From the NCBI GenBank assembly GCA_964372635.1, contig CAYJQW010000006.1, positions 1-60,841 of the forward strand: a stretch of 60,841 bases of DNA. The letters run 5' to 3'. The notes below the pieces were generated by a model. It was given only the letters and a program-made list of their open reading frames with translations, did not search any database and was not told where the DNA came from. Positions 1 through 60,841 of the stretch are shown here, piece after piece. Position 1 is the stretch's first letter. Every line of letters begins with the position of its first letter. Source of the DNA: an uncultured Candidatus Saccharibacteria bacterium. Its GTDB lineage: Bacteria; Patescibacteriota; Andersenbacteria; UBA10190. The translations under genes and the position numbers were made by a program.

Positions 1-46
1 TTGCTTTGTTCGGTATGATGGTGACAAAAAGCACATTGCAAAAGAA

Positions 47-643
47 TTGGAGTCGATACGAGTCAACAATCAAAACTTTTGGCAGTATCGCATTGAGATT
101 ATGAAAAACAAAAAGGAGAAGTACATCTCCTGGCCTATGAATCATATGCGCCTCTTTTGCTTGAATGGAACAACCGGCCTATTCCAGCTATGGGAAATCA
201 GTTTGGTATCCCAAGACGGCAATTTTTATTTATGCTGTCAGCAGGGACGTGGTGGCCAGTGTTATCAAAATGATGGCCGCCTGATTTGTCCGGAATATGA
301 AAACTGGGGCAGTATGCACCATTTGATGTTTCGATGGCATGAGACAACAGAATTTCTTAAACCCATTGCACAATACACGACCCCTAAGCCTCCGGCTGCA
401 CTCAACGGATTACCTGATAACCATGCAAGGATCGAATGGTACAACCTGGCTCGAGGCATGGGAGTCATTACGACAACCAAGGGTGCAGCCTATGTGCACC
501 ATACTGAGATTGTTCATTCAGGATCGCCCTGTTTGAGAGAACTCCCGAATCAAGGTGTTGTCTCATTCAAGGAGCTACGCAGTCCAAAGAGCAAGCGTAC
601 ATCGATTCCACTAGAGGCAGTTGGAGTAAAGTTGCTTACTTAA
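47..643 (+). CDS. hypothetical protein with cold-shock-domain-like C-terminal segment; possibly 5'-truncated by the window edge
   Basis: Long ORF. The frame is stop-free from nt 2, so the TTG at 47 is only a nominal start. I recognise no family for the Cys/Trp-rich N-part. The last ~70 aa (ARIEWYNLARGMGVITTTKGAAYVHHTEIV..QGVVSFKEL..EAVGVKLL) follow the CSD pattern W-[FY]-N..[KR]G.G.I...V[FH]...G..VSF. An intrinsic terminator follows. Confidence 0.5.
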   Translation: MESIRVNNQNFWQYRIEIMKNKKEKYISWPMNHMRLFCLNGTTGLFQLWEISLVSQDGNFYLCCQQGRGGQCYQNDGRLICPEYENWGSMHHLMFRWHETTEFLKPIAQYTTPKPPAALNGLPDNHARIEWYNLARGMGVITTTKGAAYVHHTEIVHSGSPCLRELPNQGVVSFKELRSPKSKRTSIPLEAVGVKLLT

Positions 644-661
644 AATACCTAAGCCAAATAA

Positions 662-687
662 CCCGACCACGACCTGGCCGGGTTTTT
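662..687 (+). terminator. rho-independent terminator
   Basis: Stem CCCGACCA/TGGCCGGG (one mismatch), 5-nt loop, then TTTTT. It starts 18 nt after the stop at 641-643. Confidence 0.65.
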
Positions 688-692
688 CTATG

Positions 693-721
693 TTGGCATT
701 TTGTCACTTAAAAAGTAGTCT
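693..721 (+). promoter_or_regulatory. sigma70-like promoter of the GT4 gene (leaderless geometry)
   Basis: TTGGCA (693-698), 17 nt, TAGTCT (716-721). The -10 ends 6 nt before ATG 728. Confidence 0.5.
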
Positions 722-727
722 TAAAAC

Positions 728-1840
728 ATGAAAATTGCTTTTGATATTTCTGACCTGGCAACGGGGCGAGCTGACGGAACAACTCGATACACCAACGAAA
801 TTGCCCAAAGATTGCCGAAGCTAGCTTCTGATCACAACTGGAATTATTTAGCCCCTAGAATTCCGGCGTCATTAGTCAGCTGTCAGCTACCTAATGTTAC
901 ATGCCAGGAAAGTCCATGGCCAAAATATTGGACGCAACTGCGGTTACCTTTTGAGCTAATGCGTTTTAAACCTGATGTTCTCTTGATGCCTATTCAGCAA
1001 ATCCCATATTTCCGTCCGAATAATTTTAGAACCGTTGCCGTAGTCCATGATCTTGCCGTCCACAAGTATCCTGAGCAATTTACTTATAAAGACTGGGTCC
1101 TGCTGCATATTTTTAGTGCTTATGTGGCGCGTGAAGCCGATCAGATTATTGCAGTTTCTCAAGCAACAGCGGACGACATCAGACGTTATTACGGTCGAGT
1201 TAAAAACGTCCATGTGATCCATCATGGTCTTGACCACACGCAGTTTCGAGAGCCAAGTTTAGAGGAGAGGGCTACCTCATGGGCCAGATTAAACACTCAA
1301 TACCGATCTTTACGCCGGCCATACATTTTATTTATTGGTCAGATCCAGCCGCGAAAAAACATTACGCGCTTAGTGTCGGCATTCGAGCAAGTATCGGTAA
1401 AAAGGCCTGATTTACAATTAGTTATAGCTGGTTCTCACGGCTGGCTACAAAAACCTATCCTTGAGGCGGTGCGTACCTCACGAGCACCCTTAAAAATACT
1501 ATTACTAGGGCGAGTTTCTGATAATCTATTGCCCGCACTCTATTGGAATGCAGAATTATTTGTTCTACCAAGCTTATATGAGGGTTTTGGTCTGCCGGTA
1601 CTAGAAGCAATGGCTTGCGGATGCCCGGTTGTAACATCAAATGTTTCATCACTGCCTGAAATTGCCGGCTCAGCCGCCATTTTTATCGATCCACAAGATG
1701 TGGACTCAATTAAGGATGGTATTATTCAAGCTATGGAAAAGCCTAAAGACCTGGTATCACTTGGTCTAAAACGAGCCAAGCAGTTTAATTGGGGCAAAAC
1801 TGCACGTCAGACACTCGATGTTATATTGGGGGGAATATAA
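728..1840 (+). CDS. glycosyltransferase family 4 (GT-B, group 1)
   Basis: 370-aa ORF with the E-x7-E signature EGFGLPVLEAM and CGCPVVTSNVSSLPEIAG, typical of the GT4 C-terminal Rossmann domain. Confidence 0.85.
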   Translation: MKIAFDISDLATGRADGTTRYTNEIAQRLPKLASDHNWNYLAPRIPASLVSCQLPNVTCQESPWPKYWTQLRLPFELMRFKPDVLLMPIQQIPYFRPNNFRTVAVVHDLAVHKYPEQFTYKDWVLLHIFSAYVAREADQIIAVSQATADDIRRYYGRVKNVHVIHHGLDHTQFREPSLEERATSWARLNTQYRSLRRPYILFIGQIQPRKNITRLVSAFEQVSVKRPDLQLVIAGSHGWLQKPILEAVRTSRAPLKILLLGRVSDNLLPALYWNAELFVLPSLYEGFGLPVLEAMACGCPVVTSNVSSLPEIAGSAAIFIDPQDVDSIKDGIIQAMEKPKDLVSLGLKRAKQFNWGKTARQTLDVILGGI

Positions 1841-1918
1841 ATTTCTGGTAGAATTCAGTAGGAAGAAGTTCTTTCTAAAATATTAAACAGTGCACTTTTC
1901 AATTAAAGGACCTGCTCA

Positions 1919-2272
1919 ATGGTTAGTGAAAAAATTGTCCGTATCATTTTTACACCGCGATTTGGCATTAGACCTACTGAAAGTAATCGTCATTTTTGGC
2001 TGGCAAATAAAGAAATTCCCTCACGGCAGCAAATTTTTGCCACATGCATTGGATGTGGATCGGCAAGTGTGACAGCTATCCACTGTCAATTTGATGATGT
2101 ATGTTTTGAATCCCATACCGTAATTCAGTGCGATTCTGAGCATGGCTGTGGGGCTCGTGTAGAACTCCTTGGTATTGTCAAAACATATGGGGAGCTACTT
2201 AAATTGGCCGGTGACTTCTATGATCGGTCTACCAAAGTGCCATTATTAATGCCGGCAAGAATGATGGCTTAG
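1919..2272 (+). CDS. hypothetical small Cys-rich protein (117 aa)
   Basis: ATG preceded by AAAGGA. Contains CIGC, a lone C and C-x5-C (CDSEHGC), a possible metal-binding set. Ends 21 nt before a terminator hairpin. No family recognised. The overlapping 60-aa ORF 1890..2072 in another frame is less likely. Confidence 0.45.
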   Translation: MVSEKIVRIIFTPRFGIRPTESNRHFWLANKEIPSRQQIFATCIGCGSASVTAIHCQFDDVCFESHTVIQCDSEHGCGARVELLGIVKTYGELLKLAGDFYDRSTKVPLLMPARMMA

Positions 2273-2292
2273 GCCTCTCACTAAAATTACAT

Positions 2293-2318
2293 CCCCCTGG
2301 TTTATACCCGGGGGTTTT
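2293..2318 (+). terminator. rho-independent terminator
   Basis: Stem CCCCCTGG/CCCGGGGG (one internal mismatch), 6-nt loop TTTATA, then TTTT. Confidence 0.55.
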
Positions 2319-2358
2319 GCATTATAGACTGCGCTAGCGCTAGTGTAGACTTTTAGCT

Positions 2359-3267
2359 ATGGACCAAGTTGCCATTATAATTGTGAACTGGAATACTGGC
2401 TCGCTTTTGGCGCAATGTATTGGCTCGCTACAGAGAGTTGCTGACATCAATCGGATAGCCAAGGTTATCGTTATTGATAACGCCTCACGCGATGATTCCA
2501 TCGGGCAAGCTCAGGCAGCTCGAGACGGAACCTTGAGAGTTGAATTTATTTCTCTGAAAGTAAATGAGGGATTTGCGGTTGCAAATAATATCGGAATTGC
2601 AAAAATTATTTCAGACGGTTTTATAAAGGAGCACTTCCTATTACTTAATCCGGACACGGAGGTAATATCCGGCGCTGTCACTAGTTTACTTGATGCGCTG
2701 GGTCGATATCGGAATGTGGGCATTGTCGGACCAAAGTTGCTCCATGCAAATGGTTTTCGTCAGGACTCGGTGCGTCGGTTTCCAAAACTGCTGACTTTAG
2801 TATGGATACTTCTTAAACTGCACCGAATCTTACCAAGAGCTCAGGTATGGCAATCATATATAGCTTCTGATTTTGATTATAATAAAGAAAGTATTGTTGA
2901 GCAGGTCATGGGAGCGGCGTTTCTAATTAGACGATCAGTTTGGGAAAATGTTGGTTCTTTAGACGAAAGGTTCTTCGTTTGGTTTGAAGAAGTTGATTAC
3001 TGCTTGCGTGCTCGGGGCGAGGGATGGTTGACTCTTTATACTCCGCGTGCAAATGTCTTGCATTATGGTGGCGCAAGTTTTAATCAATTGGTCGGACTTC
3101 GCCGTAGTTTGCCTTGGATTTCAAGTTTGATAGTTTACGCGCATAAGCATTTATCTAAGCCAGCTGTTGCGCTTTTATGTCTGTGTATTCCGTTAGCAGT
3201 ACTTCTTATTATACCGGCCGCTCTGGTTCATGAGTCAGTACGGACTAAAAATAAGGATATTTTATGA
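2359..3267 (+). CDS. glycosyltransferase family 2 (rhamnosyltransferase-like subfamily)
   Basis: IIIVNWNTG...VIVIDNASRDDS, LLLNPDTEV (DxD-like) and FFVWFEEVDYCLRA motifs. A C-terminal TM helix is present. Confidence 0.85.
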   Translation: MDQVAIIIVNWNTGSLLAQCIGSLQRVADINRIAKVIVIDNASRDDSIGQAQAARDGTLRVEFISLKVNEGFAVANNIGIAKIISDGFIKEHFLLLNPDTEVISGAVTSLLDALGRYRNVGIVGPKLLHANGFRQDSVRRFPKLLTLVWILLKLHRILPRAQVWQSYIASDFDYNKESIVEQVMGAAFLIRRSVWENVGSLDERFFVWFEEVDYCLRARGEGWLTLYTPRANVLHYGGASFNQLVGLRRSLPWISSLIVYAHKHLSKPAVALLCLCIPLAVLLIIPAALVHESVRTKNKDIL

Positions 3268-4712
3268 ATATAAATTTTTCAGTTGTCTACATTTCACTTG
3301 GCTTAGTCATAGCCCTAGTCATGGCTGCACTTATTAGCTTGCAGGCTGGTCTGTACGCTAGTTTTTTCCTGGTTTTGTCGTGGTGGGTATGGGAAAACAA
3401 TACAAAAGGGTTCTTCTTTTTTTTAGTCATCGCTCCGCTTTTACCGATTCTTAAAATTACTCAATCGATCGAAACGATAACTCTATTAAAGGACGTCATC
3501 ATAATTTCACTTTTTACCAAGTTGTACTTCATACCGCTATTAACTAAGAGACTGGCCTATAGACGCTCTGCTCTAATGATACCAATAGTTCTTCTTATTT
3601 TTTGGACAGTCGTCAATGTCGGACGATCTGACTCGATGATTCTTGGCGTGCTGCGAGCTCGCGATATTTTACTTTATCTATTACTCTATTTTGTTGTTCT
3701 TTACATGCCTAAAGAAAAAATATTTTACGGTATTGCTGCTCGCTGGTTTTTATCCTCAGCCGCCATTATTACTATGCTTGGCATTTACCAGTGGTTTTTA
3801 ACACCTGACAGTGCGGTCTTACGTTTTGATCCAGCCAGGTCAATCTGGATTCCTAGAATTTCAAGTTTGTTGGCTCATCCCAGTGTTTTTGGGCACTACT
3901 TATTAGCCGTAAGTACACTTTTATTTGCCCTAGTTTTGACTGGGGTACAAAGATTCAGGGTGTGGGCCATTATTTTTTTACTTGGCCTAATGCCATTAGT
4001 TTATTTAACGTATTCCCGAGCGGTCTGGCTTGGTTACGCTATTGCCCTGTTGACCATGAGTGGTACTTATTTTTGGTCGAGGACGTCATGGACGAAATTC
4101 AATGCTATCTTTCAGCCCCGAATTGTCGTTATGAGTTTAATGACTTTAATTTTAGTGCTGCTTGCGATTTTTAAGTTTACCAGTGTCGGAGTTTTTCTAA
4201 AATCATCGATTGATCCGGCCTATGCTAGTAATGCTGAGAGGTTATCCGTAGCGGTTCGTCTCATCGCTCCGCTGACAAATATGGAAGCCCTTGTCGGGCG
4301 GGGACTTGGCAATGTAACTGAGCAAGTTTTTCGAGAGACTCAAGTTAATAGCTTCGCCATTGCCAGTGGTGCTAGCCAAGAAATCCGACAAGCAAAAGAT
4401 ATGACCTTAGTAGATAATCAATATTTGAAAACATTTATTGAACTTGGCTTGACCGGAATACTTCTCTACATCTGGATCTTTGCGATGTGTCTTCGATTAT
4501 CTTTCCAGTTAGTTTTAGAGAACCGCACGCCGACCACAGGAATTATTGGTCTGTGCGGTCTAGGATTTATTAGCGCCTTCATTGTGCAAGGTTTTTTTAT
4601 TGATGTTTGGGATATCTTCCCAACCAATGCATTGTTTTGGATCTTGGTTGGGCTTATTACCGTAGCGTCACAACCGAGTTTTCCTGGCGGTAAATCTAAT
4701 GAACGTGTTTAA
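3264..4712 (+). CDS. O-antigen ligase/polymerase-like (Wzy_C-type) polytopic membrane protein
   Basis: 482 aa with more than 10 hydrophobic helices and a large loop after YSRAVWLGYAIALL, typical of the Wzy/WaaL family. ATGA overlap with the upstream GT2 suggests translational coupling. Confidence 0.6.
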   Translation: MNINFSVVYISLGLVIALVMAALISLQAGLYASFFLVLSWWVWENNTKGFFFFLVIAPLLPILKITQSIETITLLKDVIIISLFTKLYFIPLLTKRLAYRRSALMIPIVLLIFWTVVNVGRSDSMILGVLRARDILLYLLLYFVVLYMPKEKIFYGIAARWFLSSAAIITMLGIYQWFLTPDSAVLRFDPARSIWIPRISSLLAHPSVFGHYLLAVSTLLFALVLTGVQRFRVWAIIFLLGLMPLVYLTYSRAVWLGYAIALLTMSGTYFWSRTSWTKFNAIFQPRIVVMSLMTLILVLLAIFKFTSVGVFLKSSIDPAYASNAERLSVAVRLIAPLTNMEALVGRGLGNVTEQVFRETQVNSFAIASGASQEIRQAKDMTLVDNQYLKTFIELGLTGILLYIWIFAMCLRLSFQLVLENRTPTTGIIGLCGLGFISAFIVQGFFIDVWDIFPTNALFWILVGLITVASQPSFPGGKSNERV

Positions 4713-5728
4713 AAACCTCTTTGGACTTTACGCCAGGTGTCAGTTGCCCATAGGGTCCAATAGCCGGCAGAGAACGGTAAATCTCGAGCGTGCATATAAT
4801 CTAGAGCTTGTCCACCAAAGCCAGTCTTGAATGTTGTAATGCCAGTGAAGGGATGTTTCGGCTTGTTATCAGGAGCAATTCCCCAGAAGTTATAGTAGAG
4901 AAGACCGCGACGCTTGGCCTCTTTGATCGCCCCCCATTGCACAAGTTGGGCAGCAGGCACAGAGCTTGGTAGCCGAAGTGAAGCGCCGTGATAATAAAAC
5001 GCCGTCTTACCATAGATCGGACAAATTGCCGCGGCAACATCAGATCCCTGGTATTGAGCAAAAACTGAGAATATTCTATCCCGATCGCTAAACAATTTTA
5101 ATTGCAGCTCAATTAAATCCCGCGACCAAGGAATAAAGCTATGGCGGTTGCGAGTTTGCTCAGACAGTGGCCAAAATCGATCACCGGCAGAGTCACCAGC
5201 TACGGTTTCAATATTAATACCAGCGCCTTTAGCTTTATTGATGGCATGTCTGGTCGTCTTACGCATATTGTTGAATAAGTAATTTTCGGTAGCTGTGATA
5301 TCAAGTAGCCAGGTTCTTTCGGCATGCACATGCAGCGGAGCTAATCTAAAACCGAGCTGTTTGAACAATTTGTCATTCTTGGTAGTTGAGAGTAGTAAAG
5401 GTGCGATGCGAAGCGCTACTACCCGTTCGCTGGTACTTTTGGCCTGCAGATAATCAATTAGTAAGGGAAGAACGGCGTCAAAGGATTGTTGATCAGCTAA
5501 GATGGGGCCGTGGGGAATTAGGTAATGACGTCCTCGACGAGCGTTTACAGTGATGACTAGGGCTACACCAAGAAGTAGACCATTCTCATAGATACCTAGA
5601 TAACATGTATCCTCTCCACTGTGTGCTTGGACCTGCCCCCACTCCCAGGAATGAAGAAAAGTATTTGGCAATAATGGCAGGATAAAATGCTCCCAGGTTT
5701 GCTGATCATTGATTTCTCGAATTTCCAT
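4709..5728 (-). CDS. FemAB-family peptidyltransferase (lipid II interpeptide-bridge type)
   Basis: 339 aa. Size and motifs match Fem/MurM-type proteins: YLGIYENGLLLGVALV, AAICPIYGKTAFYYHGAS, QWGAIKEAKRRGLLYYNFWGI. The stop codon overlaps the stop of the convergent Wzy-like gene. Confidence 0.7.
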   Translation of the reverse strand: MEIREINDQQTWEHFILPLLPNTFLHSWEWGQVQAHSGEDTCYLGIYENGLLLGVALVITVNARRGRHYLIPHGPILADQQSFDAVLPLLIDYLQAKSTSERVVALRIAPLLLSTTKNDKLFKQLGFRLAPLHVHAERTWLLDITATENYLFNNMRKTTRHAINKAKGAGINIETVAGDSAGDRFWPLSEQTRNRHSFIPWSRDLIELQLKLFSDRDRIFSVFAQYQGSDVAAAICPIYGKTAFYYHGASLRLPSSVPAAQLVQWGAIKEAKRRGLLYYNFWGIAPDNKPKHPFTGITTFKTGFGGQALDYMHARDLPFSAGYWTLWATDTWRKVQRGF

Positions 5729-5779
5729 AAACTTATAAAAAATTTACTCTTAGTTAACGTCTCGCGAACTATTTTTAGC

Positions 5780-7045
5780 TCAAGACTTCACAAAGCTAAT
5801 AACACGGTCTACATCAGACCTTGTCATTAGAGGATAAGTTGGCAAATTAATAGTTTCTTTCGACAGCTTTTCCGCAACAGGACATGATCCGATTTTATAA
5901 TGGCTTATGTCAGATTTGCTAGGAGAGCAAGGTGTAACTGGAGTGCTGTACCAGTCACCCAAGAGTATACGGTGACGCCGCGCTTTCATAAGTACGTCCG
6001 AAGCATCTTTGACACGGTAGGGAACACGAAGCCAAGCAGCGTTATCGAGATTTTTTATTATCTCATCTGACAATTTGAGCGCTTCGGCATAAAGGTATGC
6101 CACGCGCCGGCGATGTTCAGTATAGCGGCGCAACTTTTTCACTTGTTTTAACAGCAGGGGCGCTAAAGCCGGTGAGAACTGCCAGCCAAGGAAATTTGGT
6201 CTGTCACCCGTTTTTTCTTGGGCTGATACAGCCAGGCTGAGGATTTTTAATTTTTGAACAATCACAAGAAGAATTTTGCCAATGCCGCCTTTAAAATATA
6301 GCGGCACAAGAATTGATAACAGGATGGGGTGTAATAGTTGTTGCACATTCCACCACACCGGCGGTAAGGGTAAAGCCTTCTGGCGCGCTCTTATTTTTCC
6401 GATCAATTTTGCGTTTTTACTTACCACGGCGCCACCAAAGATACTTGATATTGTCTTATCACGTCCAAAACTCAAAATTGCCAGATCGCCAAGCGTGCCC
6501 AAGGGATTGGATTCTTGCCATCCGCCGAAACTATGGGCGCAATCTTCAATTAAAAGGATACCTTTTTTCTTAGCAATTTCACGTAAAGCAATCACATTGG
6601 CTGGCAGGCCGAAAGTATGTTGCAAAATGATGGCCTTAGTTTTTGGTGATATTTTATCTTCGACCGAACTTGGATCCAGGTTATATGTTGTTTCTTCAAT
6701 GTCAGCAAAGACTGGTGTTGCTCCAGTCCAAACTACCGCCGCTGGTACAGCCAGACACGTAAATGCTTGGACGATAACCTCATCCTCCACCCCAATACCA
6801 AGACTTTGCAGAGCGTAATATAATGCAGCTCGCCCAGAGCTTGTTAAAACACAAGATTGGCCGGCCATTAGCTCTGAGATTTCATGTTCAATATTGACGC
6901 AAAAATTGTCATTTTTCCAGCGCCATGATTGCAGAAGTGTTCGCCAAGCAAGGCGAATATCGTCTGGCTCTGTATTAGGTGATAATGAAATGACAATAGG
7001 TCGCATAAAATGTAAGCATGAGAAAAACCTGATACGACGGATCAA
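5780..7045 (-). CDS. DegT/DnrJ/EryC1/StrS-family PLP-dependent sugar aminotransferase
   Basis: Fold-type I aminotransferase pattern (EVIVQAFTCLAVPAAV, LIEDCAHSFG) with the active-site Lys context LSFGRDKTISS. The true start is probably Met14 (ATG at 7006, MRPIVISLSPN), not 7045. Confidence 0.8.
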   Translation of the reverse strand: MIRRIRFFSCLHFMRPIVISLSPNTEPDDIRLAWRTLLQSWRWKNDNFCVNIEHEISELMAGQSCVLTSSGRAALYYALQSLGIGVEDEVIVQAFTCLAVPAAVVWTGATPVFADIEETTYNLDPSSVEDKISPKTKAIILQHTFGLPANVIALREIAKKKGILLIEDCAHSFGGWQESNPLGTLGDLAILSFGRDKTISSIFGGAVVSKNAKLIGKIRARQKALPLPPVWWNVQQLLHPILLSILVPLYFKGGIGKILLVIVQKLKILSLAVSAQEKTGDRPNFLGWQFSPALAPLLLKQVKKLRRYTEHRRRVAYLYAEALKLSDEIIKNLDNAAWLRVPYRVKDASDVLMKARRHRILLGDWYSTPVTPCSPSKSDISHYKIGSCPVAEKLSKETINLPTYPLMTRSDVDRVISFVKS

Positions 7046-8638
7046 CTATCTAAGCACTGCCCGGCGGACACTTTTCGGTAATCTTCCGGCCAAGAGCATA
7101 ACGGTATCTGGGTGCAGCATGGCAATTAGTTTGGCTTGAAGTTTATTTGGATTACTGATAAAAGAAATTGTTGCTTTTGATTCTTTAATAGTTGCAAAAC
7201 CAGCCATAATATCATGGCGATAGTTTACACCGGCAACAATGGCTTTTAAACCAGATCTCGCAATTTGTTGCCCAATCTGTCGGTGTGTGGTCGCTGCGGC
7301 CGAGCCAAGTTCAATAAGAGGCATCAAGACAACAATTTTCGACTGCTGAGGGAAACGACTAAGATGATTAATCGCGTCCTGCACGCTGGCAGCATTGGCT
7401 GAATAGCTATCGTCGATAATTGTCGCACCCCTAATAGCGGATCGCAGTTCCATAGTTTTAGGTACAGGCTTAAGTGTATGTAGCGCTTCGGCTATGTCTT
7501 TAGGTTGTAAACCGAGTGATAACGCCAACGCGCAGGCCGACAAAACACTCATTAAACTACCCTCACCAAGTAAGGGAATAATGACCTTAAAAGTCTCTCT
7601 TCTAATATGAAGCTGACACGATATTTCTTTTGATAGAAACTGCAAGTGCGTAATGTAAACATCAGCTGGTTTTTGCGCGGAATACCAGACAATACGCCTT
7701 TTTTCATGTCGAGCCATTTTTCTAATGCGCTGGTCATCGGCGTTGAGAACGGCAATACCATCAGCTGGCAATCCGGCAACTAATTCCCATTTCGCTTGCA
7801 CCAGTTTCTCTTGAGTGCCAAAAAGTTCCAGATGTTGATTACCCATAGCGGTGATGGCGCCAATTTGGGGTTGAGTAAGTTGAACCAGTTCAGCAATCTC
7901 GCCGCGTCTGTATGCTCCCATTTCGACAACATATATTTCTGTTTGCGACGAAAGAGATTTAAGCATGTGCTGGGCGACTGGAAACACAGAATTTAATCTC
8001 TTGGGTGTCACTAAATGGGAGCAGCCGACATAACTGAGAATTTGGTGAAGGAAAAATTTTGTCGAAGTTTTACCAAAACTTCCTGTGATACCAACCACTA
8101 CAAGATTTTTTTGATCATGACGCAAACGTGTCGCGGCAGCTATCATCTTACGTTTGCGTATATGCGTGACAATATTGACGAAACCAACGCTAAAAGCCGT
8201 CACGATAGGAGCTAATAGTATTATTGTCGTCCACTGGACCGAAATCACGATTTGAAAGGTAAGAACATAAATAATTGGAATAATTAACCCAAGTCCAGCT
8301 AGGGTGCCTATCAAGATTGCCTTGGGTGTGAAGCATGGTCGATAAATACCTCGCTGCTTGATTTTCATGACGTGATAAACTGTTAATATGCTCAGCGCAG
8401 ACAACCCAAATGCCGATGCCGATATGTCGTCCCCGTAAATAAACATTGTCCAACCCCCAGCGATCATAAATAAAGCGACAAATAAAATGCTGGCATACTG
8501 ATTCACAGCAGTGTCACGCAGATAGGCCCGTAGGCGATCCAACCGATATTCCTTGCGCTGCCACAGTTCGACCTGTGACAATAAAGTCAGCATGACGATC
8601 GTCATGCCAAGAATGTTCACAAAAATAGCCCACATCAT
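7046..8638 (-). CDS. murF: Mur-ligase family protein, MurF-like central and C-terminal domains fused to an N-terminal 5-TM membrane module
   Basis: P-loop GITGSFGKTST lies at aa 184-194. Mur ligase middle-domain and C-domain motifs are present (NADD, DDSYNAN-like IIDDSYSAN, LMPLIELG..HRQIG). The first ~160 aa are five hydrophobic helices instead of the soluble MurF N-domain. Confidence 0.75.
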   Translation of the reverse strand: MMWAIFVNILGMTIVMLTLLSQVELWQRKEYRLDRLRAYLRDTAVNQYASILFVALFMIAGGWTMFIYGDDISASAFGLSALSILTVYHVMKIKQRGIYRPCFTPKAILIGTLAGLGLIIPIIYVLTFQIVISVQWTTIILLAPIVTAFSVGFVNIVTHIRKRKMIAAATRLRHDQKNLVVVGITGSFGKTSTKFFLHQILSYVGCSHLVTPKRLNSVFPVAQHMLKSLSSQTEIYVVEMGAYRRGEIAELVQLTQPQIGAITAMGNQHLELFGTQEKLVQAKWELVAGLPADGIAVLNADDQRIRKMARHEKRRIVWYSAQKPADVYITHLQFLSKEISCQLHIRRETFKVIIPLLGEGSLMSVLSACALALSLGLQPKDIAEALHTLKPVPKTMELRSAIRGATIIDDSYSANAASVQDAINHLSRFPQQSKIVVLMPLIELGSAAATTHRQIGQQIARSGLKAIVAGVNYRHDIMAGFATIKESKATISFISNPNKLQAKLIAMLHPDTVMLLAGRLPKSVRRAVLR

Positions 8639-8791
8639 ATTTTTAGATTAGTTGTATTTGCCACTGTTTGCCACCATTACGTCTATATTGTATACATGAC
8701 TATCATCTGCGTTCATAAACATGATTTTACTAGATATTTTCCGTCAATCTGGACAGTAGTGCCTAAGGTGCTGGCGCATTAGTATAAGGCT

Positions 8792-9736
8792 GTGTTAAAC
8801 AGACTAACAATTCAATTGGTTACTTGGAACAGCGCTGGCCATCTGCCGTCGGCACTACTTTCTATGGCTAATATACTTGACAAAAGTGTAGTTGTTCGAG
8901 TCATTGATAACGCTTCAAGTGATTCTTCGGTTTCATTGGTGCGATCACAGCTGCCGCAAGCTGACGTTATCACCTCAACTAAAAACTTAGGCTTCAGCGG
9001 GGGGCACAATCTTGGTTTTAAGTATTGCGAGACAGATCTAGTCATGGTAATAAATCCTGACTTTATCATAAATTGGCCGGGTGTTAAGAAACTAATTGAG
9101 GCATTTGCTGACTTAAAACTAGGTGCCGCTCAGGGAAAGATAATACGCGGGCTAAACAAAGTAGAAACAATAATTGATTCCGCTGGTATAGTGCTCTCCT
9201 TAACCCTAAATGGTATCGATCGTGGAGCGGGCCATCGTGACGTTGGGCAATATGAGTCCGAACAAAATGTTTCTGCTGTTACAGCCGCCGCCGCAATTTA
9301 TAGATTAGAGGCTTTAAAAGGCGTTGCATACGCTGGTGGCGAAGTTTATGACAATGATTTTTTTGCATACAAGGAGGATGTCGATCTTGGTTGGCGCCTC
9401 AACAAGGCTGGTTGGCATGTTCGCTACATACCGATAGATGTCGGGCTGCACACACGGGCACGAGCAAGTCAGGGTAGATTTGGCTGGAGTTTGCACCCCG
9501 TACTGTTTAAACAGCGCCTGAGTGATGAACGAACACGATATTCATTTAGAAATTGGCTTTGGATGCTAGCTAAGAATGCTACAATATGGCAGCTCGCTAC
9601 GCGGATAGTTTTTATCGGTCTTCGTTTAATTACCTTTATATTTATTACACTTCTCTACCCTCCGTTTATCGGAACATGGTTAGATACATTACGAGGTCTG
9701 CCTCGCATGTTAGCAAAACGTAAAAGCTTGAACTAA
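8792..9736 (+). CDS. glycosyltransferase family 2
   Basis: GTG start. QLVTWNSAG..VRVIDNASSDSS, VINPDFII, FFAYKEDVDLGWRL. C-terminal TM helices. Paralog of 2359..3267 and 9749..10555. Confidence 0.8.
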   Translation: MLNRLTIQLVTWNSAGHLPSALLSMANILDKSVVVRVIDNASSDSSVSLVRSQLPQADVITSTKNLGFSGGHNLGFKYCETDLVMVINPDFIINWPGVKKLIEAFADLKLGAAQGKIIRGLNKVETIIDSAGIVLSLTLNGIDRGAGHRDVGQYESEQNVSAVTAAAAIYRLEALKGVAYAGGEVYDNDFFAYKEDVDLGWRLNKAGWHVRYIPIDVGLHTRARASQGRFGWSLHPVLFKQRLSDERTRYSFRNWLWMLAKNATIWQLATRIVFIGLRLITFIFITLLYPPFIGTWLDTLRGLPRMLAKRKSLN

Positions 9737-9748
9737 GAGCGAACTTCT

Positions 9749-10555
9749 ATGAAACTATCAACGATTATTGTTAATTATAACAGTGGGGCGATGACAGCCG
9801 CCTGTATTGAGTCACTGGTGTCACAGCTGCCGACTGATCATGAAATTATTGTTGTTGATAATGCCTCACGCGATGATAGTGTGCCGTTTTTGCAGTCGGA
9901 TTTTCCAGAGGTAAAAGTTATTACGAATGACACTAATCGCGGATTTGGAGCGGCAGTCAATCAGGGGATAGCCGAATCAATCGGTGAATATTATCTTGTT
10001 TTGAATCCAGACATCATTGCCCTGCCCGGATCAATCAAAACTTTACTTTCATTTATGGATGCGCATCAAGATGTTGGCTTGTCGGGCGGGAAGCTACTTT
10101 ACCCGAACGGCAGGCTGCAATATTCCTGCTTCAGATTCTATACGCCTTGGACAGTGATCGCACGCCGAACATTTTTTGGCCGAACAAAGTTTGGTCAGCG
10201 TGAAATTAATCGCTTTTTAATGAAAGACACTGATCACACCTCAACACTAAATGTTGAATGGCTTATGGGTTCCTGCTTATGTCTAAGAGCTTCAGCCGTT
10301 GAAAGAGTTGGCAGGATGGATGAAAGATTTTTTCTTTATTTTGAAGACGTTGATTGGGCAAGACGTTTTTGGGAGAAAAACTGGCGAGTTGTCTATGTGC
10401 CAAAAGCCCATTTTTCTCATTTTTATCAACAAACTAGTCGGCGTAGTCCGCTGTTCGGTGTCCTCACAAACTGGGCAACCAGGGCACATATCAAATCGGC
10501 CATACAGTATTTTTGGAAATACAGAGGTAGATCTTTACCCCTCGTTACTAATTAG
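9749..10555 (+). CDS. glycosyltransferase family 2
   Basis: TIIVNYNSG..IIVVDNASRDDS, LVLNPDIIA, FFLYFEDVDWARRF. Confidence 0.85.
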   Translation: MKLSTIIVNYNSGAMTAACIESLVSQLPTDHEIIVVDNASRDDSVPFLQSDFPEVKVITNDTNRGFGAAVNQGIAESIGEYYLVLNPDIIALPGSIKTLLSFMDAHQDVGLSGGKLLYPNGRLQYSCFRFYTPWTVIARRTFFGRTKFGQREINRFLMKDTDHTSTLNVEWLMGSCLCLRASAVERVGRMDERFFLYFEDVDWARRFWEKNWRVVYVPKAHFSHFYQQTSRRSPLFGVLTNWATRAHIKSAIQYFWKYRGRSLPLVTN

Positions 10556-10581
10556 GACCTAGTCGAAATATTGTTTGTTTT

Positions 10582-11340
10582 ATGAATTTGCCATTGTCCG
10601 GTAGTGGCATACGATTACATAGTGCTATGGATACGCCGCTATTAAAATTGCCAACTGTTCAGATTGAAAATTGGGAAGGTCCGTTTGACCTTCTTCTCGA
10701 GCTTGCTCGCGCCGATAAAGTTGATATTAGTCAAGTTTATTTGGCACTGATCACAGACTCTTTCGTCCGACATGTCCGAACTCACGCGGTTAGTTCGGAT
10801 CTAGTGGCTGATTTTCTCGTTGTGGCCTCTACTCTTCTGCTGATAAAACTGCGGCATCTGTTACCGGCGATAGAACAGTCTGGAGAAGCCGACGAAGTAT
10901 TAGAGCTTACCGACCGAATCCGTATTTATCAGTTGTACCGACAACAAGCTCAGTATTGGCGGACCCGGTGGTGTGTTGTTACCTTATATCCTCGGGCAGT
11001 ACGCTTGCCAGTGCACAGAGAAATTACTTTTCCGCCGATGGTAGCCACTGATCTGTGTGTTCTAATGCACACTCTAATTCAAAGAATGAAAGAACCTCAG
11101 GATAAGCGGCGTCATTTGCGTCCCCGAGGACGCTCACTACAGGAGTGTTTACATCTTTTTCAAGAACGGCTAGAAGCTGTTGAAGAGCTGATATTTCATG
11201 AAGCGGTCGTTAATCAGGACGCAGCTACCATAGCCGTTTCATTTTTAGCTGTTCTTGAGCTAGTGCGGCGGCAAAAACTGCTGATTAAGCAGTCAGAAAG
11301 CTTTGGACCATTAGTGCTTCGTGGTCGACCAGCCGTCTAG
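10582..11340 (+). CDS. scpA: segregation and condensation protein A
   Basis: WEGPFDLLLELARADKVDISQV matches the N-terminal kleisin motif. Located immediately upstream of scpB. The start could instead be Met16 (10627). Confidence 0.8.
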   Translation: MNLPLSGSGIRLHSAMDTPLLKLPTVQIENWEGPFDLLLELARADKVDISQVYLALITDSFVRHVRTHAVSSDLVADFLVVASTLLLIKLRHLLPAIEQSGEADEVLELTDRIRIYQLYRQQAQYWRTRWCVVTLYPRAVRLPVHREITFPPMVATDLCVLMHTLIQRMKEPQDKRRHLRPRGRSLQECLHLFQERLEAVEELIFHEAVVNQDAATIAVSFLAVLELVRRQKLLIKQSESFGPLVLRGRPAV

Positions 11341-11349
11341 TTATTCATT

Positions 11350-11874
11350 ATGAGTCCCCAGGCACAAAAAATCGAAGCGCTGTTGTTTCTGGCCGGTGAA
11401 GCCGTAGAGAGGTCTGAATTGGTTCGCCTGATCGAATGTACTCCGGACGAGCTTCAGTTGTATTTAACTGAACTGATCGCTAGTTTCGCGGCACACGGAC
11501 TAACTATTATTGAGACAAAGACGCACCTCCAACTGGTCACTGCTGCCAATGTTGCCTCGTTTTTAGCCTCTTACGGAAAGGATGAAATACAGGAATTATC
11601 AGGAGCGGCTGCCGAAACTCTCTCTCTTGTTGCCTATCGTGGGCCAATTTCACGCGCAGAAATCGAACTAATTCGTGGTGTTGACTCGCGGCGCATTATT
11701 CGTCAACTGCAATCTCGTGGCTTGGTTCGAAAACTGAGTGAAAATGAACACACGCCTCACTATGTAGTCAGTGAAGAATTCTTGCAGAATCTTGGTCTTA
11801 CCAAGGTGACCGAATTACCTGACTTCGAAATTCTGTCTAAGCATGAAACAGTTACTGCTTTTCTTGAACCGTAA
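11350..11874 (+). CDS. scpB: segregation and condensation protein B
   Basis: EALLFLAGEAV start, tandem winged-helix layout (AAETLSLVAYRGPISRAEIELIRGV), 174 aa. Confidence 0.85.
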   Translation: MSPQAQKIEALLFLAGEAVERSELVRLIECTPDELQLYLTELIASFAAHGLTIIETKTHLQLVTAANVASFLASYGKDEIQELSGAAAETLSLVAYRGPISRAEIELIRGVDSRRIIRQLQSRGLVRKLSENEHTPHYVVSEEFLQNLGLTKVTELPDFEILSKHETVTAFLEP

Positions 11875-11880
11875 TGATTT

Positions 11881-12777
11881 ATGACTCTTCTTCACGCGAT
11901 ATTTATCTCACTCAGTTGTTGGCTAACTTCAGCTCCAGCAGACGCTAAATGTCCAGATATTGAATCTAATGTCCAGGTGACAGTGGCAGACAAGCAAGCA
12001 TCTGTTTTACCTCGCCTAACAGGTGAATCAATTGATGTCGTCTTAACAGCTAAAGCGGCCTTAGTCTGGGATATAAACAGCGGCCAGGTGCTATATGAAC
12101 GTATGCCAAATGAGCGCCGGCCAATAGCGAGCCTGAGTAAATTACTAACGGCTTTAGTTGTAGTTAGTGAATTGCCGGCTGAAAAAGTAGTACCCATTAC
12201 TTCTTCAGTTATTCAAACACAGCGTCTTGGTGCCGATATACAACTGCCGATCGGCCACATGGTTGGTGTCGACGATCTGCTGGCGGCTGGATTAATTGCT
12301 TCTGCGAACGATGCAATGGTAGCCTTGGCCGAAGCCGTAGCTGGCACTGAAGATAAATTTGTTAGTCTGGCTAACAAGTATGCATTAAATAATGGCCTAT
12401 TTGATACAAAAGTAGCCAATGCGACGGGCCTGTCGGGAGCTGAGCAATATTCAACTGCTCGTGATGTGCAAAAAATGATGTTGTTAGTGGTTAATGAACC
12501 ACGACTTGGCAAATATTTAGCACAATCCAAAGGTGTTTTGATAACCAAAGAAGGAGCACAGCGCTCATATGTATCGACAAATGAATTGTTGAAAACCTAT
12601 GTTCCGATTATTGCGGCCAAGACCGGCTATACTCGTGAAGCTGGGGAGAATTTGGTTATTATTACACGTGGTGTAAACGGTCAGTATATCGGAGCAGTTA
12701 TCCTGGAAAGTCAGGCGCGTTTCCAGGATATGAAAGTGCTGGTCGAGTGGATCTGGCGCAACTATACTTGGCAGTAG
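11881..12777 (+). CDS. D-alanyl-D-alanine carboxypeptidase (peptidase S11, low-MW PBP)
   Basis: N-terminal signal-like segment plus the three PBP boxes: SLSK (SxxK), SAND (SxN), KTGYT (KTG). Confidence 0.8.
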   Translation: MTLLHAIFISLSCWLTSAPADAKCPDIESNVQVTVADKQASVLPRLTGESIDVVLTAKAALVWDINSGQVLYERMPNERRPIASLSKLLTALVVVSELPAEKVVPITSSVIQTQRLGADIQLPIGHMVGVDDLLAAGLIASANDAMVALAEAVAGTEDKFVSLANKYALNNGLFDTKVANATGLSGAEQYSTARDVQKMMLLVVNEPRLGKYLAQSKGVLITKEGAQRSYVSTNELLKTYVPIIAAKTGYTREAGENLVIITRGVNGQYIGAVILESQARFQDMKVLVEWIWRNYTWQ

Positions 12778-12782
12778 CCTCT

Positions 12783-13862
12783 ATGTATGGTTTTTTTGAA
12801 AATCCGGAACAGGTTATTGCGGTAACCCGTGTTCTTGGTATGGCAATTTTAACTTTCATTGTCGCTTTTAGCTTGACTCCCGTTTTAACGCATTATCTTT
12901 ATAAGTATCGCTTTGGAAAAAGCATTCGTAATACAGGCGCCACGCCAATTTATTCCAAACTACATGCTCGCAAAGCTGGCACGCCAGTTGGTGGGGGCAT
13001 CATAGTTTGGGGCAGTGTCACGCTATTAGCCGGGCTATTTTGGGTAATGTCAGTTTTAATTCCATCTCAAGTGACGTTAACCCTAAATTTTTTAACTCGT
13101 CCGCAGACACTTTTGCCATTAGGTGCGCTCATAGCTTCGGCTATTGTCGGCTTCGTCGACGATTACCTAAATGTGAGAAAAATTGGTCCCTCCGGTGGGG
13201 GCTTACATATAGGTCAAAGGCTAATACTTTATACAATAGTTGCAGCTTTTGGTGCTTATTGGTTTTATTACAAACTTGAGTGGAGTATTATTCATGTTCC
13301 TAGTGTCGGTGACTTTGAAATTGGCTGGTGGTATATTCCCCTCTTTATGTTTGTCATCGTTGCGACAGCGTTTTCAGTCAACGAAGCAGACGGCCTCGAC
13401 GGCTTGGCCGGCGGTATGTTGCTCTTTAGTTATTCGGCTTTTACCGCCTTAGCTTTTAGCATTGGCCGGATTGAATTGGCCATGTTCTGTGCTGCTCTTG
13501 TCGGTGGGCTACTGGCTTTTTTATGGTTTAATGTACCCCCAGCTCGGTTTTTTTTGGGTGATACCGGGGCGATGAGCCTCGGTACAACCCTGGGTATCAT
13601 TGCCATGCTGACCAATTCAGCTTTAGTTCTGCCGATTATTGCTTTTCCTCTGGTTCTTGAATCATCGTCAGTTATTGTGCAAGTGCTATCAAAAAAGATT
13701 TTTGGACGAAAGGTATTTTTATCTGCACCAATCCACCACCATTTTGAAGCTATTGGTTGGCCAGAAGCAAAAGTAACAATGCGTTTTTGGATTATTTCAG
13801 CAGTTTTTGCCGGCATCGGACTTGTCATAGGATTAATTGGTCGTGGTAATACGTTATTATAA
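12783..13862 (+). CDS. mraY: phospho-N-acetylmuramoyl-pentapeptide transferase
   Basis: Polytopic protein with MraY motifs (VGFVDDYLNV, NEADGLDGLAGG, FLGDTGAMSLG, HHHFE). I chose the ATG at 12783 (Met13 of the track ORF), 5 nt after the upstream stop. Confidence 0.9.
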   Translation: MYGFFENPEQVIAVTRVLGMAILTFIVAFSLTPVLTHYLYKYRFGKSIRNTGATPIYSKLHARKAGTPVGGGIIVWGSVTLLAGLFWVMSVLIPSQVTLTLNFLTRPQTLLPLGALIASAIVGFVDDYLNVRKIGPSGGGLHIGQRLILYTIVAAFGAYWFYYKLEWSIIHVPSVGDFEIGWWYIPLFMFVIVATAFSVNEADGLDGLAGGMLLFSYSAFTALAFSIGRIELAMFCAALVGGLLAFLWFNVPPARFFLGDTGAMSLGTTLGIIAMLTNSALVLPIIAFPLVLESSSVIVQVLSKKIFGRKVFLSAPIHHHFEAIGWPEAKVTMRFWIISAVFAGIGLVIGLIGRGNTLL

Positions 13863-13889
13863 TAAAACTGCAAGCAGCCGTATTTCTTC

Positions 13890-13898
13890 TGGTACAAT
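13890..13898 (+). promoter_or_regulatory. extended -10 element TGGTACAAT
   Basis: The nonamer TGGTACAAT lies 28 nt after the mraY stop. The identical nonamer recurs at 16729 and 32265, also just downstream of stop codons. Confidence 0.4.
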
Positions 13899-14193
13899 TT
13901 AACTTAATTGGCCGAAAACCACCGCATAAGACCATGGGACCCATAAGAGCTAACGACAAATGTTAACGGCCATTGACTAAATGGTGTTTTACAACTCTTG
14001 CTTTTCGCCCATACTTTCATAAGGTGGTAATATCGTGGTCGCTTGAAGCTGGGAAAAAACTACTATTACAGCAGCACCATCTTAAATAAAGCTTCAAGAA
14101 ACAAAAAAGTTAGGATAGCAACATAATAAAAAATCATAATCAACATGTGAAACAAATGCGGCACAGTTGGTTATAGTTTTTAGATGTAAATTA

Positions 14194-15597
14194 ATGAATA
14201 CAAACCTACATGGCAAAAGAGTTGTGGTGATGGGGCTGGGTGTTCATGGCGGCGCAGCAGGTAACATAAGATGGTTGCACAACCAAGGAGCGCGTTTGAT
14301 TGTAACGGATATCAAAACAAAAGATCAGCTTAAAGAAACCCTTGGAAAATTAAACGATTTATCAGATATAGAGTGGGTTTTAGGACAGCATCGTGACGGA
14401 GATTTTATTCAGGCTGATATGGTCTTGCGTAACCCAGCAATTCCACGCGACTCTCAGTATCTAAAACTGGCTCGGTCGCATGATATCCCCATCGAAATGG
14501 ATTCAAGTCTTTTTTTCAAATATTCTCCGACGGAAAATATTATTGGCGTTACAGGATCAAAGGGTAAAACCACAACAACTCACATTTTAGCCCATTTCCT
14601 CAGCCTAAAATTTGGCCAGGTTGTGCCCATTGGCGTTGAAGGAAGTTCACCTCTAGCGGCTCTGACAAAGCTGCGTTCAGACAGCCTAGTAGTATTCGAG
14701 TTATCGAGTTGGCGTTTAGAAGGCCTCGAGGAATATAAAATAAGTCCGCATACCGCTGTTGTTACAAGTTTATATAGTGACCACCTCAATACATATAAAT
14801 CGTTTGAAGAATATGAATGGACCAAGCAAGCGATCGTGCGCCATCAGCGCGTGACGGATAGAACGCTACTTAATTATGATGATGTTCGCGTGCGTGCTTG
14901 GGCCAATGTTATTCCAGGACGAGTCTTCTGGTTTTCTTTGGGTAATAAATTACCGGGTCCAGGGATTTGCATCGATCGAGGAGTCATCACGATTGAAACA
15001 GATAGCCCAATATCAGGACGGTTACGCTTGTTTGCAGTCAATGCATTGCGCCTGAGCAGCGACCATGCAGTCCGCAATGCCTTACCTGGTATTTATCTAG
15101 CTTGGAGCAACGGTGTTCGGCCAGAAACACTACGTATGCATGCCGGTAATATTGAAGTTCTGCAACATCGCTTAGAACGTATTGCCGTCAAAGATGATGT
15201 TACCTACATTAATGATTCGGCGGCGACTATTCCGGATGCCACCATCGCTGCCTTACGCTCTATCGATCGTCGACATATGGTTTTAATACTTGGCGGCAGT
15301 GATAAAAGATTAAAGTTTGATGAACTAGCTGAAATACTGCCGCACATGCGCATTCGAGGCATTGTTTTTCTACCGGGTACAGCTACAAATTTAATGCGTA
15401 TGGAAATAGAGGCACGATATCGCATCAGTCCAAGAATTGAGGTAGCTTCATCTATGATTGAAGCAGTTCAAATTGCACATCGCTTGGCTCATGAACATGA
15501 CGTCGTCTTACTTTCACCTGGGGCGACAAGCTTTGGAATCTTTCAACACGAATTTGATCGAGGAGAACAATTTCGACAAGCGGTGCGAGCACTGTAA
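14194..15597 (+). CDS. murD: UDP-N-acetylmuramoylalanine--D-glutamate ligase
   Basis: Rossmann-like N-terminus (KRVVVMGLGVHG), P-loop GVTGSKGKTTT, and position between mraY and ftsW. Start chosen at MNTNLHGK (14194). Confidence 0.85.
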   Translation: MNTNLHGKRVVVMGLGVHGGAAGNIRWLHNQGARLIVTDIKTKDQLKETLGKLNDLSDIEWVLGQHRDGDFIQADMVLRNPAIPRDSQYLKLARSHDIPIEMDSSLFFKYSPTENIIGVTGSKGKTTTTHILAHFLSLKFGQVVPIGVEGSSPLAALTKLRSDSLVVFELSSWRLEGLEEYKISPHTAVVTSLYSDHLNTYKSFEEYEWTKQAIVRHQRVTDRTLLNYDDVRVRAWANVIPGRVFWFSLGNKLPGPGICIDRGVITIETDSPISGRLRLFAVNALRLSSDHAVRNALPGIYLAWSNGVRPETLRMHAGNIEVLQHRLERIAVKDDVTYINDSAATIPDATIAALRSIDRRHMVLILGGSDKRLKFDELAEILPHMRIRGIVFLPGTATNLMRMEIEARYRISPRIEVASSMIEAVQIAHRLAHEHDVVLLSPGATSFGIFQHEFDRGEQFRQAVRAL

Positions 15598-15608
15598 GAT
15601 TAGAATAT

Positions 15609-16721
15609 ATGGTGGCACGTAAACCAGCCGGTCGGGTGGACCCTGTTTTGTTATTGATTATTATAGGCTTAACTCTCTTTGGGCTGATTATGGTTACTTC
15701 AGCATCAGCAGTGGTCGCTGAAAAATTTCGCGGTGATACTTTCTTTTTTCTCAAACATCAACTTTATTATGGGGGCACCGTCGGTTTATTTGCGTTTGTG
15801 GCAGCTGTATTTGTACCGTATCGCAATTGGCGTTTGCTCGCCTTACCAGGTCTACTTCTCTCGGTCGTACTGCTGATATTGGTCTTCATCCCTGGGCTAG
15901 CGGTCACGTCCGCTGGGGCTAGCCGATGGATCGGTCTTGGACCCATTACTGTTCAACCAACTGAAATCGTCAAGTTGGCCTTTATTCTGTATTTAGCCGC
16001 ACTTTTCGAGGTTAAAGGCACTGACATTCGAAGCTTTTCAAAAAGCGTTATACCGTTTCTGATTATCATGTCGGTCATTTGCGCTTTAATCGTTCTTCAA
16101 CCAGATGTTGGCACTTTAATGAGTATTATCATAATTGCAGCAGCTATGATATTTGCCGGAGGTTTTCGGTTGTTGCACATTGCGGGATTGGGTCTGGCCG
16201 GAGTCGCCTTTTTTCTCATCCTGGTCAATACTGCTACTTATCGATTAAACCGCATTATTACTTACCTGCATCCTGAACTTGACCCCCAGGGAGTAGGGTA
16301 TCAAATAAATCAAGCCCTACTCGCCGTTGGCAGCGGTGGATTGTGGGGACTTGGCTTCGGCCGAAGCCGGCAAAAATATCAATTTTTACCTGAGCCGGCA
16401 GGAGACTCAATTTTTGCAATCATGGCAGAAGAACTTGGTTTGATCCGCATAATTTTAGTATTGATCGCCTTTGCAATCATTGCCTGGCGAGGCTTCGCTA
16501 TCGCCCAAAGAGCCCCGGATATTTTTGGACGCCTGCTCGCCGTCGGAATAACAACCTGGATTACCAGCCAAACATTCATTAATGCAGGATCGATCCTGGC
16601 CATTACACCACTAACAGGTATTCCTTTGCCTTTTATCAGTTATGGTGGCTCATCTCTTGTCATGATGTTACTAGCAGCAGGTATACTACTGAATATTTCT
16701 CGTTACACACATGTTTCATGA
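15609..16721 (+). CDS. ftsW: SEDS-family peptidoglycan glycosyltransferase FtsW
   Basis: 370-aa, 10-TM SEDS protein (QPTEIVKLAFILYLA, LPEPAGDSIFA, PLTGIPLPFISYGGSS). Called FtsW from murD-ftsW-murG synteny. Confidence 0.85.
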   Translation: MVARKPAGRVDPVLLLIIIGLTLFGLIMVTSASAVVAEKFRGDTFFFLKHQLYYGGTVGLFAFVAAVFVPYRNWRLLALPGLLLSVVLLILVFIPGLAVTSAGASRWIGLGPITVQPTEIVKLAFILYLAALFEVKGTDIRSFSKSVIPFLIIMSVICALIVLQPDVGTLMSIIIIAAAMIFAGGFRLLHIAGLGLAGVAFFLILVNTATYRLNRIITYLHPELDPQGVGYQINQALLAVGSGGLWGLGFGRSRQKYQFLPEPAGDSIFAIMAEELGLIRIILVLIAFAIIAWRGFAIAQRAPDIFGRLLAVGITTWITSQTFINAGSILAITPLTGIPLPFISYGGSSLVMMLLAAGILLNISRYTHVS

Positions 16722-16728
16722 AATACAC

Positions 16729-16737
16729 TGGTACAAT
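16729..16737 (+). promoter_or_regulatory. extended -10 element TGGTACAAT upstream of murG
   Basis: TGGTACAAT begins 8 nt after the ftsW stop and ends 36 nt before the murG ATG. Confidence 0.4.
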
Positions 16738-16773
16738 TATCTAATATCTAGAGCAATGATAACCTAGAAATTT

Positions 16774-17958
16774 ATGCGCATTGTTTTTACGGGTGGGGGT
16801 TCAGGCGGACATTTAATTCCTTTTGCTCCGATAATTGAGACGCTAAGAGTTACTCATCTCGAGCAGCGCACAGGTTTGCCGAAAAGACTAGATCCAAATG
16901 AACTACAACTTTACTTTGTAGGTGTAGCTGATAAGCGAGCACGCGAACTATTTGCTCAGTTAGCGGTACCCGTTTTTGCAATACCTTCAGGTAAATTGAG
17001 AAGCTATCCATCAAGCCAAAACATTATTGATATTATTTTCCGTTTGCCCGTAGGAGTAATTATGGCCATTGTTATTCTCTGGCGTCTCATGCCGGATGTT
17101 GTCGTTAGTAAAGGTGGCTATGGCAGCGTACCGGTAATTTTGTCTGCTTTTCTATTTCGCATACCGATTCTAATGCATGACTCCGATACGGTACCCGGGT
17201 CGGTAACCAGGCACTTGGCCAGATTTGCTTCGACCATCGCGCTTAGCTTTGATGAAGCTCGGGAGCAACTTTTGGCCCAAGCTTCTAAGACAGTTGTTAC
17301 CGGCACGCCGGTTCGATCAGATTTTGGTAGAATGTCTCAGCTGGAAGCAAAACAAAGGCTCAATTTATCCCCTGACGACTTGGCGGTTGTAATCCTCGGT
17401 GGTAGCCAGGGGGCTCGTCAGATTAATGAACTAATATTAAAAATTCTGCCACGCCTTGTTATGGATGCATCAATACTTCACATTACTGGTGAGCGAGAAT
17501 ATTCAGCCGTTGAGTCGCTGGCTAGAAAAATGTTAGAGACTTCTAGTTACAAACAGCGCTACCACGCATTGCCTTATGTATCGACTGATATAGAAACAAT
17601 CTTAAATGCAGCCGATGTTGTCGTATCACGTGCCGGCGCCACTGTGCTGGCAGAGTTGGCCCGTCTTGGTCGGGCAGCACTCTTAATACCGCTGCCAGCC
17701 GATGTTAGCACTCATCAGCGCTCGAATGCTGCCGTCTTTGAAAAATCTGGCGCCGCTCGAGTACTCGATCCCGAAAATCTTGGAGTTAATTTATTTGAAC
17801 AGAGTATAAAGGAATTAGTGATGAATTCTGATCTACGACATGAATTTGCCGTTAGAATTAAATCATTTGATCGACCGCGCGCCGCTCGCGATATCAGCAA
17901 TTTGGTTTACTCATTAGCCAAGGGAAACGTTCCCATTTACGCACAAACGGCGAGTTGA
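16774..17958 (+). CDS. murG: undecaprenyldiphospho-muramoylpentapeptide beta-N-acetylglucosaminyltransferase
   Basis: GGGSGGHLIPF N-terminal G-loop, GGSQGA, SRAGATVLAEL. dcw context. Confidence 0.9.
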   Translation: MRIVFTGGGSGGHLIPFAPIIETLRVTHLEQRTGLPKRLDPNELQLYFVGVADKRARELFAQLAVPVFAIPSGKLRSYPSSQNIIDIIFRLPVGVIMAIVILWRLMPDVVVSKGGYGSVPVILSAFLFRIPILMHDSDTVPGSVTRHLARFASTIALSFDEAREQLLAQASKTVVTGTPVRSDFGRMSQLEAKQRLNLSPDDLAVVILGGSQGARQINELILKILPRLVMDASILHITGEREYSAVESLARKMLETSSYKQRYHALPYVSTDIETILNAADVVVSRAGATVLAELARLGRAALLIPLPADVSTHQRSNAAVFEKSGAARVLDPENLGVNLFEQSIKELVMNSDLRHEFAVRIKSFDRPRAARDISNLVYSLAKGNVPIYAQTAS

Positions 17959-17970
17959 ACTCGCTTTTTT
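17950..17970 (+). terminator. rho-independent terminator overlapping the murG stop
   Basis: Stem GCGAGT/ACTCGC; the loop is the TGA stop itself; followed by TTTTTT. Confidence 0.7.
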
Positions 17971-18102
17971 ATGAGACCAATCTTATATACGAATTTACGG
18001 CAAAGCGTAGTATGGTCTAATGTCTGCCATATTTCTCGAATTCATCAGTGAAAATCTGTCGGTGTGAAACCGGGTCTGTTAAAAAAAGATCTGCAATAAC
18101 AT

Positions 18103-19422
18103 ATGAAAGCAAAGTTAGCATTATTAAATAGGGGAAGTACCCTACTTTTACTGGGGATTGGCGGACAGGCAATGCGCGCCCTAGCGCATATATTACAAAG
18201 TAAGGGAATTAACATTATTGGTGTTGATGCCCAATATGAGCGTGTAAGCAATGATTCCACAATGATCCCTTATAAAATCATTGAGCCGCTTAGCATTCAG
18301 TCGACCTTGTCCCAAGTTGACGCAGTGATTTACTCTGATGCATTGCCAATAACACATCCCTGGCGACAGGCAGCTCAAGAGGTGGCCTGTACACAATTAA
18401 GTGCCTTTGAAACTGCAGGCCTTGTAACCCAAGACTATAAGACGATTGCGGTCGCTGGAACCCACGGGAAATCTTCAACCACGGCCCTTCTTGGGCACAT
18501 CATGGTCATGGCCGGTCTCGATCCAACTGTTCAGGTAGGTGCAGCCGTGCCGGCTTGGGAAAATCGTAATGCCCGTGTCGGGAGTAGCGAATATTTTATT
18601 ATTGAGGCCGATGAGTACATGGATCACTTCATGGCCCTAAAACCGGCCGATATAATTATTACCTCTCTAGATTTTGACCATCCCGATTATTTCCGGTCAT
18701 TTGATGACGTCCTTGCCAGTTTTGGCAATTTTTTAGAAAGGCTTGTTCCGAATGGCACAGTCGTGACACATAAAAGTCTATATATGGCCTTTAAAGATCG
18801 ACTGCCCTGGCCTAAAAAAACGTTATTAGTTGATTTATCAGCCGAGAAACTCCCTTTGTCTTTACCTGGCAAGCATATGCAACAAAACGCGCATTTAGCG
18901 ATCGCTATGGCTGGAATACTAGGCGTCTCTCGAACTATAGCCCAGGAGGCAACTGGGACATTTCCCGGGTTAGGTCGGCGTTTTGAACTATTAGGAGAAT
19001 TTATGGGACGTAAAATATTCAGCGATTATGCTCATCACCCGACGGAAATAGCCGCCACCTTGCAAGCAGCTAGGGAATATTTTCCGCATAAGAAACTACT
19101 GGTAGTTTTTGAACCTCATACCAATGAGAGACTTGGCGCATTCTTTTCTCAGTATATTCAAGCCCTCAGTGCATCAGATGCGATCATAGTTTGTCCAACA
19201 TATCAAGCGCGAGGCCAAGTTAATGACACCCATACAGACACACAATTATTAGAATCCTTACAACAAAGAAAAATTCAGTCGTGGTATCTTCGTGATTTTA
19301 GTGAATTGAACTCGCTGCTGCAAGAAGCTGTTAAAAATTTTGATATTGTCTTTGGACTTACTGCTGGTGATCTTGATTATTATTTGCGGAAATTGATCAA
19401 TGGCTTAAAATTCAAAACATGA
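18103..19422 (+). CDS. murC: UDP-N-acetylmuramate--L-alanine ligase
   Basis: LLGIGGQAM N-domain, P-loop GTHGKSSTT, EADEY, HHPTE motifs. Confidence 0.85.
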   Translation: MKAKLALLNRGSTLLLLGIGGQAMRALAHILQSKGINIIGVDAQYERVSNDSTMIPYKIIEPLSIQSTLSQVDAVIYSDALPITHPWRQAAQEVACTQLSAFETAGLVTQDYKTIAVAGTHGKSSTTALLGHIMVMAGLDPTVQVGAAVPAWENRNARVGSSEYFIIEADEYMDHFMALKPADIIITSLDFDHPDYFRSFDDVLASFGNFLERLVPNGTVVTHKSLYMAFKDRLPWPKKTLLVDLSAEKLPLSLPGKHMQQNAHLAIAMAGILGVSRTIAQEATGTFPGLGRRFELLGEFMGRKIFSDYAHHPTEIAATLQAAREYFPHKKLLVVFEPHTNERLGAFFSQYIQALSASDAIIVCPTYQARGQVNDTHTDTQLLESLQQRKIQSWYLRDFSELNSLLQEAVKNFDIVFGLTAGDLDYYLRKLINGLKFKT

Positions 19423-19493
19423 CAATTTATCCATCTATATGAGCTTATAAAAGCCATTATTTGGATTATATAGATGAATATAAGGCATTATTA

Positions 19494-19522
19494 TTGACTT
19501 AACGTCAATGGAGTGCTATACT
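19494..19522 (+). promoter_or_regulatory. sigma70-like promoter P1
   Basis: TTGACT (19494-19499), exactly 17 nt, TATACT (19517-19522). Confidence 0.6.
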
Positions 19523-19576
19523 CTTTTCATAACGCTAAAGTCGCCACTAAACCTTTCGGCAAAAAAACTTGCTATC

Positions 19577-19605
19577 TTTACAGTTTTACAGGGGTGTGGT
19601 ATAAG
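19577..19605 (+). promoter_or_regulatory. sigma70-like promoter P2 (extended -10)
   Basis: TTTACA (19577-19582), 17 nt ending in TGG, TATAAG (19600-19605). It ends 43 nt before ATG 19649. Confidence 0.55.
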
Positions 19606-19648
19606 ACGGAGTTACTACTATTGTTAAAAAAGACTAACTATTTTAATT

Positions 19649-20692
19649 ATGTATTCACCAGAAGTTAACTTAGAGAAAACAACTGATACTTTATTGGCAG
19701 TGTTAGACAAACGGTCTTGTGACATTATGACACGACGTTACGGCTTAGTTTCGAACGAACCTGAAACGTTAGAGAGTATTGGAGCTGAGTACGGTATCAC
19801 CCGAGAACGTGTCCGACAAATACAAGCTCAAGCTAAGAAAGTATTACTGGAACTTGGAGAATCATTATCACCTGTTTCAATCTTATTCGAGCAATTATTT
19901 AAGAACCATGGCGGCATCATGGCTGAAGATCATGTCGTCCAGGCATTACAGGAACAGTTAAGTCATGACCATGCCAGAGCAGCAATTATTGTATTTTACC
20001 TTGATGTGTTGGAACCATATCGATTTATTGTTCGTCACATTCATTTCGCCCCGCATTGGCAGCATCCCGGGCTCATTACTGAGCACAGCACCGGAATAGT
20101 TGATGCCGCTCAACACGCTCTTCAACACAAGCGACACCCTTTAGTTCAAGATGAATTATTCCAGCAGATTCGTAATCATCTCACGGCGACATCCGAAATG
20201 CTGCCCGTAAATTATATATATGCTCACCTCACTGCCAGTAAACTAATTGATAAGACTCCGTTTGGAGAGTGGGGTTTAATAGACTGGTCAGAAACACGTC
20301 CTCGAGGAGTTGGGGACAAGGCCTATGCGGTATTGCGTCGTCATAGTAAACCTGAACATTTTACAAAAATTACTGATCTAATTAACAACGCCTCTTTTAA
20401 TCATAAGAAAGCCAATCCACAAACCGTTCATAACGAGCTTATTAAAGATAACCGGTTTGTACTCGTCGGCCGAGGATTATATGGTCTCACTGAGTGGGGT
20501 TATGTTCCTGGCACCGTGGCTGATGTCATTGAGAATTTACTACGGAAAGCGGTGACACCGTTAACCCGTGAAGAGGTTATAGCCGCTGTGCTCGCCCAGC
20601 GACATGTGAAGAAAAATACTATTTTACTAGGTTTGCAAAATCAGGACCGCTTTGTGCGCACACCTGAGAATCGCTATACCGTCCGAAAATAG
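19649..20692 (+). CDS. sigma-70 region-4 domain protein with tandem HARE-HTH-like winged-helix repeats
   Basis: aa 17-66 (LDKRSCDIMTRRYGL..ETLESIGAEYGITRERVRQIQAQAKKVL) is a textbook sigma region 4.2. Three following segments have the RpoE-delta/HARE-HTH look; two end in G.WGL..W-type motifs (FGEWGLIDW, GLYGLTEWGY). Confidence 0.7.
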   Translation: MYSPEVNLEKTTDTLLAVLDKRSCDIMTRRYGLVSNEPETLESIGAEYGITRERVRQIQAQAKKVLLELGESLSPVSILFEQLFKNHGGIMAEDHVVQALQEQLSHDHARAAIIVFYLDVLEPYRFIVRHIHFAPHWQHPGLITEHSTGIVDAAQHALQHKRHPLVQDELFQQIRNHLTATSEMLPVNYIYAHLTASKLIDKTPFGEWGLIDWSETRPRGVGDKAYAVLRRHSKPEHFTKITDLINNASFNHKKANPQTVHNELIKDNRFVLVGRGLYGLTEWGYVPGTVADVIENLLRKAVTPLTREEVIAAVLAQRHVKKNTILLGLQNQDRFVRTPENRYTVRK

Positions 20693-20768
20693 ATTTAACT
20701 GGCCTTAACAGCGAAGGTTATCGCAACCAAAGGCAGCTGATGCAATATAGGGCTCCGCTGAGCAGTAA

Positions 20769-20777
20769 TGGTATAAT
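20769..20777 (+). promoter_or_regulatory. extended -10 TGGTATAAT, leaderless geometry
   Basis: TGGTATAAT ends 6 nt before ATG 20784. There is no Shine-Dalgarno in between. Confidence 0.5.
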
Positions 20778-20783
20778 AATACT

Positions 20784-22067
20784 ATGTCCTTAAGTGAAAC
20801 TGCTGTTAGTGTCGTGGCCCAACTTTCGGACGTTGCTCTGACTTGGGGCTGGCTTTTGCTTGTTTTCTTAGCCTTATGGATAGCTTGGGAGACATATATA
20901 CTCTTGCGTCATATTGACTATACCGCGGCAATCCAATGGACACACTACCAAATAAAGATCCCTCCTGAATCAACAATATCGCCTAAAGCATTCGAAAATG
21001 CCATCGAGGTATGGGGTGGGGTACATAAGGATCCTGATGTCATTGAGCGACTTTTTGAGGGTTATTTTTTGCCGTGGTATAGCTGTGAAATTCAATGTTC
21101 GAAAGGACGCGCTCGCTACATAATAGTGGTCCCGACGGGTCATGCCAAGTTCATAGAAGGTGTAATCTACGGTCAATATCCGACAGCAGAGATTCAGGAA
21201 GTCGAAGATTATTCACAAGAATTCTCCTATCAGGATATTGGCAAAACCATTGAGGTTTTTGGCACCGAGATTCATTTGTCTAAAGATGACATTTATCCGA
21301 TTAGAACATATCTTGAATTTGAAGATTCCTTCGCTGAGGATGAGACATTCATCGATCCACATCAAGCCTTAATTGAAGCATTTACTAATGTTAATGAAGG
21401 GGAACACTTTTGGATTCAAATCCTGATAAAACCGGTCGCCTCCGATACCATTGAGCAGTGGTCAAAACGAGGGCATGCAAAAATTGCCGAATTAGCCGGA
21501 GATAAAACTGAGAAAGACCTAGGTTTATTGGGTAAATTATGGGAATTTGCCACGGTAATTCCCGGAGAACTTTTGCGAGTGGCTACCTCTGGGCCACTCG
21601 AGCCTGAATCAAGCCAGAGGGATATTCAGTTTAGAATTTACAATCCCTCCCAAGATGCGGAAATGAAGGGTATATTACAAAAAGTATCCAGAACCGGCTT
21701 TAAAACACTGATTCGTGTAATTCACATTGCGCCAGTTGGTAAACTACATAAACCAAATTATGGTAAAGCGATTGGTGCTTTCAAACAATTTAATAGCTTT
21801 CACATGAATAGTTTTAAACCAGACAGCGCAACCAAGACAAACGGGCCGAATCTTATCCTGAAGCAAACTCGTCGAGCTTATCGTCAACGGACAATGCTGT
21901 TAAACTATCAATGGCGTGATTTTTGGGGTGATAAGGCAGGTTATATGATGAATGCGGAAGAACTGGCAACGATATATCATATGCCTGTTAGTTATGTACG
22001 TGCGCCGGCCATCGAACGTGCCGCGGCCGGGGCAGGTAGTCCACCTTCAAATGTGCCGTATGTATAG
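20784..22067 (+). CDS. hypothetical single-pass membrane protein, partner of the downstream VirD4/TraD-like ATPase
   Basis: 427 aa. One N-terminal TM helix (LTWGWLLLVFLALWIAWETYILL) followed by a large soluble domain with no motif I recognise. C-terminal AEELATIYHMPVSYVRAP. 39-nt gap to the next gene. Confidence 0.6.
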   Translation: MSLSETAVSVVAQLSDVALTWGWLLLVFLALWIAWETYILLRHIDYTAAIQWTHYQIKIPPESTISPKAFENAIEVWGGVHKDPDVIERLFEGYFLPWYSCEIQCSKGRARYIIVVPTGHAKFIEGVIYGQYPTAEIQEVEDYSQEFSYQDIGKTIEVFGTEIHLSKDDIYPIRTYLEFEDSFAEDETFIDPHQALIEAFTNVNEGEHFWIQILIKPVASDTIEQWSKRGHAKIAELAGDKTEKDLGLLGKLWEFATVIPGELLRVATSGPLEPESSQRDIQFRIYNPSQDAEMKGILQKVSRTGFKTLIRVIHIAPVGKLHKPNYGKAIGAFKQFNSFHMNSFKPDSATKTNGPNLILKQTRRAYRQRTMLLNYQWRDFWGDKAGYMMNAEELATIYHMPVSYVRAPAIERAAAGAGSPPSNVPYV

Positions 22068-22106
22068 AACAAAAACGCTCCATTTTCGTCTTTTCATGAA
22101 CAATAT

Positions 22107-23834
22107 ATGAACCGTCTGAAGCCGCAAAGAGAGGATATCGCCGTAATTGGTCAAACTAATTTTCGTGGTCAAGCTAGGCCCTTTGGCATATACCCAGATG
22201 ATCGTCGACGGCATATTTATATTGTTGGGAAAACAGGTGTAGGCAAGTCAACACTGCTGGAAAACCTTGTCGCTCAGGATATTGTCGCAGGCAGAGGTGT
22301 CTGTTTAGTGGATCCTCACGGTGATGCCGTTGAAAATTTATTGCGAGCTATCCCGCCAAATCGTGTGAATGATGTGGTATATTTTGATCCGTCAGACGTC
22401 GATAACCCGGTCGCTTTTAATGTTCTCGAAGCTACGGATCCAGCATATAAATATTTAGTCGCCTCAGGTTTAGTCAGTTCCCTAAAAAAGATTTGGGCTG
22501 ACTCGTGGGGGCCACGACTTGAATATATCTTGCGGAATACGATCTTGGCGCTGCTGGATTACCCCTCCAGTACAATTTTAGGGATACTACGTGTCCTGTC
22601 TGATAAAGCCTATCGAGTTAAGGTAGTTGAACAGATTAAAGATCCCGTGGTCAAGGCTTTTTGGACAAATGAATTTGCTCAATACAATGAGCGTTTTCGT
22701 TCGGAGGCGATTTCTCCAATCCAGAATAAAGTTGGTCAGCTTTTATCGAGTGCCATCATTCGTAATATTATGGCCCAGCCGAAAAGTACCATCGATATGA
22801 GGGACGTCATGGATAATAACAAGATTTTATTGATTAATGTGTCTAAAGGTAAGATCGGCGAAGATAATTCAGCTTTACTCGGAGCCATGATTATTAATCG
22901 TATTCAATTGGCCGCTATGGATCGCGCCAGTATTGCGGAAAGCGAGCGTCAAGATTTCTATTTATATGTAGATGAATTTCAGAATTTTGCGACTGAATCG
23001 TTCGCCGACATACTGTCAGAAGCCCGAAAATATCATCTTAATTTAACGATTGCTCACCAATACATTACGCAAATGGAAGAACCGGTTCGAGATGCCGTTT
23101 TTGGTAACGTCGGCACTACAATATCTTTTCGCGTAGGGGCAGCTGATGCCGAGTATTTAGAAAAGGAATTTGCGCCAATTTTCACCCAGACGGATCTCGT
23201 TAATTTAAATCAGTATAATGCCTATATTAAGCTGATGATCAATGGTATTAGTAGTAAACCATTTAGTATGACGACGTTGCCAACTGATTTTGAAGATTTT
23301 GGTAAGGCGGAAGTTGTGAGAAGTGTGTCCAGGGAACGTTATGGTCGAAAACGAGAAGTAATTGAGGAGAAGATTAAACGTTGGAGTGAAGCGGCGCTCA
23401 ATCCAAAAAAAGGTGACCAGCATGATAGAAAATCTGAACCTGATAGAAATCGGTCGGCTAAAAAAGTCCAGAATATCACTCCAAATAGTCAAAATTCAGC
23501 AGGGATAGCTACGACAAAAAGTCCATTAACTTCACCAATTAAAGAAATTACAGATTTGTCTACACTGCTCACAAAAACACCGGCTCCGGTTCGAGACAAT
23601 CGAACATTTGTTGCAAAAAATGTGCCTGATCTATTTCCGGCTATTTGCAGTCGTTGTCAGACTCCAACGCAGGTCCCTTTTAAGCCGGCCCCGGATAAAC
23701 CAGTGTATTGCCGTAATTGCTTAGCCCTTGTCCGTGCGGAGAAAAAAATCCGGACTACGCCAGCACTTATGGTTCCTGAAAAACAGCCAAAACCAGCCAG
23801 ATTTTCCGGACCTAGGCCACCTCGACTGCCCTGA
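22107..23834 (+). CDS. VirD4/TraD/TraG-like (type IV coupling protein-like) P-loop ATPase lacking TM helices, with a C-terminal CxxC-x17-CxxC zinc ribbon
   Basis: Walker A GKTGVGKST, VDPHGD, Walker B-like YLYVDEFQNF and ARKYHLNLTIAHQYITQM resemble the TraG-D_C region of coupling proteins. The basic, Pro-rich tail carries CSRC-17 aa-CRNC at nt 23646-23720. Confidence 0.7.
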   Translation: MNRLKPQREDIAVIGQTNFRGQARPFGIYPDDRRRHIYIVGKTGVGKSTLLENLVAQDIVAGRGVCLVDPHGDAVENLLRAIPPNRVNDVVYFDPSDVDNPVAFNVLEATDPAYKYLVASGLVSSLKKIWADSWGPRLEYILRNTILALLDYPSSTILGILRVLSDKAYRVKVVEQIKDPVVKAFWTNEFAQYNERFRSEAISPIQNKVGQLLSSAIIRNIMAQPKSTIDMRDVMDNNKILLINVSKGKIGEDNSALLGAMIINRIQLAAMDRASIAESERQDFYLYVDEFQNFATESFADILSEARKYHLNLTIAHQYITQMEEPVRDAVFGNVGTTISFRVGAADAEYLEKEFAPIFTQTDLVNLNQYNAYIKLMINGISSKPFSMTTLPTDFEDFGKAEVVRSVSRERYGRKREVIEEKIKRWSEAALNPKKGDQHDRKSEPDRNRSAKKVQNITPNSQNSAGIATTKSPLTSPIKEITDLSTLLTKTPAPVRDNRTFVAKNVPDLFPAICSRCQTPTQVPFKPAPDKPVYCRNCLALVRAEKKIRTTPALMVPEKQPKPARFSGPRPPRLP

Positions 23835-23918
23835 TCTACCGTTAGCCAACCTTTTTAGGATTAAGCTGTTTGGAACTCACGATAACAGACACTGTTCCAT
23901 TGAGGTATACTAAACAAT

Positions 23919-24629
23919 ATGAGGAAATATTCAGATCCGGCCACTAACGATGGCAGCAACGATGACCGTTTTTGCATCGATAAGCCATTTAATTTTGCCG
24001 AGGATGCGAACTGGCGTATTTTTCGTATCATGTCGGAATTCATTGCTGGTTTTGAATTTTTGGCGCCACTTCGTCGTGAAGTGACTTTTTTTGGCTCGGC
24101 ACGTCTGACATCAGAATCACGCTGGTATCAGCAAGCAGTAGCGCTCGGAAGATTGTTGGGTGAAAATAAGTTTACAGTAATTACCGGTGGTGGACCGGGT
24201 ATTATGGAAGCTGGTAATCGTGGTGCTCATGAGGTTGGCGGTGAATCAGTTGGGCTCGATATTGAATTACCGACGGAACAGCGTCGAAATCCCTACGTCA
24301 AAAAGGGGATCGGGTTTCATTATTTCTTTACACGTAAAATCATGTTATCAGCATCGGCTCAAGCTTACGTGTTCTTTCCCGGTGGACTTGGCACTTTAGA
24401 TGAGTTTTTTGAAATGATAACCTTGATTCAAACTAACAAAATGGAAATAGTGCCCGTGATTTGTGTCGGTAAGGATTTTTGGAATCCAATCGATTCATGG
24501 TTACGGACTGACGTAGCTGAAAAATATGGTCTTATCTCGGCCGCAGACACGAGCATTTATACGATTGTTGATAGTGCTATTGAAGCCTTTAATTTGATTA
24601 AGAATAGCAAGGAAAGAAAATATTTTTAA
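23919..24629 (+). CDS. LOG-family (TIGR00730-type) nucleotide N-glycosidase-like protein
   Basis: TGGGPGIMEAGNRGA and PGGLGTLDEFFE (PGGxGTxxE) signatures. Confidence 0.8.
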   Translation: MRKYSDPATNDGSNDDRFCIDKPFNFAEDANWRIFRIMSEFIAGFEFLAPLRREVTFFGSARLTSESRWYQQAVALGRLLGENKFTVITGGGPGIMEAGNRGAHEVGGESVGLDIELPTEQRRNPYVKKGIGFHYFFTRKIMLSASAQAYVFFPGGLGTLDEFFEMITLIQTNKMEIVPVICVGKDFWNPIDSWLRTDVAEKYGLISAADTSIYTIVDSAIEAFNLIKNSKERKYF

Positions 24630-24697
24630 TAGCTGGAGGGTATTTCCTAACAAGTAACTTCGTTGAAGCTAACACCCTAAGACTATAGGATATTGCT

Positions 24698-26572
24698 ATG
24701 ACTATTTCGTCTCATCAAGTGAGGGAGGATTACCAGACTTTTTTTGAGAAACGCGGACACAAAAGGATCCCAGCTGCTTCCTTAGTTCCGGAAAATGATC
24801 CAAGCACACTTTTTACCGGATCTGGCATGCAGCCCTTAATTCCTTACTTACTAGGCCAACAGCACCCACAAGGTTCTCGTCTGACCGACTCACAAGTGTG
24901 TCTGCGTGTTCAGGATATAGATGATGTTGGCGACAATCGTCATACTACTTTTTTTGAAATGCTTGGCAATTGGTCCTTAGGTGACTATTTTAAAACTGAG
25001 CAAATTGGATGGATTTTTGAATTCTTGACTGAGACCTTGAGGCTGGATCCGTCCAGACTATACATTACCGTTTTTGCTGGCAACAATGCGTTGGGTATTC
25101 CTCGTGATACAAAAACAGTTGAGCTTTGGCAGAACTTATTCGGTGCTTCTGGGGTTAAAGCAAAAGCCGTTGGGAATGGCGCCCAGCATGGTCTGCAAGA
25201 AGGTAGAATATTTTATTACGACGAAGCCAAGAATTGGTGGTCGCGCGCGGGGATACCAGCCAATATGCCGATTGGGGAACCGGGGGGGCCTGATACTGAA
25301 ATGTTCTGGGATTTTGGTGCAGAGCGACAGCTACATGAGAGCTCTGTCTATCACAATCATCCTTGTCACGTGAATTGTGATTGCGGTCGATTTATGGAAA
25401 TAGGTAACAATGTTTTTATTGAATATATAAAAACGTCTAGTGGATTTTCTCCCTTACCTCAGAAAAACGTCGACTTTGGCGGGGGACTTGAGCGTCTAAC
25501 AGCCGTGACAAATGATAACCCTGATGTTTTTATGATAGATATTTTCGAGAATATGCGAGCACAGCTCGAAAAAGGATCTAGCCACCACTATGGACAAGAC
25601 AGACAAAGCACGCGAGCTTTCCGAATTATTATGGATCATCTAAGAGCGGTAACTTTTTTGATTGCCCAAGACGTTTTGCCTGCAAATAAAGAGCAAGGTT
25701 ACTTTACTCGCCGACTTTTGCGACGAGCTGTTCGTTATACGGATAGTCTTGGTCTGAATACAAATTACGGAGCCAATTTATGCACCGAGGTTATAGCACA
25801 GTATGGGTCGGTATATCCAGACTTAATTAAAAAGAAAACCGCCATATTGGCTGCCGTGACGAAAGAAGAGGATAAATTTCGCCGGACACTAAAGGCCGGT
25901 TTGCAACGCTTTAAACAAATTACGGAAAATCGTTCCCCCAGAGCATTGATTCCTGCCCAGGAAATTTTTGATCTATATCAAACTTATGGTTTTCCTCTTG
26001 AGTTATCTAAAGAGCTTGCGGATGAGATGAAACTCGTAATTGAGATGCCAAAAGTTCGCCAAATTTTCAAACGTCACCAGTCAAAGTCTAGATTAGGCGC
26101 CGATTATAAATTTAAGGGAGGGCTCGCCGATCATTCTGCTATGTCAATTAAGTACCACACTACTACGCACTTATTGCATCAGGCCTTAAGAACTGTCCTG
26201 GGTAATCAAATTAGGCAGAAGGGAAGTAATATTACCTCCGAGCGTTTGCGATTTGATTTTGCATATCATCGTAAACTTACGGCTATCGAGATTGCCGCTG
26301 TTGAAAAATTTGTTAATGACGCAATTTCAGCAGAGCTTCCGGTACGTCGTGATCAGCTGACGCTTAAAGAAGCTAAGGAACTGGGAGCGATCGGCCTATT
26401 TGAGGAAAAGTACCAGAACCAAGTTAGTGTATACTCAATCGGTGATATATCATGTGAAATATGTGGTGGTCCTCACGTTACGAATACACGAGCCTTAGCC
26501 GGAAAGTTTAAAATTATAAAAGAAGAGTCAGCTGGTGCTGATATTCGTCGGATCAGAGCCATCATAGAATGA
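24698..26572 (+). CDS. alaS: alanine--tRNA ligase, short form without C-Ala domain
   Basis: Class II AlaRS N-terminus (FFEKRGHKRIPAASLVP..DPSTLFTGSGM), the editing-domain HxxxH (HTTTHLLH) and CGGPHV. The ORF stops right after the RRIRAI segment at 624 aa. Confidence 0.85.
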   Translation: MTISSHQVREDYQTFFEKRGHKRIPAASLVPENDPSTLFTGSGMQPLIPYLLGQQHPQGSRLTDSQVCLRVQDIDDVGDNRHTTFFEMLGNWSLGDYFKTEQIGWIFEFLTETLRLDPSRLYITVFAGNNALGIPRDTKTVELWQNLFGASGVKAKAVGNGAQHGLQEGRIFYYDEAKNWWSRAGIPANMPIGEPGGPDTEMFWDFGAERQLHESSVYHNHPCHVNCDCGRFMEIGNNVFIEYIKTSSGFSPLPQKNVDFGGGLERLTAVTNDNPDVFMIDIFENMRAQLEKGSSHHYGQDRQSTRAFRIIMDHLRAVTFLIAQDVLPANKEQGYFTRRLLRRAVRYTDSLGLNTNYGANLCTEVIAQYGSVYPDLIKKKTAILAAVTKEEDKFRRTLKAGLQRFKQITENRSPRALIPAQEIFDLYQTYGFPLELSKELADEMKLVIEMPKVRQIFKRHQSKSRLGADYKFKGGLADHSAMSIKYHTTTHLLHQALRTVLGNQIRQKGSNITSERLRFDFAYHRKLTAIEIAAVEKFVNDAISAELPVRRDQLTLKEAKELGAIGLFEEKYQNQVSVYSIGDISCEICGGPHVTNTRALAGKFKIIKEESAGADIRRIRAIIE

Positions 26573-26651
26573 TTATCGGTAGTATTTATTAATATCGAAG
26601 AAAAGGCTATGGTTAATGTTAGTTAACTAGCATAACAGATTAACTTTTTTG

Positions 26652-28079
26652 ATGCGTGATATTAAGCCAAATTTTAGAAATAAATCTTTTGACGGGTCAT
26701 CAGCTGGATCAAATCCGGATGAGACCAAGTCAAAATCAACTTATCGGAAGTCGATAAGCAGCCATGATCTGCGGGGATCAAGCGTTCCGGTAGCGCATAT
26801 TTCAGCGGCCGATGAGCAAAAAGATCTTGCGGCGTCTAATTTTGCCCGGAAAAGTAAGGTCATTCAGTCGGAATCCACTCGTGGCACCGGTCTCAATTCT
26901 GGTAAACGAAATGATGGATCAGTGCCAGTGTATTCACTTCGACTAGGTTCACGCGAACGACTCATTGTTGGAATATTGCTCGCCATAGCCGGTGTTACTT
27001 CAGGCTTAGCAGCTATAGTTTTTCTACCAAAAGCCGATGTTCAACTTATTTTGCGCACAGCACCACTTCTTGTTGATGAGAAGATCATAATCGCCGCAAA
27101 GGATAATACTAGTTCTGACGTGATTCCGGGTAGTTCTTTTTTCCGCGAACTTGAGGTTAGCGGCATGGCGCCAGTTGTTAGTACAGAAATAGTTGGCGAG
27201 AAAGCCCGTGGTAAGGTTGTTTTAATTAACCGAACACTCGAGGAACAAAAAATAAAATCCCAAAGTCGCCTTATCACATCTGACAATAAATTATATTATA
27301 TGCTGTCAGCTGCTAATATACCGGCGGCTCAGACAAACCAGGTGGCTGATATAACTGTCGAGGTTGAGGCAGCTGAAGCCGGCAGTTCGGGTAATGTATC
27401 GAGCGGTAAGCTAAATTTTGCCGCTTTAGACGAATCGGCCAGAAGTGTTGTCTATGCAGAAATACGCGATCCGATTACAGGTGGGAGTGGCGAGACTGTG
27501 CCGGTTGTGAAAGATACGGACATGGCGGCTGCACGGGTGATTGCCCAACAGGAGGCACGCCGACAGGTCGAGGAGGACATTCGGGCTGAGTTGCCAACAG
27601 GATGGGTTTTCTTGGAAGAAAGCTGGGAAGAAGTTCTGCAAACATTTATTTCTAAGGTGAATGAAAGTGACAGAGAGTCGCAAATACCATATCAGGCAAG
27701 AGCTACCGTTCGTGTCATCGGGTTCGAGCAAAGTGCTTTAGAAAATCATCTTCGTGGCTCTCTTGAAAAAAGACTAGATAAAAACTTCATGCTTTTTCCC
27801 GGACCTATCTCGTTTACAAAGACGGTGGATGATATTAGTTGGGATAAAGGGCAAGCGACTATTGCGGTTAGAGTAACTCATACGACAATTCCGGAGATTT
27901 CATTAGAAACGCTCCGTGAGAAATTGAACGGGCGGCCACGAAGTGAAGCCCAGGCATACCTTGAGGGTCTAGCTGGTGTTCGCAGCGCTTCTGTTAAAAC
28001 ATGGCCTTTTTGGACCCAGTCGTTTCCTAGAATAAATGGTCGTATAGTGATTGATCTTGCCCCTGAACGTCAGCCTTAA
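26652..28079 (+). CDS. hypothetical membrane-anchored protein
   Basis: ~110-aa disordered, basic/Ser-rich N-tail, one TM helix (LIVGILLAIAGVTSGLAAIVFL), then a ~350-aa extracytoplasmic domain. The segment ITVEVEAAEAGSSGNVSSGKL weakly recalls baseplate-J-like proteins (low confidence). Start taken at the ATG one codon after the TTG at 26649. Confidence 0.5.
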   Translation: MRDIKPNFRNKSFDGSSAGSNPDETKSKSTYRKSISSHDLRGSSVPVAHISAADEQKDLAASNFARKSKVIQSESTRGTGLNSGKRNDGSVPVYSLRLGSRERLIVGILLAIAGVTSGLAAIVFLPKADVQLILRTAPLLVDEKIIIAAKDNTSSDVIPGSSFFRELEVSGMAPVVSTEIVGEKARGKVVLINRTLEEQKIKSQSRLITSDNKLYYMLSAANIPAAQTNQVADITVEVEAAEAGSSGNVSSGKLNFAALDESARSVVYAEIRDPITGGSGETVPVVKDTDMAAARVIAQQEARRQVEEDIRAELPTGWVFLEESWEEVLQTFISKVNESDRESQIPYQARATVRVIGFEQSALENHLRGSLEKRLDKNFMLFPGPISFTKTVDDISWDKGQATIAVRVTHTTIPEISLETLREKLNGRPRSEAQAYLEGLAGVRSASVKTWPFWTQSFPRINGRIVIDLAPERQP

Positions 28080-28266
28080 GATTATCCTGAAAAGTTTAGT
28101 ATGAGGTTTTCCCCATAATGAAATCATTTTTGACAGCGAAGAGGGTCTATAGTAATGTATCCATACGCACAGTCACGATTTTGGGTATGCAGGTGCAAGA
28201 GTATGACTTAGCCTGTTTTTCCTCGTGGCAGTTGCGAGGTTATTTTATTTATTAGCTGTTCAAATT

Positions 28267-28488
28267 TTGTCGAAAAACGACACTGTCGAGGCGGAAGGAA
28301 CCATCACCGAAACCCTACCTAATACTCAGTTTCGTGTGAAGCTGGATGCCGGTCAAGAAATCATTGCTCATCTATCGGGAAAAATGAGAGTTCATAGGAT
28401 TCGAGTTTTGCCTGGAGACAGGGTTAGAGTAGCGATGTCCCCATATGACCTCACTAAAGGTCGCCTGACAGTTCGTCTTGAAGAATAA
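28267..28488 (+). CDS. infA: translation initiation factor IF-1
   Basis: [69 protein letters not shown] aligns end to end with 72-aa IF-1. This places the start at the in-frame TTG 28267, not the track's GTG 28225. Confidence 0.85.
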
Positions 28489-28494
28489 AACTCT

Positions 28495-28608
28495 ATGAAA
28501 GTTCGTTCATCCGCAAAAAAGATGTGTGTGAAGTGTAAGACTGTCCGTCGTCACGGACGAGTATTTGTTATATGCGAAAACCCGAAGCACAAGCAACGTC
28601 AGGGCTAG
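28495..28608 (+). CDS. rpmJ: 50S ribosomal protein L36
   Basis: Not in the ORF track (37 aa). My own translation is [37 protein letters not shown], with a TAG stop at 28606-28608. Canonical infA-rpmJ-rpsM position. Confidence 0.9.
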
Positions 28609-28640
28609 GTAGGAAGTGCCTACTATTTTAACAAAAAGAT

Positions 28641-29033
28641 ATGTCATTACGTGTTTCAGGGATTAATTTACCGGATCAAAAAAGTATTTCGGTTGCGTTA
28701 ACGGCAATTTTCGGCATTGGACGCTCGGCCAGTGGGCAAATACTAAATAAGGTAAACATAGACCCGCATACAAAAACTCGGGATCTTACCAGTACCGAGG
28801 GGCAGCGCTTAAGGGACCATATTGAATCAAACTGGTCAGTTGAAGGTGAGTTGAAACGTGAGATTTCTAGGAATATTAAACACTTGAAGGACACTAATAC
28901 GTATCGAGGAATTAGACACACAAAAAATTTACCAACGCGTGGTCAGCGCACGCGCACGAATTCTAGAACTGTGCGAGGAAATGTGCGAAGAACAGCTGGC
29001 AGTGGTCGCAAATCAACTTCTGAGAAGACATAA
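28641..29033 (+). CDS. rpsM: 30S ribosomal protein S13
   Basis: LRVSGINLPDQK..TAIFGIG..YRGIRH..LPTRGQRTRTN. Confidence 0.92.
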   Translation: MSLRVSGINLPDQKSISVALTAIFGIGRSASGQILNKVNIDPHTKTRDLTSTEGQRLRDHIESNWSVEGELKREISRNIKHLKDTNTYRGIRHTKNLPTRGQRTRTNSRTVRGNVRRTAGSGRKSTSEKT

Positions 29034-29055
29034 TCTTTTAGGCTGACTTAAAAAT

Positions 29056-29442
29056 ATGATTACCAAAAGTACAAGTAAGAAGAAAAAGATCAAGAAAGTT
29101 CGCGAGGGCAAGGTTTATATTCAATCATCATATAATAATACTATTGTGACAGTGACTGATCTACAGGGAAATGTACTAGAGTGGAGCAGTGCCGGACGAG
29201 CTGGTTTTGCGGGAGCGCGTAAATCAACGCCGTATGCCGCGCAACGAGTGATTAGTGACGTTATTGGCCGATTACAGCCATATGGTCTAGAACAGGTTAA
29301 AGTTTTTGTTAAAGGTATTGGCAGTGCACGTGAGGCAGCCGTGCGATCTTTAGGATCAGCCGGGCTTAGTATTACTGCCATTCGAGACGTGACGCCAATT
29401 CCTCACAACGGTGTACGAGCTCGTAAAAGACGCAGGGTCTAA
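29056..29442 (+). CDS. rpsK: 30S ribosomal protein S11
   Basis: GKVYIQSSYNNTIVTVTDLQGN..GFAGARKSTPYAAQ..PHNGVRARKRRRV. Confidence 0.92.
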   Translation: MITKSTSKKKKIKKVREGKVYIQSSYNNTIVTVTDLQGNVLEWSSAGRAGFAGARKSTPYAAQRVISDVIGRLQPYGLEQVKVFVKGIGSAREAAVRSLGSAGLSITAIRDVTPIPHNGVRARKRRRV

Positions 29443-29445
29443 TCT

Positions 29446-30012
29446 ATGCCAGGTCCATCAACCCAAAAAGCTGCGACGACACGACCTCAGGGCGCACCAC
29501 CAAGGCGCTCCGGTGGCGGTCGTCGTCGCCAACGTAGTCGTTATGCTGAGCAGATGCATGAAAAGCAGACCTTAAAGGGAATTTATGGTATTCGTGAGGG
29601 GCAATTAAAACATTACTACGCTAGCGCGACACGTGCTAAATCTGAAACAGGACCAACGTTAGTTGTTTTATTAGAGCTTCGCTTAGACAATGCTTTGTAC
29701 CGGGCTGGTTTTGCACCAACTCGGAAGGCGGCAAGACAAATGGCCAGTCATCATATTGTTGAGATTAACGGTCGAGCAGTAACTATCCCTTCCTTTAGAC
29801 TCAAAGTATCAGATGTTGTGCGCATTAAGGATAATAAGCGTAAGAAGCCATTATTTGAGAATTTTGAGAAGCGTTTACAGAATGTGGCACTACCATCATG
29901 GCTTGAATTACAACCGAAGGACTTTGCTTTTAATGTCACGGCCGAGCCGACCGCCGCGGAAGCGGCTATTGGCGTTGATATCAAGTCGATTGTGGAATAT
30001 TTTGCACGTTAA
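29446..30012 (+). CDS. rpsD: 30S ribosomal protein S4 (shortened, Arg/Gly-rich N-terminus)
   Basis: YAEQMHEKQTLKGIYGIREGQLKHYY and an S4 RNA-binding domain (RLDNALYRAGFAPTRKAARQMASHHIVEINGRAVTIPSF). The usual first ~25 aa are replaced by a short RG-rich stretch. Confidence 0.88.
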   Translation: MPGPSTQKAATTRPQGAPPRRSGGGRRRQRSRYAEQMHEKQTLKGIYGIREGQLKHYYASATRAKSETGPTLVVLLELRLDNALYRAGFAPTRKAARQMASHHIVEINGRAVTIPSFRLKVSDVVRIKDNKRKKPLFENFEKRLQNVALPSWLELQPKDFAFNVTAEPTAAEAAIGVDIKSIVEYFAR

Positions 30013-30042
30013 TTGAATCTCTTTTATTTTTAACTCACTTTT

Positions 30043-31020
30043 ATGAAACCAATTTATCTCCCAGAACATGTTGACATCAAGGAAGATCAGGGAAACACTG
30101 CCACCTTTTCTATATATCCATATCATCCTGGATATGGGCCTACCGTTGGTAATGCCTTGCGCCGTGTGTTACTTTCTTCTTTGCCCGGCGCTGCCATTAC
30201 GCACTTCAAGATCGAGGGGATGAATCATGAATTTTCTGCGCTGCCTGGTGTTAAAGAGGATATACTGACTGTAATTTTGAATCTAAAACAAGTGCGCCTT
30301 TCCAGTACCAATTCTGAACCATCGGAAATTACTCTGCGGGCCGAGGGAGAGAAACTTCTGACCGCTGGTGATTTTGAAGTACCACCGGAAATTAGCATTG
30401 CTAATCCGACACAGTTAATTGCCACCTTAACTGACAAAAAAGCAGCAGTGGTGATGCGTTGTACGGTTGAGCAAGGACGGGGCTACGTGCCAAGTGAAAC
30501 TCGAGATCAAGAACAACGTGACATTGGCACCATTACCTTGGATGCAATTTTCACACCTGTGCAGCGTGTAAGCTTCGAGGTTGAGAACGTACGCGTTGGC
30601 CAGGCGACCGACTATCACCGCTTAAAGATGACGATAACCACCGATGGCACGATTACTCCCATGGATGCCTTAAAACAAGCTGCCTCTATCTTAACTGATC
30701 ACTTTAAGGAATTAACTGGTGACTTTGAGAAGAAACTTACCGCTGACAGACCTGAAGATAAGCCGGAACCACTTCTTGAAACTGAACCAACTGAGCCGGA
30801 AAATACTCTGAGTTTGTTGCAATTACCATCACGAGTCCACAATGCTCTCGAACGAGTTGGCATTACGACTGTTGAGCAAGTTATTGAATTAACCACCGAG
30901 CAAATACAGGATATTCCTGGATTGGGACAAAAGGCTGTTGAGGACATCATGAAAAGTCGAGAAACATACCATGCGATACATGGTTCAGTTGAAGATAAAA
31001 ACAATGAAGCACAAGCATAA
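30043..31020 (+). CDS. rpoA: DNA-directed RNA polymerase subunit alpha
   Basis: The N-terminal domain (GYGPTVGNALRRVLLSSLPGAAI) and C-terminal domain (LLQLPSRVHNALERVGITTVEQV) are joined by an acidic linker. Confidence 0.92.
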   Translation: MKPIYLPEHVDIKEDQGNTATFSIYPYHPGYGPTVGNALRRVLLSSLPGAAITHFKIEGMNHEFSALPGVKEDILTVILNLKQVRLSSTNSEPSEITLRAEGEKLLTAGDFEVPPEISIANPTQLIATLTDKKAAVVMRCTVEQGRGYVPSETRDQEQRDIGTITLDAIFTPVQRVSFEVENVRVGQATDYHRLKMTITTDGTITPMDALKQAASILTDHFKELTGDFEKKLTADRPEDKPEPLLETEPTEPENTLSLLQLPSRVHNALERVGITTVEQVIELTTEQIQDIPGLGQKAVEDIMKSRETYHAIHGSVEDKNNEAQA

Positions 31021-31372
31021 AAATAGAATATTAGGCCGAACGCAGAACCATCGTCAAGCAATGCTCGGCTCGATGAGCCATGATTTACTCGAGCATGGTT
31101 CGATTATCACTACCGAAGCCAAAGCCAAAGAGATTCGGCGTTTCATCGAGCCACTGATATCTTACGCCAAGCAGGACATCACCTTGTCTATCCGCCGTAA
31201 TTTATTACGCAAAGGTGTTGCTAAAAACCAGATTAACAGGCTGAAACAAGTTGCTGAAATCCATGCTGATCGTCCCGGCGGTTATACCCGTTTGACACGT
31301 CTTCCCAGAATGCGTGACGATGGAGCCACTATGTCAAAAATTGACATTATCGACTTTAAGGCGGCAAAGTAA
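31004..31372 (+). CDS. rplQ: 50S ribosomal protein L17
   Basis: MKHKHKNRILGRTQNHRQAML is the canonical L17 start (Met12 of the track ORF). It overlaps the rpoA end by 17 nt. Confidence 0.88.
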   Translation: MKHKHKNRILGRTQNHRQAMLGSMSHDLLEHGSIITTEAKAKEIRRFIEPLISYAKQDITLSIRRNLLRKGVAKNQINRLKQVAEIHADRPGGYTRLTRLPRMRDDGATMSKIDIIDFKAAK

Positions 31373-31378
31373 GTGTTT

Positions 31379-31813
31379 ATGAAGATCGCAAAAAAGTCAG
31401 CCTTAGCAAAAGACATGCAAAATCCTGAGTGGCATTCATTAGATGCCGAAAATCAAGTTTTAGGTAGATTGGCGACAGAGGCAGCAAAACTTCTTTTAGG
31501 GAAACATCGTCCCGATTCTAAGCGAAACATAGTTGCACCGGTATACGTTGTGATAACTAATACCGATAAAATTGCGCTCACTGGTAGGAAAGAAACTAAA
31601 AAAATATACACTCATTATACTGGTTACCCAAGTGGTATTCGCGAGCGATCTGTCCAGGAACAAAGAAGGCGCGATTCGCGGCGGATTATTAAATCAGCCG
31701 TGAGCGGAATGTTGCCTAAAAACAGTTTGCGAGATAAGCGACTGAGTCACTTAAAATTGTATCCCTCTGCGAAGCATCCTCATGCCGGACAGTTAGCCAA
31801 GAAGATAAGCTAA
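31379..31813 (+). CDS. rplM: 50S ribosomal protein L13
   Basis: WHSLDAENQVLGRLATEAAKLLLGKHRP..YTHYTGYPSG. The start could also be the GTG at 31373. Confidence 0.9.
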   Translation: MKIAKKSALAKDMQNPEWHSLDAENQVLGRLATEAAKLLLGKHRPDSKRNIVAPVYVVITNTDKIALTGRKETKKIYTHYTGYPSGIRERSVQEQRRRDSRRIIKSAVSGMLPKNSLRDKRLSHLKLYPSAKHPHAGQLAKKIS

Positions 31814-31816
31814 GTT

Positions 31817-32218
31817 ATGATTAGTGCTGGAAATAATAAGGGATACGGTTTGGGACGACGGAAAACATCGGTGGCCCACGCCCAGCTGAATAGTGATGTC
31901 GGCAAGCGCACAGTTAACGGTATAGCCTTGGATAAATATTTCACGACGATTGGGATGCAACAAATGGCCCAGCATCCTTTAGTTGTGACATCTCAGATAG
32001 AGACATTCGGATTTTCTGTAAAAGTCTCGGGCGGAGGCAAGCAGTCGCAAGCCGGCGCTGTTAGATTGGCATTGGCCCGGGCCCTGTTAGCTTCTGACAA
32101 CGGTTTTCATAAGCAACTAAAGACGGCAGGCGTTTTAACACGAGATCCACGCGCGAAGGAGCGAAAAAAACCAGGTCTAAAACGAGCTCGACGAGCGCCC
32201 CAGTTTTCAAAGCGATAA
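31817..32218 (+). CDS. rpsI: 30S ribosomal protein S9
   Basis: GLGRRKTSVAHAQL..VSGGGKQSQAGAVRLALARAL..LTRDPRAKERKKPGLKRARRAPQFSKR. Confidence 0.92.
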   Translation: MISAGNNKGYGLGRRKTSVAHAQLNSDVGKRTVNGIALDKYFTTIGMQQMAQHPLVVTSQIETFGFSVKVSGGGKQSQAGAVRLALARALLASDNGFHKQLKTAGVLTRDPRAKERKKPGLKRARRAPQFSKR

Positions 32219-32247
32219 CAATATTCTTTTCGTCGAGAAAATGATCC

Positions 32248-32273
32248 TTGACAATTTAGGGATTTGGTACAAT
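32248..32273 (+). promoter_or_regulatory. csrA promoter (TTGACA plus extended -10 TGGTACAAT)
   Basis: TTGACA at 32248-32253 and TGGTACAAT at 32265-32273. The spacer is only 14 nt, so the extended -10 is the main support. It leaves an ~85-nt leader. Confidence 0.5.
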
Positions 32274-32361
32274 ATGTATCAGGACGTGTTCATTAATTCA
32301 ATTTTCAAACCGTTTCACGGATGACCTGAAAAAATGTCTCAATTGATTGAGGAGGTTAAAC

Positions 32362-32577
32362 ATGTTGGTTCTATCACGACATCGAGATGAAAGTATCATG
32401 ATCGGTGATGATGTGTGTATTATTATCATCGACATTCGAGGCGACAAGGTACGACTAGGCATTAAGGCTCCACTCCATATACCAGTTCATCGGCAAGAGG
32501 TCTATGAGGCTATTAAGCGTGAAGATAAGAAGCGAGCCAACCCGTCGTCGACAGATGACATTAAAAAGCCATCCTGA
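32362..32577 (+). CDS. csrA: carbon storage regulator CsrA
   Basis: MLVLSRHRDESIMIGDDVCIIIIDIRGDKVRLGIKAPLHIPVHRQEVYEAI is a near-textbook CsrA. The ATG at 32362 is preceded by GAGGAGG (32350-32356). The track's 32347 start is an upstream extension. Confidence 0.9.
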   Translation: MLVLSRHRDESIMIGDDVCIIIIDIRGDKVRLGIKAPLHIPVHRQEVYEAIKREDKKRANPSSTDDIKKPS

Positions 32578-32609
32578 TTGGCTTTTATGCCTTGCTGAGA
32601 ATACACATA

Positions 32610-32637
32610 GCCGTTGATGTTAACAACGGCTTTTTTT
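32610..32637. terminator. terminator hairpin shared by convergent csrA (+) and the PEGA gene (-)
   Basis: Stem GCCGTTG/CAACGGC (7 bp), 7-nt loop, then TTTTTTT on the + strand. It sits between the two stop codons (32577 and 32644). Confidence 0.75.
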
Positions 32638-32643
32638 AATGTG

Positions 32644-34005
32644 TTACTTTATAATGATTAAATTAGCTTGCACAAGATCACGTACAGACTCATTCTTTTT
32701 GAAATAGTAGACACTTTGTCCATCGTGGCCGACAGTAGCGTTTGCTTCACCAAGATTTGTCGTGTCCATCTGATAAGTAATAGGACGATCACGCGTGTCT
32801 ATTTCTGTGATCAATATTTCATCAGCGACTTGGTAGATGAGATGTCGTCCGCCTGAAAACCACTGCGGACTTGAGATGGGTCGTGATAGTCTTGTGATCA
32901 GATGGAGCTCCTGCAACGGTGTAATCGCGCGTTCATCGCTCACATTATATACGTATAAAGAATTTGCATCTGTCTGCACATAGATCATTTGGCCATCAGG
33001 AGACCAGCCTATACTTTGAGACGTAGCACTGACCAGTTTTGATTCTACAGGTTGCGATGTTCTTTTGTCATCACTCAAGATGTTGACCCAAATACTGTCG
33101 TCAGCCATGCGATAAGCAATAGCACCTTGGGGGGTGACAAAAAGCGCAGCAATTCTACCAGTCGGCGCGACCAGATCTGTTCGAACCGGATCTCCCTGTA
33201 ATGTATAGGCCTGGATTGAATTATCCCGGTTTAAGACGAAGATGTGACGACTACTGGTACTAAAAGAAGAGGCATCTTTTGCGATAATCAATAGACCATT
33301 ACCACGGATATTATAAGCGATGAGCTGATTTTTAGCATTGGCGAATAGAAGTCTACCTGGTATTTTTTGGTCCCAGACAATATCTCTTGCACTTTGTAAT
33401 AATGGCAGCTCCTCGATTGTATTAGAGCGACCAACACTAACCAAAAAAGTGCTCCCATCGATATTATTAATAATAATATTATCACTGCCGGGTGACCAGA
33501 GAAGAGACTTCGGGATTGATTTCAATATCAAGGAGCGTCCAATAGCCGCATTATTCTGATCTATAATGCTCAGCATATTGTTCTTAGTTACCACTGCCAA
33601 CAAAATACGGTTTGGTGCCATTGAAAACAAAGATGCTTCAGATTTGAGCGTAGTTACAGTCGGCTTCGTGGGAAAAAGACGAATATCACGCATTTCAACG
33701 GCGTGCCCAGGTTCGACTGCCACTGTCTTTTCCCAGGTGGCATAGCCTTCTTTTTTCACCGTCACCGTCACATTTCCCTTTGGTAAATTCGGTAGTGCTT
33801 CTGGCGAGCGGCCGATTAATGTGCCGTTCACCAAAACATCAGCCCCCTTTGGTTCAGTTTCGACAAGAATTACCCCGACGGGCAAGGGATCAACATTATT
33901 GAATTGCGCTCTGTAGCCTATGCCATAAAGCACAACTAATGGTGTGAGTAGCAAGAATGCCAATATTGAAATAAATAAAAGTACCCGGCGATGAACCTTT
34001 TTCAT
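32644..34005 (-). CDS. membrane-anchored PEGA-domain / beta-propeller (TolB-like repeat) protein
   Basis: N-terminal TM helix, a PEGA-type domain (VETEPKGADVLVNGTLIGRSP..GNVTVTVKKEGYATWEKTV), then ~330 aa of repeated beta-strand blades (W.P.G, D.N/S.I patterns). Confidence 0.6.
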   Translation of the reverse strand: MKKVHRRVLLFISILAFLLLTPLVVLYGIGYRAQFNNVDPLPVGVILVETEPKGADVLVNGTLIGRSPEALPNLPKGNVTVTVKKEGYATWEKTVAVEPGHAVEMRDIRLFPTKPTVTTLKSEASLFSMAPNRILLAVVTKNNMLSIIDQNNAAIGRSLILKSIPKSLLWSPGSDNIIINNIDGSTFLVSVGRSNTIEELPLLQSARDIVWDQKIPGRLLFANAKNQLIAYNIRGNGLLIIAKDASSFSTSSRHIFVLNRDNSIQAYTLQGDPVRTDLVAPTGRIAALFVTPQGAIAYRMADDSIWVNILSDDKRTSQPVESKLVSATSQSIGWSPDGQMIYVQTDANSLYVYNVSDERAITPLQELHLITRLSRPISSPQWFSGGRHLIYQVADEILITEIDTRDRPITYQMDTTNLGEANATVGHDGQSVYYFKKNESVRDLVQANLIIIK

Positions 34006-34128
34006 GTTCGCACAGTACGCAATTTATTATTACTGTGCAAGAATAAACTAAACTTTTCTATCTACACATCCAGCTTGATCCCTTGGTAAGACTTTTTAAT
34101 GCTGTCTAATCATCATAATTAGCAATTC

Positions 34129-34157
34129 TTGTCAAATAGCCACGTAATCGCTACACT
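34129..34157 (+). promoter_or_regulatory. murA promoter, leaderless geometry
   Basis: TTGTCA (34129-34134), 17 nt, TACACT (34152-34157). The -10 ends 6 nt before ATG 34164. Confidence 0.55.
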
Positions 34158-34163
34158 CCTGAC

Positions 34164-35417
34164 ATGTCACAATTTGTTATTAAAGGTGGCCAACCTTTGC
34201 ACGGGAATATAAAAGTTTTGGGCTCTAAAAATGCTGCCCTAGCCTTGCTTTCAGCGACTCTATTATCAGCCGAAACCAGTACTCTGAAAAACATTCCGGA
34301 CATTTCTGATGTTGAAAATATGATTCATATTTTTAAGGCCATGGGAGTTCATATTAAGCGCGAAAAGGACCAAGTAGATATTAATGCTGCCCATATTGAT
34401 CCAAAAAAAATGCCACCCGATAAAGTTGGCTTATTGCGGGGGTCGATATTATTACTAGGTGCACTACTTGGACGAAATCGTCAAGTGTCACTGCCTCTGC
34501 CCGGCGGTGATATTATTGGGGCTAGACCGATAGATGTTCATCTTGATGCGTTCCGACAACTCGGCGCTGTGGTTACAACTGATGACGGTGGCATCCATGT
34601 CGACGGCGCAAATTTAAAGCCAGGACGAGTTATCTTGAGCGAATTTTCTGTAACGGCTACGGAAAATACAATGCTGGTTGCCGCTGGTTTACCTGGAACC
34701 ACCACCATTGAAATTGCCGCGGCGGAGCCACATGTTCGTGCTCTAGCCGATATCCTTAACTTAATGGGTGCTCGTGTCAACGGTGGCGGAACTCATACTA
34801 TTGTGATAGAGGGTACAACTGGCCTGACCGGAGCAGACTTCACCAATATACCGGACATACTTGAAGCTGGTTTCTTTATTTTACTAGGCGCGGTCACAAA
34901 ATCAGATTTAACTATTCATAATGTACCCACGACTGATATGCTTTTGTTTATGAAAAAACTTTATGACATAGGACTCGACTATAATGTCGCGGCTGACTCT
35001 GTTCATGTCCGTCCATCTGAGCTCAAGCAATTTAAAGTACAGACTCTACCGCAGCCTGGTATCGCCACTGATCTGCAAGCGCCTTTTTCGGTCGTTGCCA
35101 CCCAGGCAGATGGTACTAGCCTGATCCACGATCCAATGTATGAAAGCCGGTTTCGCCACTGTGATGAATTGACAAAAATGGGTGCAGTAATTACAGTTTG
35201 CGATCCACATCGCGTGATTATCCAAGGGCCGACACTATTACACGGGCGTCACATCAAAAGCCTCGATATTCGCTCAGGAGCAACTCTGATAATGGCTGGT
35301 CTAGTAGCTAGCGGTGAAACAATTATCGACGATGCTGAAATTATTGATCGTGGATACGAAAACTTGGATTATCGCTTGCGGCAGGTGGAGGCAGATATTA
35401 AACGTATCGAGGCATAA
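34164..35417 (+). CDS. murA: UDP-N-acetylglucosamine 1-carboxyvinyltransferase
   Basis: FVIKGGQPLHGNIKVLGSKNAALALL start, GGDIIGARPID loop region, 417 aa. Confidence 0.9.
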   Translation: MSQFVIKGGQPLHGNIKVLGSKNAALALLSATLLSAETSTLKNIPDISDVENMIHIFKAMGVHIKREKDQVDINAAHIDPKKMPPDKVGLLRGSILLLGALLGRNRQVSLPLPGGDIIGARPIDVHLDAFRQLGAVVTTDDGGIHVDGANLKPGRVILSEFSVTATENTMLVAAGLPGTTTIEIAAAEPHVRALADILNLMGARVNGGGTHTIVIEGTTGLTGADFTNIPDILEAGFFILLGAVTKSDLTIHNVPTTDMLLFMKKLYDIGLDYNVAADSVHVRPSELKQFKVQTLPQPGIATDLQAPFSVVATQADGTSLIHDPMYESRFRHCDELTKMGAVITVCDPHRVIIQGPTLLHGRHIKSLDIRSGATLIMAGLVASGETIIDDAEIIDRGYENLDYRLRQVEADIKRIEA

Positions 35418-35471
35418 ATACAATTGTGCCTTTCTTGAGGCTAATGCTAAATTGACGCACACTATCATGAC

Positions 35472-36482
35472 ATGAGAGTAACCAGAAAAATAGCCATCGA
35501 CCTTGGTACGACTAATACCCTCATCTATGTTCCACGCGAGGGTATCGTGCTCAATGAGCCATCTGTGGTCGCGGTGTCAACGCTTGAAAACGCGGTTCTG
35601 GCTATTGGTAATGAGGCAAAGAACATGATTGGAAGAACACCAGAGACGATCGTTGCCCACCGGCCTTTACGCGACGGAGTTATTGCGGATTATAGAGTCA
35701 CGGAAGCAATGCTGCGATATCTCATTAAGAAAACTGGTGCTTCAGTCCGTTTCCTGCGCCCCGAAGTATTAGTATCAGTACCAGCAGGAATTACTAGCAC
35801 TGAGCGACGGGCCGTTGTTGATGCAACCCTCTCGGCTGGAGCTAAGGCTGCCTATCTTATTAAGGAACCTATTGCGGCCGCCATCGGCGCCGGTATCCCG
35901 ATAGGTGAGAGCTCGGGACACATGATAGTTGATATTGGTGGCGGTACGACAGAAGTTGCCGTGATAGCCCTAGGTGGAATAGTCACTGCACACTCAGCTC
36001 GTATTGGTGGTAACAGATTTGATGAATCAATTATTGATCATACTAGAAAGCGTTATGGTCTTGTCATTGGTGAACAGACTGCCGAACATATTAAAAAAAC
36101 TATTGGTTCTGCAGTTCTTGAGGAAGAATCCAAAACGATGGCCATCAGGGGACGTGATATGGCATCGGGATTACCAAAAGAAATTATTATTTCCTCGGCG
36201 GAAATTACGGAGGCTCTTCGCAATCCACTTGACGAGGTAATCTTAGCGATTAAACAAGTGTTACAGGAAACACCTCCTGAACTAGCCGCGGATGTAATCG
36301 ATACCGGTATTGTTATTAGCGGTGGTGGTGCTCTCCTGAGAAATATTGATCAACTGATTACGCGGGCAACAAGTGTGACTTCCTATATCGCTGATGATCC
36401 ACTAGTCTGTGTAGTCAAGGGTGCCGGAGCAGCCCTCGAGAATCTTGATTCTTACAAGAGAAGTGTGCTCTTGAGTAAATGA
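35472..36482 (+). CDS. mreB: rod-shape determining actin homolog MreB (copy 1)
   Basis: IAIDLGTTNTLIYV, RPLRDGVIADY, MIVDIGGGTTEVAVI, GIVISGGGALLRNID. Confidence 0.88.
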   Translation: MRVTRKIAIDLGTTNTLIYVPREGIVLNEPSVVAVSTLENAVLAIGNEAKNMIGRTPETIVAHRPLRDGVIADYRVTEAMLRYLIKKTGASVRFLRPEVLVSVPAGITSTERRAVVDATLSAGAKAAYLIKEPIAAAIGAGIPIGESSGHMIVDIGGGTTEVAVIALGGIVTAHSARIGGNRFDESIIDHTRKRYGLVIGEQTAEHIKKTIGSAVLEEESKTMAIRGRDMASGLPKEIIISSAEITEALRNPLDEVILAIKQVLQETPPELAADVIDTGIVISGGGALLRNIDQLITRATSVTSYIADDPLVCVVKGAGAALENLDSYKRSVLLSK

Positions 36483-36494
36483 GCGCGCTTTTTT
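36463..36494 (+). terminator. rho-independent terminator overlapping the mreB-1 stop
   Basis: Stem GTGTGCTC/GAGCGCGC (8 bp including two G-U pairs), 10-nt loop, then TTTTTT. A second hairpin CCAAGTGG/CCACTTGG follows at 36499-36524 without a T-tract. Confidence 0.55.
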
Positions 36495-36684
36495 AAAACC
36501 AAGTGGCCCATATTGTCCACTTGGCATTGAGCAGGAGTTAAGTGGCTGGGCTATTATTTCGGAAAACTATATCAACCAATAAGCTGGACTGAACAATAAA
36601 ATTAATTTGTTTTAAGGAAAAGACGTGCTTGTACCTAATAACGTCGGGCTTGCTACTAAAAGATGATTATGAGATTGTGACTCG

Positions 36685-37827
36685 ATGTCTATACAGGGGG
36701 AGTACAAAATAGCTCTAATACATGATGAGTTAACAAGACGCGGCGGAGCCGAAATTGTCTTTGAAGAATTGATCAGGCTGTTCCCGCAGGCTGATATTTA
36801 TGCACTTTATGCCGGTAAGCCAATGATTAAGGTTTCAAATGTGACGAGAAGAGTTGAAACAACTTTTCTACAAAGTTTTCCAATTTGGTTTAGACGCCAT
36901 CCTCGCAGACTCTTGCCACTTTTGCCTTTGGCGGCCGAACAACTAGATTTTTCTCGATATGATGTTGTGATCAGCTCAGCGAGCGGTTTTGTGAAAAACA
37001 TAATAACGAGAGCAAACGTGCCCCATGTTTGCTATTGTCATACACCGCCCCGATATCTTTGGGAAGACACTCAGGCAGCGTTGAGACGGGTGCCGCGCTG
37101 GAGTCGTTTGCCTGCCCAGGTTGTTCTACATGTTTTGCGTTTGTTTGATTACGCAGCTGCCCAACGAGTTGATTCCTACATTGCAAACTCAGCCTGGACA
37201 CGAGATCGAATTGAAACATACTATGGTCGCAACAGCACAGTGATTTCACCACCAATTGATACAACTTTTTTTACACCAGGCAGAAGAAGTGCTGAAAGTC
37301 GGAGACAAAAGCCATTCTTGTGCGTAGGACGACTGACACCAGCAAAACGATTTGAGCAAGCTATAATTGCCTGTGAAAAACTGGAGCTGCCGCTTGTCAT
37401 TGTTGGCAGCGGCGATCATCGTTCCAATCTAGAGAAGATAGCGGGCCGCCACACACGTTTTGTCGGTCGCCTTAGTCGCGAGGAACTAAGGTCATATTAT
37501 CGATCAGCTAGGGCCCTATTACAGCCCGGCGAGGAGGATTTTGGGATGGCAGCAGTCGAGGCCTTGGCCTGCGGCACACCTGTGATTGCATGTGGTATTG
37601 GAGCAGCTAAGGAAATAGTTGAATCTCCTACGACTGGTCTTACATACAAACTGCCACGTGTTGAAGCGCTCGCTGAAGCTATTCGTCGGTTTATAACTAC
37701 TATCGAAGTGAAAGTAGATCGTGAAGCGATGCAGCGTAAAGCTTTCAGCTTCAGCAAAATTCGTTGGCAGCAGGCAATCATGCGACATGTTGATGAGGTT
37801 ATGACTGTGACTCACTTGCGTAAGTGA
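36685..37827 (+). CDS. glycosyltransferase family 4
   Basis: KIALIHDELTRRGGAE N-terminus and EEDFGMAAVEALACGTPVIA (E-x7-E). Confidence 0.8.
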   Translation: MSIQGEYKIALIHDELTRRGGAEIVFEELIRLFPQADIYALYAGKPMIKVSNVTRRVETTFLQSFPIWFRRHPRRLLPLLPLAAEQLDFSRYDVVISSASGFVKNIITRANVPHVCYCHTPPRYLWEDTQAALRRVPRWSRLPAQVVLHVLRLFDYAAAQRVDSYIANSAWTRDRIETYYGRNSTVISPPIDTTFFTPGRRSAESRRQKPFLCVGRLTPAKRFEQAIIACEKLELPLVIVGSGDHRSNLEKIAGRHTRFVGRLSREELRSYYRSARALLQPGEEDFGMAAVEALACGTPVIACGIGAAKEIVESPTTGLTYKLPRVEALAEAIRRFITTIEVKVDREAMQRKAFSFSKIRWQQAIMRHVDEVMTVTHLRK

Positions 37828-37851
37828 TATACTGCCGTAAGATTCGAAGTG

Positions 37852-38160
37852 ATGCTGTACTCGTTGCAGACAACCAACCTTAAATTAAGTGACACAGACC
37901 GTAATCTTCTCGATAAAAAAATGGAGCGCCTTGAGAAATATATAGAATCACCATTTAACGTGAAAATCAGGCTTATTCACGATACCCATCACACCAAGGG
38001 CAACACCATAACTTGTATTATTAATATTGCTCATGACAAGAGAGTATTTCACGCGGAACGTACTGCGGAAACAGTTAATAATGCCCTGGACAAATCAGTC
38101 AGGGCAATTACCTCTGAACTGATAAAACACCATCAAAAACGCCACCGCTGGAGTCGCTAA
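37852..38160 (+). CDS. hpf: ribosome hibernation factor, short HPF/RaiA type
   Basis: The ~100-aa sigma-54-modulation/S30EA fold pattern (L..T.+NL.LSD..R..+.KK+.+LEKY) and the conserved position directly upstream of secA. Confidence 0.7.
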   Translation: MLYSLQTTNLKLSDTDRNLLDKKMERLEKYIESPFNVKIRLIHDTHHTKGNTITCIINIAHDKRVFHAERTAETVNNALDKSVRAITSELIKHHQKRHRWSR

Positions 38161-38174
38161 CTAAGCACCAAAGC

Positions 38175-38203
38175 TGGACGATAGAGGATATCATGGGTAT
38201 TGT
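38175..38203 (+). promoter_or_regulatory. secA promoter, leaderless geometry
   Basis: TGGACG (38175-38180), 17 nt, TATTGT (38198-38203). The -10 ends 6 nt before ATG 38210. Confidence 0.45.
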
Positions 38204-38209
38204 AGCGGA

Positions 38210-40849
38210 ATGATATTTAAACGAATACTAGGCGGCAAAAGTCGTCATGAACGCGCCGCGGATGCTTATAAGACTGAAGTTATCGCCGTCAACTCGAGAG
38301 CCGTTGACTTTGAAAAACTTTCTGACAATGAGCTCAAGCAAAAGGCCCTGCAATACCAAGGAAAAGAGTTTGCTGAAATTAGGACTCATGTCGCTGATGT
38401 CTATGCAGCCGCTCGAGAGGCAGCACGGCGAACTATAAAAATGCGTCATTTTGATGTGCAAATAACCGGCGGTTTAGTGCTTCTAGATAAAGCGATTGCC
38501 GAGATGAAAACAGGTGAGGGTAAAACTTTAGCAGCTACTTTACCCCTAACTTTACATGCTTTAACTGGACAAGGAGCACATCTGGTGACCGTTAATGACT
38601 ACTTAGCAAGTCGGGATGCCGATTGGATGCGACCTGTTTACGAATTTTTTGGGTTTTCTGTTGGTACAGTCATTTCAGGACAATCACCTGATACAAAACG
38701 TCTGGAATATGCTGCCGATATCACCTATGGCACGAATAACGAGTTTGGGTTTGATTATCTACGAGATAATATGGCGGTAAATGTCGAACAAATAGTTCAA
38801 CGTGGCCTGAACTATGCCATTGTAGACGAGGTAGACAGCATCTTAATAGATGAGGCACGCACACCCTTAATTATTTCGGCGCCAGACGCCGAATCGACTA
38901 AATTATATCAGCGCTTTTCTCAATTAATTCCGCAGTTGATCGAAGACACACACTATAATATCGACGAAAAGCGCCGAGCGGCGACATTGACTGATCAGGG
39001 GGTTACCAAAGCAGAACAAATGCTGGGCATTGATAATTTATATACCGAAGGGGGAATTCGTTTGGTACACCATCTCGAGCAAGCACTTCGAGCCCAAACT
39101 CTTTTTTCTAAAGATAAAGACTACGTCGTGAAGAATGGGCAGGTCATTATTGTCGATGAATTCACGGGGCGCCTAATGCCGGGTCGTCGTTTTTCTGAAG
39201 GACTTCACCAAGCCCTGGAGGCCAAAGAACGTGTTGCGGTGCAACAAGAAAGTCGAACCCTGGCCACGATAACATTTCAAAATTTCTTTCGTTTGTATGA
39301 ACATTTGGCTGGTATGACCGGGACGGCGGTAACCAGTGCTGAGGAATTTGAAAAAGTATATAATCTCGACGTGGTGGTTGTACCAACAAACCAGATAATG
39401 GTCCGTCATGATAAGCCTGATCGGATTTACGCCACGGAAGAAGCAAAATATCGGGCCTGTGTAGCGGAAATTAAAAGTCGTCACAACGAACATCAACCGG
39501 TCTTAGTAGGCACAATCGCGATTGAAAAATCGGAAAAGTTGTCGGCTATGCTGACTCACGAGGGAGTGCCACATGAAGTTTTAAATGCTAAGCACCACGA
39601 ACGTGAAGCGGAAATTATTGCCAAAGCGGGACACAACAGTGCGGTAACAATTTCAACTAATATGGCAGGTCGTGGCACTGACATTAAACTTGGGGAAGGT
39701 GTCGCTGAACTTGGTGGTCTTTTTGTTCTAGGCACAGAGCGCCACGAGGCACGCCGCATTGATAACCAGCTTCGAGGACGAGCAGGTCGCCAGGGAGATA
39801 AAGGTGCAACTCAGTTTTTTGTTAGTCTTGAAGATGATGTCATGCGCATTTTTGGCGGTGACCGCATTAAAAATATTATGCAGCGCCTAAAGGTGCCCGA
39901 AGATGAGCCCATTGAGAATAAACTTTTAAGTCGAGCTTTAGAAGGAGCACAGGAGCGAGTTGAAGGACACTACTTTGATGCTCGTAAGCAAGTTCTCGCT
40001 TACGATGACGTTCTCAATCGTCAGCGAAATGCAATTTACACCCTCCGTCGAGGAATCTTACTCCATTCGAAATGGCAGGAGGCAGATCAAGAAGAAGAAT
40101 CCCTACATCAACATGTAAAAAATTTGCTGGCCTTACAAACTACGTCTATTGTCTCCGCTCATACTGGTGAAGGGCAGCCCGAGAAATGGAATCTTACAGA
40201 GATCTCAGAAGTGATCGGGACCCTGACCGGAGAGAAACCCAGTGAAATTTTATCTGACCTACAAAATTCTCGCGCTGAGGCTTTGCCAGATGGGCCCCTC
40301 AAGGCTCAGGAAAATGTAAAAAAAGTCGTCACTAATCGTTTGCTGACCCGTTTATCAGAACGTGAGCAGGAATTTGGACTTGATGCTCTGCTTTCTCTGG
40401 AAAAGGCAGCAGCAATAAGATCTCTTGATATCCACTGGATGGATCATTTGGATACGATGGATTATTTACGTACCGGTATAGGTTTACGCGGCTATGGTCA
40501 ACGCGATCCTTTGGTCGAATACCAAAAGGAAGGCTACCAGTTATTTCAACAGTTACTCTTTACGATCAAGACTTCCATTGTTGAAACGATTTTCAAAGCT
40601 GAAGCTATCCAACAAAGACGAGAGGAGGGTCAAGCACAGCATGCTTCAGTGATTGCACCCCACCGCATTGGCAATGATATTAATGACACTTTTGTTAACA
40701 CTAACGATCCCACTAAAGCGTCAAGGCACGCTAAACCTTTGGCAAATCAGTTCAAAAATATCGGGCGCAATGATCCGTGTTGGTGTGGTTCTGGGTTGAA
40801 GTATAAACGCTGTGGTCTGATCAATTCACCGCAACACAAGCCACGCTAG
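38210..40849 (+). CDS. secA: preprotein translocase ATPase SecA
   Basis: MKTGEGKTL Walker A, IVDEVDSILIDEARTPLIIS, TNMAGRGTDI, and the C-terminal zinc motif CWCGSGLKYKRCG. Confidence 0.95.
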   Translation: MIFKRILGGKSRHERAADAYKTEVIAVNSRAVDFEKLSDNELKQKALQYQGKEFAEIRTHVADVYAAAREAARRTIKMRHFDVQITGGLVLLDKAIAEMKTGEGKTLAATLPLTLHALTGQGAHLVTVNDYLASRDADWMRPVYEFFGFSVGTVISGQSPDTKRLEYAADITYGTNNEFGFDYLRDNMAVNVEQIVQRGLNYAIVDEVDSILIDEARTPLIISAPDAESTKLYQRFSQLIPQLIEDTHYNIDEKRRAATLTDQGVTKAEQMLGIDNLYTEGGIRLVHHLEQALRAQTLFSKDKDYVVKNGQVIIVDEFTGRLMPGRRFSEGLHQALEAKERVAVQQESRTLATITFQNFFRLYEHLAGMTGTAVTSAEEFEKVYNLDVVVVPTNQIMVRHDKPDRIYATEEAKYRACVAEIKSRHNEHQPVLVGTIAIEKSEKLSAMLTHEGVPHEVLNAKHHEREAEIIAKAGHNSAVTISTNMAGRGTDIKLGEGVAELGGLFVLGTERHEARRIDNQLRGRAGRQGDKGATQFFVSLEDDVMRIFGGDRIKNIMQRLKVPEDEPIENKLLSRALEGAQERVEGHYFDARKQVLAYDDVLNRQRNAIYTLRRGILLHSKWQEADQEEESLHQHVKNLLALQTTSIVSAHTGEGQPEKWNLTEISEVIGTLTGEKPSEILSDLQNSRAEALPDGPLKAQENVKKVVTNRLLTRLSEREQEFGLDALLSLEKAAAIRSLDIHWMDHLDTMDYLRTGIGLRGYGQRDPLVEYQKEGYQLFQQLLFTIKTSIVETIFKAEAIQQRREEGQAQHASVIAPHRIGNDINDTFVNTNDPTKASRHAKPLANQFKNIGRNDPCWCGSGLKYKRCGLINSPQHKPR

Positions 40850-40945
40850 AGTTGTATTCTAAAGCCGGTATTGATAAAAATAATTTTCTGATTTTCGATT
40901 AATATATAGTTAGTCCCCGAAAGCAAAGCTTTTAGCAATATCGGC

Positions 40946-40974
40946 TTCACGTCACCGGTCGCTCTCGCTATAGT
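40946..40974 (+). promoter_or_regulatory. secD promoter, leaderless geometry
   Basis: TTCACG (40946-40951), 17 nt, TATAGT (40969-40974). The -10 ends 6 nt before ATG 40981. Confidence 0.45.
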
Positions 40975-40980
40975 AAGTGA

Positions 40981-42324
40981 ATGATCCAAAAGCGATATAC
41001 TCAGCTGTTACTGCTAACAACAATTACGCTGGCTGGCTTGGCTATTTGGATCGACGGGCCATATCACCCCTCTCTTAGCGCTGGGTCTTGGTATCGTGAT
41101 CTAAACATTAAACTTGGCTTGGATTTACGCGGAGGGTCTCATCTTATTTATCGCGCTGATGTGGCCGGTATTAACGAAGCCGAGCAGGCAGATGCCCTGG
41201 CTGGTGTTAGAGATGTAATCGAGCGCCGAGTTAACACTTTTGGCGTATCGGAACCTAATGTACAAACGAATAGAGTTGGCGATGAACAGCGAATCATTGT
41301 TGAGCTGGCAGGAGTCTTTGATATTAAAGAAGCGATTGCATTGATTGGTGCCACCCCTCAACTTGATTTTCGTCGTGAGGCCTTAACAGCAGAATCTCCC
41401 CAGCAATTAAATATTGATGCACAGAATTCACTGCCTGGACCTATTTTCGAGAGAACAGAATTGACAGGTAAACATCTTCAGCGAGCAACAGTATCATTTG
41501 ATCAATTGACCGGCACACCAGCAGTTAATTTAGAATTTGACAAGGAAGGATCCGAGCTCTTTTCTACCTTAACACGTGATAATATTGGTAAACGACTGGC
41601 TATCTATCTTGATGGCGTGCCGATAAGTGCACCTATCGTTCAAGCCGAGATCAATAATGGTCGGGCGGTTATTTCCGGCGGTTTTTCAATCGAAGAGGCC
41701 CGACAATTAACACAGCGGTTGAATGCTGGCGCCTTGCCAATTCCGATAGAATTGATCGGCCAGCTCACGATTGGTCCAGCTTTAGGAGCACAAGCCATTG
41801 AAGACAGTGTTATTGCTGGAACTATTGGATTTGCTTCCGTCATAATTTGGATGCTTGTTTTTTACCGCCTCCCTGGAATTGTTGCTTCAGTATCTCTAAC
41901 CCTATATGTGATTTTGTTTTTGGCAGTTGTCAAGATAATTCCCGTCACGTTAACTTTAGCAGGTATTGCTGGATTCATTCTTTCGATTGGAATGGCCGTT
42001 GATGCAAATGTTTTGATTTTTGAGCGTTTCCGCGAGAATTTACGATTGGGACGCAGTATATCTTATGCTCTGCAAAATGGTTTTACACAGGCTTGGAGCT
42101 CAATCTGGGCTTCAAATGTTTCAAGTTTAATGACTGCTCTGATTTTGTTTGGTTTTGGTACTTCAATAATTCGTGGTTTCGCACTCACATATTCTCTGGG
42201 TATTGTCCTGTCGATGTTTACGACAATTACGATCGCTAAAGTACTTTTGACGATCGCCTTGCAATACAAGAGCCTGCACACCGCTTTTTGGCTGTCAGCC
42301 AGGCCAGTATTTATTAAAAAGTAA
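40981..42324 (+). CDS. secD: protein translocase subunit SecD
   Basis: LGLDLRGGSHLIY periplasmic head and a C-terminal 6-TM bundle (GIAGFILSIGMAVDANVLIFERFRE). Confidence 0.9.
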   Translation: MIQKRYTQLLLLTTITLAGLAIWIDGPYHPSLSAGSWYRDLNIKLGLDLRGGSHLIYRADVAGINEAEQADALAGVRDVIERRVNTFGVSEPNVQTNRVGDEQRIIVELAGVFDIKEAIALIGATPQLDFRREALTAESPQQLNIDAQNSLPGPIFERTELTGKHLQRATVSFDQLTGTPAVNLEFDKEGSELFSTLTRDNIGKRLAIYLDGVPISAPIVQAEINNGRAVISGGFSIEEARQLTQRLNAGALPIPIELIGQLTIGPALGAQAIEDSVIAGTIGFASVIIWMLVFYRLPGIVASVSLTLYVILFLAVVKIIPVTLTLAGIAGFILSIGMAVDANVLIFERFRENLRLGRSISYALQNGFTQAWSSIWASNVSSLMTALILFGFGTSIIRGFALTYSLGIVLSMFTTITIAKVLLTIALQYKSLHTAFWLSARPVFIKK

Positions 42325-42329
42325 TTTAT

Positions 42330-43196
42330 ATGCTGCAAAAACCAATACTGTGGCTCGGCATCAGCGCTGGTACTTTCCTGATTACTGTTGCCCTCATTGC
42401 ACTCTTTCCGCCGGTCTTCGGTATCGACTTCACCGGAGGTTCCCTAATTGAGTTTGCATCACCAAGTTCACCAGTAAATGTTCGCACCTATCTGCTCGAA
42501 CATGAAGGATTGGCAGTTTTTGTCCAAGCAACTGGACAAGGTTCTCTATTGCTTCGCAGCGAACTTTTATCTGCCGACCGTCACCAGTCAATCATTGATC
42601 AATTACGTGCCTCCGGAATGTTGACAGAGGAACTACGTTTTGAATCAATTGGCCCAACGATTGGGGCAGAATTGCAGCGTAAAGCCTGGTTAGGCCTGGC
42701 CAGTGCCATGGTGGCCATGATTATCTACCTTGCCTATACATTCCGTCAGATGTCCGGACTGATCACGTCATGGAAATTTGGTATCGCGGCAACGGTCGCT
42801 CTACTTCATGATGTCCTCGTTACTGTGGCAGCATTCTCGATATTACGCTCGTTCGGAGCAACGGTTGACACATTATTTATTACGGCACTGTTAGCCATCA
42901 TAGGTTATTCAGTTAATGACACGATTGTTTTCTTTGATCGCTTAAGAACCGAGTGGCTAAATAGCCATGAAAGAAATCTAATTACTGTTATGGATAAAGC
43001 GGCCAGAGCGACTCTTATCCGATCCCTGAACACTTCCCTGACAACAATCATTGTGTTGCTGGCCCTCCTTTTCTTCGGCGGTGAGACGATTAGATGGTTT
43101 GTCGTCGCCTTGACAGTTGGCGCCATATCTGGAACTTACTCCACGTTGTTTGTTGCGCCAGCAGTCCTGTATCTACTGACAAAGAAAGATCTATGA
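42330..43196 (+). CDS. secF: protein translocase subunit SecF
   Basis: GIDFTGGSLIEF, GYSVNDTIVFFDRLRE. Directly follows secD. Confidence 0.9.
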   Translation: MLQKPILWLGISAGTFLITVALIALFPPVFGIDFTGGSLIEFASPSSPVNVRTYLLEHEGLAVFVQATGQGSLLLRSELLSADRHQSIIDQLRASGMLTEELRFESIGPTIGAELQRKAWLGLASAMVAMIIYLAYTFRQMSGLITSWKFGIAATVALLHDVLVTVAAFSILRSFGATVDTLFITALLAIIGYSVNDTIVFFDRLRTEWLNSHERNLITVMDKAARATLIRSLNTSLTTIIVLLALLFFGGETIRWFVVALTVGAISGTYSTLFVAPAVLYLLTKKDL

Positions 43197-43846
43197 TCTC
43201 TAGTCTATCCAAATGGTTATCGAGCCAAGCAGAGGTGCCACCTCTACTGATTACTTGTCCTAGTGCTAAGGTCCTAGTTGAAACACAAATAGAGATGTCT
43301 AAGGCCGTCAAGAATAGCTACAATGTGCTAAGTGATACCCAGGCAATATCTATTAAATCTATACGCAAGGCAATTCACGCTTCAGTATATACAAGCTGGG
43401 ATGGTTTAAGAATTGTTTTTATAGCGCAAGCTGAACGCTTAAGCATTCCCGCTGCGCAAGCCCTGTTGAAAGTGCTCGAAGAGGCACCTAAAATGACCCG
43501 CTTCGTCCTGCTAACACGTTGGCCTGCTCGGCTTCTACCAACTATCCTGTCTCGCTGTCAAAGAATCAGGATTTCTGCGCGCTTTGTGCCGGTAATAAGG
43601 CAAGAGCTAGCCGGGGACAAAACACTACTCACACGTCTCGCTAGCACAACTAAGGATGGAATATCCGAAGAAGAACTTATTGAGATTGGCGACGCACTTC
43701 ACTGGCGGATAAAGAGCGGCCCACCAAGCCGACAACTGAGACGTGCATACTTACGCTTGCGTGATTATTACTTTATCGATTCCGTTAAGGGAAATCGTAG
43801 ATTGGCAGCCGATATACTAAATGCTTCCTTACCTTTAGTTACATAG
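43193..43846 (+). CDS. holB: DNA polymerase III delta-prime-like clamp-loader subunit (minimal, no P-loop)
   Basis: RIVFIAQAERLSIPAAQALLKVLEEAPKMTRFVLLT..LLPTILSRCQRIRI is the AAA+ sensor/SRC region of delta-prime. There is no GxxGxGK. Start chosen at the ATG in the ATGA overlap with the secF stop (Met34 of the track ORF), giving 217 aa. Confidence 0.6.
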   Translation: MISSLSKWLSSQAEVPPLLITCPSAKVLVETQIEMSKAVKNSYNVLSDTQAISIKSIRKAIHASVYTSWDGLRIVFIAQAERLSIPAAQALLKVLEEAPKMTRFVLLTRWPARLLPTILSRCQRIRISARFVPVIRQELAGDKTLLTRLASTTKDGISEEELIEIGDALHWRIKSGPPSRQLRRAYLRLRDYYFIDSVKGNRRLAADILNASLPLVT

Positions 43847-43849
43847 CAC

Positions 43850-43878
43850 TTGACCAAGGTCCTGAACAACACGACACT
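43850..43878 (+). promoter_or_regulatory. frr promoter, leaderless geometry
   Basis: TTGACC (43850-43855), 17 nt, GACACT (43873-43878). The -10 ends 6 nt before ATG 43885. Confidence 0.5.
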
Positions 43879-43884
43879 AATATT

Positions 43885-44445
43885 ATGTCTCTCGAGGTGA
43901 TTTACAAGAATTTCGATACGCAAGCAAAAGATGTCATCACTTGGTTCAGGCGTGAAATTTCTGGTCTGAGAACTAGCCGAGTCACCATTAATCTTATTGA
44001 GTCAATTCAGGTTGAACACTATGGTGCCCGAACGGCCTTGCTTGGCTTAGCTTCAATTTCTACGGCCGACGCTAGAACATTAATTATTTCCCCTTGGGAC
44101 ATATCGGCCATTCCTGCCATCGAGAAGGCTTTGACTCAGTCACAGCTTGGTGTCAATCCGGTCTTAGATGGAAAGATCATTCGCTTATCGTTTCCGGCGA
44201 TGTCTGAAGAAATGAGGAAGAAAATCATAAAACAGCTGCACCAGAAAGCGGAAGAAGCGCGAATAAGATTGCGTCAAGACCGTGATGAAGCTTTGGGAAA
44301 AATTAAAAGTGAGCAAAGAGCTGGTTCCCTAAGTGAAGATTCGTCTTATGCCGGAAAAAAAGTCCTAAATACTCGTATTGACTCATATAATAATGAGATT
44401 AGCCAAATCGTTAGTGGTAAAGAAGACGCGATTAATCAGATCTAG
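43885..44445 (+). CDS. frr: ribosome recycling factor
   Basis: 186 aa. ISGLRTSRVTINLIESIQVEHYG, ISPWD, LGVNPVLDGKIIRLSFPAMSEE. Confidence 0.92.
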   Translation: MSLEVIYKNFDTQAKDVITWFRREISGLRTSRVTINLIESIQVEHYGARTALLGLASISTADARTLIISPWDISAIPAIEKALTQSQLGVNPVLDGKIIRLSFPAMSEEMRKKIIKQLHQKAEEARIRLRQDRDEALGKIKSEQRAGSLSEDSSYAGKKVLNTRIDSYNNEISQIVSGKEDAINQI

Positions 44446-44498
44446 TTTTCATATCTAATCTAGCTCTTGGCATGTATTCAGGCTAAGCTTATTTTGAT

Positions 44499-45578
44499 AT
44501 GCTGTGGCTTTCCGTGATTGTTTTTATAATTCTTTTACTGGGACTCGTTCTTGTGCATGAATGGGGTCATTTTATTGTGGCTAAAAAAGCTGGTTGTACT
44601 GTTGAGGAATTTGGTTTTGGCTTTCCACCGCGGTTATTAGCCGTATTTTGGCGTGGTACAACCTATTCACTTAACGCTCTCCCTTTAGGCGGCTTTGTGA
44701 AAATTGAAGGAGAAGACATGTTGGACGAAAAACCAGAACAGACAAGTTTTGCTAGCAAATCAGCTGCGTGGCGTATTCTTATCTTATCAGCCGGGGTCAT
44801 GATGAATGTAGTCTTAGCCTGGGTCTTATTGACCGTGCAAAGTGTGCTCGGCAGCCCAACTCTGGTCACCGAACAAAATGAGGAGCAATTAAAAGATATT
44901 CAGACGTACGTTATTGGCGTTGCCCCTAACTCACCAGCGGCCGAAAGTGGTTTTCAGGAACTTGATCGAATCATTCGCATTGGAAATATAATGAGACCGT
45001 CAATAACTGAAATTAGACAAATGAGCGAGATAAAAGCCGGCTCCGAACTTGAAATTGTAATACAACGACAAGGTAGAGATGAGACGATAAAATTGACGCC
45101 ACGTTCTGAGCCGCCAGTAAACGAAGGACCACTGGGTATAAACCTGGCATCTACTGGGCTAGCCACCTACCCTTGGTGGATTGCACCCTGGGAAGGTCTT
45201 AAAAAAACATTTAATGTGTTAGTCGCTATTCTGGTTCAGATTGTCATTGTAATTAGTAGTCTAATCAGGGGTGGAAATGTCAGCGGTGATATTGCCGGAC
45301 CTGTCGGCATTGCCGTGCTTGCTAATCAAGTAACACAGCTTGGCTTAGTATACATTTTAGAATTTGGCGCTTTGATAAGTTTAAACTTGGCTATAATTAA
45401 CATTTTGCCATTTCCTGCCCTAGATGGTGGCCGTATTGTTTTCGTTATGATCGAAAAAATGCGCGGCGGAAAGCGTCTGGCAGCACGTTTTGAACAATAC
45501 GTCCACCTGGCGGGATTCGCTCTACTAATTCTGTTAATGATTATTATTACCTTTCGTGACATAGGCCGATATTTCTAA
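44499..45578 (+). CDS. rseP: RIP site-2 metalloprotease RseP/RasP (M50, single PDZ)
   Basis: HEWGHFIVA (HExxH) in TM1, a PDZ segment (VAPNSPAAESGFQELDRII), and NILPFPALDGG (NxxPxxxLDG). Confidence 0.88.
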   Translation: MLWLSVIVFIILLLGLVLVHEWGHFIVAKKAGCTVEEFGFGFPPRLLAVFWRGTTYSLNALPLGGFVKIEGEDMLDEKPEQTSFASKSAAWRILILSAGVMMNVVLAWVLLTVQSVLGSPTLVTEQNEEQLKDIQTYVIGVAPNSPAAESGFQELDRIIRIGNIMRPSITEIRQMSEIKAGSELEIVIQRQGRDETIKLTPRSEPPVNEGPLGINLASTGLATYPWWIAPWEGLKKTFNVLVAILVQIVIVISSLIRGGNVSGDIAGPVGIAVLANQVTQLGLVYILEFGALISLNLAIINILPFPALDGGRIVFVMIEKMRGGKRLAARFEQYVHLAGFALLILLMIIITFRDIGRYF

Positions 45579-45580
45579 CT

Positions 45581-46816
45581 ATGCGTTATAATAATAGCTT
45601 TATAAAGACAAATAAAGGGGCTAAAAAGTTTGAGTCAGTGAATGCAACATTGCTGCAAAAAGCTGGTTTTATTGATCAGACCATGGCTGGGGTCTACACA
45701 TTTCTACCGCTTGGTTGGAAAGTTCTCAATAATATTGAAAACATTATTCGAAAAGAAATGGATAAGCTTGGTGTGGAATTGTTAATGTCAGCTTTTTCTC
45801 CACGAAGTTTGTGGGAGCAAACAAAACGATCAGACATCGACATTCTTTTCGAGGCACAGGGTGCAAATGACGCATCAAGGCGGAAGAATAAAACGAGGCC
45901 AATCTTAAATCCAACTCATGAGGATGTGATCACACCGATTGCCCTTAAAATCAAGCCTAGCTACAAAGATCTGCCTTATGCTGTTTATCAAATTCAGACA
46001 AAGTTTAGAAACGAGGAAAGACCAAAATCTGGCTTACTTCGCGGACGTGAATTTCGCATGAAAGATCTGTATAGTTTTCACGCCAGCGAGAAAGACCTGT
46101 TAGTATTTTATGAAAAAGTAAAAGCGGCCTACGCAACTATTTTTCAGCAATTGGGCTTAGGCGAAGATACCATCGTTGCCAATGCCTCGGGGGGAGATTT
46201 TACCAGTGGCTTTTCCCATGAATTTAACGCAAAGCTCGAGACCGGCGAGGATACGGTATATTACGATTCGACCAAACATGTCTATTATAACGCTGAGGTT
46301 GCTCCAACAGAGGTCATGGCACAGAATAAACCAATTAAAGTATCCGAGGTAGGTAATATTTTCCCACTGGGCACTAAATTTTCTGAGGCATTTGGTTATT
46401 ATTACACTGACAAGAGCGGACATGAAAAACCCGTCTACATGGCCTCGTATGGCATAGGTTCATCACGTGTTATGGGTGTTATCGCTGAAAAATACCACGA
46501 TGAAAATGGTTTATGCTGGCCGGCACAAGTCGCACCACATCATGTTTATCTTATCGGTATTAATTTGGAAAATATGGAGATTAAGAAATTAGCCGAATCG
46601 TTGTACGAGCGTCTGCGATCAACCGGCATTAATGTATTGCTGGATGATCGCCAAGGTGCTTCCCCGGGCGATAAGCTATCGGATGCAGATCTGATTGGCT
46701 GTCCATGGCGCTTCGTTGTCTCTACCAAGACGGGAAATAAAGTTGAAGTCAAGCAGAGGACAAGTGGTGAGCCAGCGCTAATGTCAGTTGATGATGCATT
46801 AAAACATATTGCATGA
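45581..46816 (+). CDS. proS: proline--tRNA ligase, minimal form without INS editing domain
   Basis: Class II motif 2 (FRNEERPKSGLLRGREFRMKDLYSF), motif 3 (ASYGIGSSRVMG) and a C-terminal class IIa anticodon-binding domain. Only 411 aa. Confidence 0.85.
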   Translation: MRYNNSFIKTNKGAKKFESVNATLLQKAGFIDQTMAGVYTFLPLGWKVLNNIENIIRKEMDKLGVELLMSAFSPRSLWEQTKRSDIDILFEAQGANDASRRKNKTRPILNPTHEDVITPIALKIKPSYKDLPYAVYQIQTKFRNEERPKSGLLRGREFRMKDLYSFHASEKDLLVFYEKVKAAYATIFQQLGLGEDTIVANASGGDFTSGFSHEFNAKLETGEDTVYYDSTKHVYYNAEVAPTEVMAQNKPIKVSEVGNIFPLGTKFSEAFGYYYTDKSGHEKPVYMASYGIGSSRVMGVIAEKYHDENGLCWPAQVAPHHVYLIGINLENMEIKKLAESLYERLRSTGINVLLDDRQGASPGDKLSDADLIGCPWRFVVSTKTGNKVEVKQRTSGEPALMSVDDALKHIA

Positions 46817-47871
46817 GAATTTCCGACCGAATATTTGGGCCATTTTCACAGGATATTGGCATAGATCTTGGTACAGCTAATACCCTAGTGTATGTCCGGG
46901 GTAAGGGTATTGTGATTAATGAGCCATCGGTGGTCGCTATTAATACCAATACGAATGCTGTACTGGCCATAGGTAAAGAAGCACAGCGGATGGTAGGCAA
47001 GACGCCAGCTCATATTGTGGCCATACGACCATTGCGTGATGGGGTTATCTCCGATTTTGAGGTTACAGAGCAAATGTTGCGTTACTTTATCCAACGTGTT
47101 CACCAGGATGGATTTCATTTGTTGCCACGCCCTCGCGTCGTCATTGGCCTACCATCATCGGTCACAGAGGTCGAAAGACGTGCCGTCGAGGAGGCAACTT
47201 TGCGGGCAGGGGCTAGACGCGCGTTTCTTATTGAAGAAGCAATGGCAGCAGCAATCGGCGCTCGTCTTCCCGTTCATGAGGCTACCGGGACAATGATAGT
47301 TGATATTGGGGGTGGGACAACTGAAATTGCAGTTATCTCTTTAGGTGGATTGGTTGTCAGTAAAACACTGCGCACTGCTGGAGATGAAATGAATGAAAAC
47401 ATTGTTCAATATGCTCGAGAGAATTTCAATTTACTTCTAGGCGAGAGGACAGCTGAACAAGTTAAGATGAGAATCGGGGCCGTTATTGATTTACCTGAGC
47501 CTCTTGAGACGCCGGTCCGAGGACGAGACTTAGTAACAGGTTTGCCTAAAGAAATCATAATGAATAGTCATCAGGTGAAGGAAGCAATTAATAAATCAAT
47601 CTCCGCCATCATTGAAGCTGTTAAAAACACTATTGAAGAAACGCCCCCAGAACTTATATCAGACATTTTAGAGCAAGGCATTGTTTTGGCTGGTGGGGGA
47701 GGCCTCGTTCGTGGCTTCGATCAAGTTTTGACTCAGGCAACTCAAATTTCATCGCGTTTTACCGATGATCCCATGACTGCTGTTGTTCGTGGCACGGGCA
47801 TTGTCCTTGAAGATCTAGAGGCCGTACAGGAATTGTTGCTGCCTAGCGTTCATGGAGCTCGATTAAAATAG
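46813..47871 (+). CDS. mreB: rod-shape determining actin homolog MreB (copy 2)
   Basis: IGIDLGTANTLVYV, RPLRDGVISDF, MIVDIGGGTTEIAVI, GIVLAGGGGLVRGFD. ATGA overlap with the proS stop. Followed by mreC and mreD. Confidence 0.9.
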   Translation: MRISDRIFGPFSQDIGIDLGTANTLVYVRGKGIVINEPSVVAINTNTNAVLAIGKEAQRMVGKTPAHIVAIRPLRDGVISDFEVTEQMLRYFIQRVHQDGFHLLPRPRVVIGLPSSVTEVERRAVEEATLRAGARRAFLIEEAMAAAIGARLPVHEATGTMIVDIGGGTTEIAVISLGGLVVSKTLRTAGDEMNENIVQYARENFNLLLGERTAEQVKMRIGAVIDLPEPLETPVRGRDLVTGLPKEIIMNSHQVKEAINKSISAIIEAVKNTIEETPPELISDILEQGIVLAGGGGLVRGFDQVLTQATQISSRFTDDPMTAVVRGTGIVLEDLEAVQELLLPSVHGARLK

Positions 47872-47984
47872 AAGGACATAATCGCACAGGATCTTCGCTT
47901 GCCCCCAGGCACTTGTTTACGTACCGTGCTTTAAGGGAGCTCTTAAATGATCCAAATTTGTTAAACGAATAAGTAATCCTAGTT

Positions 47985-48734
47985 ATGGTACGAAGGTCAC
48001 AAATTCTTCTCGGGCTATTAGGAATAATTATTATTGTCTTATTAGTCATGATGACGCCTCTGGTGCAAACAGCTCGCTCGGCTGCTTGGTCAAGTCTGAT
48101 TCGTATCCTGGCTTCCTTGGCCAAAATTGGGCCATTACAAATCGAAAACGATGTTGCCTCCCAGATGCAAAATTTACTCACAGAAAACATTCGTCTGCGC
48201 GCTGAAGTGTCTGACTATGCCGATTTACGTCAACAGCTTGGCTCGACATCATTTGAACAGCTCCGATCTATTCCAGCCCTGATTATTGCGCGGCCGACTG
48301 ATACGTTTCGGACAGAATTAGTCCTGAATAAGGGTATCCAGAATGGGGTCACGCTTGATTCGCCAGTAGTTACCGGCGGATCAATTCTCATCGGTCATAT
48401 AACTAAGGTATTTGAGCAGAGCTCAGTTTTGCAACTCCTGCTTAATCCAACTTCCAATATTACCGCCGAAGTTCTTGAACAAGATAACACCCAAGGTTTA
48501 CTGCGTGGTCGTGCCTATACCAGTGTCTTTCTGACGACCATCCCGCGTGATGCTTTACTCTTACCTAACATGGCTGTGGTCACCAGAGCTTCAGAAAAAA
48601 TACCAGCTGGCTTACAGATTGGCACTATCCAATCTGTGCGCCATGAACAAAATGAAGCCTACCAGGAGGCGCTCGTCGCGCTGCCATATGATCCTGATGA
48701 TTTAAAGGCCGCAGTAATTCTGGTAAAACCATGA
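47985..48734 (+). CDS. mreC: rod shape-determining protein MreC
   Basis: N-terminal TM helix, coiled coil (ENIRLRAEVSDYADLRQQL) and beta-barrel repeats (VVTGGSILIGHITKV, GLQIGTIQSV). mreB-mreC-mreD order. Confidence 0.8.
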   Translation: MVRRSQILLGLLGIIIIVLLVMMTPLVQTARSAAWSSLIRILASLAKIGPLQIENDVASQMQNLLTENIRLRAEVSDYADLRQQLGSTSFEQLRSIPALIIARPTDTFRTELVLNKGIQNGVTLDSPVVTGGSILIGHITKVFEQSSVLQLLLNPTSNITAEVLEQDNTQGLLRGRAYTSVFLTTIPRDALLLPNMAVVTRASEKIPAGLQIGTIQSVRHEQNEAYQEALVALPYDPDDLKAAVILVKP

Positions 48735-49261
48735 AACTCAAACGTCATGATTCTTTGGTTTTCCTAGGCATATTTATGATCGGCCTTGGACTACATGCCT
48801 GGTTACGAATTAATAGCATTTCTCTAATTGTTTTACCGATCTTTGTCAGTACACTCATGGTTTGGAATATTGAACATCCAACTGGCTACCTCATTTTTAG
48901 CGGATTTTTGCTAGAACTATTCTCAACGCAACCGTTTGGCATTATTTTATTGGTTTTTGCAATTCCACTCTTCATTCATAAGCTCCGAGGTAGAACTGAA
49001 GTTGACCTGTCATTTTCCTTTACTTTTTTAATTGGGCTTAGCATCGGTTTTCAATTACTGGCTCTATTGGCATATGGATGGTTGCAAATATTTTTGACTA
49101 ACACAGAGGATTTATTTTTGTCTGCTTCTCCCTGGTTAATTTTGATTCCTGGCTGGATTACGACCACAATTGTCATCGCATTTTTATCGCTAATTACGCA
49201 GTCAATGTGGCCATATGATCAACGCAACATTATATCGCTTGAGGGCCATCGCCTTTTATGA
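48731..49261 (+). CDS. mreD: rod shape-determining protein MreD
   Basis: 176-aa, 5-TM protein overlapping mreC (ATGA) and mrdA. Assignment is mainly by position. Confidence 0.65.
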   Translation: MKLKRHDSLVFLGIFMIGLGLHAWLRINSISLIVLPIFVSTLMVWNIEHPTGYLIFSGFLLELFSTQPFGIILLVFAIPLFIHKLRGRTEVDLSFSFTFLIGLSIGFQLLALLAYGWLQIFLTNTEDLFLSASPWLILIPGWITTTIVIAFLSLITQSMWPYDQRNIISLEGHRLL

Positions 49262-51117
49262 CTTTTGACTACTCAACAGTAATGGCAGATTCGGGGCCTC
49301 TACGCTCAAAAAAATATCAGCAATCGAGGCAACGTTGGTATATTTTATATACACTGCTCGGAATTGTGATGGTTATTCTTCTTGTAAGAAGTTTTTATTT
49401 GCAAGTTATCCAAGGTAATGAGCTAAAAGCAAGGGCTGATAACAATAGTGTGGCTGTTATTCCGATCACGGCGTCACGGGGAATTATATTTGATGCTAAG
49501 GGAAAACAATTAGTTGAAAATGTAGCCAGTACTGATCTTATTCTTGATCCTGCTACGTTACCATCCGAAGATAATGAATCAATTTTAACTGACAGCTTAC
49601 CAAAGCTTGCGGCTATTAGTTCCCAGGATGTTTCTGACGGCTTGCAGAAGGCTCGGGCTACTCAACGTTCTACTCGGCTAATCCAGGCACTAGATCATGA
49701 TACCGTCCTAGCCATTGAAGCGGCACGAGATAGGCTGCCTGGTGTGCTCCTGGTGTCAACCTTGGTACGAAAATATCCGTTTACGACCAGCGCCGCTCAT
49801 ATCCTTGGTTATACCGGCTCAGTTTCAAGTGAAGAGCTTGAAAGTCGTTCTGAACTTTATCCCACTGACATCACTGGCAAAGCTGGTCTTGAAAAATACT
49901 ATGACGTTGAATTAGCTGGCAAGCACGGCATCTCCTATGTAGAAATTGATGCTGCCGGCATACCGCAGAAGCAGTTGGGAGAAGATGCACCGCAAACAGG
50001 AGTAGAACTCCATCTAGGTATCGATATAGAACTCCAGGCTCAGATCGTGCGGTTATTCTCGGAGCGAATGCAAAGTTTACGACAAGCTGACAGTAAAGCT
50101 GGTATGGGCGGGGCGGTAATAGCACTTGATCCACGATCTGGGGCAGTACGCGCTTTGGTTAGCTATCCGACATTTGATCCAAATAATTTTTCTCTGCCAA
50201 AACAAGCGGTAGCTGCCGAAGAGTTGATCCGAGCACTGGATCAGCCTCTTTTTAACCGAGCTACCGATGGGATGTATCCTCCCGGATCAACCATTAAGCC
50301 GTTTATTGCCGCAGCTGCCGTTGAAGAAAAAGTAATTACTCCAGAAACAACGATATTATCGACCGGCGGATTAACAGTTGGTCCGTGGAGTTTTCCAGAC
50401 TGGAAAGCAGGTGGACATGGGCCAACTAATGTTAATCGCGCCATGGCCGAGTCTGTAAATACTTTTTTTTATACTGTGACTGGCGGCTATCAAGACTTCG
50501 ACGGTCTTGGAGTCGAGCGAACCATCAACTATTTAAGACGCTTTGGTTGGGGAGAAAAAACCGGCGTTGATTTACCTACCGAACGCGAGGGGTTTTTACC
50601 TTCTCCTGCTGAAAAGAAAGAAAGGACAGGAGATAGTTGGTACATTGGCGATACATACCACCTCGCAATCGGGCAAGGTGATGTCTTAATCTCTCCATTG
50701 CAGCTTGCGGTTGCGACTGCCGCTATTGCTAATGGTGGTGAATTGTATGTGCCACATCTTCTTCGTTATAAGGAATTACCTAATGGGGAAATAGTAAGTT
50801 ATAATGGCCGCGAAAAATCAGTTAAACTTAAGCCAGAAACAGTCAAAACTGTGCGTGCCAGCATGCGAGAAACAGTTACGGGTCTGACTGGTTCCGGCCG
50901 GCAATTAATAAATATGCCAATCGCGCTAGCGGGTAAAACTGGTACGGCACAAATAGGTGGAAAAGAACAAACACATGCCTGGTTTACGAGCTTTGGCCCT
51001 TATAATGATCCAGAGTTAGTCATAACAGTGTTGCTGGAGGAAGGAGGCGAGGGAGATAAAGATGCCGTTCCATTCGCCCGGAAAATTTGGGAATGGTGGG
51101 TAGTAAATAACCAATAG
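49258..51117 (+). CDS. mrdA: penicillin-binding protein 2 (class B transpeptidase)
   Basis: N-terminal TM helix, PBP dimerisation domain, and transpeptidase boxes STIKP (SxxK), SVN (SxN), KTGTA (KTG). Confidence 0.88.
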   Translation: MTFDYSTVMADSGPLRSKKYQQSRQRWYILYTLLGIVMVILLVRSFYLQVIQGNELKARADNNSVAVIPITASRGIIFDAKGKQLVENVASTDLILDPATLPSEDNESILTDSLPKLAAISSQDVSDGLQKARATQRSTRLIQALDHDTVLAIEAARDRLPGVLLVSTLVRKYPFTTSAAHILGYTGSVSSEELESRSELYPTDITGKAGLEKYYDVELAGKHGISYVEIDAAGIPQKQLGEDAPQTGVELHLGIDIELQAQIVRLFSERMQSLRQADSKAGMGGAVIALDPRSGAVRALVSYPTFDPNNFSLPKQAVAAEELIRALDQPLFNRATDGMYPPGSTIKPFIAAAAVEEKVITPETTILSTGGLTVGPWSFPDWKAGGHGPTNVNRAMAESVNTFFYTVTGGYQDFDGLGVERTINYLRRFGWGEKTGVDLPTEREGFLPSPAEKKERTGDSWYIGDTYHLAIGQGDVLISPLQLAVATAAIANGGELYVPHLLRYKELPNGEIVSYNGREKSVKLKPETVKTVRASMRETVTGLTGSGRQLINMPIALAGKTGTAQIGGKEQTHAWFTSFGPYNDPELVITVLLEEGGEGDKDAVPFARKIWEWWVVNNQ

Positions 51118-51178
51118 CTAAGGTAAAGGTAGTTAGGGTACGTGTCAGCAGTATGTGGCAAAGTGTGAAAAAAGATCC

Positions 51179-51207
51179 TTGACCCAATATCTTGATCTAT
51201 TTACACT
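51179..51207 (+). promoter_or_regulatory. sigma70-like promoter in the mrdA-greA spacer
   Basis: TTGACC (51179-51184), 17 nt, TACACT (51202-51207). Confidence 0.55.
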
Positions 51208-51214
51208 ACCGCCT

Positions 51215-51251
51215 ATCTTATACTACTGCCTTCGGCAGATAAGATTTTTTT
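51215..51251 (+). terminator. intrinsic terminator / attenuator hairpin upstream of greA
   Basis: ATCTTAT-(ACTA bulge)-CTGCC-TTC-GGCAG-ATAAGAT followed by TTTTTTT. It starts ~8 nt after the -10 at 51202-51207 and ends 30 nt before the greA ATG. Confidence 0.6.
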
Positions 51252-51281
51252 AAACTGTAATAGCCTAAATAATTTGAATCT

Positions 51282-51749
51282 ATGAGTCTCATGAAAGAAG
51301 CGTATCTTACCAAGAAGGGACTAGCAAACTTGCAAGAGGAACTGCATGCGTTAAAAACTACTCGTCGCCGAGAGGTTGCCGACGCAATTCATGCTGCTAA
51401 AGAACAAGGTGATTTATCGGAAAATGCCGAGTATGTCCAAGCTAAAGAAGAACAAAGAAGAATCGAGGCAAAAATCGCGGATATTGAAGCAACGGTAAAA
51501 CACGCCAGGATTATAAAAAAATCGAGCACTGATCAGGTTGACATTGGTAATGTTGTGACACTTAAATGCAATGGTAAGGACTTACAATATCGCATTGTCG
51601 GCTCTAATGAAGCAGATCCTCTACAAGGAAAAATCAGTAATGAATCACCAATTGGACAGGCTGTGCTTGGTTCCAAAAAAAACGATAGAGTTACAATTCC
51701 GACGCCAACGGGCGGTAAAGATTGCCGAATTATTGAGATTTCAAATTAG
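51282..51749 (+). CDS. greA: transcription elongation factor GreA
   Basis: LTKKGLANLQEEL..AKEQGDLSENAEY coiled-coil finger and a C-terminal globular domain (SPIGQAVLGSKKNDRV). Confidence 0.92.
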   Translation: MSLMKEAYLTKKGLANLQEELHALKTTRRREVADAIHAAKEQGDLSENAEYVQAKEEQRRIEAKIADIEATVKHARIIKKSSTDQVDIGNVVTLKCNGKDLQYRIVGSNEADPLQGKISNESPIGQAVLGSKKNDRVTIPTPTGGKDCRIIEISN

Positions 51750-51871
51750 CACTTCTGTCAATCTTGGCTGTAGCTTGTTGTCTGACTTGCCGGCTCATAT
51801 CCTTGAACAAAATTGAATTATTTTGGCAGGCCAGACTTTTATCTTTTCCTTATAAACCATACACTGGCATT

Positions 51872-53347
51872 ATGTCTGAACAAAGGCTTGAGGAAATACG
51901 TGCCGTTCGCCTTGAAAAGCGAAAAGTGATACTAGCCCGTGGCGGTTTAGCTTACCCGGCCGAGGCCCAGCGTAGTCACTTCATCGGAGATGTACGTCAT
52001 GACTTTGCAAAGTTTGTCAGGAAAAGTGATCCAATTGTGTTAGTTGGCCGAGTGCGGGCAATGCGCCAACACGGTGGAATCGTTTTTATTGATATTTTTG
52101 ACGCTACAGGGTCGATCCAATTGCAAATATCAAAAGATATTGTGGTTGAAGAAATATTGGCTCGACTTGAGGAATTAGACGTCGGTGATTTTATCCAAAT
52201 TTCTGGCCAAGCAACCACAACAAGAAGAAACGTACAAACTATTATGATTGCTGAGTGGCACATGCTAGCCAAAAGTGTTAGACCTCTACCAAGTAACTTC
52301 CATGGCTTAAAAGATCACGAGACTCGCTGGCGCCACCGCGAGCTCGATATACTGCTCAATGATAAGGTGCGTTCGGTTCTGATCAAGAGAAGTGAGATTA
52401 TTCAGTGGTTACGTCGTTACTTCACTACCCAGGGCTATTTAGAAGTCGACACTCCGATTTTACAATCCATGGCCGGCGGGGCAGCCGCTAAGCCATTTGC
52501 TACGCATCATCAGGCCTTTGACCTACCTCTTTTTTTAAGAGTTGCGGCCGAGCTCAACCTGAAACGTCTATTGGTGGCTGGTTTTGAGAAGGTTTTTGAG
52601 ATTGGGCAGCGTTTTCGCAACGAAGGAGTTGACCGCCAACACAATCCAGAGTTTACGATGCTCGAGTCACAATGGGCCTATGCTGATTACGAAGATCTAA
52701 TGAATTTTACAGAAGACATGTTTGAAAGTTTATCAAATGATATCTTAGGCACCACTGATATAACGTGGCAAACCAAGTCTATATCCTTAAACAAGCCTTT
52801 TAAGCGCGTCCGATATGTTGATATATTGAGGGAACATATGGGGGTTGATATCCTTTCCGATAAAAATCCACGTACTTACATTAATTATCTTGAGAGTGCC
52901 GGGATTGAGCTACCCACAATAAAAAATTATACCCACCTGGTTGATGAACTCTACAAGAATTTGATTCGTCCGAACCTGCTGCAGCCAACGCTTGTCTACG
53001 ACTACCCGGCTGAAATGGCACCGCTGGCGAAAAGAGCCGGACATGACGATCGGGTAGCTGAAAAATTCCAATTGGTTATTGCGGGCTTGGAATTATGTAA
53101 TTGCTACACGGAACTTAATGATCCAGTTCTACAAAGCGAAATATTTATTGAACAACAAGCCGCTCATGAAGCCGGCGATGAAGAGGCTGCCTTATTTGAC
53201 TCTGAATATATCACCGCCATGGAGCATGGGATGCCACCGAATGCTGGTTTTGGCTTAGGCGTCGATCGTTTAGTCATGATTCTCACTGACTCGACAAATA
53301 TTCGGGATGTCATACCCTTTCCTTTGCTAAGACCAAAATCGGTTTAA
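51872..53347 (+). CDS. lysS: lysine--tRNA ligase (class II)
   Basis: OB anticodon-binding domain (GRVRAMRQHGGIVFIDIFD) and class II motifs (FRNEGVDRQHNPEFTMLE, GFGLGVDRLVM). Start chosen at MSEQRLEEIR (Met37 of the track ORF), 6 nt after a TACACT -10 box. Confidence 0.9.
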   Translation: MSEQRLEEIRAVRLEKRKVILARGGLAYPAEAQRSHFIGDVRHDFAKFVRKSDPIVLVGRVRAMRQHGGIVFIDIFDATGSIQLQISKDIVVEEILARLEELDVGDFIQISGQATTTRRNVQTIMIAEWHMLAKSVRPLPSNFHGLKDHETRWRHRELDILLNDKVRSVLIKRSEIIQWLRRYFTTQGYLEVDTPILQSMAGGAAAKPFATHHQAFDLPLFLRVAAELNLKRLLVAGFEKVFEIGQRFRNEGVDRQHNPEFTMLESQWAYADYEDLMNFTEDMFESLSNDILGTTDITWQTKSISLNKPFKRVRYVDILREHMGVDILSDKNPRTYINYLESAGIELPTIKNYTHLVDELYKNLIRPNLLQPTLVYDYPAEMAPLAKRAGHDDRVAEKFQLVIAGLELCNCYTELNDPVLQSEIFIEQQAAHEAGDEEAALFDSEYITAMEHGMPPNAGFGLGVDRLVMILTDSTNIRDVIPFPLLRPKSV

Positions 53348-53350
53348 CCT

Positions 53351-54649
53351 ATGCTTGATATTGGTTTTATACGAGATAATTCAGAGCTGGTTAAAAAAAT
53401 TGCTCGGCAAAAAAATGTTGATGTTGACGTTGATGAACTCTTACGAGTGGATAAAAAACGTAGAGATTTACAAACACAAATTGATATGTCGGCCCGTCAA
53501 AAAAACTTACATGCCAAAAAGAATATGGCAGGTAAACCTTCCCCCGACGACATAGCCGAAGGTAAAAGGCTAAAAAGTGAGATCACGAAGCTGCAGAAAC
53601 AGTTAGATGAAGTTAAGGATCGCTACACTGCATTGCTCCAAAGTGTTCCCAATATTCCGAGTGAGGATACACCCATAGGTGTGGACCATACTGGCAACGT
53701 CGTCAAGCGTCGCATTGGTAATCAACCAAAATTTTCGTTTTCACCAAAACCTCACTGGGAGCTTGGTGATGCAATTGATGTCATTGACAGTAAGCGAGCA
53801 GCCGATATTACTGGTACGCGGTTCGCTTATCTAAAAGGTGCATTAGTACAATTGCAGTTTGCGATAATACAGTATGCGATGTCCGTAATGACAGACCAGA
53901 CAAAAATTAAGGAAATTATTAAACAAGCTAACCTTAGTGTCACGCCAACGCCATTCATTCCAGTTTTACCACCGGTTATGGTTCGCCCAAAGATTCTGCA
54001 GCAAATGGCTCGACTTGAGCCAAAAGAGGAGCGTTACTATATTGAAAGTGATAACGTCTATCTTGTTGGTAGTGCTGAGCACACGCTTGGACCTCTACAT
54101 CGTGATGAAACATTTAAAGAAGCTGCTCTGCCACGTCGCTATCTTGGTTACTCAACTAACTTTCGTCGTGAGGCAGGTTCACATGGCAAGGATGTACGAG
54201 GAATATTGCGCGTGCACCAATTTGATAAACTGGAAATGGAAAGCTTTACAACGTCGGATAACTCCCAGGCTGAACAGGACTTATTTGTTGCCATTCAGGA
54301 GCATATGATGCAGGCTCTAGGCCTAGCTTATCAAGTAGTACAAGTATGTACTGGCGATATGGGCGCTCCGGATGCCCGTCAAATTGATATTGAAACGTGG
54401 CTTCCCGGACAGAATGCATATCGAGAAACACACACCGCTGATTTCATGACTGACTATCAGGCAAGGCGTTTACACACCAAGGTCAAGCGACAATCAGGTA
54501 CTTTAGAATATGTCCACATGAATGACGCTACGGCTTTTGCTCTCGGTCGGATATTGATTGCGATTATGGAAAATTACCAGCAGGCCAATGGGTCAATTTC
54601 AGTTCCAAAGGTTTTACGTCCCTATCTTTCTTTTTCTTCATTCCCTTGA
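53351..54649 (+). CDS. serS: serine--tRNA ligase
   Basis: MLDIGFIRDN start, N-terminal coiled coil, FRREAGSHGKDVRGILRVHQFDKLE (motif 2), ETHTADFMTDYQARR. Confidence 0.92.
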   Translation: MLDIGFIRDNSELVKKIARQKNVDVDVDELLRVDKKRRDLQTQIDMSARQKNLHAKKNMAGKPSPDDIAEGKRLKSEITKLQKQLDEVKDRYTALLQSVPNIPSEDTPIGVDHTGNVVKRRIGNQPKFSFSPKPHWELGDAIDVIDSKRAADITGTRFAYLKGALVQLQFAIIQYAMSVMTDQTKIKEIIKQANLSVTPTPFIPVLPPVMVRPKILQQMARLEPKEERYYIESDNVYLVGSAEHTLGPLHRDETFKEAALPRRYLGYSTNFRREAGSHGKDVRGILRVHQFDKLEMESFTTSDNSQAEQDLFVAIQEHMMQALGLAYQVVQVCTGDMGAPDARQIDIETWLPGQNAYRETHTADFMTDYQARRLHTKVKRQSGTLEYVHMNDATAFALGRILIAIMENYQQANGSISVPKVLRPYLSFSSFP

Positions 54650-54697
54650 ATTAATTATCAGGGAGCACCCAAGAGTTTCAATAGGACGGTTAGAAAA

Positions 54698-54719
54698 AAG
54701 CTCACGTTGGCGTGAGCTT
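54698..54719. terminator. bidirectional terminator between serS (+) and the orphan gene (-)
   Basis: Stem AAGCTCACG/CGTGAGCTT (9 bp), loop TTGG. A6 lies 5' on the + strand, giving a T6 tail for the minus-strand gene. The + side has only a weak T-rich tail (ATATGTTTTG). Confidence 0.7.
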
Positions 54720-54737
54720 ATATGTTTTGATTAATAT

Positions 54738-55343
54738 CTAAAGCGGCTCCGGCACGTTAAGCGGCGGAAGACACAGAAAATATTCTTTCCTACCACGTAT
54801 CGATACGCTTTTAACATTATTCTCACCCCCACAGGCACATATAATGACGCGCCACCATAGCGCCAAAAGACGATTTTGTGCCCCTTCTGATACCGCATTC
54901 CAGAGGGCAGAAAATTGCAGCATGCCTATATGGCTGTGTCTTTGGGAAAAGTCATAAAATATTCTCGCCAACCTAGTTTTTTTCTGGCTGTTTAACCAAA
55001 CCTGAAAGTCTTGATCATCATCAGGGGTCATCTCATTTAGATACATAATGTAGTGTAAGTCTGACTGAGAAATATCCTGCACATATTGGAGCCACAAAAT
55101 TTCGCAGCGCACTTTTCGGCGCTCATGCCGAGACAATTGGCGTAAACATAATAGGCACATTTCTTGCCATCGATTATTCTTGTCGCGCATAAAACTGCAG
55201 CGTAAGCGCTTAATGCATTCGGGTATTCGAATAATACGCAGCACAAGATTGAATAATCGCAACGCTTTACCGGAAAATTCAACCTTCGCTTGCGCTACTT
55301 CGGCAGCTGTCGGCGACTTAAATTCAACACCTAGATTTGACAT
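54738..55343 (-). CDS. hypothetical protein (orphan, Arg/Cys/Trp/Leu-rich, 201 aa)
   Basis: Lone minus-strand ORF bracketed by a terminator with a T6 tail, an AAGGA SD-like box ~9 nt upstream of the ATG, and a structured 5' region. No family recognised. Confidence 0.5.
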   Translation of the reverse strand: MSNLGVEFKSPTAAEVAQAKVEFSGKALRLFNLVLRIIRIPECIKRLRCSFMRDKNNRWQEMCLLCLRQLSRHERRKVRCEILWLQYVQDISQSDLHYIMYLNEMTPDDDQDFQVWLNSQKKTRLARIFYDFSQRHSHIGMLQFSALWNAVSEGAQNRLLALWWRVIICACGGENNVKSVSIRGRKEYFLCLPPLNVPEPL

Positions 55344-55426
55344 ATTGCTTTTCCTTTTTCAGAGAATTTGTACTGCCGCTATGACGGCAGGAAAGTACGA
55401 TTTTTGCTGTACAATATGTATCACTT

Positions 55427-55455
55427 TTGCCGGAAAATTGCAATCCTGAGATACT
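55427..55455 (+). promoter_or_regulatory. ftsQ promoter, leaderless geometry
   Basis: TTGCCG (55427-55432), 17 nt ending TGA, GATACT (55450-55455). The -10 ends 7 nt before ATG 55463. Confidence 0.45.
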
Positions 55456-55462
55456 GTAGATA

Positions 55463-56329
55463 ATGAGCAAAACCAAGTTACGTCTTTTTAACTATGAAGG
55501 AGCTCGGTGGTGGCACACCTTAAGGTGGCGATTTTTACAGTTCACACCCTGGCTGTCTGTCGTTTTCCTGGTCATGCTTATCACCATTCCGCCCAGCCTC
55601 TTTATCTGGTTTCTTTTCTTCACTGACTCTTTTAGTGTTCAAGCCGTTACTATTCTTGACGGTCGTGAGCATACCAGCATGGCCACCCGACAAATCATTG
55701 AACAAGGTCTTGCCACGACACCGCTTCATGCCAACATATTCTTTCTTCAAACCGATTTGATGGAGCAAGAAATATCGCGACAATTACCCCAAATAAGAAC
55801 AGTGCATATCACGAGACATTTGCCCGGAACTGTTAAGGCGGTTATTCAAGAAAAAATACCAGCCTTATTATTACTATCAGGCGGTAGTTATTATTTTATC
55901 GATGAGCAGGGACAGGCCTATGAAAAAGCACGACTCGAAACCTTGCCGGGAGTTATCCTACCAACTGTTAAAAATACCGATCTTAAATCTCAAGTGACGA
56001 TCGGCGCCCCGGCAGTTGCCCCCTCGTTTGTTGGCTTTGTGCGTTATGTGCAGGAGAATTTGTCGGCTGTCACGGAAGGCACAGTTGCAGAGATTCGTAT
56101 TCCATCGTTGGCCGCCCGAGAGGTTCATTTCTTATTAAGCAATAATTGGGAAATAAGATTTGATGTCACCCGTTCTGGAGCAGAGCAATTAGACATTCTT
56201 CGGCGAGTCGTGACAGAAATAATACCACCAGACGAAAAGGAAAAGCTTGATTACATTGATTTACGCATTAAGGATCGGGTTTACTACAAAAGCCTTGACC
56301 CCGTACCGGCAAAAAACCAGCAAATATAA
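55463..56329 (+). CDS. ftsQ: cell division protein FtsQ/DivIB-like (POTRA domain)
   Basis: Cytoplasmic tail, one TM helix, then a POTRA-like start (FSVQAVTILDGREHTS..IEQ) and an FtsQ beta domain. 288 aa. Confidence 0.65.
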   Translation: MSKTKLRLFNYEGARWWHTLRWRFLQFTPWLSVVFLVMLITIPPSLFIWFLFFTDSFSVQAVTILDGREHTSMATRQIIEQGLATTPLHANIFFLQTDLMEQEISRQLPQIRTVHITRHLPGTVKAVIQEKIPALLLLSGGSYYFIDEQGQAYEKARLETLPGVILPTVKNTDLKSQVTIGAPAVAPSFVGFVRYVQENLSAVTEGTVAEIRIPSLAAREVHFLLSNNWEIRFDVTRSGAEQLDILRRVVTEIIPPDEKEKLDYIDLRIKDRVYYKSLDPVPAKNQQI

Positions 56330-56357
56330 CGCTGGTCTCGAGCAATTTCCGATCCTT

Positions 56358-57932
56358 TTAAATCCTCTTATACTTGATAGCCGAAACATCTCCCTGATAG
56401 GAATGAACCTCAGAAAAAGATACCGATTGAACGGCTAACCAGTTATCTGGCGGAACCAGCGGCTTTTCACCAAAACCACTGGTATTAATAACCCAAATTA
56501 CATTTGCTGTGGATTGGATAAAAATTTCCGGACCAACAATGTCCTGACTAGTTAAAATAGGTCCGCCCGCAAAATGAGATCGTTCGCCATTTATCGAATA
56601 TAGTTTTGGACTATCGTCTTTATATTCCTCTTGTGCGTAATGAAGAATCGAAAAATAGGCAAATGGAGAGCTGACAATGATTGGCTCCGACTTTTGACGC
56701 ATCAAAAGGACATACTTCGCGGCAGCGTGAGATCCTGGTTTATTTAAAATGTCGAGTTCTTGCCAATAGTTGATGTTGGCCACAACAAAGCCGGCTAGTA
56801 CTCCAATTGATAATAGGTAGCGCAATAAGCGCCAGGGGATTCGGTAAAGTAGCAAACTCAAAGCGACGATAATAAAGATATGGGTGAAAACAAAAAAACG
56901 ATCATCATATAAGCTTTGTCCTAGAATTGATAATATGATGCTGAGTAGGAATGGTACTAAAGCAGCGCTAATGACGTACCAGGTAGAATCTTGAGCAGAT
57001 ACTCTTTCCTTTTTAACCATCAATCCCAGTAATTGATTAAGCCGCCTCCTAGATGCTGTCATAGCTAGAATTAGAAGCCCAATACCTGTCAATGTTATCG
57101 GCGCAGCTGCCAATAGTATCCAGCCAATACCGTCGTGACGAGGAATTGACCGTGTCGGCGCAAACATGCGATAGAAGGTGTCAGGTATTGACCAGCCACC
57201 AATTTCAGGAATCCAATATGATTGCTGAACTTGAGCATTCTGGGCCATAAATGTGGAGATCCATGGGGCGTAAATACCAAGCATAACTAAGTAGGCTAAT
57301 AGCACATACCAAGTTATTCTTGATTGTAATATTTCACCGATTCTCCCACCGTTCGTCACAATGATATAGCCAAACAAAAAGATCATTTGTGCCGCAATGG
57401 AAAAAAATGAGTAATAGTGAATATAGGCAAAAGCGACTGTCGCCAAGCTGTAAGCGAGCCACCAACTAAATCTTGGCGGGTGCGCCCGGAGTGCTTTAAT
57501 CAATAACCAGGATGATAATAGGATGGCCGCAGTACCGAGGGTATACATCCGTGCTTCCCAGGCATACTGAATTTGAAAACCGGAAAAGGCAATAAGCATA
57601 GCAGTAAGTAACCCAGCTCCCCGTGACCTAGTTGCCTCGGCAGTAAAAAGATAACTGAGCGCTATGGTGGCAGCAGCCATAGCAACTGAGAAGCCGCGCA
57701 AGCTAGGAAGCGAGCTCCCAAAAACAACACTCCACCATTTAAGAACTATGTAGTACAACGGCGGATGGACATCTTGGGCATCACGCGCAATCATTTCAGG
57801 CAACGAAAACTGTATCAACCTCCAGGAAAATGCCTCGTCAAACCATAAACTGCGCGCAGTTAACTGATAGGCACGTAAACTGACGCCAAGGAGAATAATT
57901 ATTAATAGGATCAAAGCGACACGGCGCGACAT
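56358..57932 (-). CDS. glycosyltransferase family 39 (ArnT/PMT-like, polyprenyl-phosphate-sugar dependent)
   Basis: More than 10 TM helices. N-terminal LRAYQLTARSLWFDEAFSW loop with the DE motif typical of GT-C ArnT/PMT_2 enzymes, and a C-terminal soluble domain. Confidence 0.75.
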   Translation of the reverse strand: MSRRVALILLIIILLGVSLRAYQLTARSLWFDEAFSWRLIQFSLPEMIARDAQDVHPPLYYIVLKWWSVVFGSSLPSLRGFSVAMAAATIALSYLFTAEATRSRGAGLLTAMLIAFSGFQIQYAWEARMYTLGTAAILLSSWLLIKALRAHPPRFSWWLAYSLATVAFAYIHYYSFFSIAAQMIFLFGYIIVTNGGRIGEILQSRITWYVLLAYLVMLGIYAPWISTFMAQNAQVQQSYWIPEIGGWSIPDTFYRMFAPTRSIPRHDGIGWILLAAAPITLTGIGLLILAMTASRRRLNQLLGLMVKKERVSAQDSTWYVISAALVPFLLSIILSILGQSLYDDRFFVFTHIFIIVALSLLLYRIPWRLLRYLLSIGVLAGFVVANINYWQELDILNKPGSHAAAKYVLLMRQKSEPIIVSSPFAYFSILHYAQEEYKDDSPKLYSINGERSHFAGGPILTSQDIVGPEIFIQSTANVIWVINTSGFGEKPLVPPDNWLAVQSVSFSEVHSYQGDVSAIKYKRI

Positions 57933-58027
57933 AAGCTCATAATTTTGTAATTAAATGCATTCAGTATAGTATATAAGGTAAAGATCCAAATATTAAATGT
58001 GCTTTTAGGAACACAAACACACACGCT

Positions 58028-58561
58028 ATGTCAATAGATCCCCGTACCTTAGCTTTAATCCAGCAGCGGCTAGATGAGGCTGAGCGTAATATTCAGTATG
58101 TACGTCAGGCTCTCGAGGAGGGTGAAACCCAAACATCTGCATCTGGCCTACAGGCAGATTCTGACACCGACGATGCTCCGGCGGTCGGAGAAAGAGTTAT
58201 CGAGGGTGTATTTGATGGACAAAATATGCAAGGTAATGACGGTGAGGAATATCCAGTGCCGCCGAATTATGCGTCAAAATCAAAACTTGTCGAAGGTGAT
58301 GTCTTGAAGCTAACGATCGGCATGGATGGAACATTCACTTATAAACAAATTGGCCCAATTGAACGACAACGTGAAGTGGGCAGTCTAGTCATAGATGAAC
58401 AGGGCAACTTCGGAGTTAAGGCTCGGGATAAAACATATCGTATTCTACTAGCAAGTGTTACATTTTATCGAGCCGAAGAGGGTGATGAAGTGACAATTCT
58501 TCTTCCGGCCAACGGAGAAGCAGAGTGGGGAGCAGTCGATAATGTGCTGCATCGCAGTTAG
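58028..58561 (+). CDS. hypothetical protein (coiled-coil, acidic linker, beta-rich C-domain)
   Basis: 177 aa. LIQQRLDEAERNIQYVRQALEE, then an acidic linker, then GVFDGQNMQGNDGEEYPVPPNYASKSKLVEGDVLKLTI..YKQIGPIER. No characterised family recognised. Confidence 0.55.
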   Translation: MSIDPRTLALIQQRLDEAERNIQYVRQALEEGETQTSASGLQADSDTDDAPAVGERVIEGVFDGQNMQGNDGEEYPVPPNYASKSKLVEGDVLKLTIGMDGTFTYKQIGPIERQREVGSLVIDEQGNFGVKARDKTYRILLASVTFYRAEEGDEVTILLPANGEAEWGAVDNVLHRS

Positions 58562-58597
58562 AAAGTGATACATTTTGGAAGGTGTTAAATTAACCTC

Positions 58598-59107
58598 ATG
58601 ATAACAGGTAGAGCAGAACAACTCATACAAAAATTGCCAGAGCGCTATCAACGAACAGCTCGCCAGTTTATAAAGTTCGGCTTAACGGGATCACTGGGTG
58701 CTGTTATTGATTATAGTAGTTATATAACCATAACGCGTGGTTTTGATTGGAAGGAAATTTACAGTATCTTCGGTTATAAGATCATTGGCGCCAATGTTGC
58801 TAGTGTTCTCCTGGCTATGTCAACCATGTTTTTCATTAATAAATACTGGACATTCCGTAATACATCCGAGAAAGTGCTTCAGCAAGGTACTCGCTATTTC
58901 GCTTTAAACTTCATCACCTTTGTGCTAAATCAAATTTTAACTTCTTTCTTTGCCTTTCATATACCTATCATCAGTCTTTTATTTGGCCCCCAGAAGGATC
59001 TTGTCGCCAAAGCCTTAGCGATCGGTTCCATTCTTTTCATCAATTTCTTCGGCAGTAAATTTATCGTTTTTAGAAAAAAAACTCAACCTCTGGTGTCGCA
59101 AACATAA
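58598..59107 (+). CDS. GtrA-family membrane protein
   Basis: 169 aa, 4 TM helices, FIKFGLTGSLGAVIDY and NKYWTFR motifs. Confidence 0.8.
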   Translation: MITGRAEQLIQKLPERYQRTARQFIKFGLTGSLGAVIDYSSYITITRGFDWKEIYSIFGYKIIGANVASVLLAMSTMFFINKYWTFRNTSEKVLQQGTRYFALNFITFVLNQILTSFFAFHIPIISLLFGPQKDLVAKALAIGSILFINFFGSKFIVFRKKTQPLVSQT

Positions 59108-59125
59108 GCACGTTAGACTGGGTAG

Positions 59126-60679
59126 ATGGCTACACTATACCGGCTATACCGTCCTCAGACTTGGCGTGACATTATTGGGCAAAATCATATCAGCGAGCCG
59201 TTGCAAAAAGCTATAAGTAAAGGTAGAGTTGCACACGCTTATCTCTTTCATGGCCCAAGAGGAACAGGTAAAACAACAACCGCTCGTATTTTTGCCAAGG
59301 CTCTAAATTGTAAAAAATCAGTCCAGGGTACGCCTTGCGATAAGTGCGATTTATGCCGAGCAACGATTGATGCCCAAAGTTTAGATATTGTCGAAATTGA
59401 CGCCGCTAGTAATAGGGGAATTGATGATATTAGAGCTCTCAAGGACGGCATAAATCTGGCACCAGCAATGAGTGCCTACCGGATCTATATTATTGACGAG
59501 GTACATATGCTGACAAATGAGGCTTTTACAGCCTTACTTAAAACACTTGAGGAGCCAGTTGCCCACGCAGTTTTTATCTTGGCCACGACAGAGTTTCGTA
59601 AAGTTCCAGAGACAATTGTTTCCCGGTGCCAAGTTTATCGCTTCCGCCGCGCCACAAATGAAGAAATGGAGGGCCGCCTTAAAAAAATTCTTAGTCAGGA
59701 AAAGCGTAAAGTATCTGATGGTGCCTTGAAATTTATCATTAGTCGCAGTGATGGCTGCTATCGTGATGCCGAATCTCTCTTAGGACAAATTTTAGTAGCC
59801 CATACCGATAAGGTTATCACGGTTGAAAATCTAGTGGCTCAGCTAAGTTTACCACCGCAAAAATTAATCGAGGATTTTGTTATGGCGATGGTTCAAGGTC
59901 ATTCAGCTCCAGCAGTCGAGGCTGTTGATCAGGCTTTTGCCGACGGCTTTGATCCTGAGCAGTTTATACAAGAAGCGATTCGCTCCGCTCGTGAGGGAGC
60001 CTTGAGTCTTATCAAGGATGAAGCTGATAAACCGTCATTTACACTTGAGCCTCAAGCCCAAGTTCGCTTACCAAAGGTTATACGCGCCCTCGTACAGGCT
60101 CAACAGGATTTAGCTTTTGTGCCGCAGCCACTGATCGCACTACACTTGGCTGTTTTGACGGTGTGCACGCACAGGGGAGAATTAGAACCTGGCAGGGCTA
60201 CAAAGCCTGTCTCGACCAAGATTTCTGTTGTCCAATCAAAAGTGCTCGTCATAGACAAGCCACAACCCAAAAAAGTACCTCGTAGCCATCACAAGAGTAT
60301 TTCTGTGACACCGAAAAATAGAGCAAAAATAGTGGAAGTATCTGGGATTTGGCAGCAATTAATTCAAAATGTGAAGTCGGCTAATCCGGTGGCAGCCACG
60401 TTTTTACGGGCCATGGAGCCAATGGGGCTAGAAGGATCAATATTGCGAATTCAGGCATACTACCAATTACACCACAATTATTTTGAAAAAGAAGAAAATA
60501 AAAAACCAATTGAGGACGCGCTACAGAAATTGCTTAGTGTGCCGGTAACAATTCGCATTGTGTTTACCGGAAAAAATGGTCAGCAGCACGGTGTGTCTGC
60601 CCAAAACAAACAAGAAGAGAATCTTTTAAGTGCCGTACAAGAGGTTTTTGGTAGCGAAGCCACCAAGCAAGCGGCCTAG
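59126..60679 (+). CDS. dnaX: DNA polymerase III subunit gamma/tau
   Basis: YRPQTW.DIIGQ, HAYLFHGPRGTGKTT (Walker A), Zn module CKKSVQGTPCDKCDLC, IYIIDEVHML, SRCQ. Confidence 0.92.
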   Translation: MATLYRLYRPQTWRDIIGQNHISEPLQKAISKGRVAHAYLFHGPRGTGKTTTARIFAKALNCKKSVQGTPCDKCDLCRATIDAQSLDIVEIDAASNRGIDDIRALKDGINLAPAMSAYRIYIIDEVHMLTNEAFTALLKTLEEPVAHAVFILATTEFRKVPETIVSRCQVYRFRRATNEEMEGRLKKILSQEKRKVSDGALKFIISRSDGCYRDAESLLGQILVAHTDKVITVENLVAQLSLPPQKLIEDFVMAMVQGHSAPAVEAVDQAFADGFDPEQFIQEAIRSAREGALSLIKDEADKPSFTLEPQAQVRLPKVIRALVQAQQDLAFVPQPLIALHLAVLTVCTHRGELEPGRATKPVSTKISVVQSKVLVIDKPQPKKVPRSHHKSISVTPKNRAKIVEVSGIWQQLIQNVKSANPVAATFLRAMEPMGLEGSILRIQAYYQLHHNYFEKEENKKPIEDALQKLLSVPVTIRIVFTGKNGQQHGVSAQNKQEENLLSAVQEVFGSEATKQAA

Positions 60680-60719
60680 TTTGCAATTAAGATAAAATTC
60701 GGTAGTGTCAATGGCACAT

Positions 60720-60793
60720 TCCCGGGTCGTCTAATGGCAGGACCGGAGACTTTGGATCTCCGTATCTAGGTTCGAATCCTAGCCCGGGAGCCA
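60720..60793 (+). tRNA. tRNA-Gln (anticodon UUG), CCA encoded
   Basis: Hand-folded cloverleaf. Acceptor TCCCGGG/CCCGGGA; D-stem GTCT/GGAC; anticodon stem GGAGA/TCTCC with loop CTTTGGA; T-arm CTAGG-TTCGAAT-CCTAG; discriminator G followed by CCA. Confidence 0.85.
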
Positions 60794-60841
60794 AATTGTA
60801 TGTTGCGAGTTTATTGCCTCGGCGCTTCGCGCCTCGGCAGG

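Follow-up and report, generated by a model that had tools for sequence, protein, structure and literature searches.

Textbooks describe MurF, which has long been a target for antibiotics, as a soluble enzyme of the cytoplasm. MurT, the Mur-ligase-family part of the lipid II isoglutaminyl synthase MurT/GatD, is also soluble, carries a DUF1727 C-terminal domain and requires the glutaminase GatD. PgsB/CapB, the poly-gamma-glutamate synthetase, is a Mur-ligase-family amide ligase within a membrane complex. In MurF, domain 1 contributes to the binding of the UDP-MurNAc-peptide, and natural chimeras of Mur enzymes are known (MurE-MurF, MurD-FtsW, MraY-MurG), which have been read as aiding complex formation and hand-over (PMC10214165). 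This survey of chimeras mentions neither a membrane form of MurF nor CPR bacteria, and no description of a membrane-embedded MurF was found in the literature searched.

The gene was found in a 60.8-kb stretch of DNA, the whole of which is called the window in the following. Its features are collected in Table 1. In a Kyte-Doolittle plot (19-aa window) hydropathy peaks strongly at aa 1-23, 48-69, 104-125 and 134-157, and less strongly at aa 73-91. In the AlphaFold2 (AF2) model of the 530-aa protein (pLDDT 92.5, pTM 0.88) helices span aa 2-28, 45-67, 71-96, 105-127 and 132-175, with a short additional helix at aa 33-41. Peaks and helices bear out the earlier note, which had placed five hydrophobic helices in the N-terminal ~160 aa. 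It had also described a basic linker followed by a Mur ligase P-loop: both are present, the linker at aa 159-164, but the P-loop occupies aa 183-193 and not 184-194. The last membrane helix continues unbroken into the linker helix of the ligase, and module and ligase form one rigid model. Across 202 homologues lysine and arginine are concentrated in loop 1, loop 3 and the linker after TM5 (on average 4.9, 3.1 and 6.0 residues, respectively), with 0.2 in loop 2 and 0.4 in loop 4. This pattern obeys the positive-inside rule and therefore fits a five-TM topology in which the N-terminus would lie outside and the C-terminus inside.

Table 1. Features of the membrane MurF-like ligase and of its surroundings in the window.
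Feature	Coordinates	Strand	Evidence or remark
Membrane MurF-like ligase, complete ORF	7046..8638	-	530 aa, ATG start
N-terminal five-TM module (aa 1-160)	8159..8638	-	hydropathy; AF2 helices; conserved in 574 clusters
TM1 (aa 2-25)	8564..8635	-	hydropathy; AF2
Motif 1, W26-Q-R-K-E-Y-R-L-D-R35, cytoplasmic end of TM1	8534..8563	-	97-100% conserved in 202 homologues; both CPR subfamilies
TM2 (aa 48-67)	8438..8497	-	hydropathy; AF2; missing with TM3 in 3-TM variants
TM3 (aa 73-93), weaker hydropathy	8360..8422	-	hydropathy; AF2
Motif 2, G97-I-Y-R-P-C-F-T104 (then P-K), cytoplasmic TM3-TM4 loop	8327..8350	-	conservation, 202 homologues; both CPR subfamilies
TM4 (aa 106-127)	8258..8323	-	hydropathy; AF2
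TM5 (aa 134-157), runs on into linker helix to aa 175	8168..8239	-	hydropathy; AF2
Basic linker HIRKRK (aa 159-164)	8147..8164	-	sequence position
ATP-binding P-loop GITGSFGKTST (aa 183-193)	8060..8092	-	sequence; conserved
Mur ligase central ATP-binding domain (aa 184-372)	7523..8089	-	Pfam PF08245 (Mur_ligase_M), E 4e-34
Mur ligase C-terminal domain (aa 396-519), with DDSYSAN and ELG...H	7082..7453	-	Pfam PF02875 (Mur_ligase_C); alignment to PaMurF and EcMurF
DegT/DnrJ/EryC1-like PLP enzyme, 408 aa from ATG, conserved insert of ~75 aa	5780..7006	-	always next gene
FemAB/FemX-like aminoacyl-tRNA transferase	4709..5728	-	always third gene of unit
Murein cluster: S11 DD-carboxypeptidase, MraY, MurD, FtsW, MurG, MurC	11881..19422	+	no murE/murF ahead of mraY

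Both the sequence and the fold of the catalytic part resemble MurF. Both Pfam domains of this part score above their gathering thresholds (PF08245 118.6 bits, PF02875 42.1 bits), while the Pfam scan of the 530-aa protein returned no N-domain. The best NCBIfam match is the murF model TIGR01143 (237.6 bits), which aligns only over its positions 59-402. Its cutoff of 288.6 bits is not reached, nor does the Levyibacteria homologue reach it (243.2 bits); the shortfall is about what the 58 missing profile positions would be expected to contribute. Likewise, the best sequence matches in the PDB are the P. aeruginosa and E. coli MurF, with MurF structures aligning from about residue 100, and in Foldseek the top nine matches are all MurF (~377 aligned columns, target-length-normalised TM-score up to 0.74). 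These searches agree with the earlier note on a MurF-like ligase whose N-domain has been replaced by the membrane module. In comparison with soluble MurF (E. coli 1GG4, P. aeruginosa 4CVK/4CVM, A. baumannii 4QF5, T. maritima 3ZL8) the protein shares these two domains together with the P-loop, the Mg-binding Glu, the His, the carbamyl-lysine position, DDxYxAN and ELG...H. In place of the ~80-100 aa of domain 1, however, it has a ~160-aa module of five TM helices with invariant motifs of its own, and is thus integral to the membrane.

Features that define the Mur superfamily are present: a GxxGK(T/S) P-loop domain, the C-terminal domain and, judged by sequence position, the invariant catalytic residues. 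P-loop, E239, H269, K283 (the carbamyl-lysine position), N299, D409/D410, ELG...H and R519 are 96-100% conserved, with K190, E239, H269, K283 and D409/D410, assigned by position only, at 98-100%. Residue 394 is K in the window protein and mostly R in its subfamily. The MurF-specific motifs DD(S/T)YNAN and M/L-x-ELG...H are represented by the conserved DDSYSAN at aa 409-415 and IELG...H at aa 442-452. In contrast, three canonical MurF signatures have diverged in the window protein and its Andersenbacteria relatives: GNxNNxxGxP is replaced by xHRNSxxxVA, GxHNxxN by S/G-x-G/A-x-L-x-S and NANP by SANE. At the loop signature T-x-G-N-x-N-N-x-x-G-x-P the window protein reads TPKRLNSVFPVA, in which only N216 is retained, and at the adenine-binding motif, with which the central domain ends, it has GEGSLMS (aa 358-364). 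Other CPR members keep all three signatures, with TPGNxNTEIGVA at the loop and G-x-H/Q-N-x-S-N at the adenine-binding motif.

With the Levyibacteria homologue, MurT models reached only ~30 bits where the cutoff is 800, no GatD-like neighbour was found around the window gene, and the gene does not qualify as a MurT. PgsB/CapB differs in its substrates, and it lacks the MurF-type C-terminal motifs and a comparable multi-helix module; no PgsB/CapB model was among the Pfam and NCBIfam family matches of the window protein. The Mur chimeras are likewise fusions of murein enzymes, some of a Mur ligase with a polytopic membrane protein (PMC10214165). However, they join two complete known enzymes, whereas here a domain is exchanged for a module without known stand-alone relative, Pfam family or PDB match: Pfam scanning of 20 members returned nothing beyond scattered chance matches, and the best Foldseek match of the module in the PDB had an E-value of 0.66.

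A profile of the N-terminal module matched 574 protein clusters. All matches of judgeable length run on into a MurF-like ligase, and no stand-alone or otherwise fused copies were among the matches; the short ones end within the module or carry the P-loop and are therefore contig-end fragments. The source MAGs are labelled Andersenbacteria, Peregrinibacteria, Gracilibacteria, Gottesmanbacteria and Levyibacteria. Among the sampled lineages of CPR/Patescibacteria the membrane form of MurF is the common one, so that the window protein, with the fusion present in 574 clusters under five lineage labels, can no longer be regarded as a one-off oddity. Mean column identity of the module (44%) is close to that of the whole protein (43%), and two motifs on the predicted cytoplasmic face stand out, WQxKEYRxDR after TM1 and RPxxTxK before TM4. 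Their residues are 93-100% conserved in the 202 sequences (in motif 2 R100 93%, P101 100%, T104 98%) and are conserved across both subfamilies as well, which is the same degree of conservation as that of the catalytic residues. Variants with three TM helices have lost exactly the TM2-TM3 hairpin and kept both motifs. We considered whether the RP of motif 2 belongs to the KxxxxxxRP motif of PAP2 proteins and dropped this assignment, as the PSGH and SRxxxxxHxxxD motifs are absent. Because the motifs are near-invariant and spared by the hairpin loss, the model is rigid and the module was found fused only to a MurF-like ligase, it is probably a functional part and more than a loose anchor. The earlier note had spoken of a tether; the membrane placement is favoured, but the word is probably too weak given two cytoplasmic-face motifs conserved like catalytic residues.

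The membrane murF gene (TM-murF) is always followed by a gene for a DegT-like aminotransferase and then by one for a FemX-like transferase, a conserved unit absent from the earlier reading of the sequence. Outside Andersenbacteria an alpha/beta hydrolase also belongs to the unit. In Levyibacteria the order is murE-murC-murB-murA-glmU-x-glmS-hydrolase-[TM-murF-degT-femX]-mraY-ftsW-murG-x-ftsA-ftsZ, and Gottesmanbacteria show the same arrangement around mraY with the unit directly 5’ of mraY-ftsW-murG. The gene is thus placed next to mraY, with degT and femX in between, close to the usual place of murF, and no other murF-like gene occurs within these murein clusters. In the window 4 kb separate TM-murF from mraY, and the two genes are on opposite strands. 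No second murF-type ligase was found in the 60.8-kb window or in 34 related loci, and neither murE nor ddl in the window. The window encodes a DD-carboxypeptidase and a class B PBP, and precursors ending in D-Ala-D-Ala are therefore implied. A homologue search for other gene contexts of the DegT-like protein gave only Andersenbacteria orthologues. A TM hairpin in the DegT insert was not upheld, since hydropathy there is moderate and in two lineages does not reach the threshold. The split FemAB at one related locus (L032) is not explained by UGA recoding, the stop being TAG. A promoter and terminator scan stayed at chance level.

We consider it on balance probable that the protein is the CPR MurF, a housekeeping D-Ala-D-Ala-adding enzyme built as an integral membrane protein, in which the module stands in for domain 1 at the acceptor. 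It would add D-Ala-D-Ala to the MurNAc-tripeptide precursor in an ATP-dependent manner and would be the sole MurF of the cell. Domain 1 has been exchanged for a conserved helical membrane module, with five helices in the window protein and three in some relatives, and the motifs WQxKEYRxDR and RPxxTxK would lie at the place normally taken by domain 1. There they most likely form part of the site for the nucleotide or pyrophosphate-sugar end of the acceptor, plus a docking surface for partners; that they contact the active site is suggested by the topology and by homology to soluble MurF. Since TM5 merges with the linker helix leading to the ATP-binding domain, the active site would be kept near the inner membrane face, and the FemX-like transferase and MraY would then receive the product at the membrane. 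The earlier note had left a choice between a membrane-tethered MurF near MraY and a non-canonical ligase with another acceptor; the former is the better supported, by the MurF-like catalytic part and by the position of the gene just 5’ of mraY in Levyibacteria and Gottesmanbacteria. Against this explanation stand the divergence of the three signatures in the Andersenbacteria subfamily, the TIGR01143 score below the trusted cutoff and the universal coupling to a DegT-like enzyme that has no place in the textbook pathway.

A somewhat unlikely alternative is that the protein is the housekeeping MurF but the module a mere anchor or scaffold beside MraY, MurG and partners, with the central and C-terminal domains sufficing to bind the acceptor UDP-MurNAc-tripeptide and the motifs used for protein-protein docking or folding. 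Recruitment of soluble Mur ligases to membrane scaffolds has been proposed, and the MurD-FtsW and MraY-MurG fusions occur naturally (PMC10214165). Furthermore, the MurE of Levyibacteria has no N-domain and nothing in its place, which suggests that domain 1 can be dispensable in this lineage. However, three to five helices are rarely needed for a simple anchor, ten near-invariant charged residues with catalytic-grade conservation over very divergent lineages are rare in anchors, and the module substitutes for domain 1 instead of adding to it.

It is unlikely that the enzyme is a MurF-type ligase acting on a lipid-linked acceptor, undecaprenyl-pyrophosphoryl-MurNAc-tripeptide (lipid I/II tripeptide), whose polyprenyl-pyrophosphate instead of UDP would be bound by the module and its basic motifs. 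The colinearity of murF-degT-femX-mraY with the classical order in Levyibacteria and Gottesmanbacteria speaks against it, as do the FemX-like partner, which resembles most closely, if weakly, the UDP-precursor-specific FemX, and MraY, which is itself ordinary and highly conserved. On the other side, the exchanged part is exactly the UDP-binding domain, the motifs at the membrane-cytosol interface are invariant and rich in Arg/Lys, MurT provides a precedent for a Mur ligase relative acting at membrane level on lipid II, the MurE of a related cluster is also without UDP-binding domain, and some FemX-type partners use lipid II. A wider proposal, which we hold to be equally doubtful, is that in CPR/Patescibacteria the last additions to the stem peptide take place on a lipid-linked precursor and not on a UDP-linked one. 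The MurF module with its invariant basic motifs would bind undecaprenyl-pyrophosphate instead of UDP, MurE (which in at least one lineage is devoid of a UDP-binding domain) would be its partner in this, MraY would act earlier than in the textbook, and the DegT-like, FemX-like and hydrolase proteins would complete a radiation-specific membrane-bound complex for finishing the precursor.

Still less probable is a paralogue that is not the MurF of the cell and that, together with the DegT-like, the FemX-like and, outside Andersenbacteria, the hydrolase protein, builds or decorates another envelope molecule, e.g. a lipid-carried amino sugar with a peptide substituent. This would suit the retention of the 3-4 gene unit even at loci far from the murein cluster, its setting in the window among glycosyltransferases, a Wzy-like protein and a Wzx-like flippase fusion, and the eroded canonical signatures of the window’s subfamily. 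It does not suit the place of the gene just 5’ of mraY in complete murein clusters that hold no other murF, the retained MurF-specific C-terminal motifs or the conservation across tiny genomes that keep peptidoglycan synthesis; also, FemX-type enzymes themselves act on peptidoglycan precursors.

The ORF starts with ATG, and an in-frame TAA lies 4 codons upstream, so that it does not extend further 5’. The region 6900-8800 showed 0 substitutions and 0 indels in contigs of 4 independent metagenome runs from 2 studies, and more than 100 full-length homologues join module and ligase in one architecture; the frameshift that the earlier note had named as a possible objection is thereby answered. A frameshift or misassembly fusing a truncated murF to the gene of a small membrane protein has a negligible probability and found no support: it is ruled out by the upstream stop, the identical junction in the contigs of all 4 runs and the same continuous ORF in hundreds of homologues, and a single helix crosses the junction in the AF2 model.

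All lineages sampled here, from a very large radiation of bacteria, have MurF as an integral membrane protein. If this holds, the boundary between the cytoplasmic and the membrane stage of peptidoglycan synthesis is shifted in CPR organisms. The finding raises the question whether UDP or polyprenyl pyrophosphate is the ligand of the motifs. The conserved unit of hydrolase, membrane MurF, DegT-like and FemX-like proteins may signal that CPR walls have a stem peptide or a branch of an unusual kind. Membrane MurF would also offer a lineage-specific marker and a target for these mostly uncultured epibionts.

The protein under study has 530 aa and an ATG start; an in-frame TAA lies four codons upstream of this ATG and thus fixes its N-terminus. 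An earlier note on this DNA had described a five-helix N-terminal module ahead of a MurF-like ligase, and hydropathy, an AlphaFold2 model and Pfam all confirm this architecture. Pfam detects Mur_ligase_M (aa 184-372, E 4e-34) and Mur_ligase_C (aa 396-519, E 2e-10) with no domain before aa 184, so no intact N-domain is present. The basic linker HIRKRK was found as described (aa 159-164), and the P-loop GITGSFGKTST lies at aa 183-193, one residue from the position first assigned (aa 184-194). A frameshift joining a separate N-terminal ORF to the ligase is refuted, since contigs from four metagenome runs of two studies match 6900-8800 of the window, junction included, with 0 substitutions or indels.

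Of the curated families, murF TIGR01143 scores best (237.6 bits, below its cutoff of 288.6), the alignment spanning profile positions 59-402 of 418; the remaining Mur ligase families score much lower. In the PDB, the closest sequences belong to MurF of P. aeruginosa and E. coli, with alignments starting near their residue 100, and the top nine Foldseek matches are all MurF structures (about 377 aligned columns, TM-score up to 0.74 on the target). Among 202 full-length relatives the P-loop Lys, E239, H269, K283 (at the carbamylated-lysine position), N299, D409/D410 within DDSYSAN, ELG...H and R519 are 96-100% conserved. Judged from its sequence and fold, the protein is a MurF-type ligase lacking domain 1 only, to which published work assigns UDP-MurNAc-peptide binding in Mur ligases (PMC10214165). 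The core is a MurF-like representative of the Mur ligase superfamily; departures from the MurF definition concern domain 1, the curated score and two signature motifs in the window's subfamily. Three canonical signatures, GNxNNxxGxP, GxHNxxN and NANP, have drifted in this subfamily, which is a derived one, and are kept by other CPR members. In all probability the protein is a MurF orthologue integral to the membrane.

Over 19 aa, hydropathy exceeds 1.6 at aa 1-23, 48-69, 104-125 and 134-157 and is weaker, about 1.2, at aa 73-91. AlphaFold2, given 25 homologues, yields a confident model (pLDDT 92.5, pTM 0.88) with helices at aa 2-28, 33-41, 45-67, 71-96, 105-127 and 132-175. Because the last of these is unbroken, TM5 is predicted to run on into the helix leading to the ligase's first strand and P-loop. 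Loop charges in module homologues agree with the positive-inside rule, which assigns the N-terminus to the outside and the ligase, with two conserved motifs, to the cytoplasmic side. Motif 1 (W26-Q-x-K-E-Y-R-x-D-R35) directly follows TM1 and motif 2 (R100-P-x-x-T104-x-K) precedes TM4; both are 93-100% conserved, on a par with catalytic residues, while mean column identity among close relatives is 44% in the module, about that of the whole protein (43%). Three-helix relatives lack exactly the TM2-TM3 hairpin and retain both motifs at a spacing of about 37 residues instead of 74, which fits the N-out topology and suggests a joint action of the motifs.

When a profile built from the first ~168 residues was run against 1.84 billion representative proteins, it matched 574 clusters (E <= 0.001), nearly all of 480-600 aa with the module N-terminal. 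All distant members tested carry Mur_ligase_M and Mur_ligase_C, and each shorter match either runs into the P-loop or is cut off within the module by the end of its contig; among the 574 clusters the module was never found alone or on another enzyme. It has no consistent Pfam family match and no solved-structure match (Foldseek, best E 0.66).

The nearest relatives share 37-45% identity and carry the label Candidatus Andersenbacteria. In one genome per species, a motif scan returned 21 loci, all in MAGs labelled Andersenbacteria, Saccharibacteria (the submitters' label), Patescibacteria or just 'bacterium'. When the catalytic part alone of a distant member was searched, the best 120 matches were all long (mostly 480-636 aa) and none had the N-domain; in most of them both motifs are present and the P-loop is preceded by three to seven hydrophobic segments. 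Those named among them are annotated MurF and come from Peregrinibacteria, Gracilibacteria, Gottesmanbacteria, Levyibacteriota and the 'Patescibacteria group'; in databases, the membrane MurFs go under the names MurF or 'Mur ligase family protein'. Across the CPR lineages sampled, MurF thus commonly takes the membrane form, and the TM fusion, whose spread in related genomes the earlier note had raised, is no local oddity.

In 25 of 25 Andersenbacteria-type loci extending far enough, genes for a DegT/DnrJ/EryC1-like PLP enzyme and then a FemAB/FemX-like transferase follow on the same strand. This unit is flanked on one side by glycosyltransferases, ScpAB, an S11 DD-carboxypeptidase and mraY-murD-ftsW-murG-murC, and on the other by Wzy-like, GT and Wzx-like genes. 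At six other CPR loci and for P0229, a related protein known from its gene table without DNA, the neighbours are completely different, the unit is kept and an alpha/beta hydrolase lies ahead of it. The order is murE-murC-murB-murA-glmU-x-glmS-hydrolase-(membrane murF-degT-femX)-mraY-ftsW-murG-x-ftsA-ftsZ in Levyibacteria and glmS-hydrolase-(unit)-dgkA-like-mraY-ftsW-murG-x-ftsA-ftsZ in Gottesmanbacteria; no other murF occurs in these clusters, where the unit sits just upstream of mraY. The only Mur-ligase genes in the 60.8-kb window are the membrane murF, murD and murC. Two further products of the window, a class B PBP and the S11 carboxypeptidase, are enzymes needing D-Ala-D-Ala-ended precursors.

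Positions of genes in the window and in related loci (L numbers)
Feature	Locus	Position	Strand
Membrane MurF	window	7046..8638	-
DegT-like enzyme	window	5780..7006	-
S11 DD-carboxypeptidase	window	11881..12777	+
mraY	window	12747..13862	+
MreB paralogue	window	35472..36482	+
MreB paralogue	window	46813..47871	+
MurE, Levyibacteria	L031	473..1669	+
MurL-type/MurD fusion	L017	3419..6202	-
DUF5652 gene	L034	11641..11847	+
FemAB-like gene	L032	13030..14058	+
Wzx-GT fusion	L001	19607..	
Wzx-GT fusion	L002	17281..19896	
Wzx-GT fusion	L004	17775..20411	
Wzx-GT fusion	L007	16248..18887	
Wzx-GT fusion	L032	5337..7940	

The DegT-like enzyme always follows the membrane MurF, in the window as in L002, L006, L029, L030 and L031. 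It keeps the PLP-lysine region; its sugar aminotransferase match, strong to QdtB, PseC and ArnB, covers the N-terminal half only, and a conserved insert, amphipathic to hydrophobic, spans some 75 aa (approximately aa 196-270, numbering from the ATG at 7006). The hydrolase (~235-280 aa, weakly EstV-lipase-like) lies directly upstream of the membrane murF in L006, L029, L030, L031, L032, L033 and L034, which gives all examined lineages outside Andersenbacteria a four-gene unit; in the window and its close relatives the hydrolase is not a neighbour of the membrane murF. In one CPR lineage a 68-aa DUF5652 gene separates the membrane murF from the DegT-like gene. In a MAG labelled Gracilibacteria, one stop codon divides the FemAB-like gene into two ORFs of the same frame; UGA recoding is ruled out as the cause, the stop being TAG and not TGA. 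Near the unit, several loci encode a protein of ~870 aa in which a Wzx-like Polysacc_synt flippase domain is fused to a GT1/GT4 glycosyltransferase. In the window scpA-scpB-dac precede mraY, in the usual place of murE-murF, the carboxypeptidase and mraY ORFs overlapping by 31 nt; MreC, the class B PBP and MurA share the stretch holding the two MreB paralogues.

Among other Mur enzymes of relatives, the Levyibacteria MurE (TIGR01085, 393.7 bits) has only 398 aa and matches profile positions 70-471. Its P-loop lies ~40 residues from the start and its ORF has no possible upstream extension, so this MurE lacks the N-terminal UDP-binding domain; no membrane module stands in its place. One 927-aa protein combines MurD with a MurL-type UDP-MurNAc-L-Ala-L-Glu epimerase (NF041275, 295.6 bits), a hint that the MurD2/MurL route to D-Glu is taken in some Andersenbacteria.

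What does the module do? We give slightly better than even chances to a role in which it assumes a share of acceptor binding and delivers the product to MraY and the FemX-like enzyme. The main rival, a pure anchor or scaffold, appears unlikely. Still less likely is an acceptor that is lipid-linked rather than UDP-linked, although the UDP-binding domain is exactly what gave way to a membrane module whose interface motifs are basic, and the Levyibacteria MurE too is without its own. MurT is a precedent for a Mur-ligase relative working on lipid II, but its architecture is unrelated. A paralogue serving another envelope polymer is improbable, given the cluster position.

Known Mur fusions join complete enzymes, and the membrane MurF form is not among them (PMC10214165). 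Full-text searches of the openly accessible literature gave no description of a membrane-embedded MurF.

In soluble MurF, domain 1 packs beside the linker and aids binding of the acceptor's nucleotide end. From topology and homology, the motif-bearing cytoplasmic loops would take the place of domain 1, and the continuous TM5-linker helix is predicted to keep the ATP site near the inner membrane surface. Most likely the membrane-inserted MurF is the enzyme that adds D-Ala-D-Ala in these bacteria.

What the first reader, a model, noticed from the sequence alone, without database searches (positions are those of the whole stretch)
20784..23834. Orphan two-gene module: single-pass membrane protein plus soluble VirD4/TraD-like ATPase with a CxxC-x17-CxxC zinc ribbon, set in the core genome
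Seen in sequence: ORF 22107..23834 carries the P-loop NTPase signatures I associate with type IV coupling proteins (GKTGVGKST, VDPHGD, YLYVDEFQNF, ARKYHLNLTIAHQ). It has no N-terminal TM helices, which canonical VirD4/TraD/TraG proteins do have. The gene 39 nt upstream encodes a 427-aa protein with exactly one N-terminal TM helix and a large domain I cannot assign. The ATPase ends in a Lys/Pro-rich tail carrying CSRC-17 aa-CRNC (nt 23646-23720). I saw no VirB4, VirB6, relaxase, pilin, integrase or repeat boundary anywhere in the 60 kb. The flanks are murC and alaS, so it does not look like an ICE or plasmid remnant. Inference: this is a split coupling-protein-like translocase, with the membrane anchor encoded separately, acting without a canonical T4SS. 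It could be a stand-alone DNA or protein translocation/uptake device, which would be relevant to a host-dependent, reduced organism. As far as I know this gene pair has no experimentally defined function.
Basis: partly seen in the sequence, partly recalled or inferred. Interest (0 to 1): 0.72.

Follow-up and report, generated by a model that had tools for sequence, protein, structure and literature searches.

The report
Split Patescibacterial coupling-protein-like ATPase
Two adjacent genes in a Candidatus Andersenbacteria genome encode, as separate proteins, a membrane anchor (Pfam DUF8128) and a conjugation-type "coupling" ATPase that many other Patescibacteria make as one fused protein; published surveys find such coupling-protein homologues in almost every genome of the phylum, this one sits beside a sigma-like gene rather than a secretion system, and its job is still unknown.

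Summary
Both ORFs, every quoted motif, the single TM helix, the TM-free ATPase, the basic Lys/Pro tail and the CxxC-x17-CxxC zinc ribbon are at the stated coordinates. The window holds only housekeeping genes.

The "split coupling protein" reading is supported. The 427-aa protein is Pfam DUF8128. The ATPase follows it on the same strand in 65 of 80 Patescibacterial loci. At least 120 protein clusters fuse DUF8128 and the TrwB-type ATPase into one 800-1200 aa protein.

Three points change the picture:
- The module has three genes. A sigma70-region-4/HARE-HTH gene lies directly upstream in 65 of 74 testable loci.
- The family is not orphan. It matches the "T4CP homologues far from virB4" reported in 2,918 of 3,035 Patescibacterial genomes. 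It has two paralogs; this pair is type B.
- "Without a T4SS" is not shown. The published Andersenbacteria rows I read are listed as VirB4-positive.

The predicted DUF8128 fold matches only VirB4 (TrwK) chains, with no sequence support. The probable Southlakia ortholog is non-essential in Tn-seq.

Best guess: a membrane-tethered, TrwB-like hexameric motor acting on nucleic acid. Verdict: a new variant of a known kind, of moderate interest.

The parts
19494..19522 (+). Best sigma-70-like promoter match of the region (TTGACT-17-TATACT with an extended TG), upstream of the sigma-like gene. It could be the promoter of a three-gene transcript.
   Evidence: This is a consensus match only. The total number of promoter-like sites is not above the shuffled expectation.
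19649..20692 (+). 347-aa sigma70-region-4 (residues 15-62) plus HARE-HTH (residues 224-283) protein. It is the conserved upstream partner of the module.
   Evidence: Pfam and NCBIfam matches. It lies directly upstream on the same strand in 65 of the 74 loci that have at least 1.2 kb of upstream sequence. The same holds in fused lineages L095 and L097. The Southlakia counterpart by synteny, SEML1_0294, is essential.
20784..22067 (+). DUF8128 (PF26449) protein of 427 aa. A short N-terminus lies outside the cell, followed by one TM helix and a cytoplasmic domain of about 380 aa. It is the membrane anchor and N-terminal module of the ATPase.
   Evidence: The AF2 model has pLDDT 78 and pTM 0.74. 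The top 14 PDB fold matches are all TrwK/VirB4 chains.
20832..20906 (+). The single transmembrane helix, residues ~17-41 (VALTWGWLLLVFLALWIAWETYILL).
   Evidence: Hydropathy maximum 2.06. Across 61 family members, K/R counts average 0.57 before the helix and 2.57 after it. This indicates N-out, C-in topology.
22041..22064 (+). Extreme C-terminal motif PPSNVPYV. The family consensus is (K/R)KG-x-PP-x-x-LP-[IVFT]. It is probably a docking peptide or domain junction.
   Evidence: It is conserved at the C-end of almost all DUF8128 ORFs in the 80 loci. It is repeated at the end of long variants. In fused proteins it sits exactly at the junction with the ATPase. The model is disordered here.
22068..22106 (+). 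39-nt spacer between the two genes. It follows the TAG stop (22065-22067) and keeps the two ORFs in the same reading frame. No terminator-like site lies in it.
   Evidence: A single tblastn HSP from fused orthologs runs across it. The median spacer in other loci is 25 nt, and some genes overlap.
22107..23834 (+). Soluble TrwB/VirD4-type (T4CP-family) P-loop ATPase of 575 aa, with a basic C-terminal tail.
   Evidence: Pfam matches. PDB sequence search: TrwB 2e-5, DotL 3e-3. hhalign of the fused family against TrwB gives probability 95% over 270 columns; against VirB4 only the P-loop aligns. Fold search on a low-confidence model gives DotL, TrwB and Cag-beta, then HerA.
22227..22253 (+). Walker A motif, GKTGVGKST.
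   Evidence: The GKTG.GK core is invariant in alignment A2, and G.K.G.GK is invariant in A4.
22959..23060 (+). Walker B (YLYVDEFQNF), then ARKYHLNLTIAHQ. The second motif is likely the arginine finger and sensor glutamine of FtsK/HerA-class motors.
   Evidence: Searches show that VDEFQNFAT and RKY...Q are invariant. The catalytic roles are inferred from the family.
23397..23831 (+). Lys/Arg/Pro-rich basic tail, residues 431-575, pI 10.3.
   Evidence: Tails are basic (pI above 9) in most adjacent ATPases of other loci.
23631..23723 (+). CxxC-x17-CxxC treble-clef zinc ribbon (PF23477 / TIGR04272). The cysteines span nt 23646-23720.
   Evidence: The model's pLDDT is about 87-92 here. The ribbon is present in 27 of 51 complete adjacent ATPases. 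The domain binds Zn in M. mazei small proteins (PMC12704099).
58028..58561 (+). 177-aa protein with no Pfam match. It is homologous to the ~170-aa ORF that lies between the two DUF8128-ATPase paralogs in other Patescibacteria. It may be an accessory component; membership is uncertain.
   Evidence: tblastn: 43-47% identity, E 1e-40 to 1e-49. No Pfam family. Sequence.

Best explanation
IDENTITY (well supported, about 0.9). The pair is the split form of a Patescibacteria-wide, vertically inherited protein. That protein consists of an N-terminal TM helix, a cytoplasmic DUF8128 domain, a TrwB/VirD4-type ATPase and a variable basic tail. Here the gene is divided just after the conserved PP-x-x-LP junction motif. 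It is the type B paralog, the one that follows the sigma70_r4/HARE-HTH gene.

MECHANISM (inferred, about 0.4). By analogy with TrwB, the ATPase forms a hexameric ring. DUF8128 holds that ring under the membrane through its single TM helix and a VirB4-N-terminal-like collar. In the split form, the conserved C-terminal peptide and the conserved N-terminal hairpin of the ATPase keep the two chains together. The basic Lys/Pro tail carries a zinc ribbon here and an S1 domain in one relative. I propose that this tail recruits a nucleic-acid substrate, which the motor pumps or hands to an envelope conduit encoded elsewhere. The conduit could be the Patescibacterial T4SS or the DNA-uptake machinery. 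Six single TM helices cannot form a channel on their own. On this view it is a substrate-specific, dispensable coupling motor, not a stand-alone translocon.
For: SHOWN
- DUF8128 assignment.
- The ATPase lies directly downstream on the same strand in 65 of 80 loci from many Patescibacterial lineages, with a median spacer of 25 nt and some overlaps.
- All 120 listed hits of a search with the fused protein P0378 are 800-1200 aa proteins carrying PF26449. 116 of them also carry PF10412, and the other four carry PF26449 alone or with PF01935. 1,738 hits have E <= 1e-10.
- The junction in fused proteins is ...KKGEPPANLPI-x(7)-LT.FA.TNFR..., which corresponds to the end of the window's DUF8128 protein and the start of its ATPase.
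- T4CP-type motor: PF10412, PF12696 and PF01935 are above their cut-offs. TrwB is the best PDB sequence match. hhalign against TrwB gives probability 95% and E 2e-8 over TrwB residues 118-394, but only the P-loop aligns with VirB4. Fold matches are DotL, TrwB and Cag-beta.
- Cytoplasmic orientation of DUF8128 follows from the positive-inside rule and from the fusions.
- The window pair is 42-43% identical to paralog B and 31-37% to paralog A.
- Vertical, core inheritance: the ATPase is 48-68% identical across lineages, synteny with the sigma-like gene and alaS is kept, GC is flat, and there are no mobile-element genes.
- Nucleic-acid-binding appendages: basic tails, a zinc ribbon in 27 of 51, and an S1 domain in P0392.

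INFERRED
- Hexamer formation and DNA-dependent pumping, from established knowledge of TrwB and the FtsK/HerA superfamily.
- Dispensability. Southlakia SEML1_0293 (921 aa, PF10412 at 402-719, directly downstream of the essential sigma-like SEML1_0294) is called NE at all three time points. Its normalised reads fall from 5817 to 2940 to 1372. comEC is also dispensable there (PMC12857230).
Against: - No substrate, channel partner or oligomeric state has been tested.
- The ATPase model is poor (pLDDT 55).
- The zinc ribbon is absent from about half of the split forms and from all 45 fused proteins scanned, so it cannot be central to the mechanism.
- Zinc ribbons and basic tails also mediate protein contacts.
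- 15 of 80 loci keep the sigma-like gene and DUF8128 but lack the adjacent ATPase.
- Orthology with SEML1_0293 rests on synteny and domain coordinates from a supplementary table, not on its sequence.
- T4CP homologues occur in 2,918 genomes but VirB4 in only 2,417, and just 148 of 5,713 lie near virB4. A T4SS link is therefore not evident.
Confidence: 0.45

Rival explanations
1. VirB4-like assembly or dislocase ATPase. The DUF8128 collar plus motor acts on proteins such as pilins, T4SS or T4P subunits, or secreted effectors. It would energise assembly or export of envelope structures rather than move nucleic acid.
For: The DUF8128 model matches only TrwK/VirB4 chains in the PDB (14 top hits, E 2e-5 to 1e-3, probability at least 0.99). 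The overall architecture (TM, N-terminal domain, P-loop motor) copies VirB3-VirB4 fusions and the TrsD-TrsE arrangement of pGO1. Patescibacterial T4SS loci carry VirB2-like pilins and lack a recognisable coupling protein in the cluster. A second T4CP-like protein in Southlakia, SEML1_0142, is essential, as is the T4SS.
Against: The motor is TrwB-like, not VirB4-like, by sequence and profile. DUF8128 shows no sequence signal to TrwK, TrsD or TrsE. TM-scores are low (0.31-0.38), and the tool does not report which part of TrwK aligns. The likely Southlakia ortholog is non-essential while the T4SS and pilins are essential. The basic, zinc-ribbon or S1 tails point to nucleic acid.
Confidence: 0.2
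2. Housekeeping DNA translocase acting on the cell's own chromosome, independent of any T4SS. Examples are an auxiliary FtsK/SftA-like segregation motor at division, or a nucleoid-membrane tether working with the sigma-like DNA-binding protein.
For: The motor belongs to the FtsK/HerA superfamily. Published surveys find T4CP homologues in 96% of Patescibacterial genomes, more than carry VirB4. The gene is in the core genome, next to a DNA-binding sigma_r4/HARE-HTH gene in 65 of 74 loci. In Andersenbacteria it lies next to the dcw cluster. A non-essential phenotype with a mild decline in reads would fit an auxiliary segregation factor.
Against: Southlakia has a canonical, essential FtsK with 4TM, alpha, motor and gamma domains (SEML1_0096). 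PF01580 is not matched (12.6 bits against a cut-off of 24). Linkage to dcw genes is limited to a few of the closest loci: murC was detected in only 5 of 80, four of them upstream as in the window. No KOPS-reading gamma domain is present.
Confidence: 0.15
3. ATPase component of an anti-phage defence system (MADS-like or HerA-type), with DUF8128 as sensor or effector.
For: The best PADLOC match is mad8 (E 1e-17, 62.5 bits, residues 33-378), with weaker HerA matches. In Southlakia the gene lies beside a CRISPR-Cas9 locus. The closest plasmid homologue (40% identity) is a stand-alone gene among transposases.
Against: Near-universal, vertically inherited and highly conserved, with fixed synteny beside housekeeping genes. 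No methyltransferase, nuclease or other mad genes lie nearby. DUF8128 has no PADLOC match. Defence genes are normally patchy and fast-evolving.
Confidence: 0.04
4. Decaying remnant of an integrated conjugative element. The split would then be a pseudogenising stop codon in a once-fused T4CP gene.
For: The two ORFs are in the same frame, separated by one TAG and 39 nt. Fused versions are common.
Against: Both halves are under strong conservation. The split form recurs in 65 loci with spacers that are mostly not multiples of three, and with proper start codons. There is no relaxase, integrase or repeat boundary, and no compositional anomaly. Close relatives keep an identical arrangement.
Confidence: 0.02

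Closest known systems
TrwB / VirD4 / TraD type IV coupling proteins (PF10412, PF02534, PF12696)
   Same: P-loop motor of the FtsK/HerA class with a helical insertion. PF10412 is above its cut-off. TrwB is the best PDB sequence match. hhalign gives 95% probability over TrwB residues 118-394. Fold matches are DotL, TrwB and Cag-beta. It is anchored to the membrane at its N-terminal side.
   Different: Canonical T4CPs have a short two-helix TM domain in the same chain. Here the anchor is a ~430-aa DUF8128 module with one TM helix, encoded separately or fused. No relaxase or MPF genes are nearby. The gene is core, vertically inherited and far more conserved than plasmid T4CPs. The tail is basic with a zinc ribbon, unlike the acidic TraM-binding tail of F TraD. 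All curated TraD/VirD4 NCBIfam models score far below their cut-offs.
VirB4 (TrwK of R388), and the split TrsD + TrsE pair of pGO1
   Same: The overall layout is a membrane-proximal N-terminal domain of about 400 aa followed by a P-loop motor. The predicted DUF8128 fold matches only TrwK chains. pGO1 encodes a VirB4-N-terminal-like protein (TrsD) directly upstream of the VirB4 ATPase. That parallels the split seen here.
   Different: No sequence or profile similarity of DUF8128 to TrwK, TrsD or TrsE. The motor aligns with TrwB, not TrwK. TIGR00929 scores 27 bits against a cut-off of 643.
"Orphan" T4CP homologues of Patescibacteria (Quinonero-Coronel et al. 2025, PMC12102498), and Southlakia epibionticum SEML1_0293
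   Same: This appears to be the same family. The paper reports 5,713 T4CP homologues in 2,918 of 3,035 genomes, about two per genome, with only 148 near virB4. In RAAC4_OD1 the hits are proteins #83 and #85, one gene apart. That is the A-small ORF-B layout I found in Berkelbacteria. SEML1_0293 is 921 aa, has PF10412 at 402-719 and follows a 349-aa essential "RpoS" gene.
   Different: In the passages I read, the paper does not describe the DUF8128 N-terminal module, the split and fused forms, the A and B paralogs or the sigma-like neighbour. It only suggests that t4cp may be exapted. The Southlakia protein is fused; the window's is split and has a zinc ribbon.
Legionella DotL-DotM-DotN type IV coupling complex
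   Same: A T4CP motor working with a separately encoded membrane partner (DotM) and a zinc-binding subunit (DotN); this is from my own knowledge. DotL is the best fold match of the ATPase model.
   Different: No homology of DUF8128 to DotM was detected. Here the zinc ribbon is part of the ATPase chain. Dot/Icm is a diderm effector translocator with a full T4SS locus.
FtsK / SpoIIIE / SftA and HerA
   Same: The same ATPase superfamily. PF01935 (DUF87/HerA) is above its cut-off, and HerA is among the fold matches. FtsK is also a membrane-anchored motor with a Pro-rich linker and a C-terminal DNA-reading module.
   Different: PF01580 is not matched. There is no gamma domain. A canonical essential FtsK coexists in Southlakia. 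No NurA-like partner is present.

Membership tests
Type IV coupling protein (VirD4/TrwB/TraD) | P-loop nucleotide-binding domain of TrwB type (Walker A, Walker B, family profile match) | tested here: met
   PF10412 scores 35.1 bits against a cut-off of 20.5 over residues 31-343. PF12696 scores 25.1 against 22. hhalign of family alignment A4 against TrwB gives probability 95% and E 2e-8. Motifs are confirmed.
Type IV coupling protein (VirD4/TrwB/TraD) | All-alpha domain inserted in the nucleotide-binding domain | tested here: inconclusive
   The PF10412 and hhalign alignments span the region. The AF2 model shows helices at residues 112-236 between core strands, but pLDDT there is below 60.
Type IV coupling protein (VirD4/TrwB/TraD) | N-terminal transmembrane domain (usually two helices) in the same polypeptide | tested here: not met
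   No hydrophobic window in the ATPase. The anchor is a separate DUF8128 protein with one helix. In fused relatives the N-terminal module is about 430 aa.
Type IV coupling protein (VirD4/TrwB/TraD) | Genetic association with a relaxase and/or mating-pair-formation genes | tested here: not met
   None in the 60-kb window or in the Pfam-annotated neighbourhoods L089, L090 and L094-L097. The literature reports only 148 of 5,713 near virB4. The rest of this genome could not be examined.
Type IV coupling protein (VirD4/TrwB/TraD) | Curated equivalog models (TIGR03743, TIGR03754, TIGR02759, NF045973) | tested here: not met
   Scores of 14-48 bits against cut-offs of 250-647.
VirB4 | VirB4-type N-terminal domain | tested here: inconclusive
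   Foldseek: the 14 best PDB hits are all TrwK chains, with probability at least 0.99 but TM-scores of 0.31-0.38 and no aligned range reported. There is no sequence or profile signal.
VirB4 | VirB4-type C-terminal ATPase (TIGR00929 / AAA_10) | tested here: not met
   TIGR00929 scores 27 bits against 643. AAA_10 scores 14 against 27.5. hhalign against TrwK aligns the P-loop only. No VirB4 appears in the top 50 fold matches of the ATPase.
Pfam DUF8128 (PF26449) | Match to the family model | tested here: met
   Precomputed PF26449 annotation on the window protein and most homologues, named DUF8128. The model is absent from the local Pfam copy, so one search returned nothing.
CxxC-x17-CxxC zinc ribbon (TIGR04272 / PF23477 zf_Tbcl_2) | Four cysteines with the family spacing, and a profile score above the cut-off | tested here: met
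   48.7 bits against 36 and 47.7 against 27. C514, C517, C535 and C538 are invariant in alignment A2. Zinc binding itself was not tested here; it is shown for M. mazei members.
FtsK/SpoIIIE | PF01580 motor, 4TM domain and gamma domain | tested here: not met
   PF01580 scores 12.6 bits against 24. There is no gamma or 4TM domain. A canonical FtsK exists separately in Southlakia.
HerA | DUF87 central domain with a HerA partner nuclease (NurA, Sir2 or DUF4297) | tested here: inconclusive
   PF01935 scores 32.5 bits against 23.2, and HerA fold matches reach 2e-6. This is superfamily-level similarity. No partner nuclease is found in the neighbourhood.
MADS defence system (mad8) | mad8-like ATPase together with the other mad genes | tested here: not met
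   mad8 model at E 1e-17, but no other PADLOC hits in the neighbours except sigma region 4 matching MzaA. The context is housekeeping.

The most novel reading that the evidence does not exclude
Patescibacteria carry a phylum-wide, T4SS-independent membrane machine. It would be built from a VirB4-like N-terminal collar (DUF8128) and a VirD4-like motor, making it a deep-branching intermediate of the VirB4/VirD4 radiation. With the essential sigma_r4/HARE-HTH DNA-binding protein as its adaptor, it would move nucleic acid between the epibiont's cytoplasm and the envelope. This could serve nucleotide or DNA acquisition from the host, or export. The tandem A and B paralogs would form a two-ring or hetero-hexameric motor.
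Probability: 0.12. Interest if true: 0.85.

Novelty: new variant of a known kind. Interest (0 to 1): 0.55.

Why it matters
Patescibacteria make up a large share of bacterial diversity. They depend on host cells, and most of their conserved, phylum-enriched genes have no known function.

This family is flagged both "core" and "Patescibacteria-enriched" in Southlakia. A published survey detects T4CP homologues in 96% of the phylum's genomes, more than carry the T4SS hallmark VirB4.

Several results turn a vague "orphan t4cp" annotation into a defined target that can be tested genetically:
- The motor always comes with a DUF8128 module, either fused or split.
- That module looks like the VirB4 N-terminal domain.
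- There are two paralogs.
- One paralog is locked next to an essential sigma-like gene.

Genetics now exists for Saccharibacteria, so the target is tractable. If DUF8128 is truly homologous to the VirB4 N-terminal domain, the family would also bear on how coupling proteins and VirB4 diverged.

Tried and rejected
- Sequence searches for DUF8128 against PDB sequences, using the single protein and a 61-sequence profile, found nothing. Scanning all 61 members against local Pfam found nothing either.
- hhalign of DUF8128 profiles A1 and A3 against pGO1 TrsD, pGO1 TrsE and R388 TrwK gave probabilities of 0.5% or less. The VirB4 resemblance therefore rests on one predicted model and one target protein.
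- The ATPase structure prediction was poor (pLDDT 55). I used it only as supporting evidence.
- FtsK replacement idea: weakened, because Southlakia has a canonical essential FtsK.
- L033 looked like a 1016-aa fusion, but it contains a masked run of N. I discarded it.
- Among the close relatives of P0378 in the GTDB collection, only L082 is a true fusion; the rest are split.
- Defence-system reading (PADLOC mad8 hit): rejected on conservation and context. The MADS preprint gave no domain description for mad8.
- ICE or plasmid remnant: rejected. DUF8128 has no plasmid homologue except in one odd, unannotated 1.08-Mb "Priestia plasmid" record.
- Literature searches for PF26449, DUF8128 and Patescibacteria + HARE-HTH returned nothing.
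- R388 under accession BR000038 was not in the collection. I retrieved it as NC_028464.
- I could not check VirB4 or paralog A in this genome outside the window. I also could not look up specific assemblies in the truncated supplement.

Full report
1. OBSERVATION

The two ORFs are present as described: 20784..22067 (+, 427 aa) and 22107..23834 (+, 575 aa), separated by 39 nt. All quoted ATPase motifs are at the stated places. The cysteine pattern CSRC-x17-CRNC spans nt 23646-23720.

The zinc ribbon passes the curated cut-offs of TIGR04272 and PF23477. The last 145 residues hold 15 K, 12 R and 22 P, with pI 10.3. Hydropathy finds one TM-grade segment in the 427-aa protein (residues ~17-41) and none in the ATPase.

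Pfam scans of the other window ORFs of 110 aa or more (apart from overlapping shadow ORFs) give a purely housekeeping picture, plus several ORFs with no family match. They include glycosyltransferases, Mur ligases, MraY, FtsW, MurG, MurC, LOG, AlaS, ribosomal proteins, RpoA, MurA, two MreB, SecA/D/F, MreC, PBP2, aminoacyl-tRNA synthetases, FtsQ, GreA and DnaX. There is no VirB4, VirB6, relaxase, integrase or pilin. GC content is flat. Named homologues come from Candidatus Andersenbacteria.

2. THE ATPASE

It is a TrwB/VirD4-type motor. PF10412, PF12696 and PF01935 are above their gathering scores, and PF02534 is just below. TrwB, then DotL, are the best PDB sequence matches.

A profile of 45 family members aligns with R388 TrwB at 95% probability over TrwB residues 118-394. 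The same profile aligns with R388 VirB4 (TrwK) only at the P-loop. The AF2 model is poor (pLDDT 55). It still retrieves DotL, TrwB and Cag-beta before HerA, and no VirB4.

All curated TraD/VirD4 equivalog models are far below their cut-offs. The protein is therefore in the T4CP family but is not a member of any characterised subfamily.

3. THE 427-AA PROTEIN

It is Pfam DUF8128 (PF26449). No paper in the library mentions this family.

A profile search finds 2,226 clusters at 50% identity. The 80 best genome loci are, by their record titles, almost all from Patescibacteria. They include Paceibacteria-type groups, Moranbacteria, Liptonbacteria, Doudnabacteria, Wolfebacteria, Uhrbacteria and Magasanikbacteria. 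A few records are titled Gammaproteobacteria or Acutalibacteraceae; I take these to be mislabelled.

Across the family, K/R residues cluster after the TM helix (2.57 against 0.57 before it). The ~380-aa domain is therefore cytoplasmic.

An AF2 model (pLDDT 78, pTM 0.74) matches TrwK/VirB4 of the R388 T4SS in all 14 top PDB hits, with E 2e-5 to 1e-3 and probability at least 0.99. It does not match TrwB, HerA, FtsK or the isolated VirB4 C-terminal domain. The similarity is therefore most likely to the VirB4-specific N-terminal domain. This is an inference, because the tool gives no aligned ranges.

TM-scores are low (0.31-0.38), and no sequence or profile method supports the link. I treat it as a lead.

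4. THE PAIR IS A SPLIT GENE OF A FUSED FAMILY

The ATPase follows DUF8128 on the same strand in 65 of 80 loci. The median spacer is 25 nt, and some genes overlap.

A 956-aa protein, P0378, carries both parts. Searching with it returns 1,738 hits at E <= 1e-10. All 120 listed hits are 800-1200 aa proteins carrying PF26449, and 116 of them also carry PF10412. Named examples include Berkelbacteria.

In fused proteins the junction reads ...KKGEPPANLPI-linker-LT.FA.TNFR..FGI..DRRRH.Y.IGKTG.GKS. The window's DUF8128 protein ends in PPSNVPYV, and its ATPase starts just before TNFR. The break therefore lies exactly at the linker.

The C-terminal (K/R)KG-x-PP-x-x-LP-[IVFT] motif is conserved in almost every DUF8128 ORF. 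It is duplicated at the end of long variants. I infer that it is a docking or junction peptide.

5. WIDER ANATOMY

(a) The 347-aa gene upstream (19649..20692) has sigma70 region 4 plus a HARE-HTH domain. It lies directly upstream on the same strand in 65 of 74 loci with enough upstream sequence. The same holds in fused lineages. Other neighbours are not conserved: murC is detected in 5 of 80 loci and alaS in 20 of 80. The conserved unit therefore has three genes.

(b) Lineages with fused genes carry two paralogs in tandem. Type A is about 831-853 aa, followed by a ~170-aa ORF, sometimes the sigma-like gene, and then type B at about 980-1180 aa. A and B are about 37% identical over their full length. 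Both keep the P-loop and the YLYVDE motif.

The window pair is type B: 42-43% identity to B against 31-37% to A. Type A is not in the window. The ~170-aa ORF has a homologue at 58028..58561 (43-47% identity).

(c) C-terminal appendages vary. The zinc ribbon is present in 27 of 51 complete split ATPases and in none of 45 fused proteins scanned. One fused protein has an S1 domain instead. Tails are mostly basic.

(d) 15 of 80 loci keep the sigma-like gene and DUF8128 but have an MltG-like gene in place of the ATPase.

6. WHAT IS ALREADY KNOWN

Quinonero-Coronel et al. 2025 (PMC12102498) found 5,713 VirD4-type T4CP homologues in 2,918 of 3,035 Patescibacterial genomes. Only 148 lie near virB4. 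The authors remark that t4cp may have been exapted.

Their Table S3 lists T4CP hits at proteins #83 and #85 of RAAC4_OD1. That is the A-small ORF-B layout. Their "about two orphan T4CPs per genome" therefore appear to be this family.

VirB4 occurs in 2,417 genomes. The Andersenbacteria rows I read in Table S1 are all VirB4-positive. One of them, GCA_001001305.1, carries the DUF8128 homologue P0209. "No T4SS" cannot be inferred from this window. Even so, T4CP homologues are more widespread than VirB4.

In Southlakia epibionticum Tn-seq (Wang et al. 2023, PMC10633639), SEML1_0294 is annotated "RpoS" (349 aa) and flagged core and Patescibacteria-enriched. It is essential. Directly downstream lies SEML1_0293, which is 921 aa with PF10412 at 402-719 and carries the same two flags. 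It is called non-essential at all three time points. Its normalised reads fall from 5817 to 2940 to 1372, while its neighbours stay flat.

A second T4CP-like protein, SEML1_0142 (1019 aa), is essential. A canonical FtsK, SEML1_0096, is present and essential. I equate SEML1_0293 with type B by synteny and domain coordinates. I have not seen its sequence.

7. MECHANISM

Shown: a membrane anchor with a cytoplasmic DUF8128 domain, genetically and often covalently coupled to a TrwB-type P-loop motor with intact catalytic motifs and a variable basic tail.

Inferred: the motor forms a TrwB-like hexamer held under the membrane by six DUF8128 subunits. The tail (zinc ribbon or S1) engages nucleic acid. 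Because six single helices cannot make a channel, the motor must feed another conduit, such as the T4SS or the uptake machinery.

The non-essential phenotype parallels that of comEC in the same organism. It contrasts with the essential T4SS.

Rivals considered:
- A VirB4-like assembly ATPase acting on proteins.
- An auxiliary chromosome translocase.
- A defence ATPase, suggested by the PADLOC mad8 hit.
- An ICE remnant.

The last two are contradicted by conservation and context.

8. NOVELTY AND SCORE

The ATPase family and its orphan status are published. The DUF is catalogued.

New here:
- The obligatory DUF8128 module and its VirB4-like predicted fold.
- The alternation between split and fused forms.
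- The A and B paralogs with an intervening small ORF.
- The tight linkage of B to an essential sigma_r4/HARE-HTH gene.

I rate this a new variant of a known kind, with interest 0.55. The function is unknown and a genetic system exists, which raises its value. Prior publication of the orphan T4CPs and the non-essential phenotype lower the surprise.

Noticed in passing
window 19649-20692 (+): A 347-aa protein with sigma70 region 4 at the N-terminus and a HARE-HTH (RNAP-delta-like) domain at 224-283, but no sigma region 2. It is conserved directly upstream of DUF8128 across Patescibacteria. Its Southlakia counterpart by synteny (SEML1_0294, annotated RpoS) is essential and Patescibacteria-enriched. 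Its function is unknown.
   Followed up: partly
window 58028-58561 (+): A 177-aa protein with no Pfam match: coiled-coil N-terminus, acidic linker and beta-rich C-terminus. It is 43-47% identical to the ~170-aa ORF that lies between the two DUF8128-ATPase paralogs in Berkelbacteria and other lineages. Here it is 34 kb from the pair, next to a GtrA-like gene and dnaX.
   Followed up: partly
window 22065-22109: The DUF8128 and ATPase ORFs are in the same reading frame, separated by a single TAG and 13 sense codons. Read-through would recreate the fused protein. Spacers in other loci are mostly not multiples of three, so this is probably chance.
   Followed up: partly
window 20772-20777: A perfect TATAAT lies 6 nt upstream of the ATG of the DUF8128 gene. 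If used, it would give a leaderless or nearly leaderless mRNA. The scan found no matching -35 element.
   Followed up: no
loci L017, L018, L023, L028, L035, L037, L042, L044, L052, L056, L068, L073, L074, L078, L080: These loci carry DUF8128 with no ATPase within the fetched flanks, and most also keep the sigma-like gene upstream (11 of 15 by tblastn). In about a dozen, a ~290-350 aa ORF follows DUF8128. In the three I read (L018, L074, L080) it is MltG/YceG-like, and mnmA (L018, L074) and alaS follow in these.
   Followed up: partly
L094 (Berkelbacteria CP011213.1) 3851-9988; L095; L096: Two tandem DUF8128-T4CP paralogs: A at about 830-850 aa and B at about 980-1180 aa, about 37% identical, separated by a ~170-aa ORF. 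SecD/SecF lie nearby on the opposite strand in all three loci.
   Followed up: partly
L092 = NZ_CP045273.1 ("Priestia megaterium plasmid pFDU301A") 692031-695606: A 1.08-Mb circular "plasmid" record with a single annotated feature and local GC of 34%. It carries a DUF8128-like gene (24% identity) followed by the ATPase (39-41% identity in three same-frame pieces). It looks like a mis-assigned or unannotated genome of another organism.
   Followed up: partly
L091 = NZ_CP081110.1 (Sulfitobacter mediterraneus plasmid) 99994-101181: The closest plasmid homologue of the ATPase (40% identity, 92% coverage). It is a stand-alone 395-aa soluble protein among transposases on a non-mobilizable plasmid, with no DUF8128 and no T4SS genes in the 17-kb stretch examined.
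   Followed up: partly
window 22107-23834: The best PADLOC match of the ATPase is mad8 of the MADS defence system (E 1e-17, 62.5 bits). This is stronger than any Pfam T4CP model. It suggests that the MADS ATPase belongs to the same T4CP-like clade.
   Followed up: partly
window 26649-28079 (+): A 476-aa protein with one predicted TM segment and only a weak, sub-threshold Baseplate_J match. It is conserved just downstream of alaS in the closest relatives (L001-L004, L089). Its function is unknown.
   Followed up: no
window 35472-36482 and 46813-47871 (+): Two full-length MreB paralogs sit in one 60-kb stretch, together with MreC and PBP2. The 176-aa ORF between mreC and PBP2 (48731-49261) has no Pfam match.
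   Followed up: no
window 24698-26572 (+): AlaS is short (624 aa). It has a catalytic domain and a tRNA_SAD domain but no detectable C-terminal DHHA1/C-Ala domain. Homologues in related loci are similarly short (593-607 aa).
   Followed up: no
window 56358-57932 (-), 54738-55343 (-), 47-643 (+), 1919-2272 (+): ORFs of 524, 201, 198 and 117 aa with no Pfam match at E <= 0.001-0.01.
   Followed up: no
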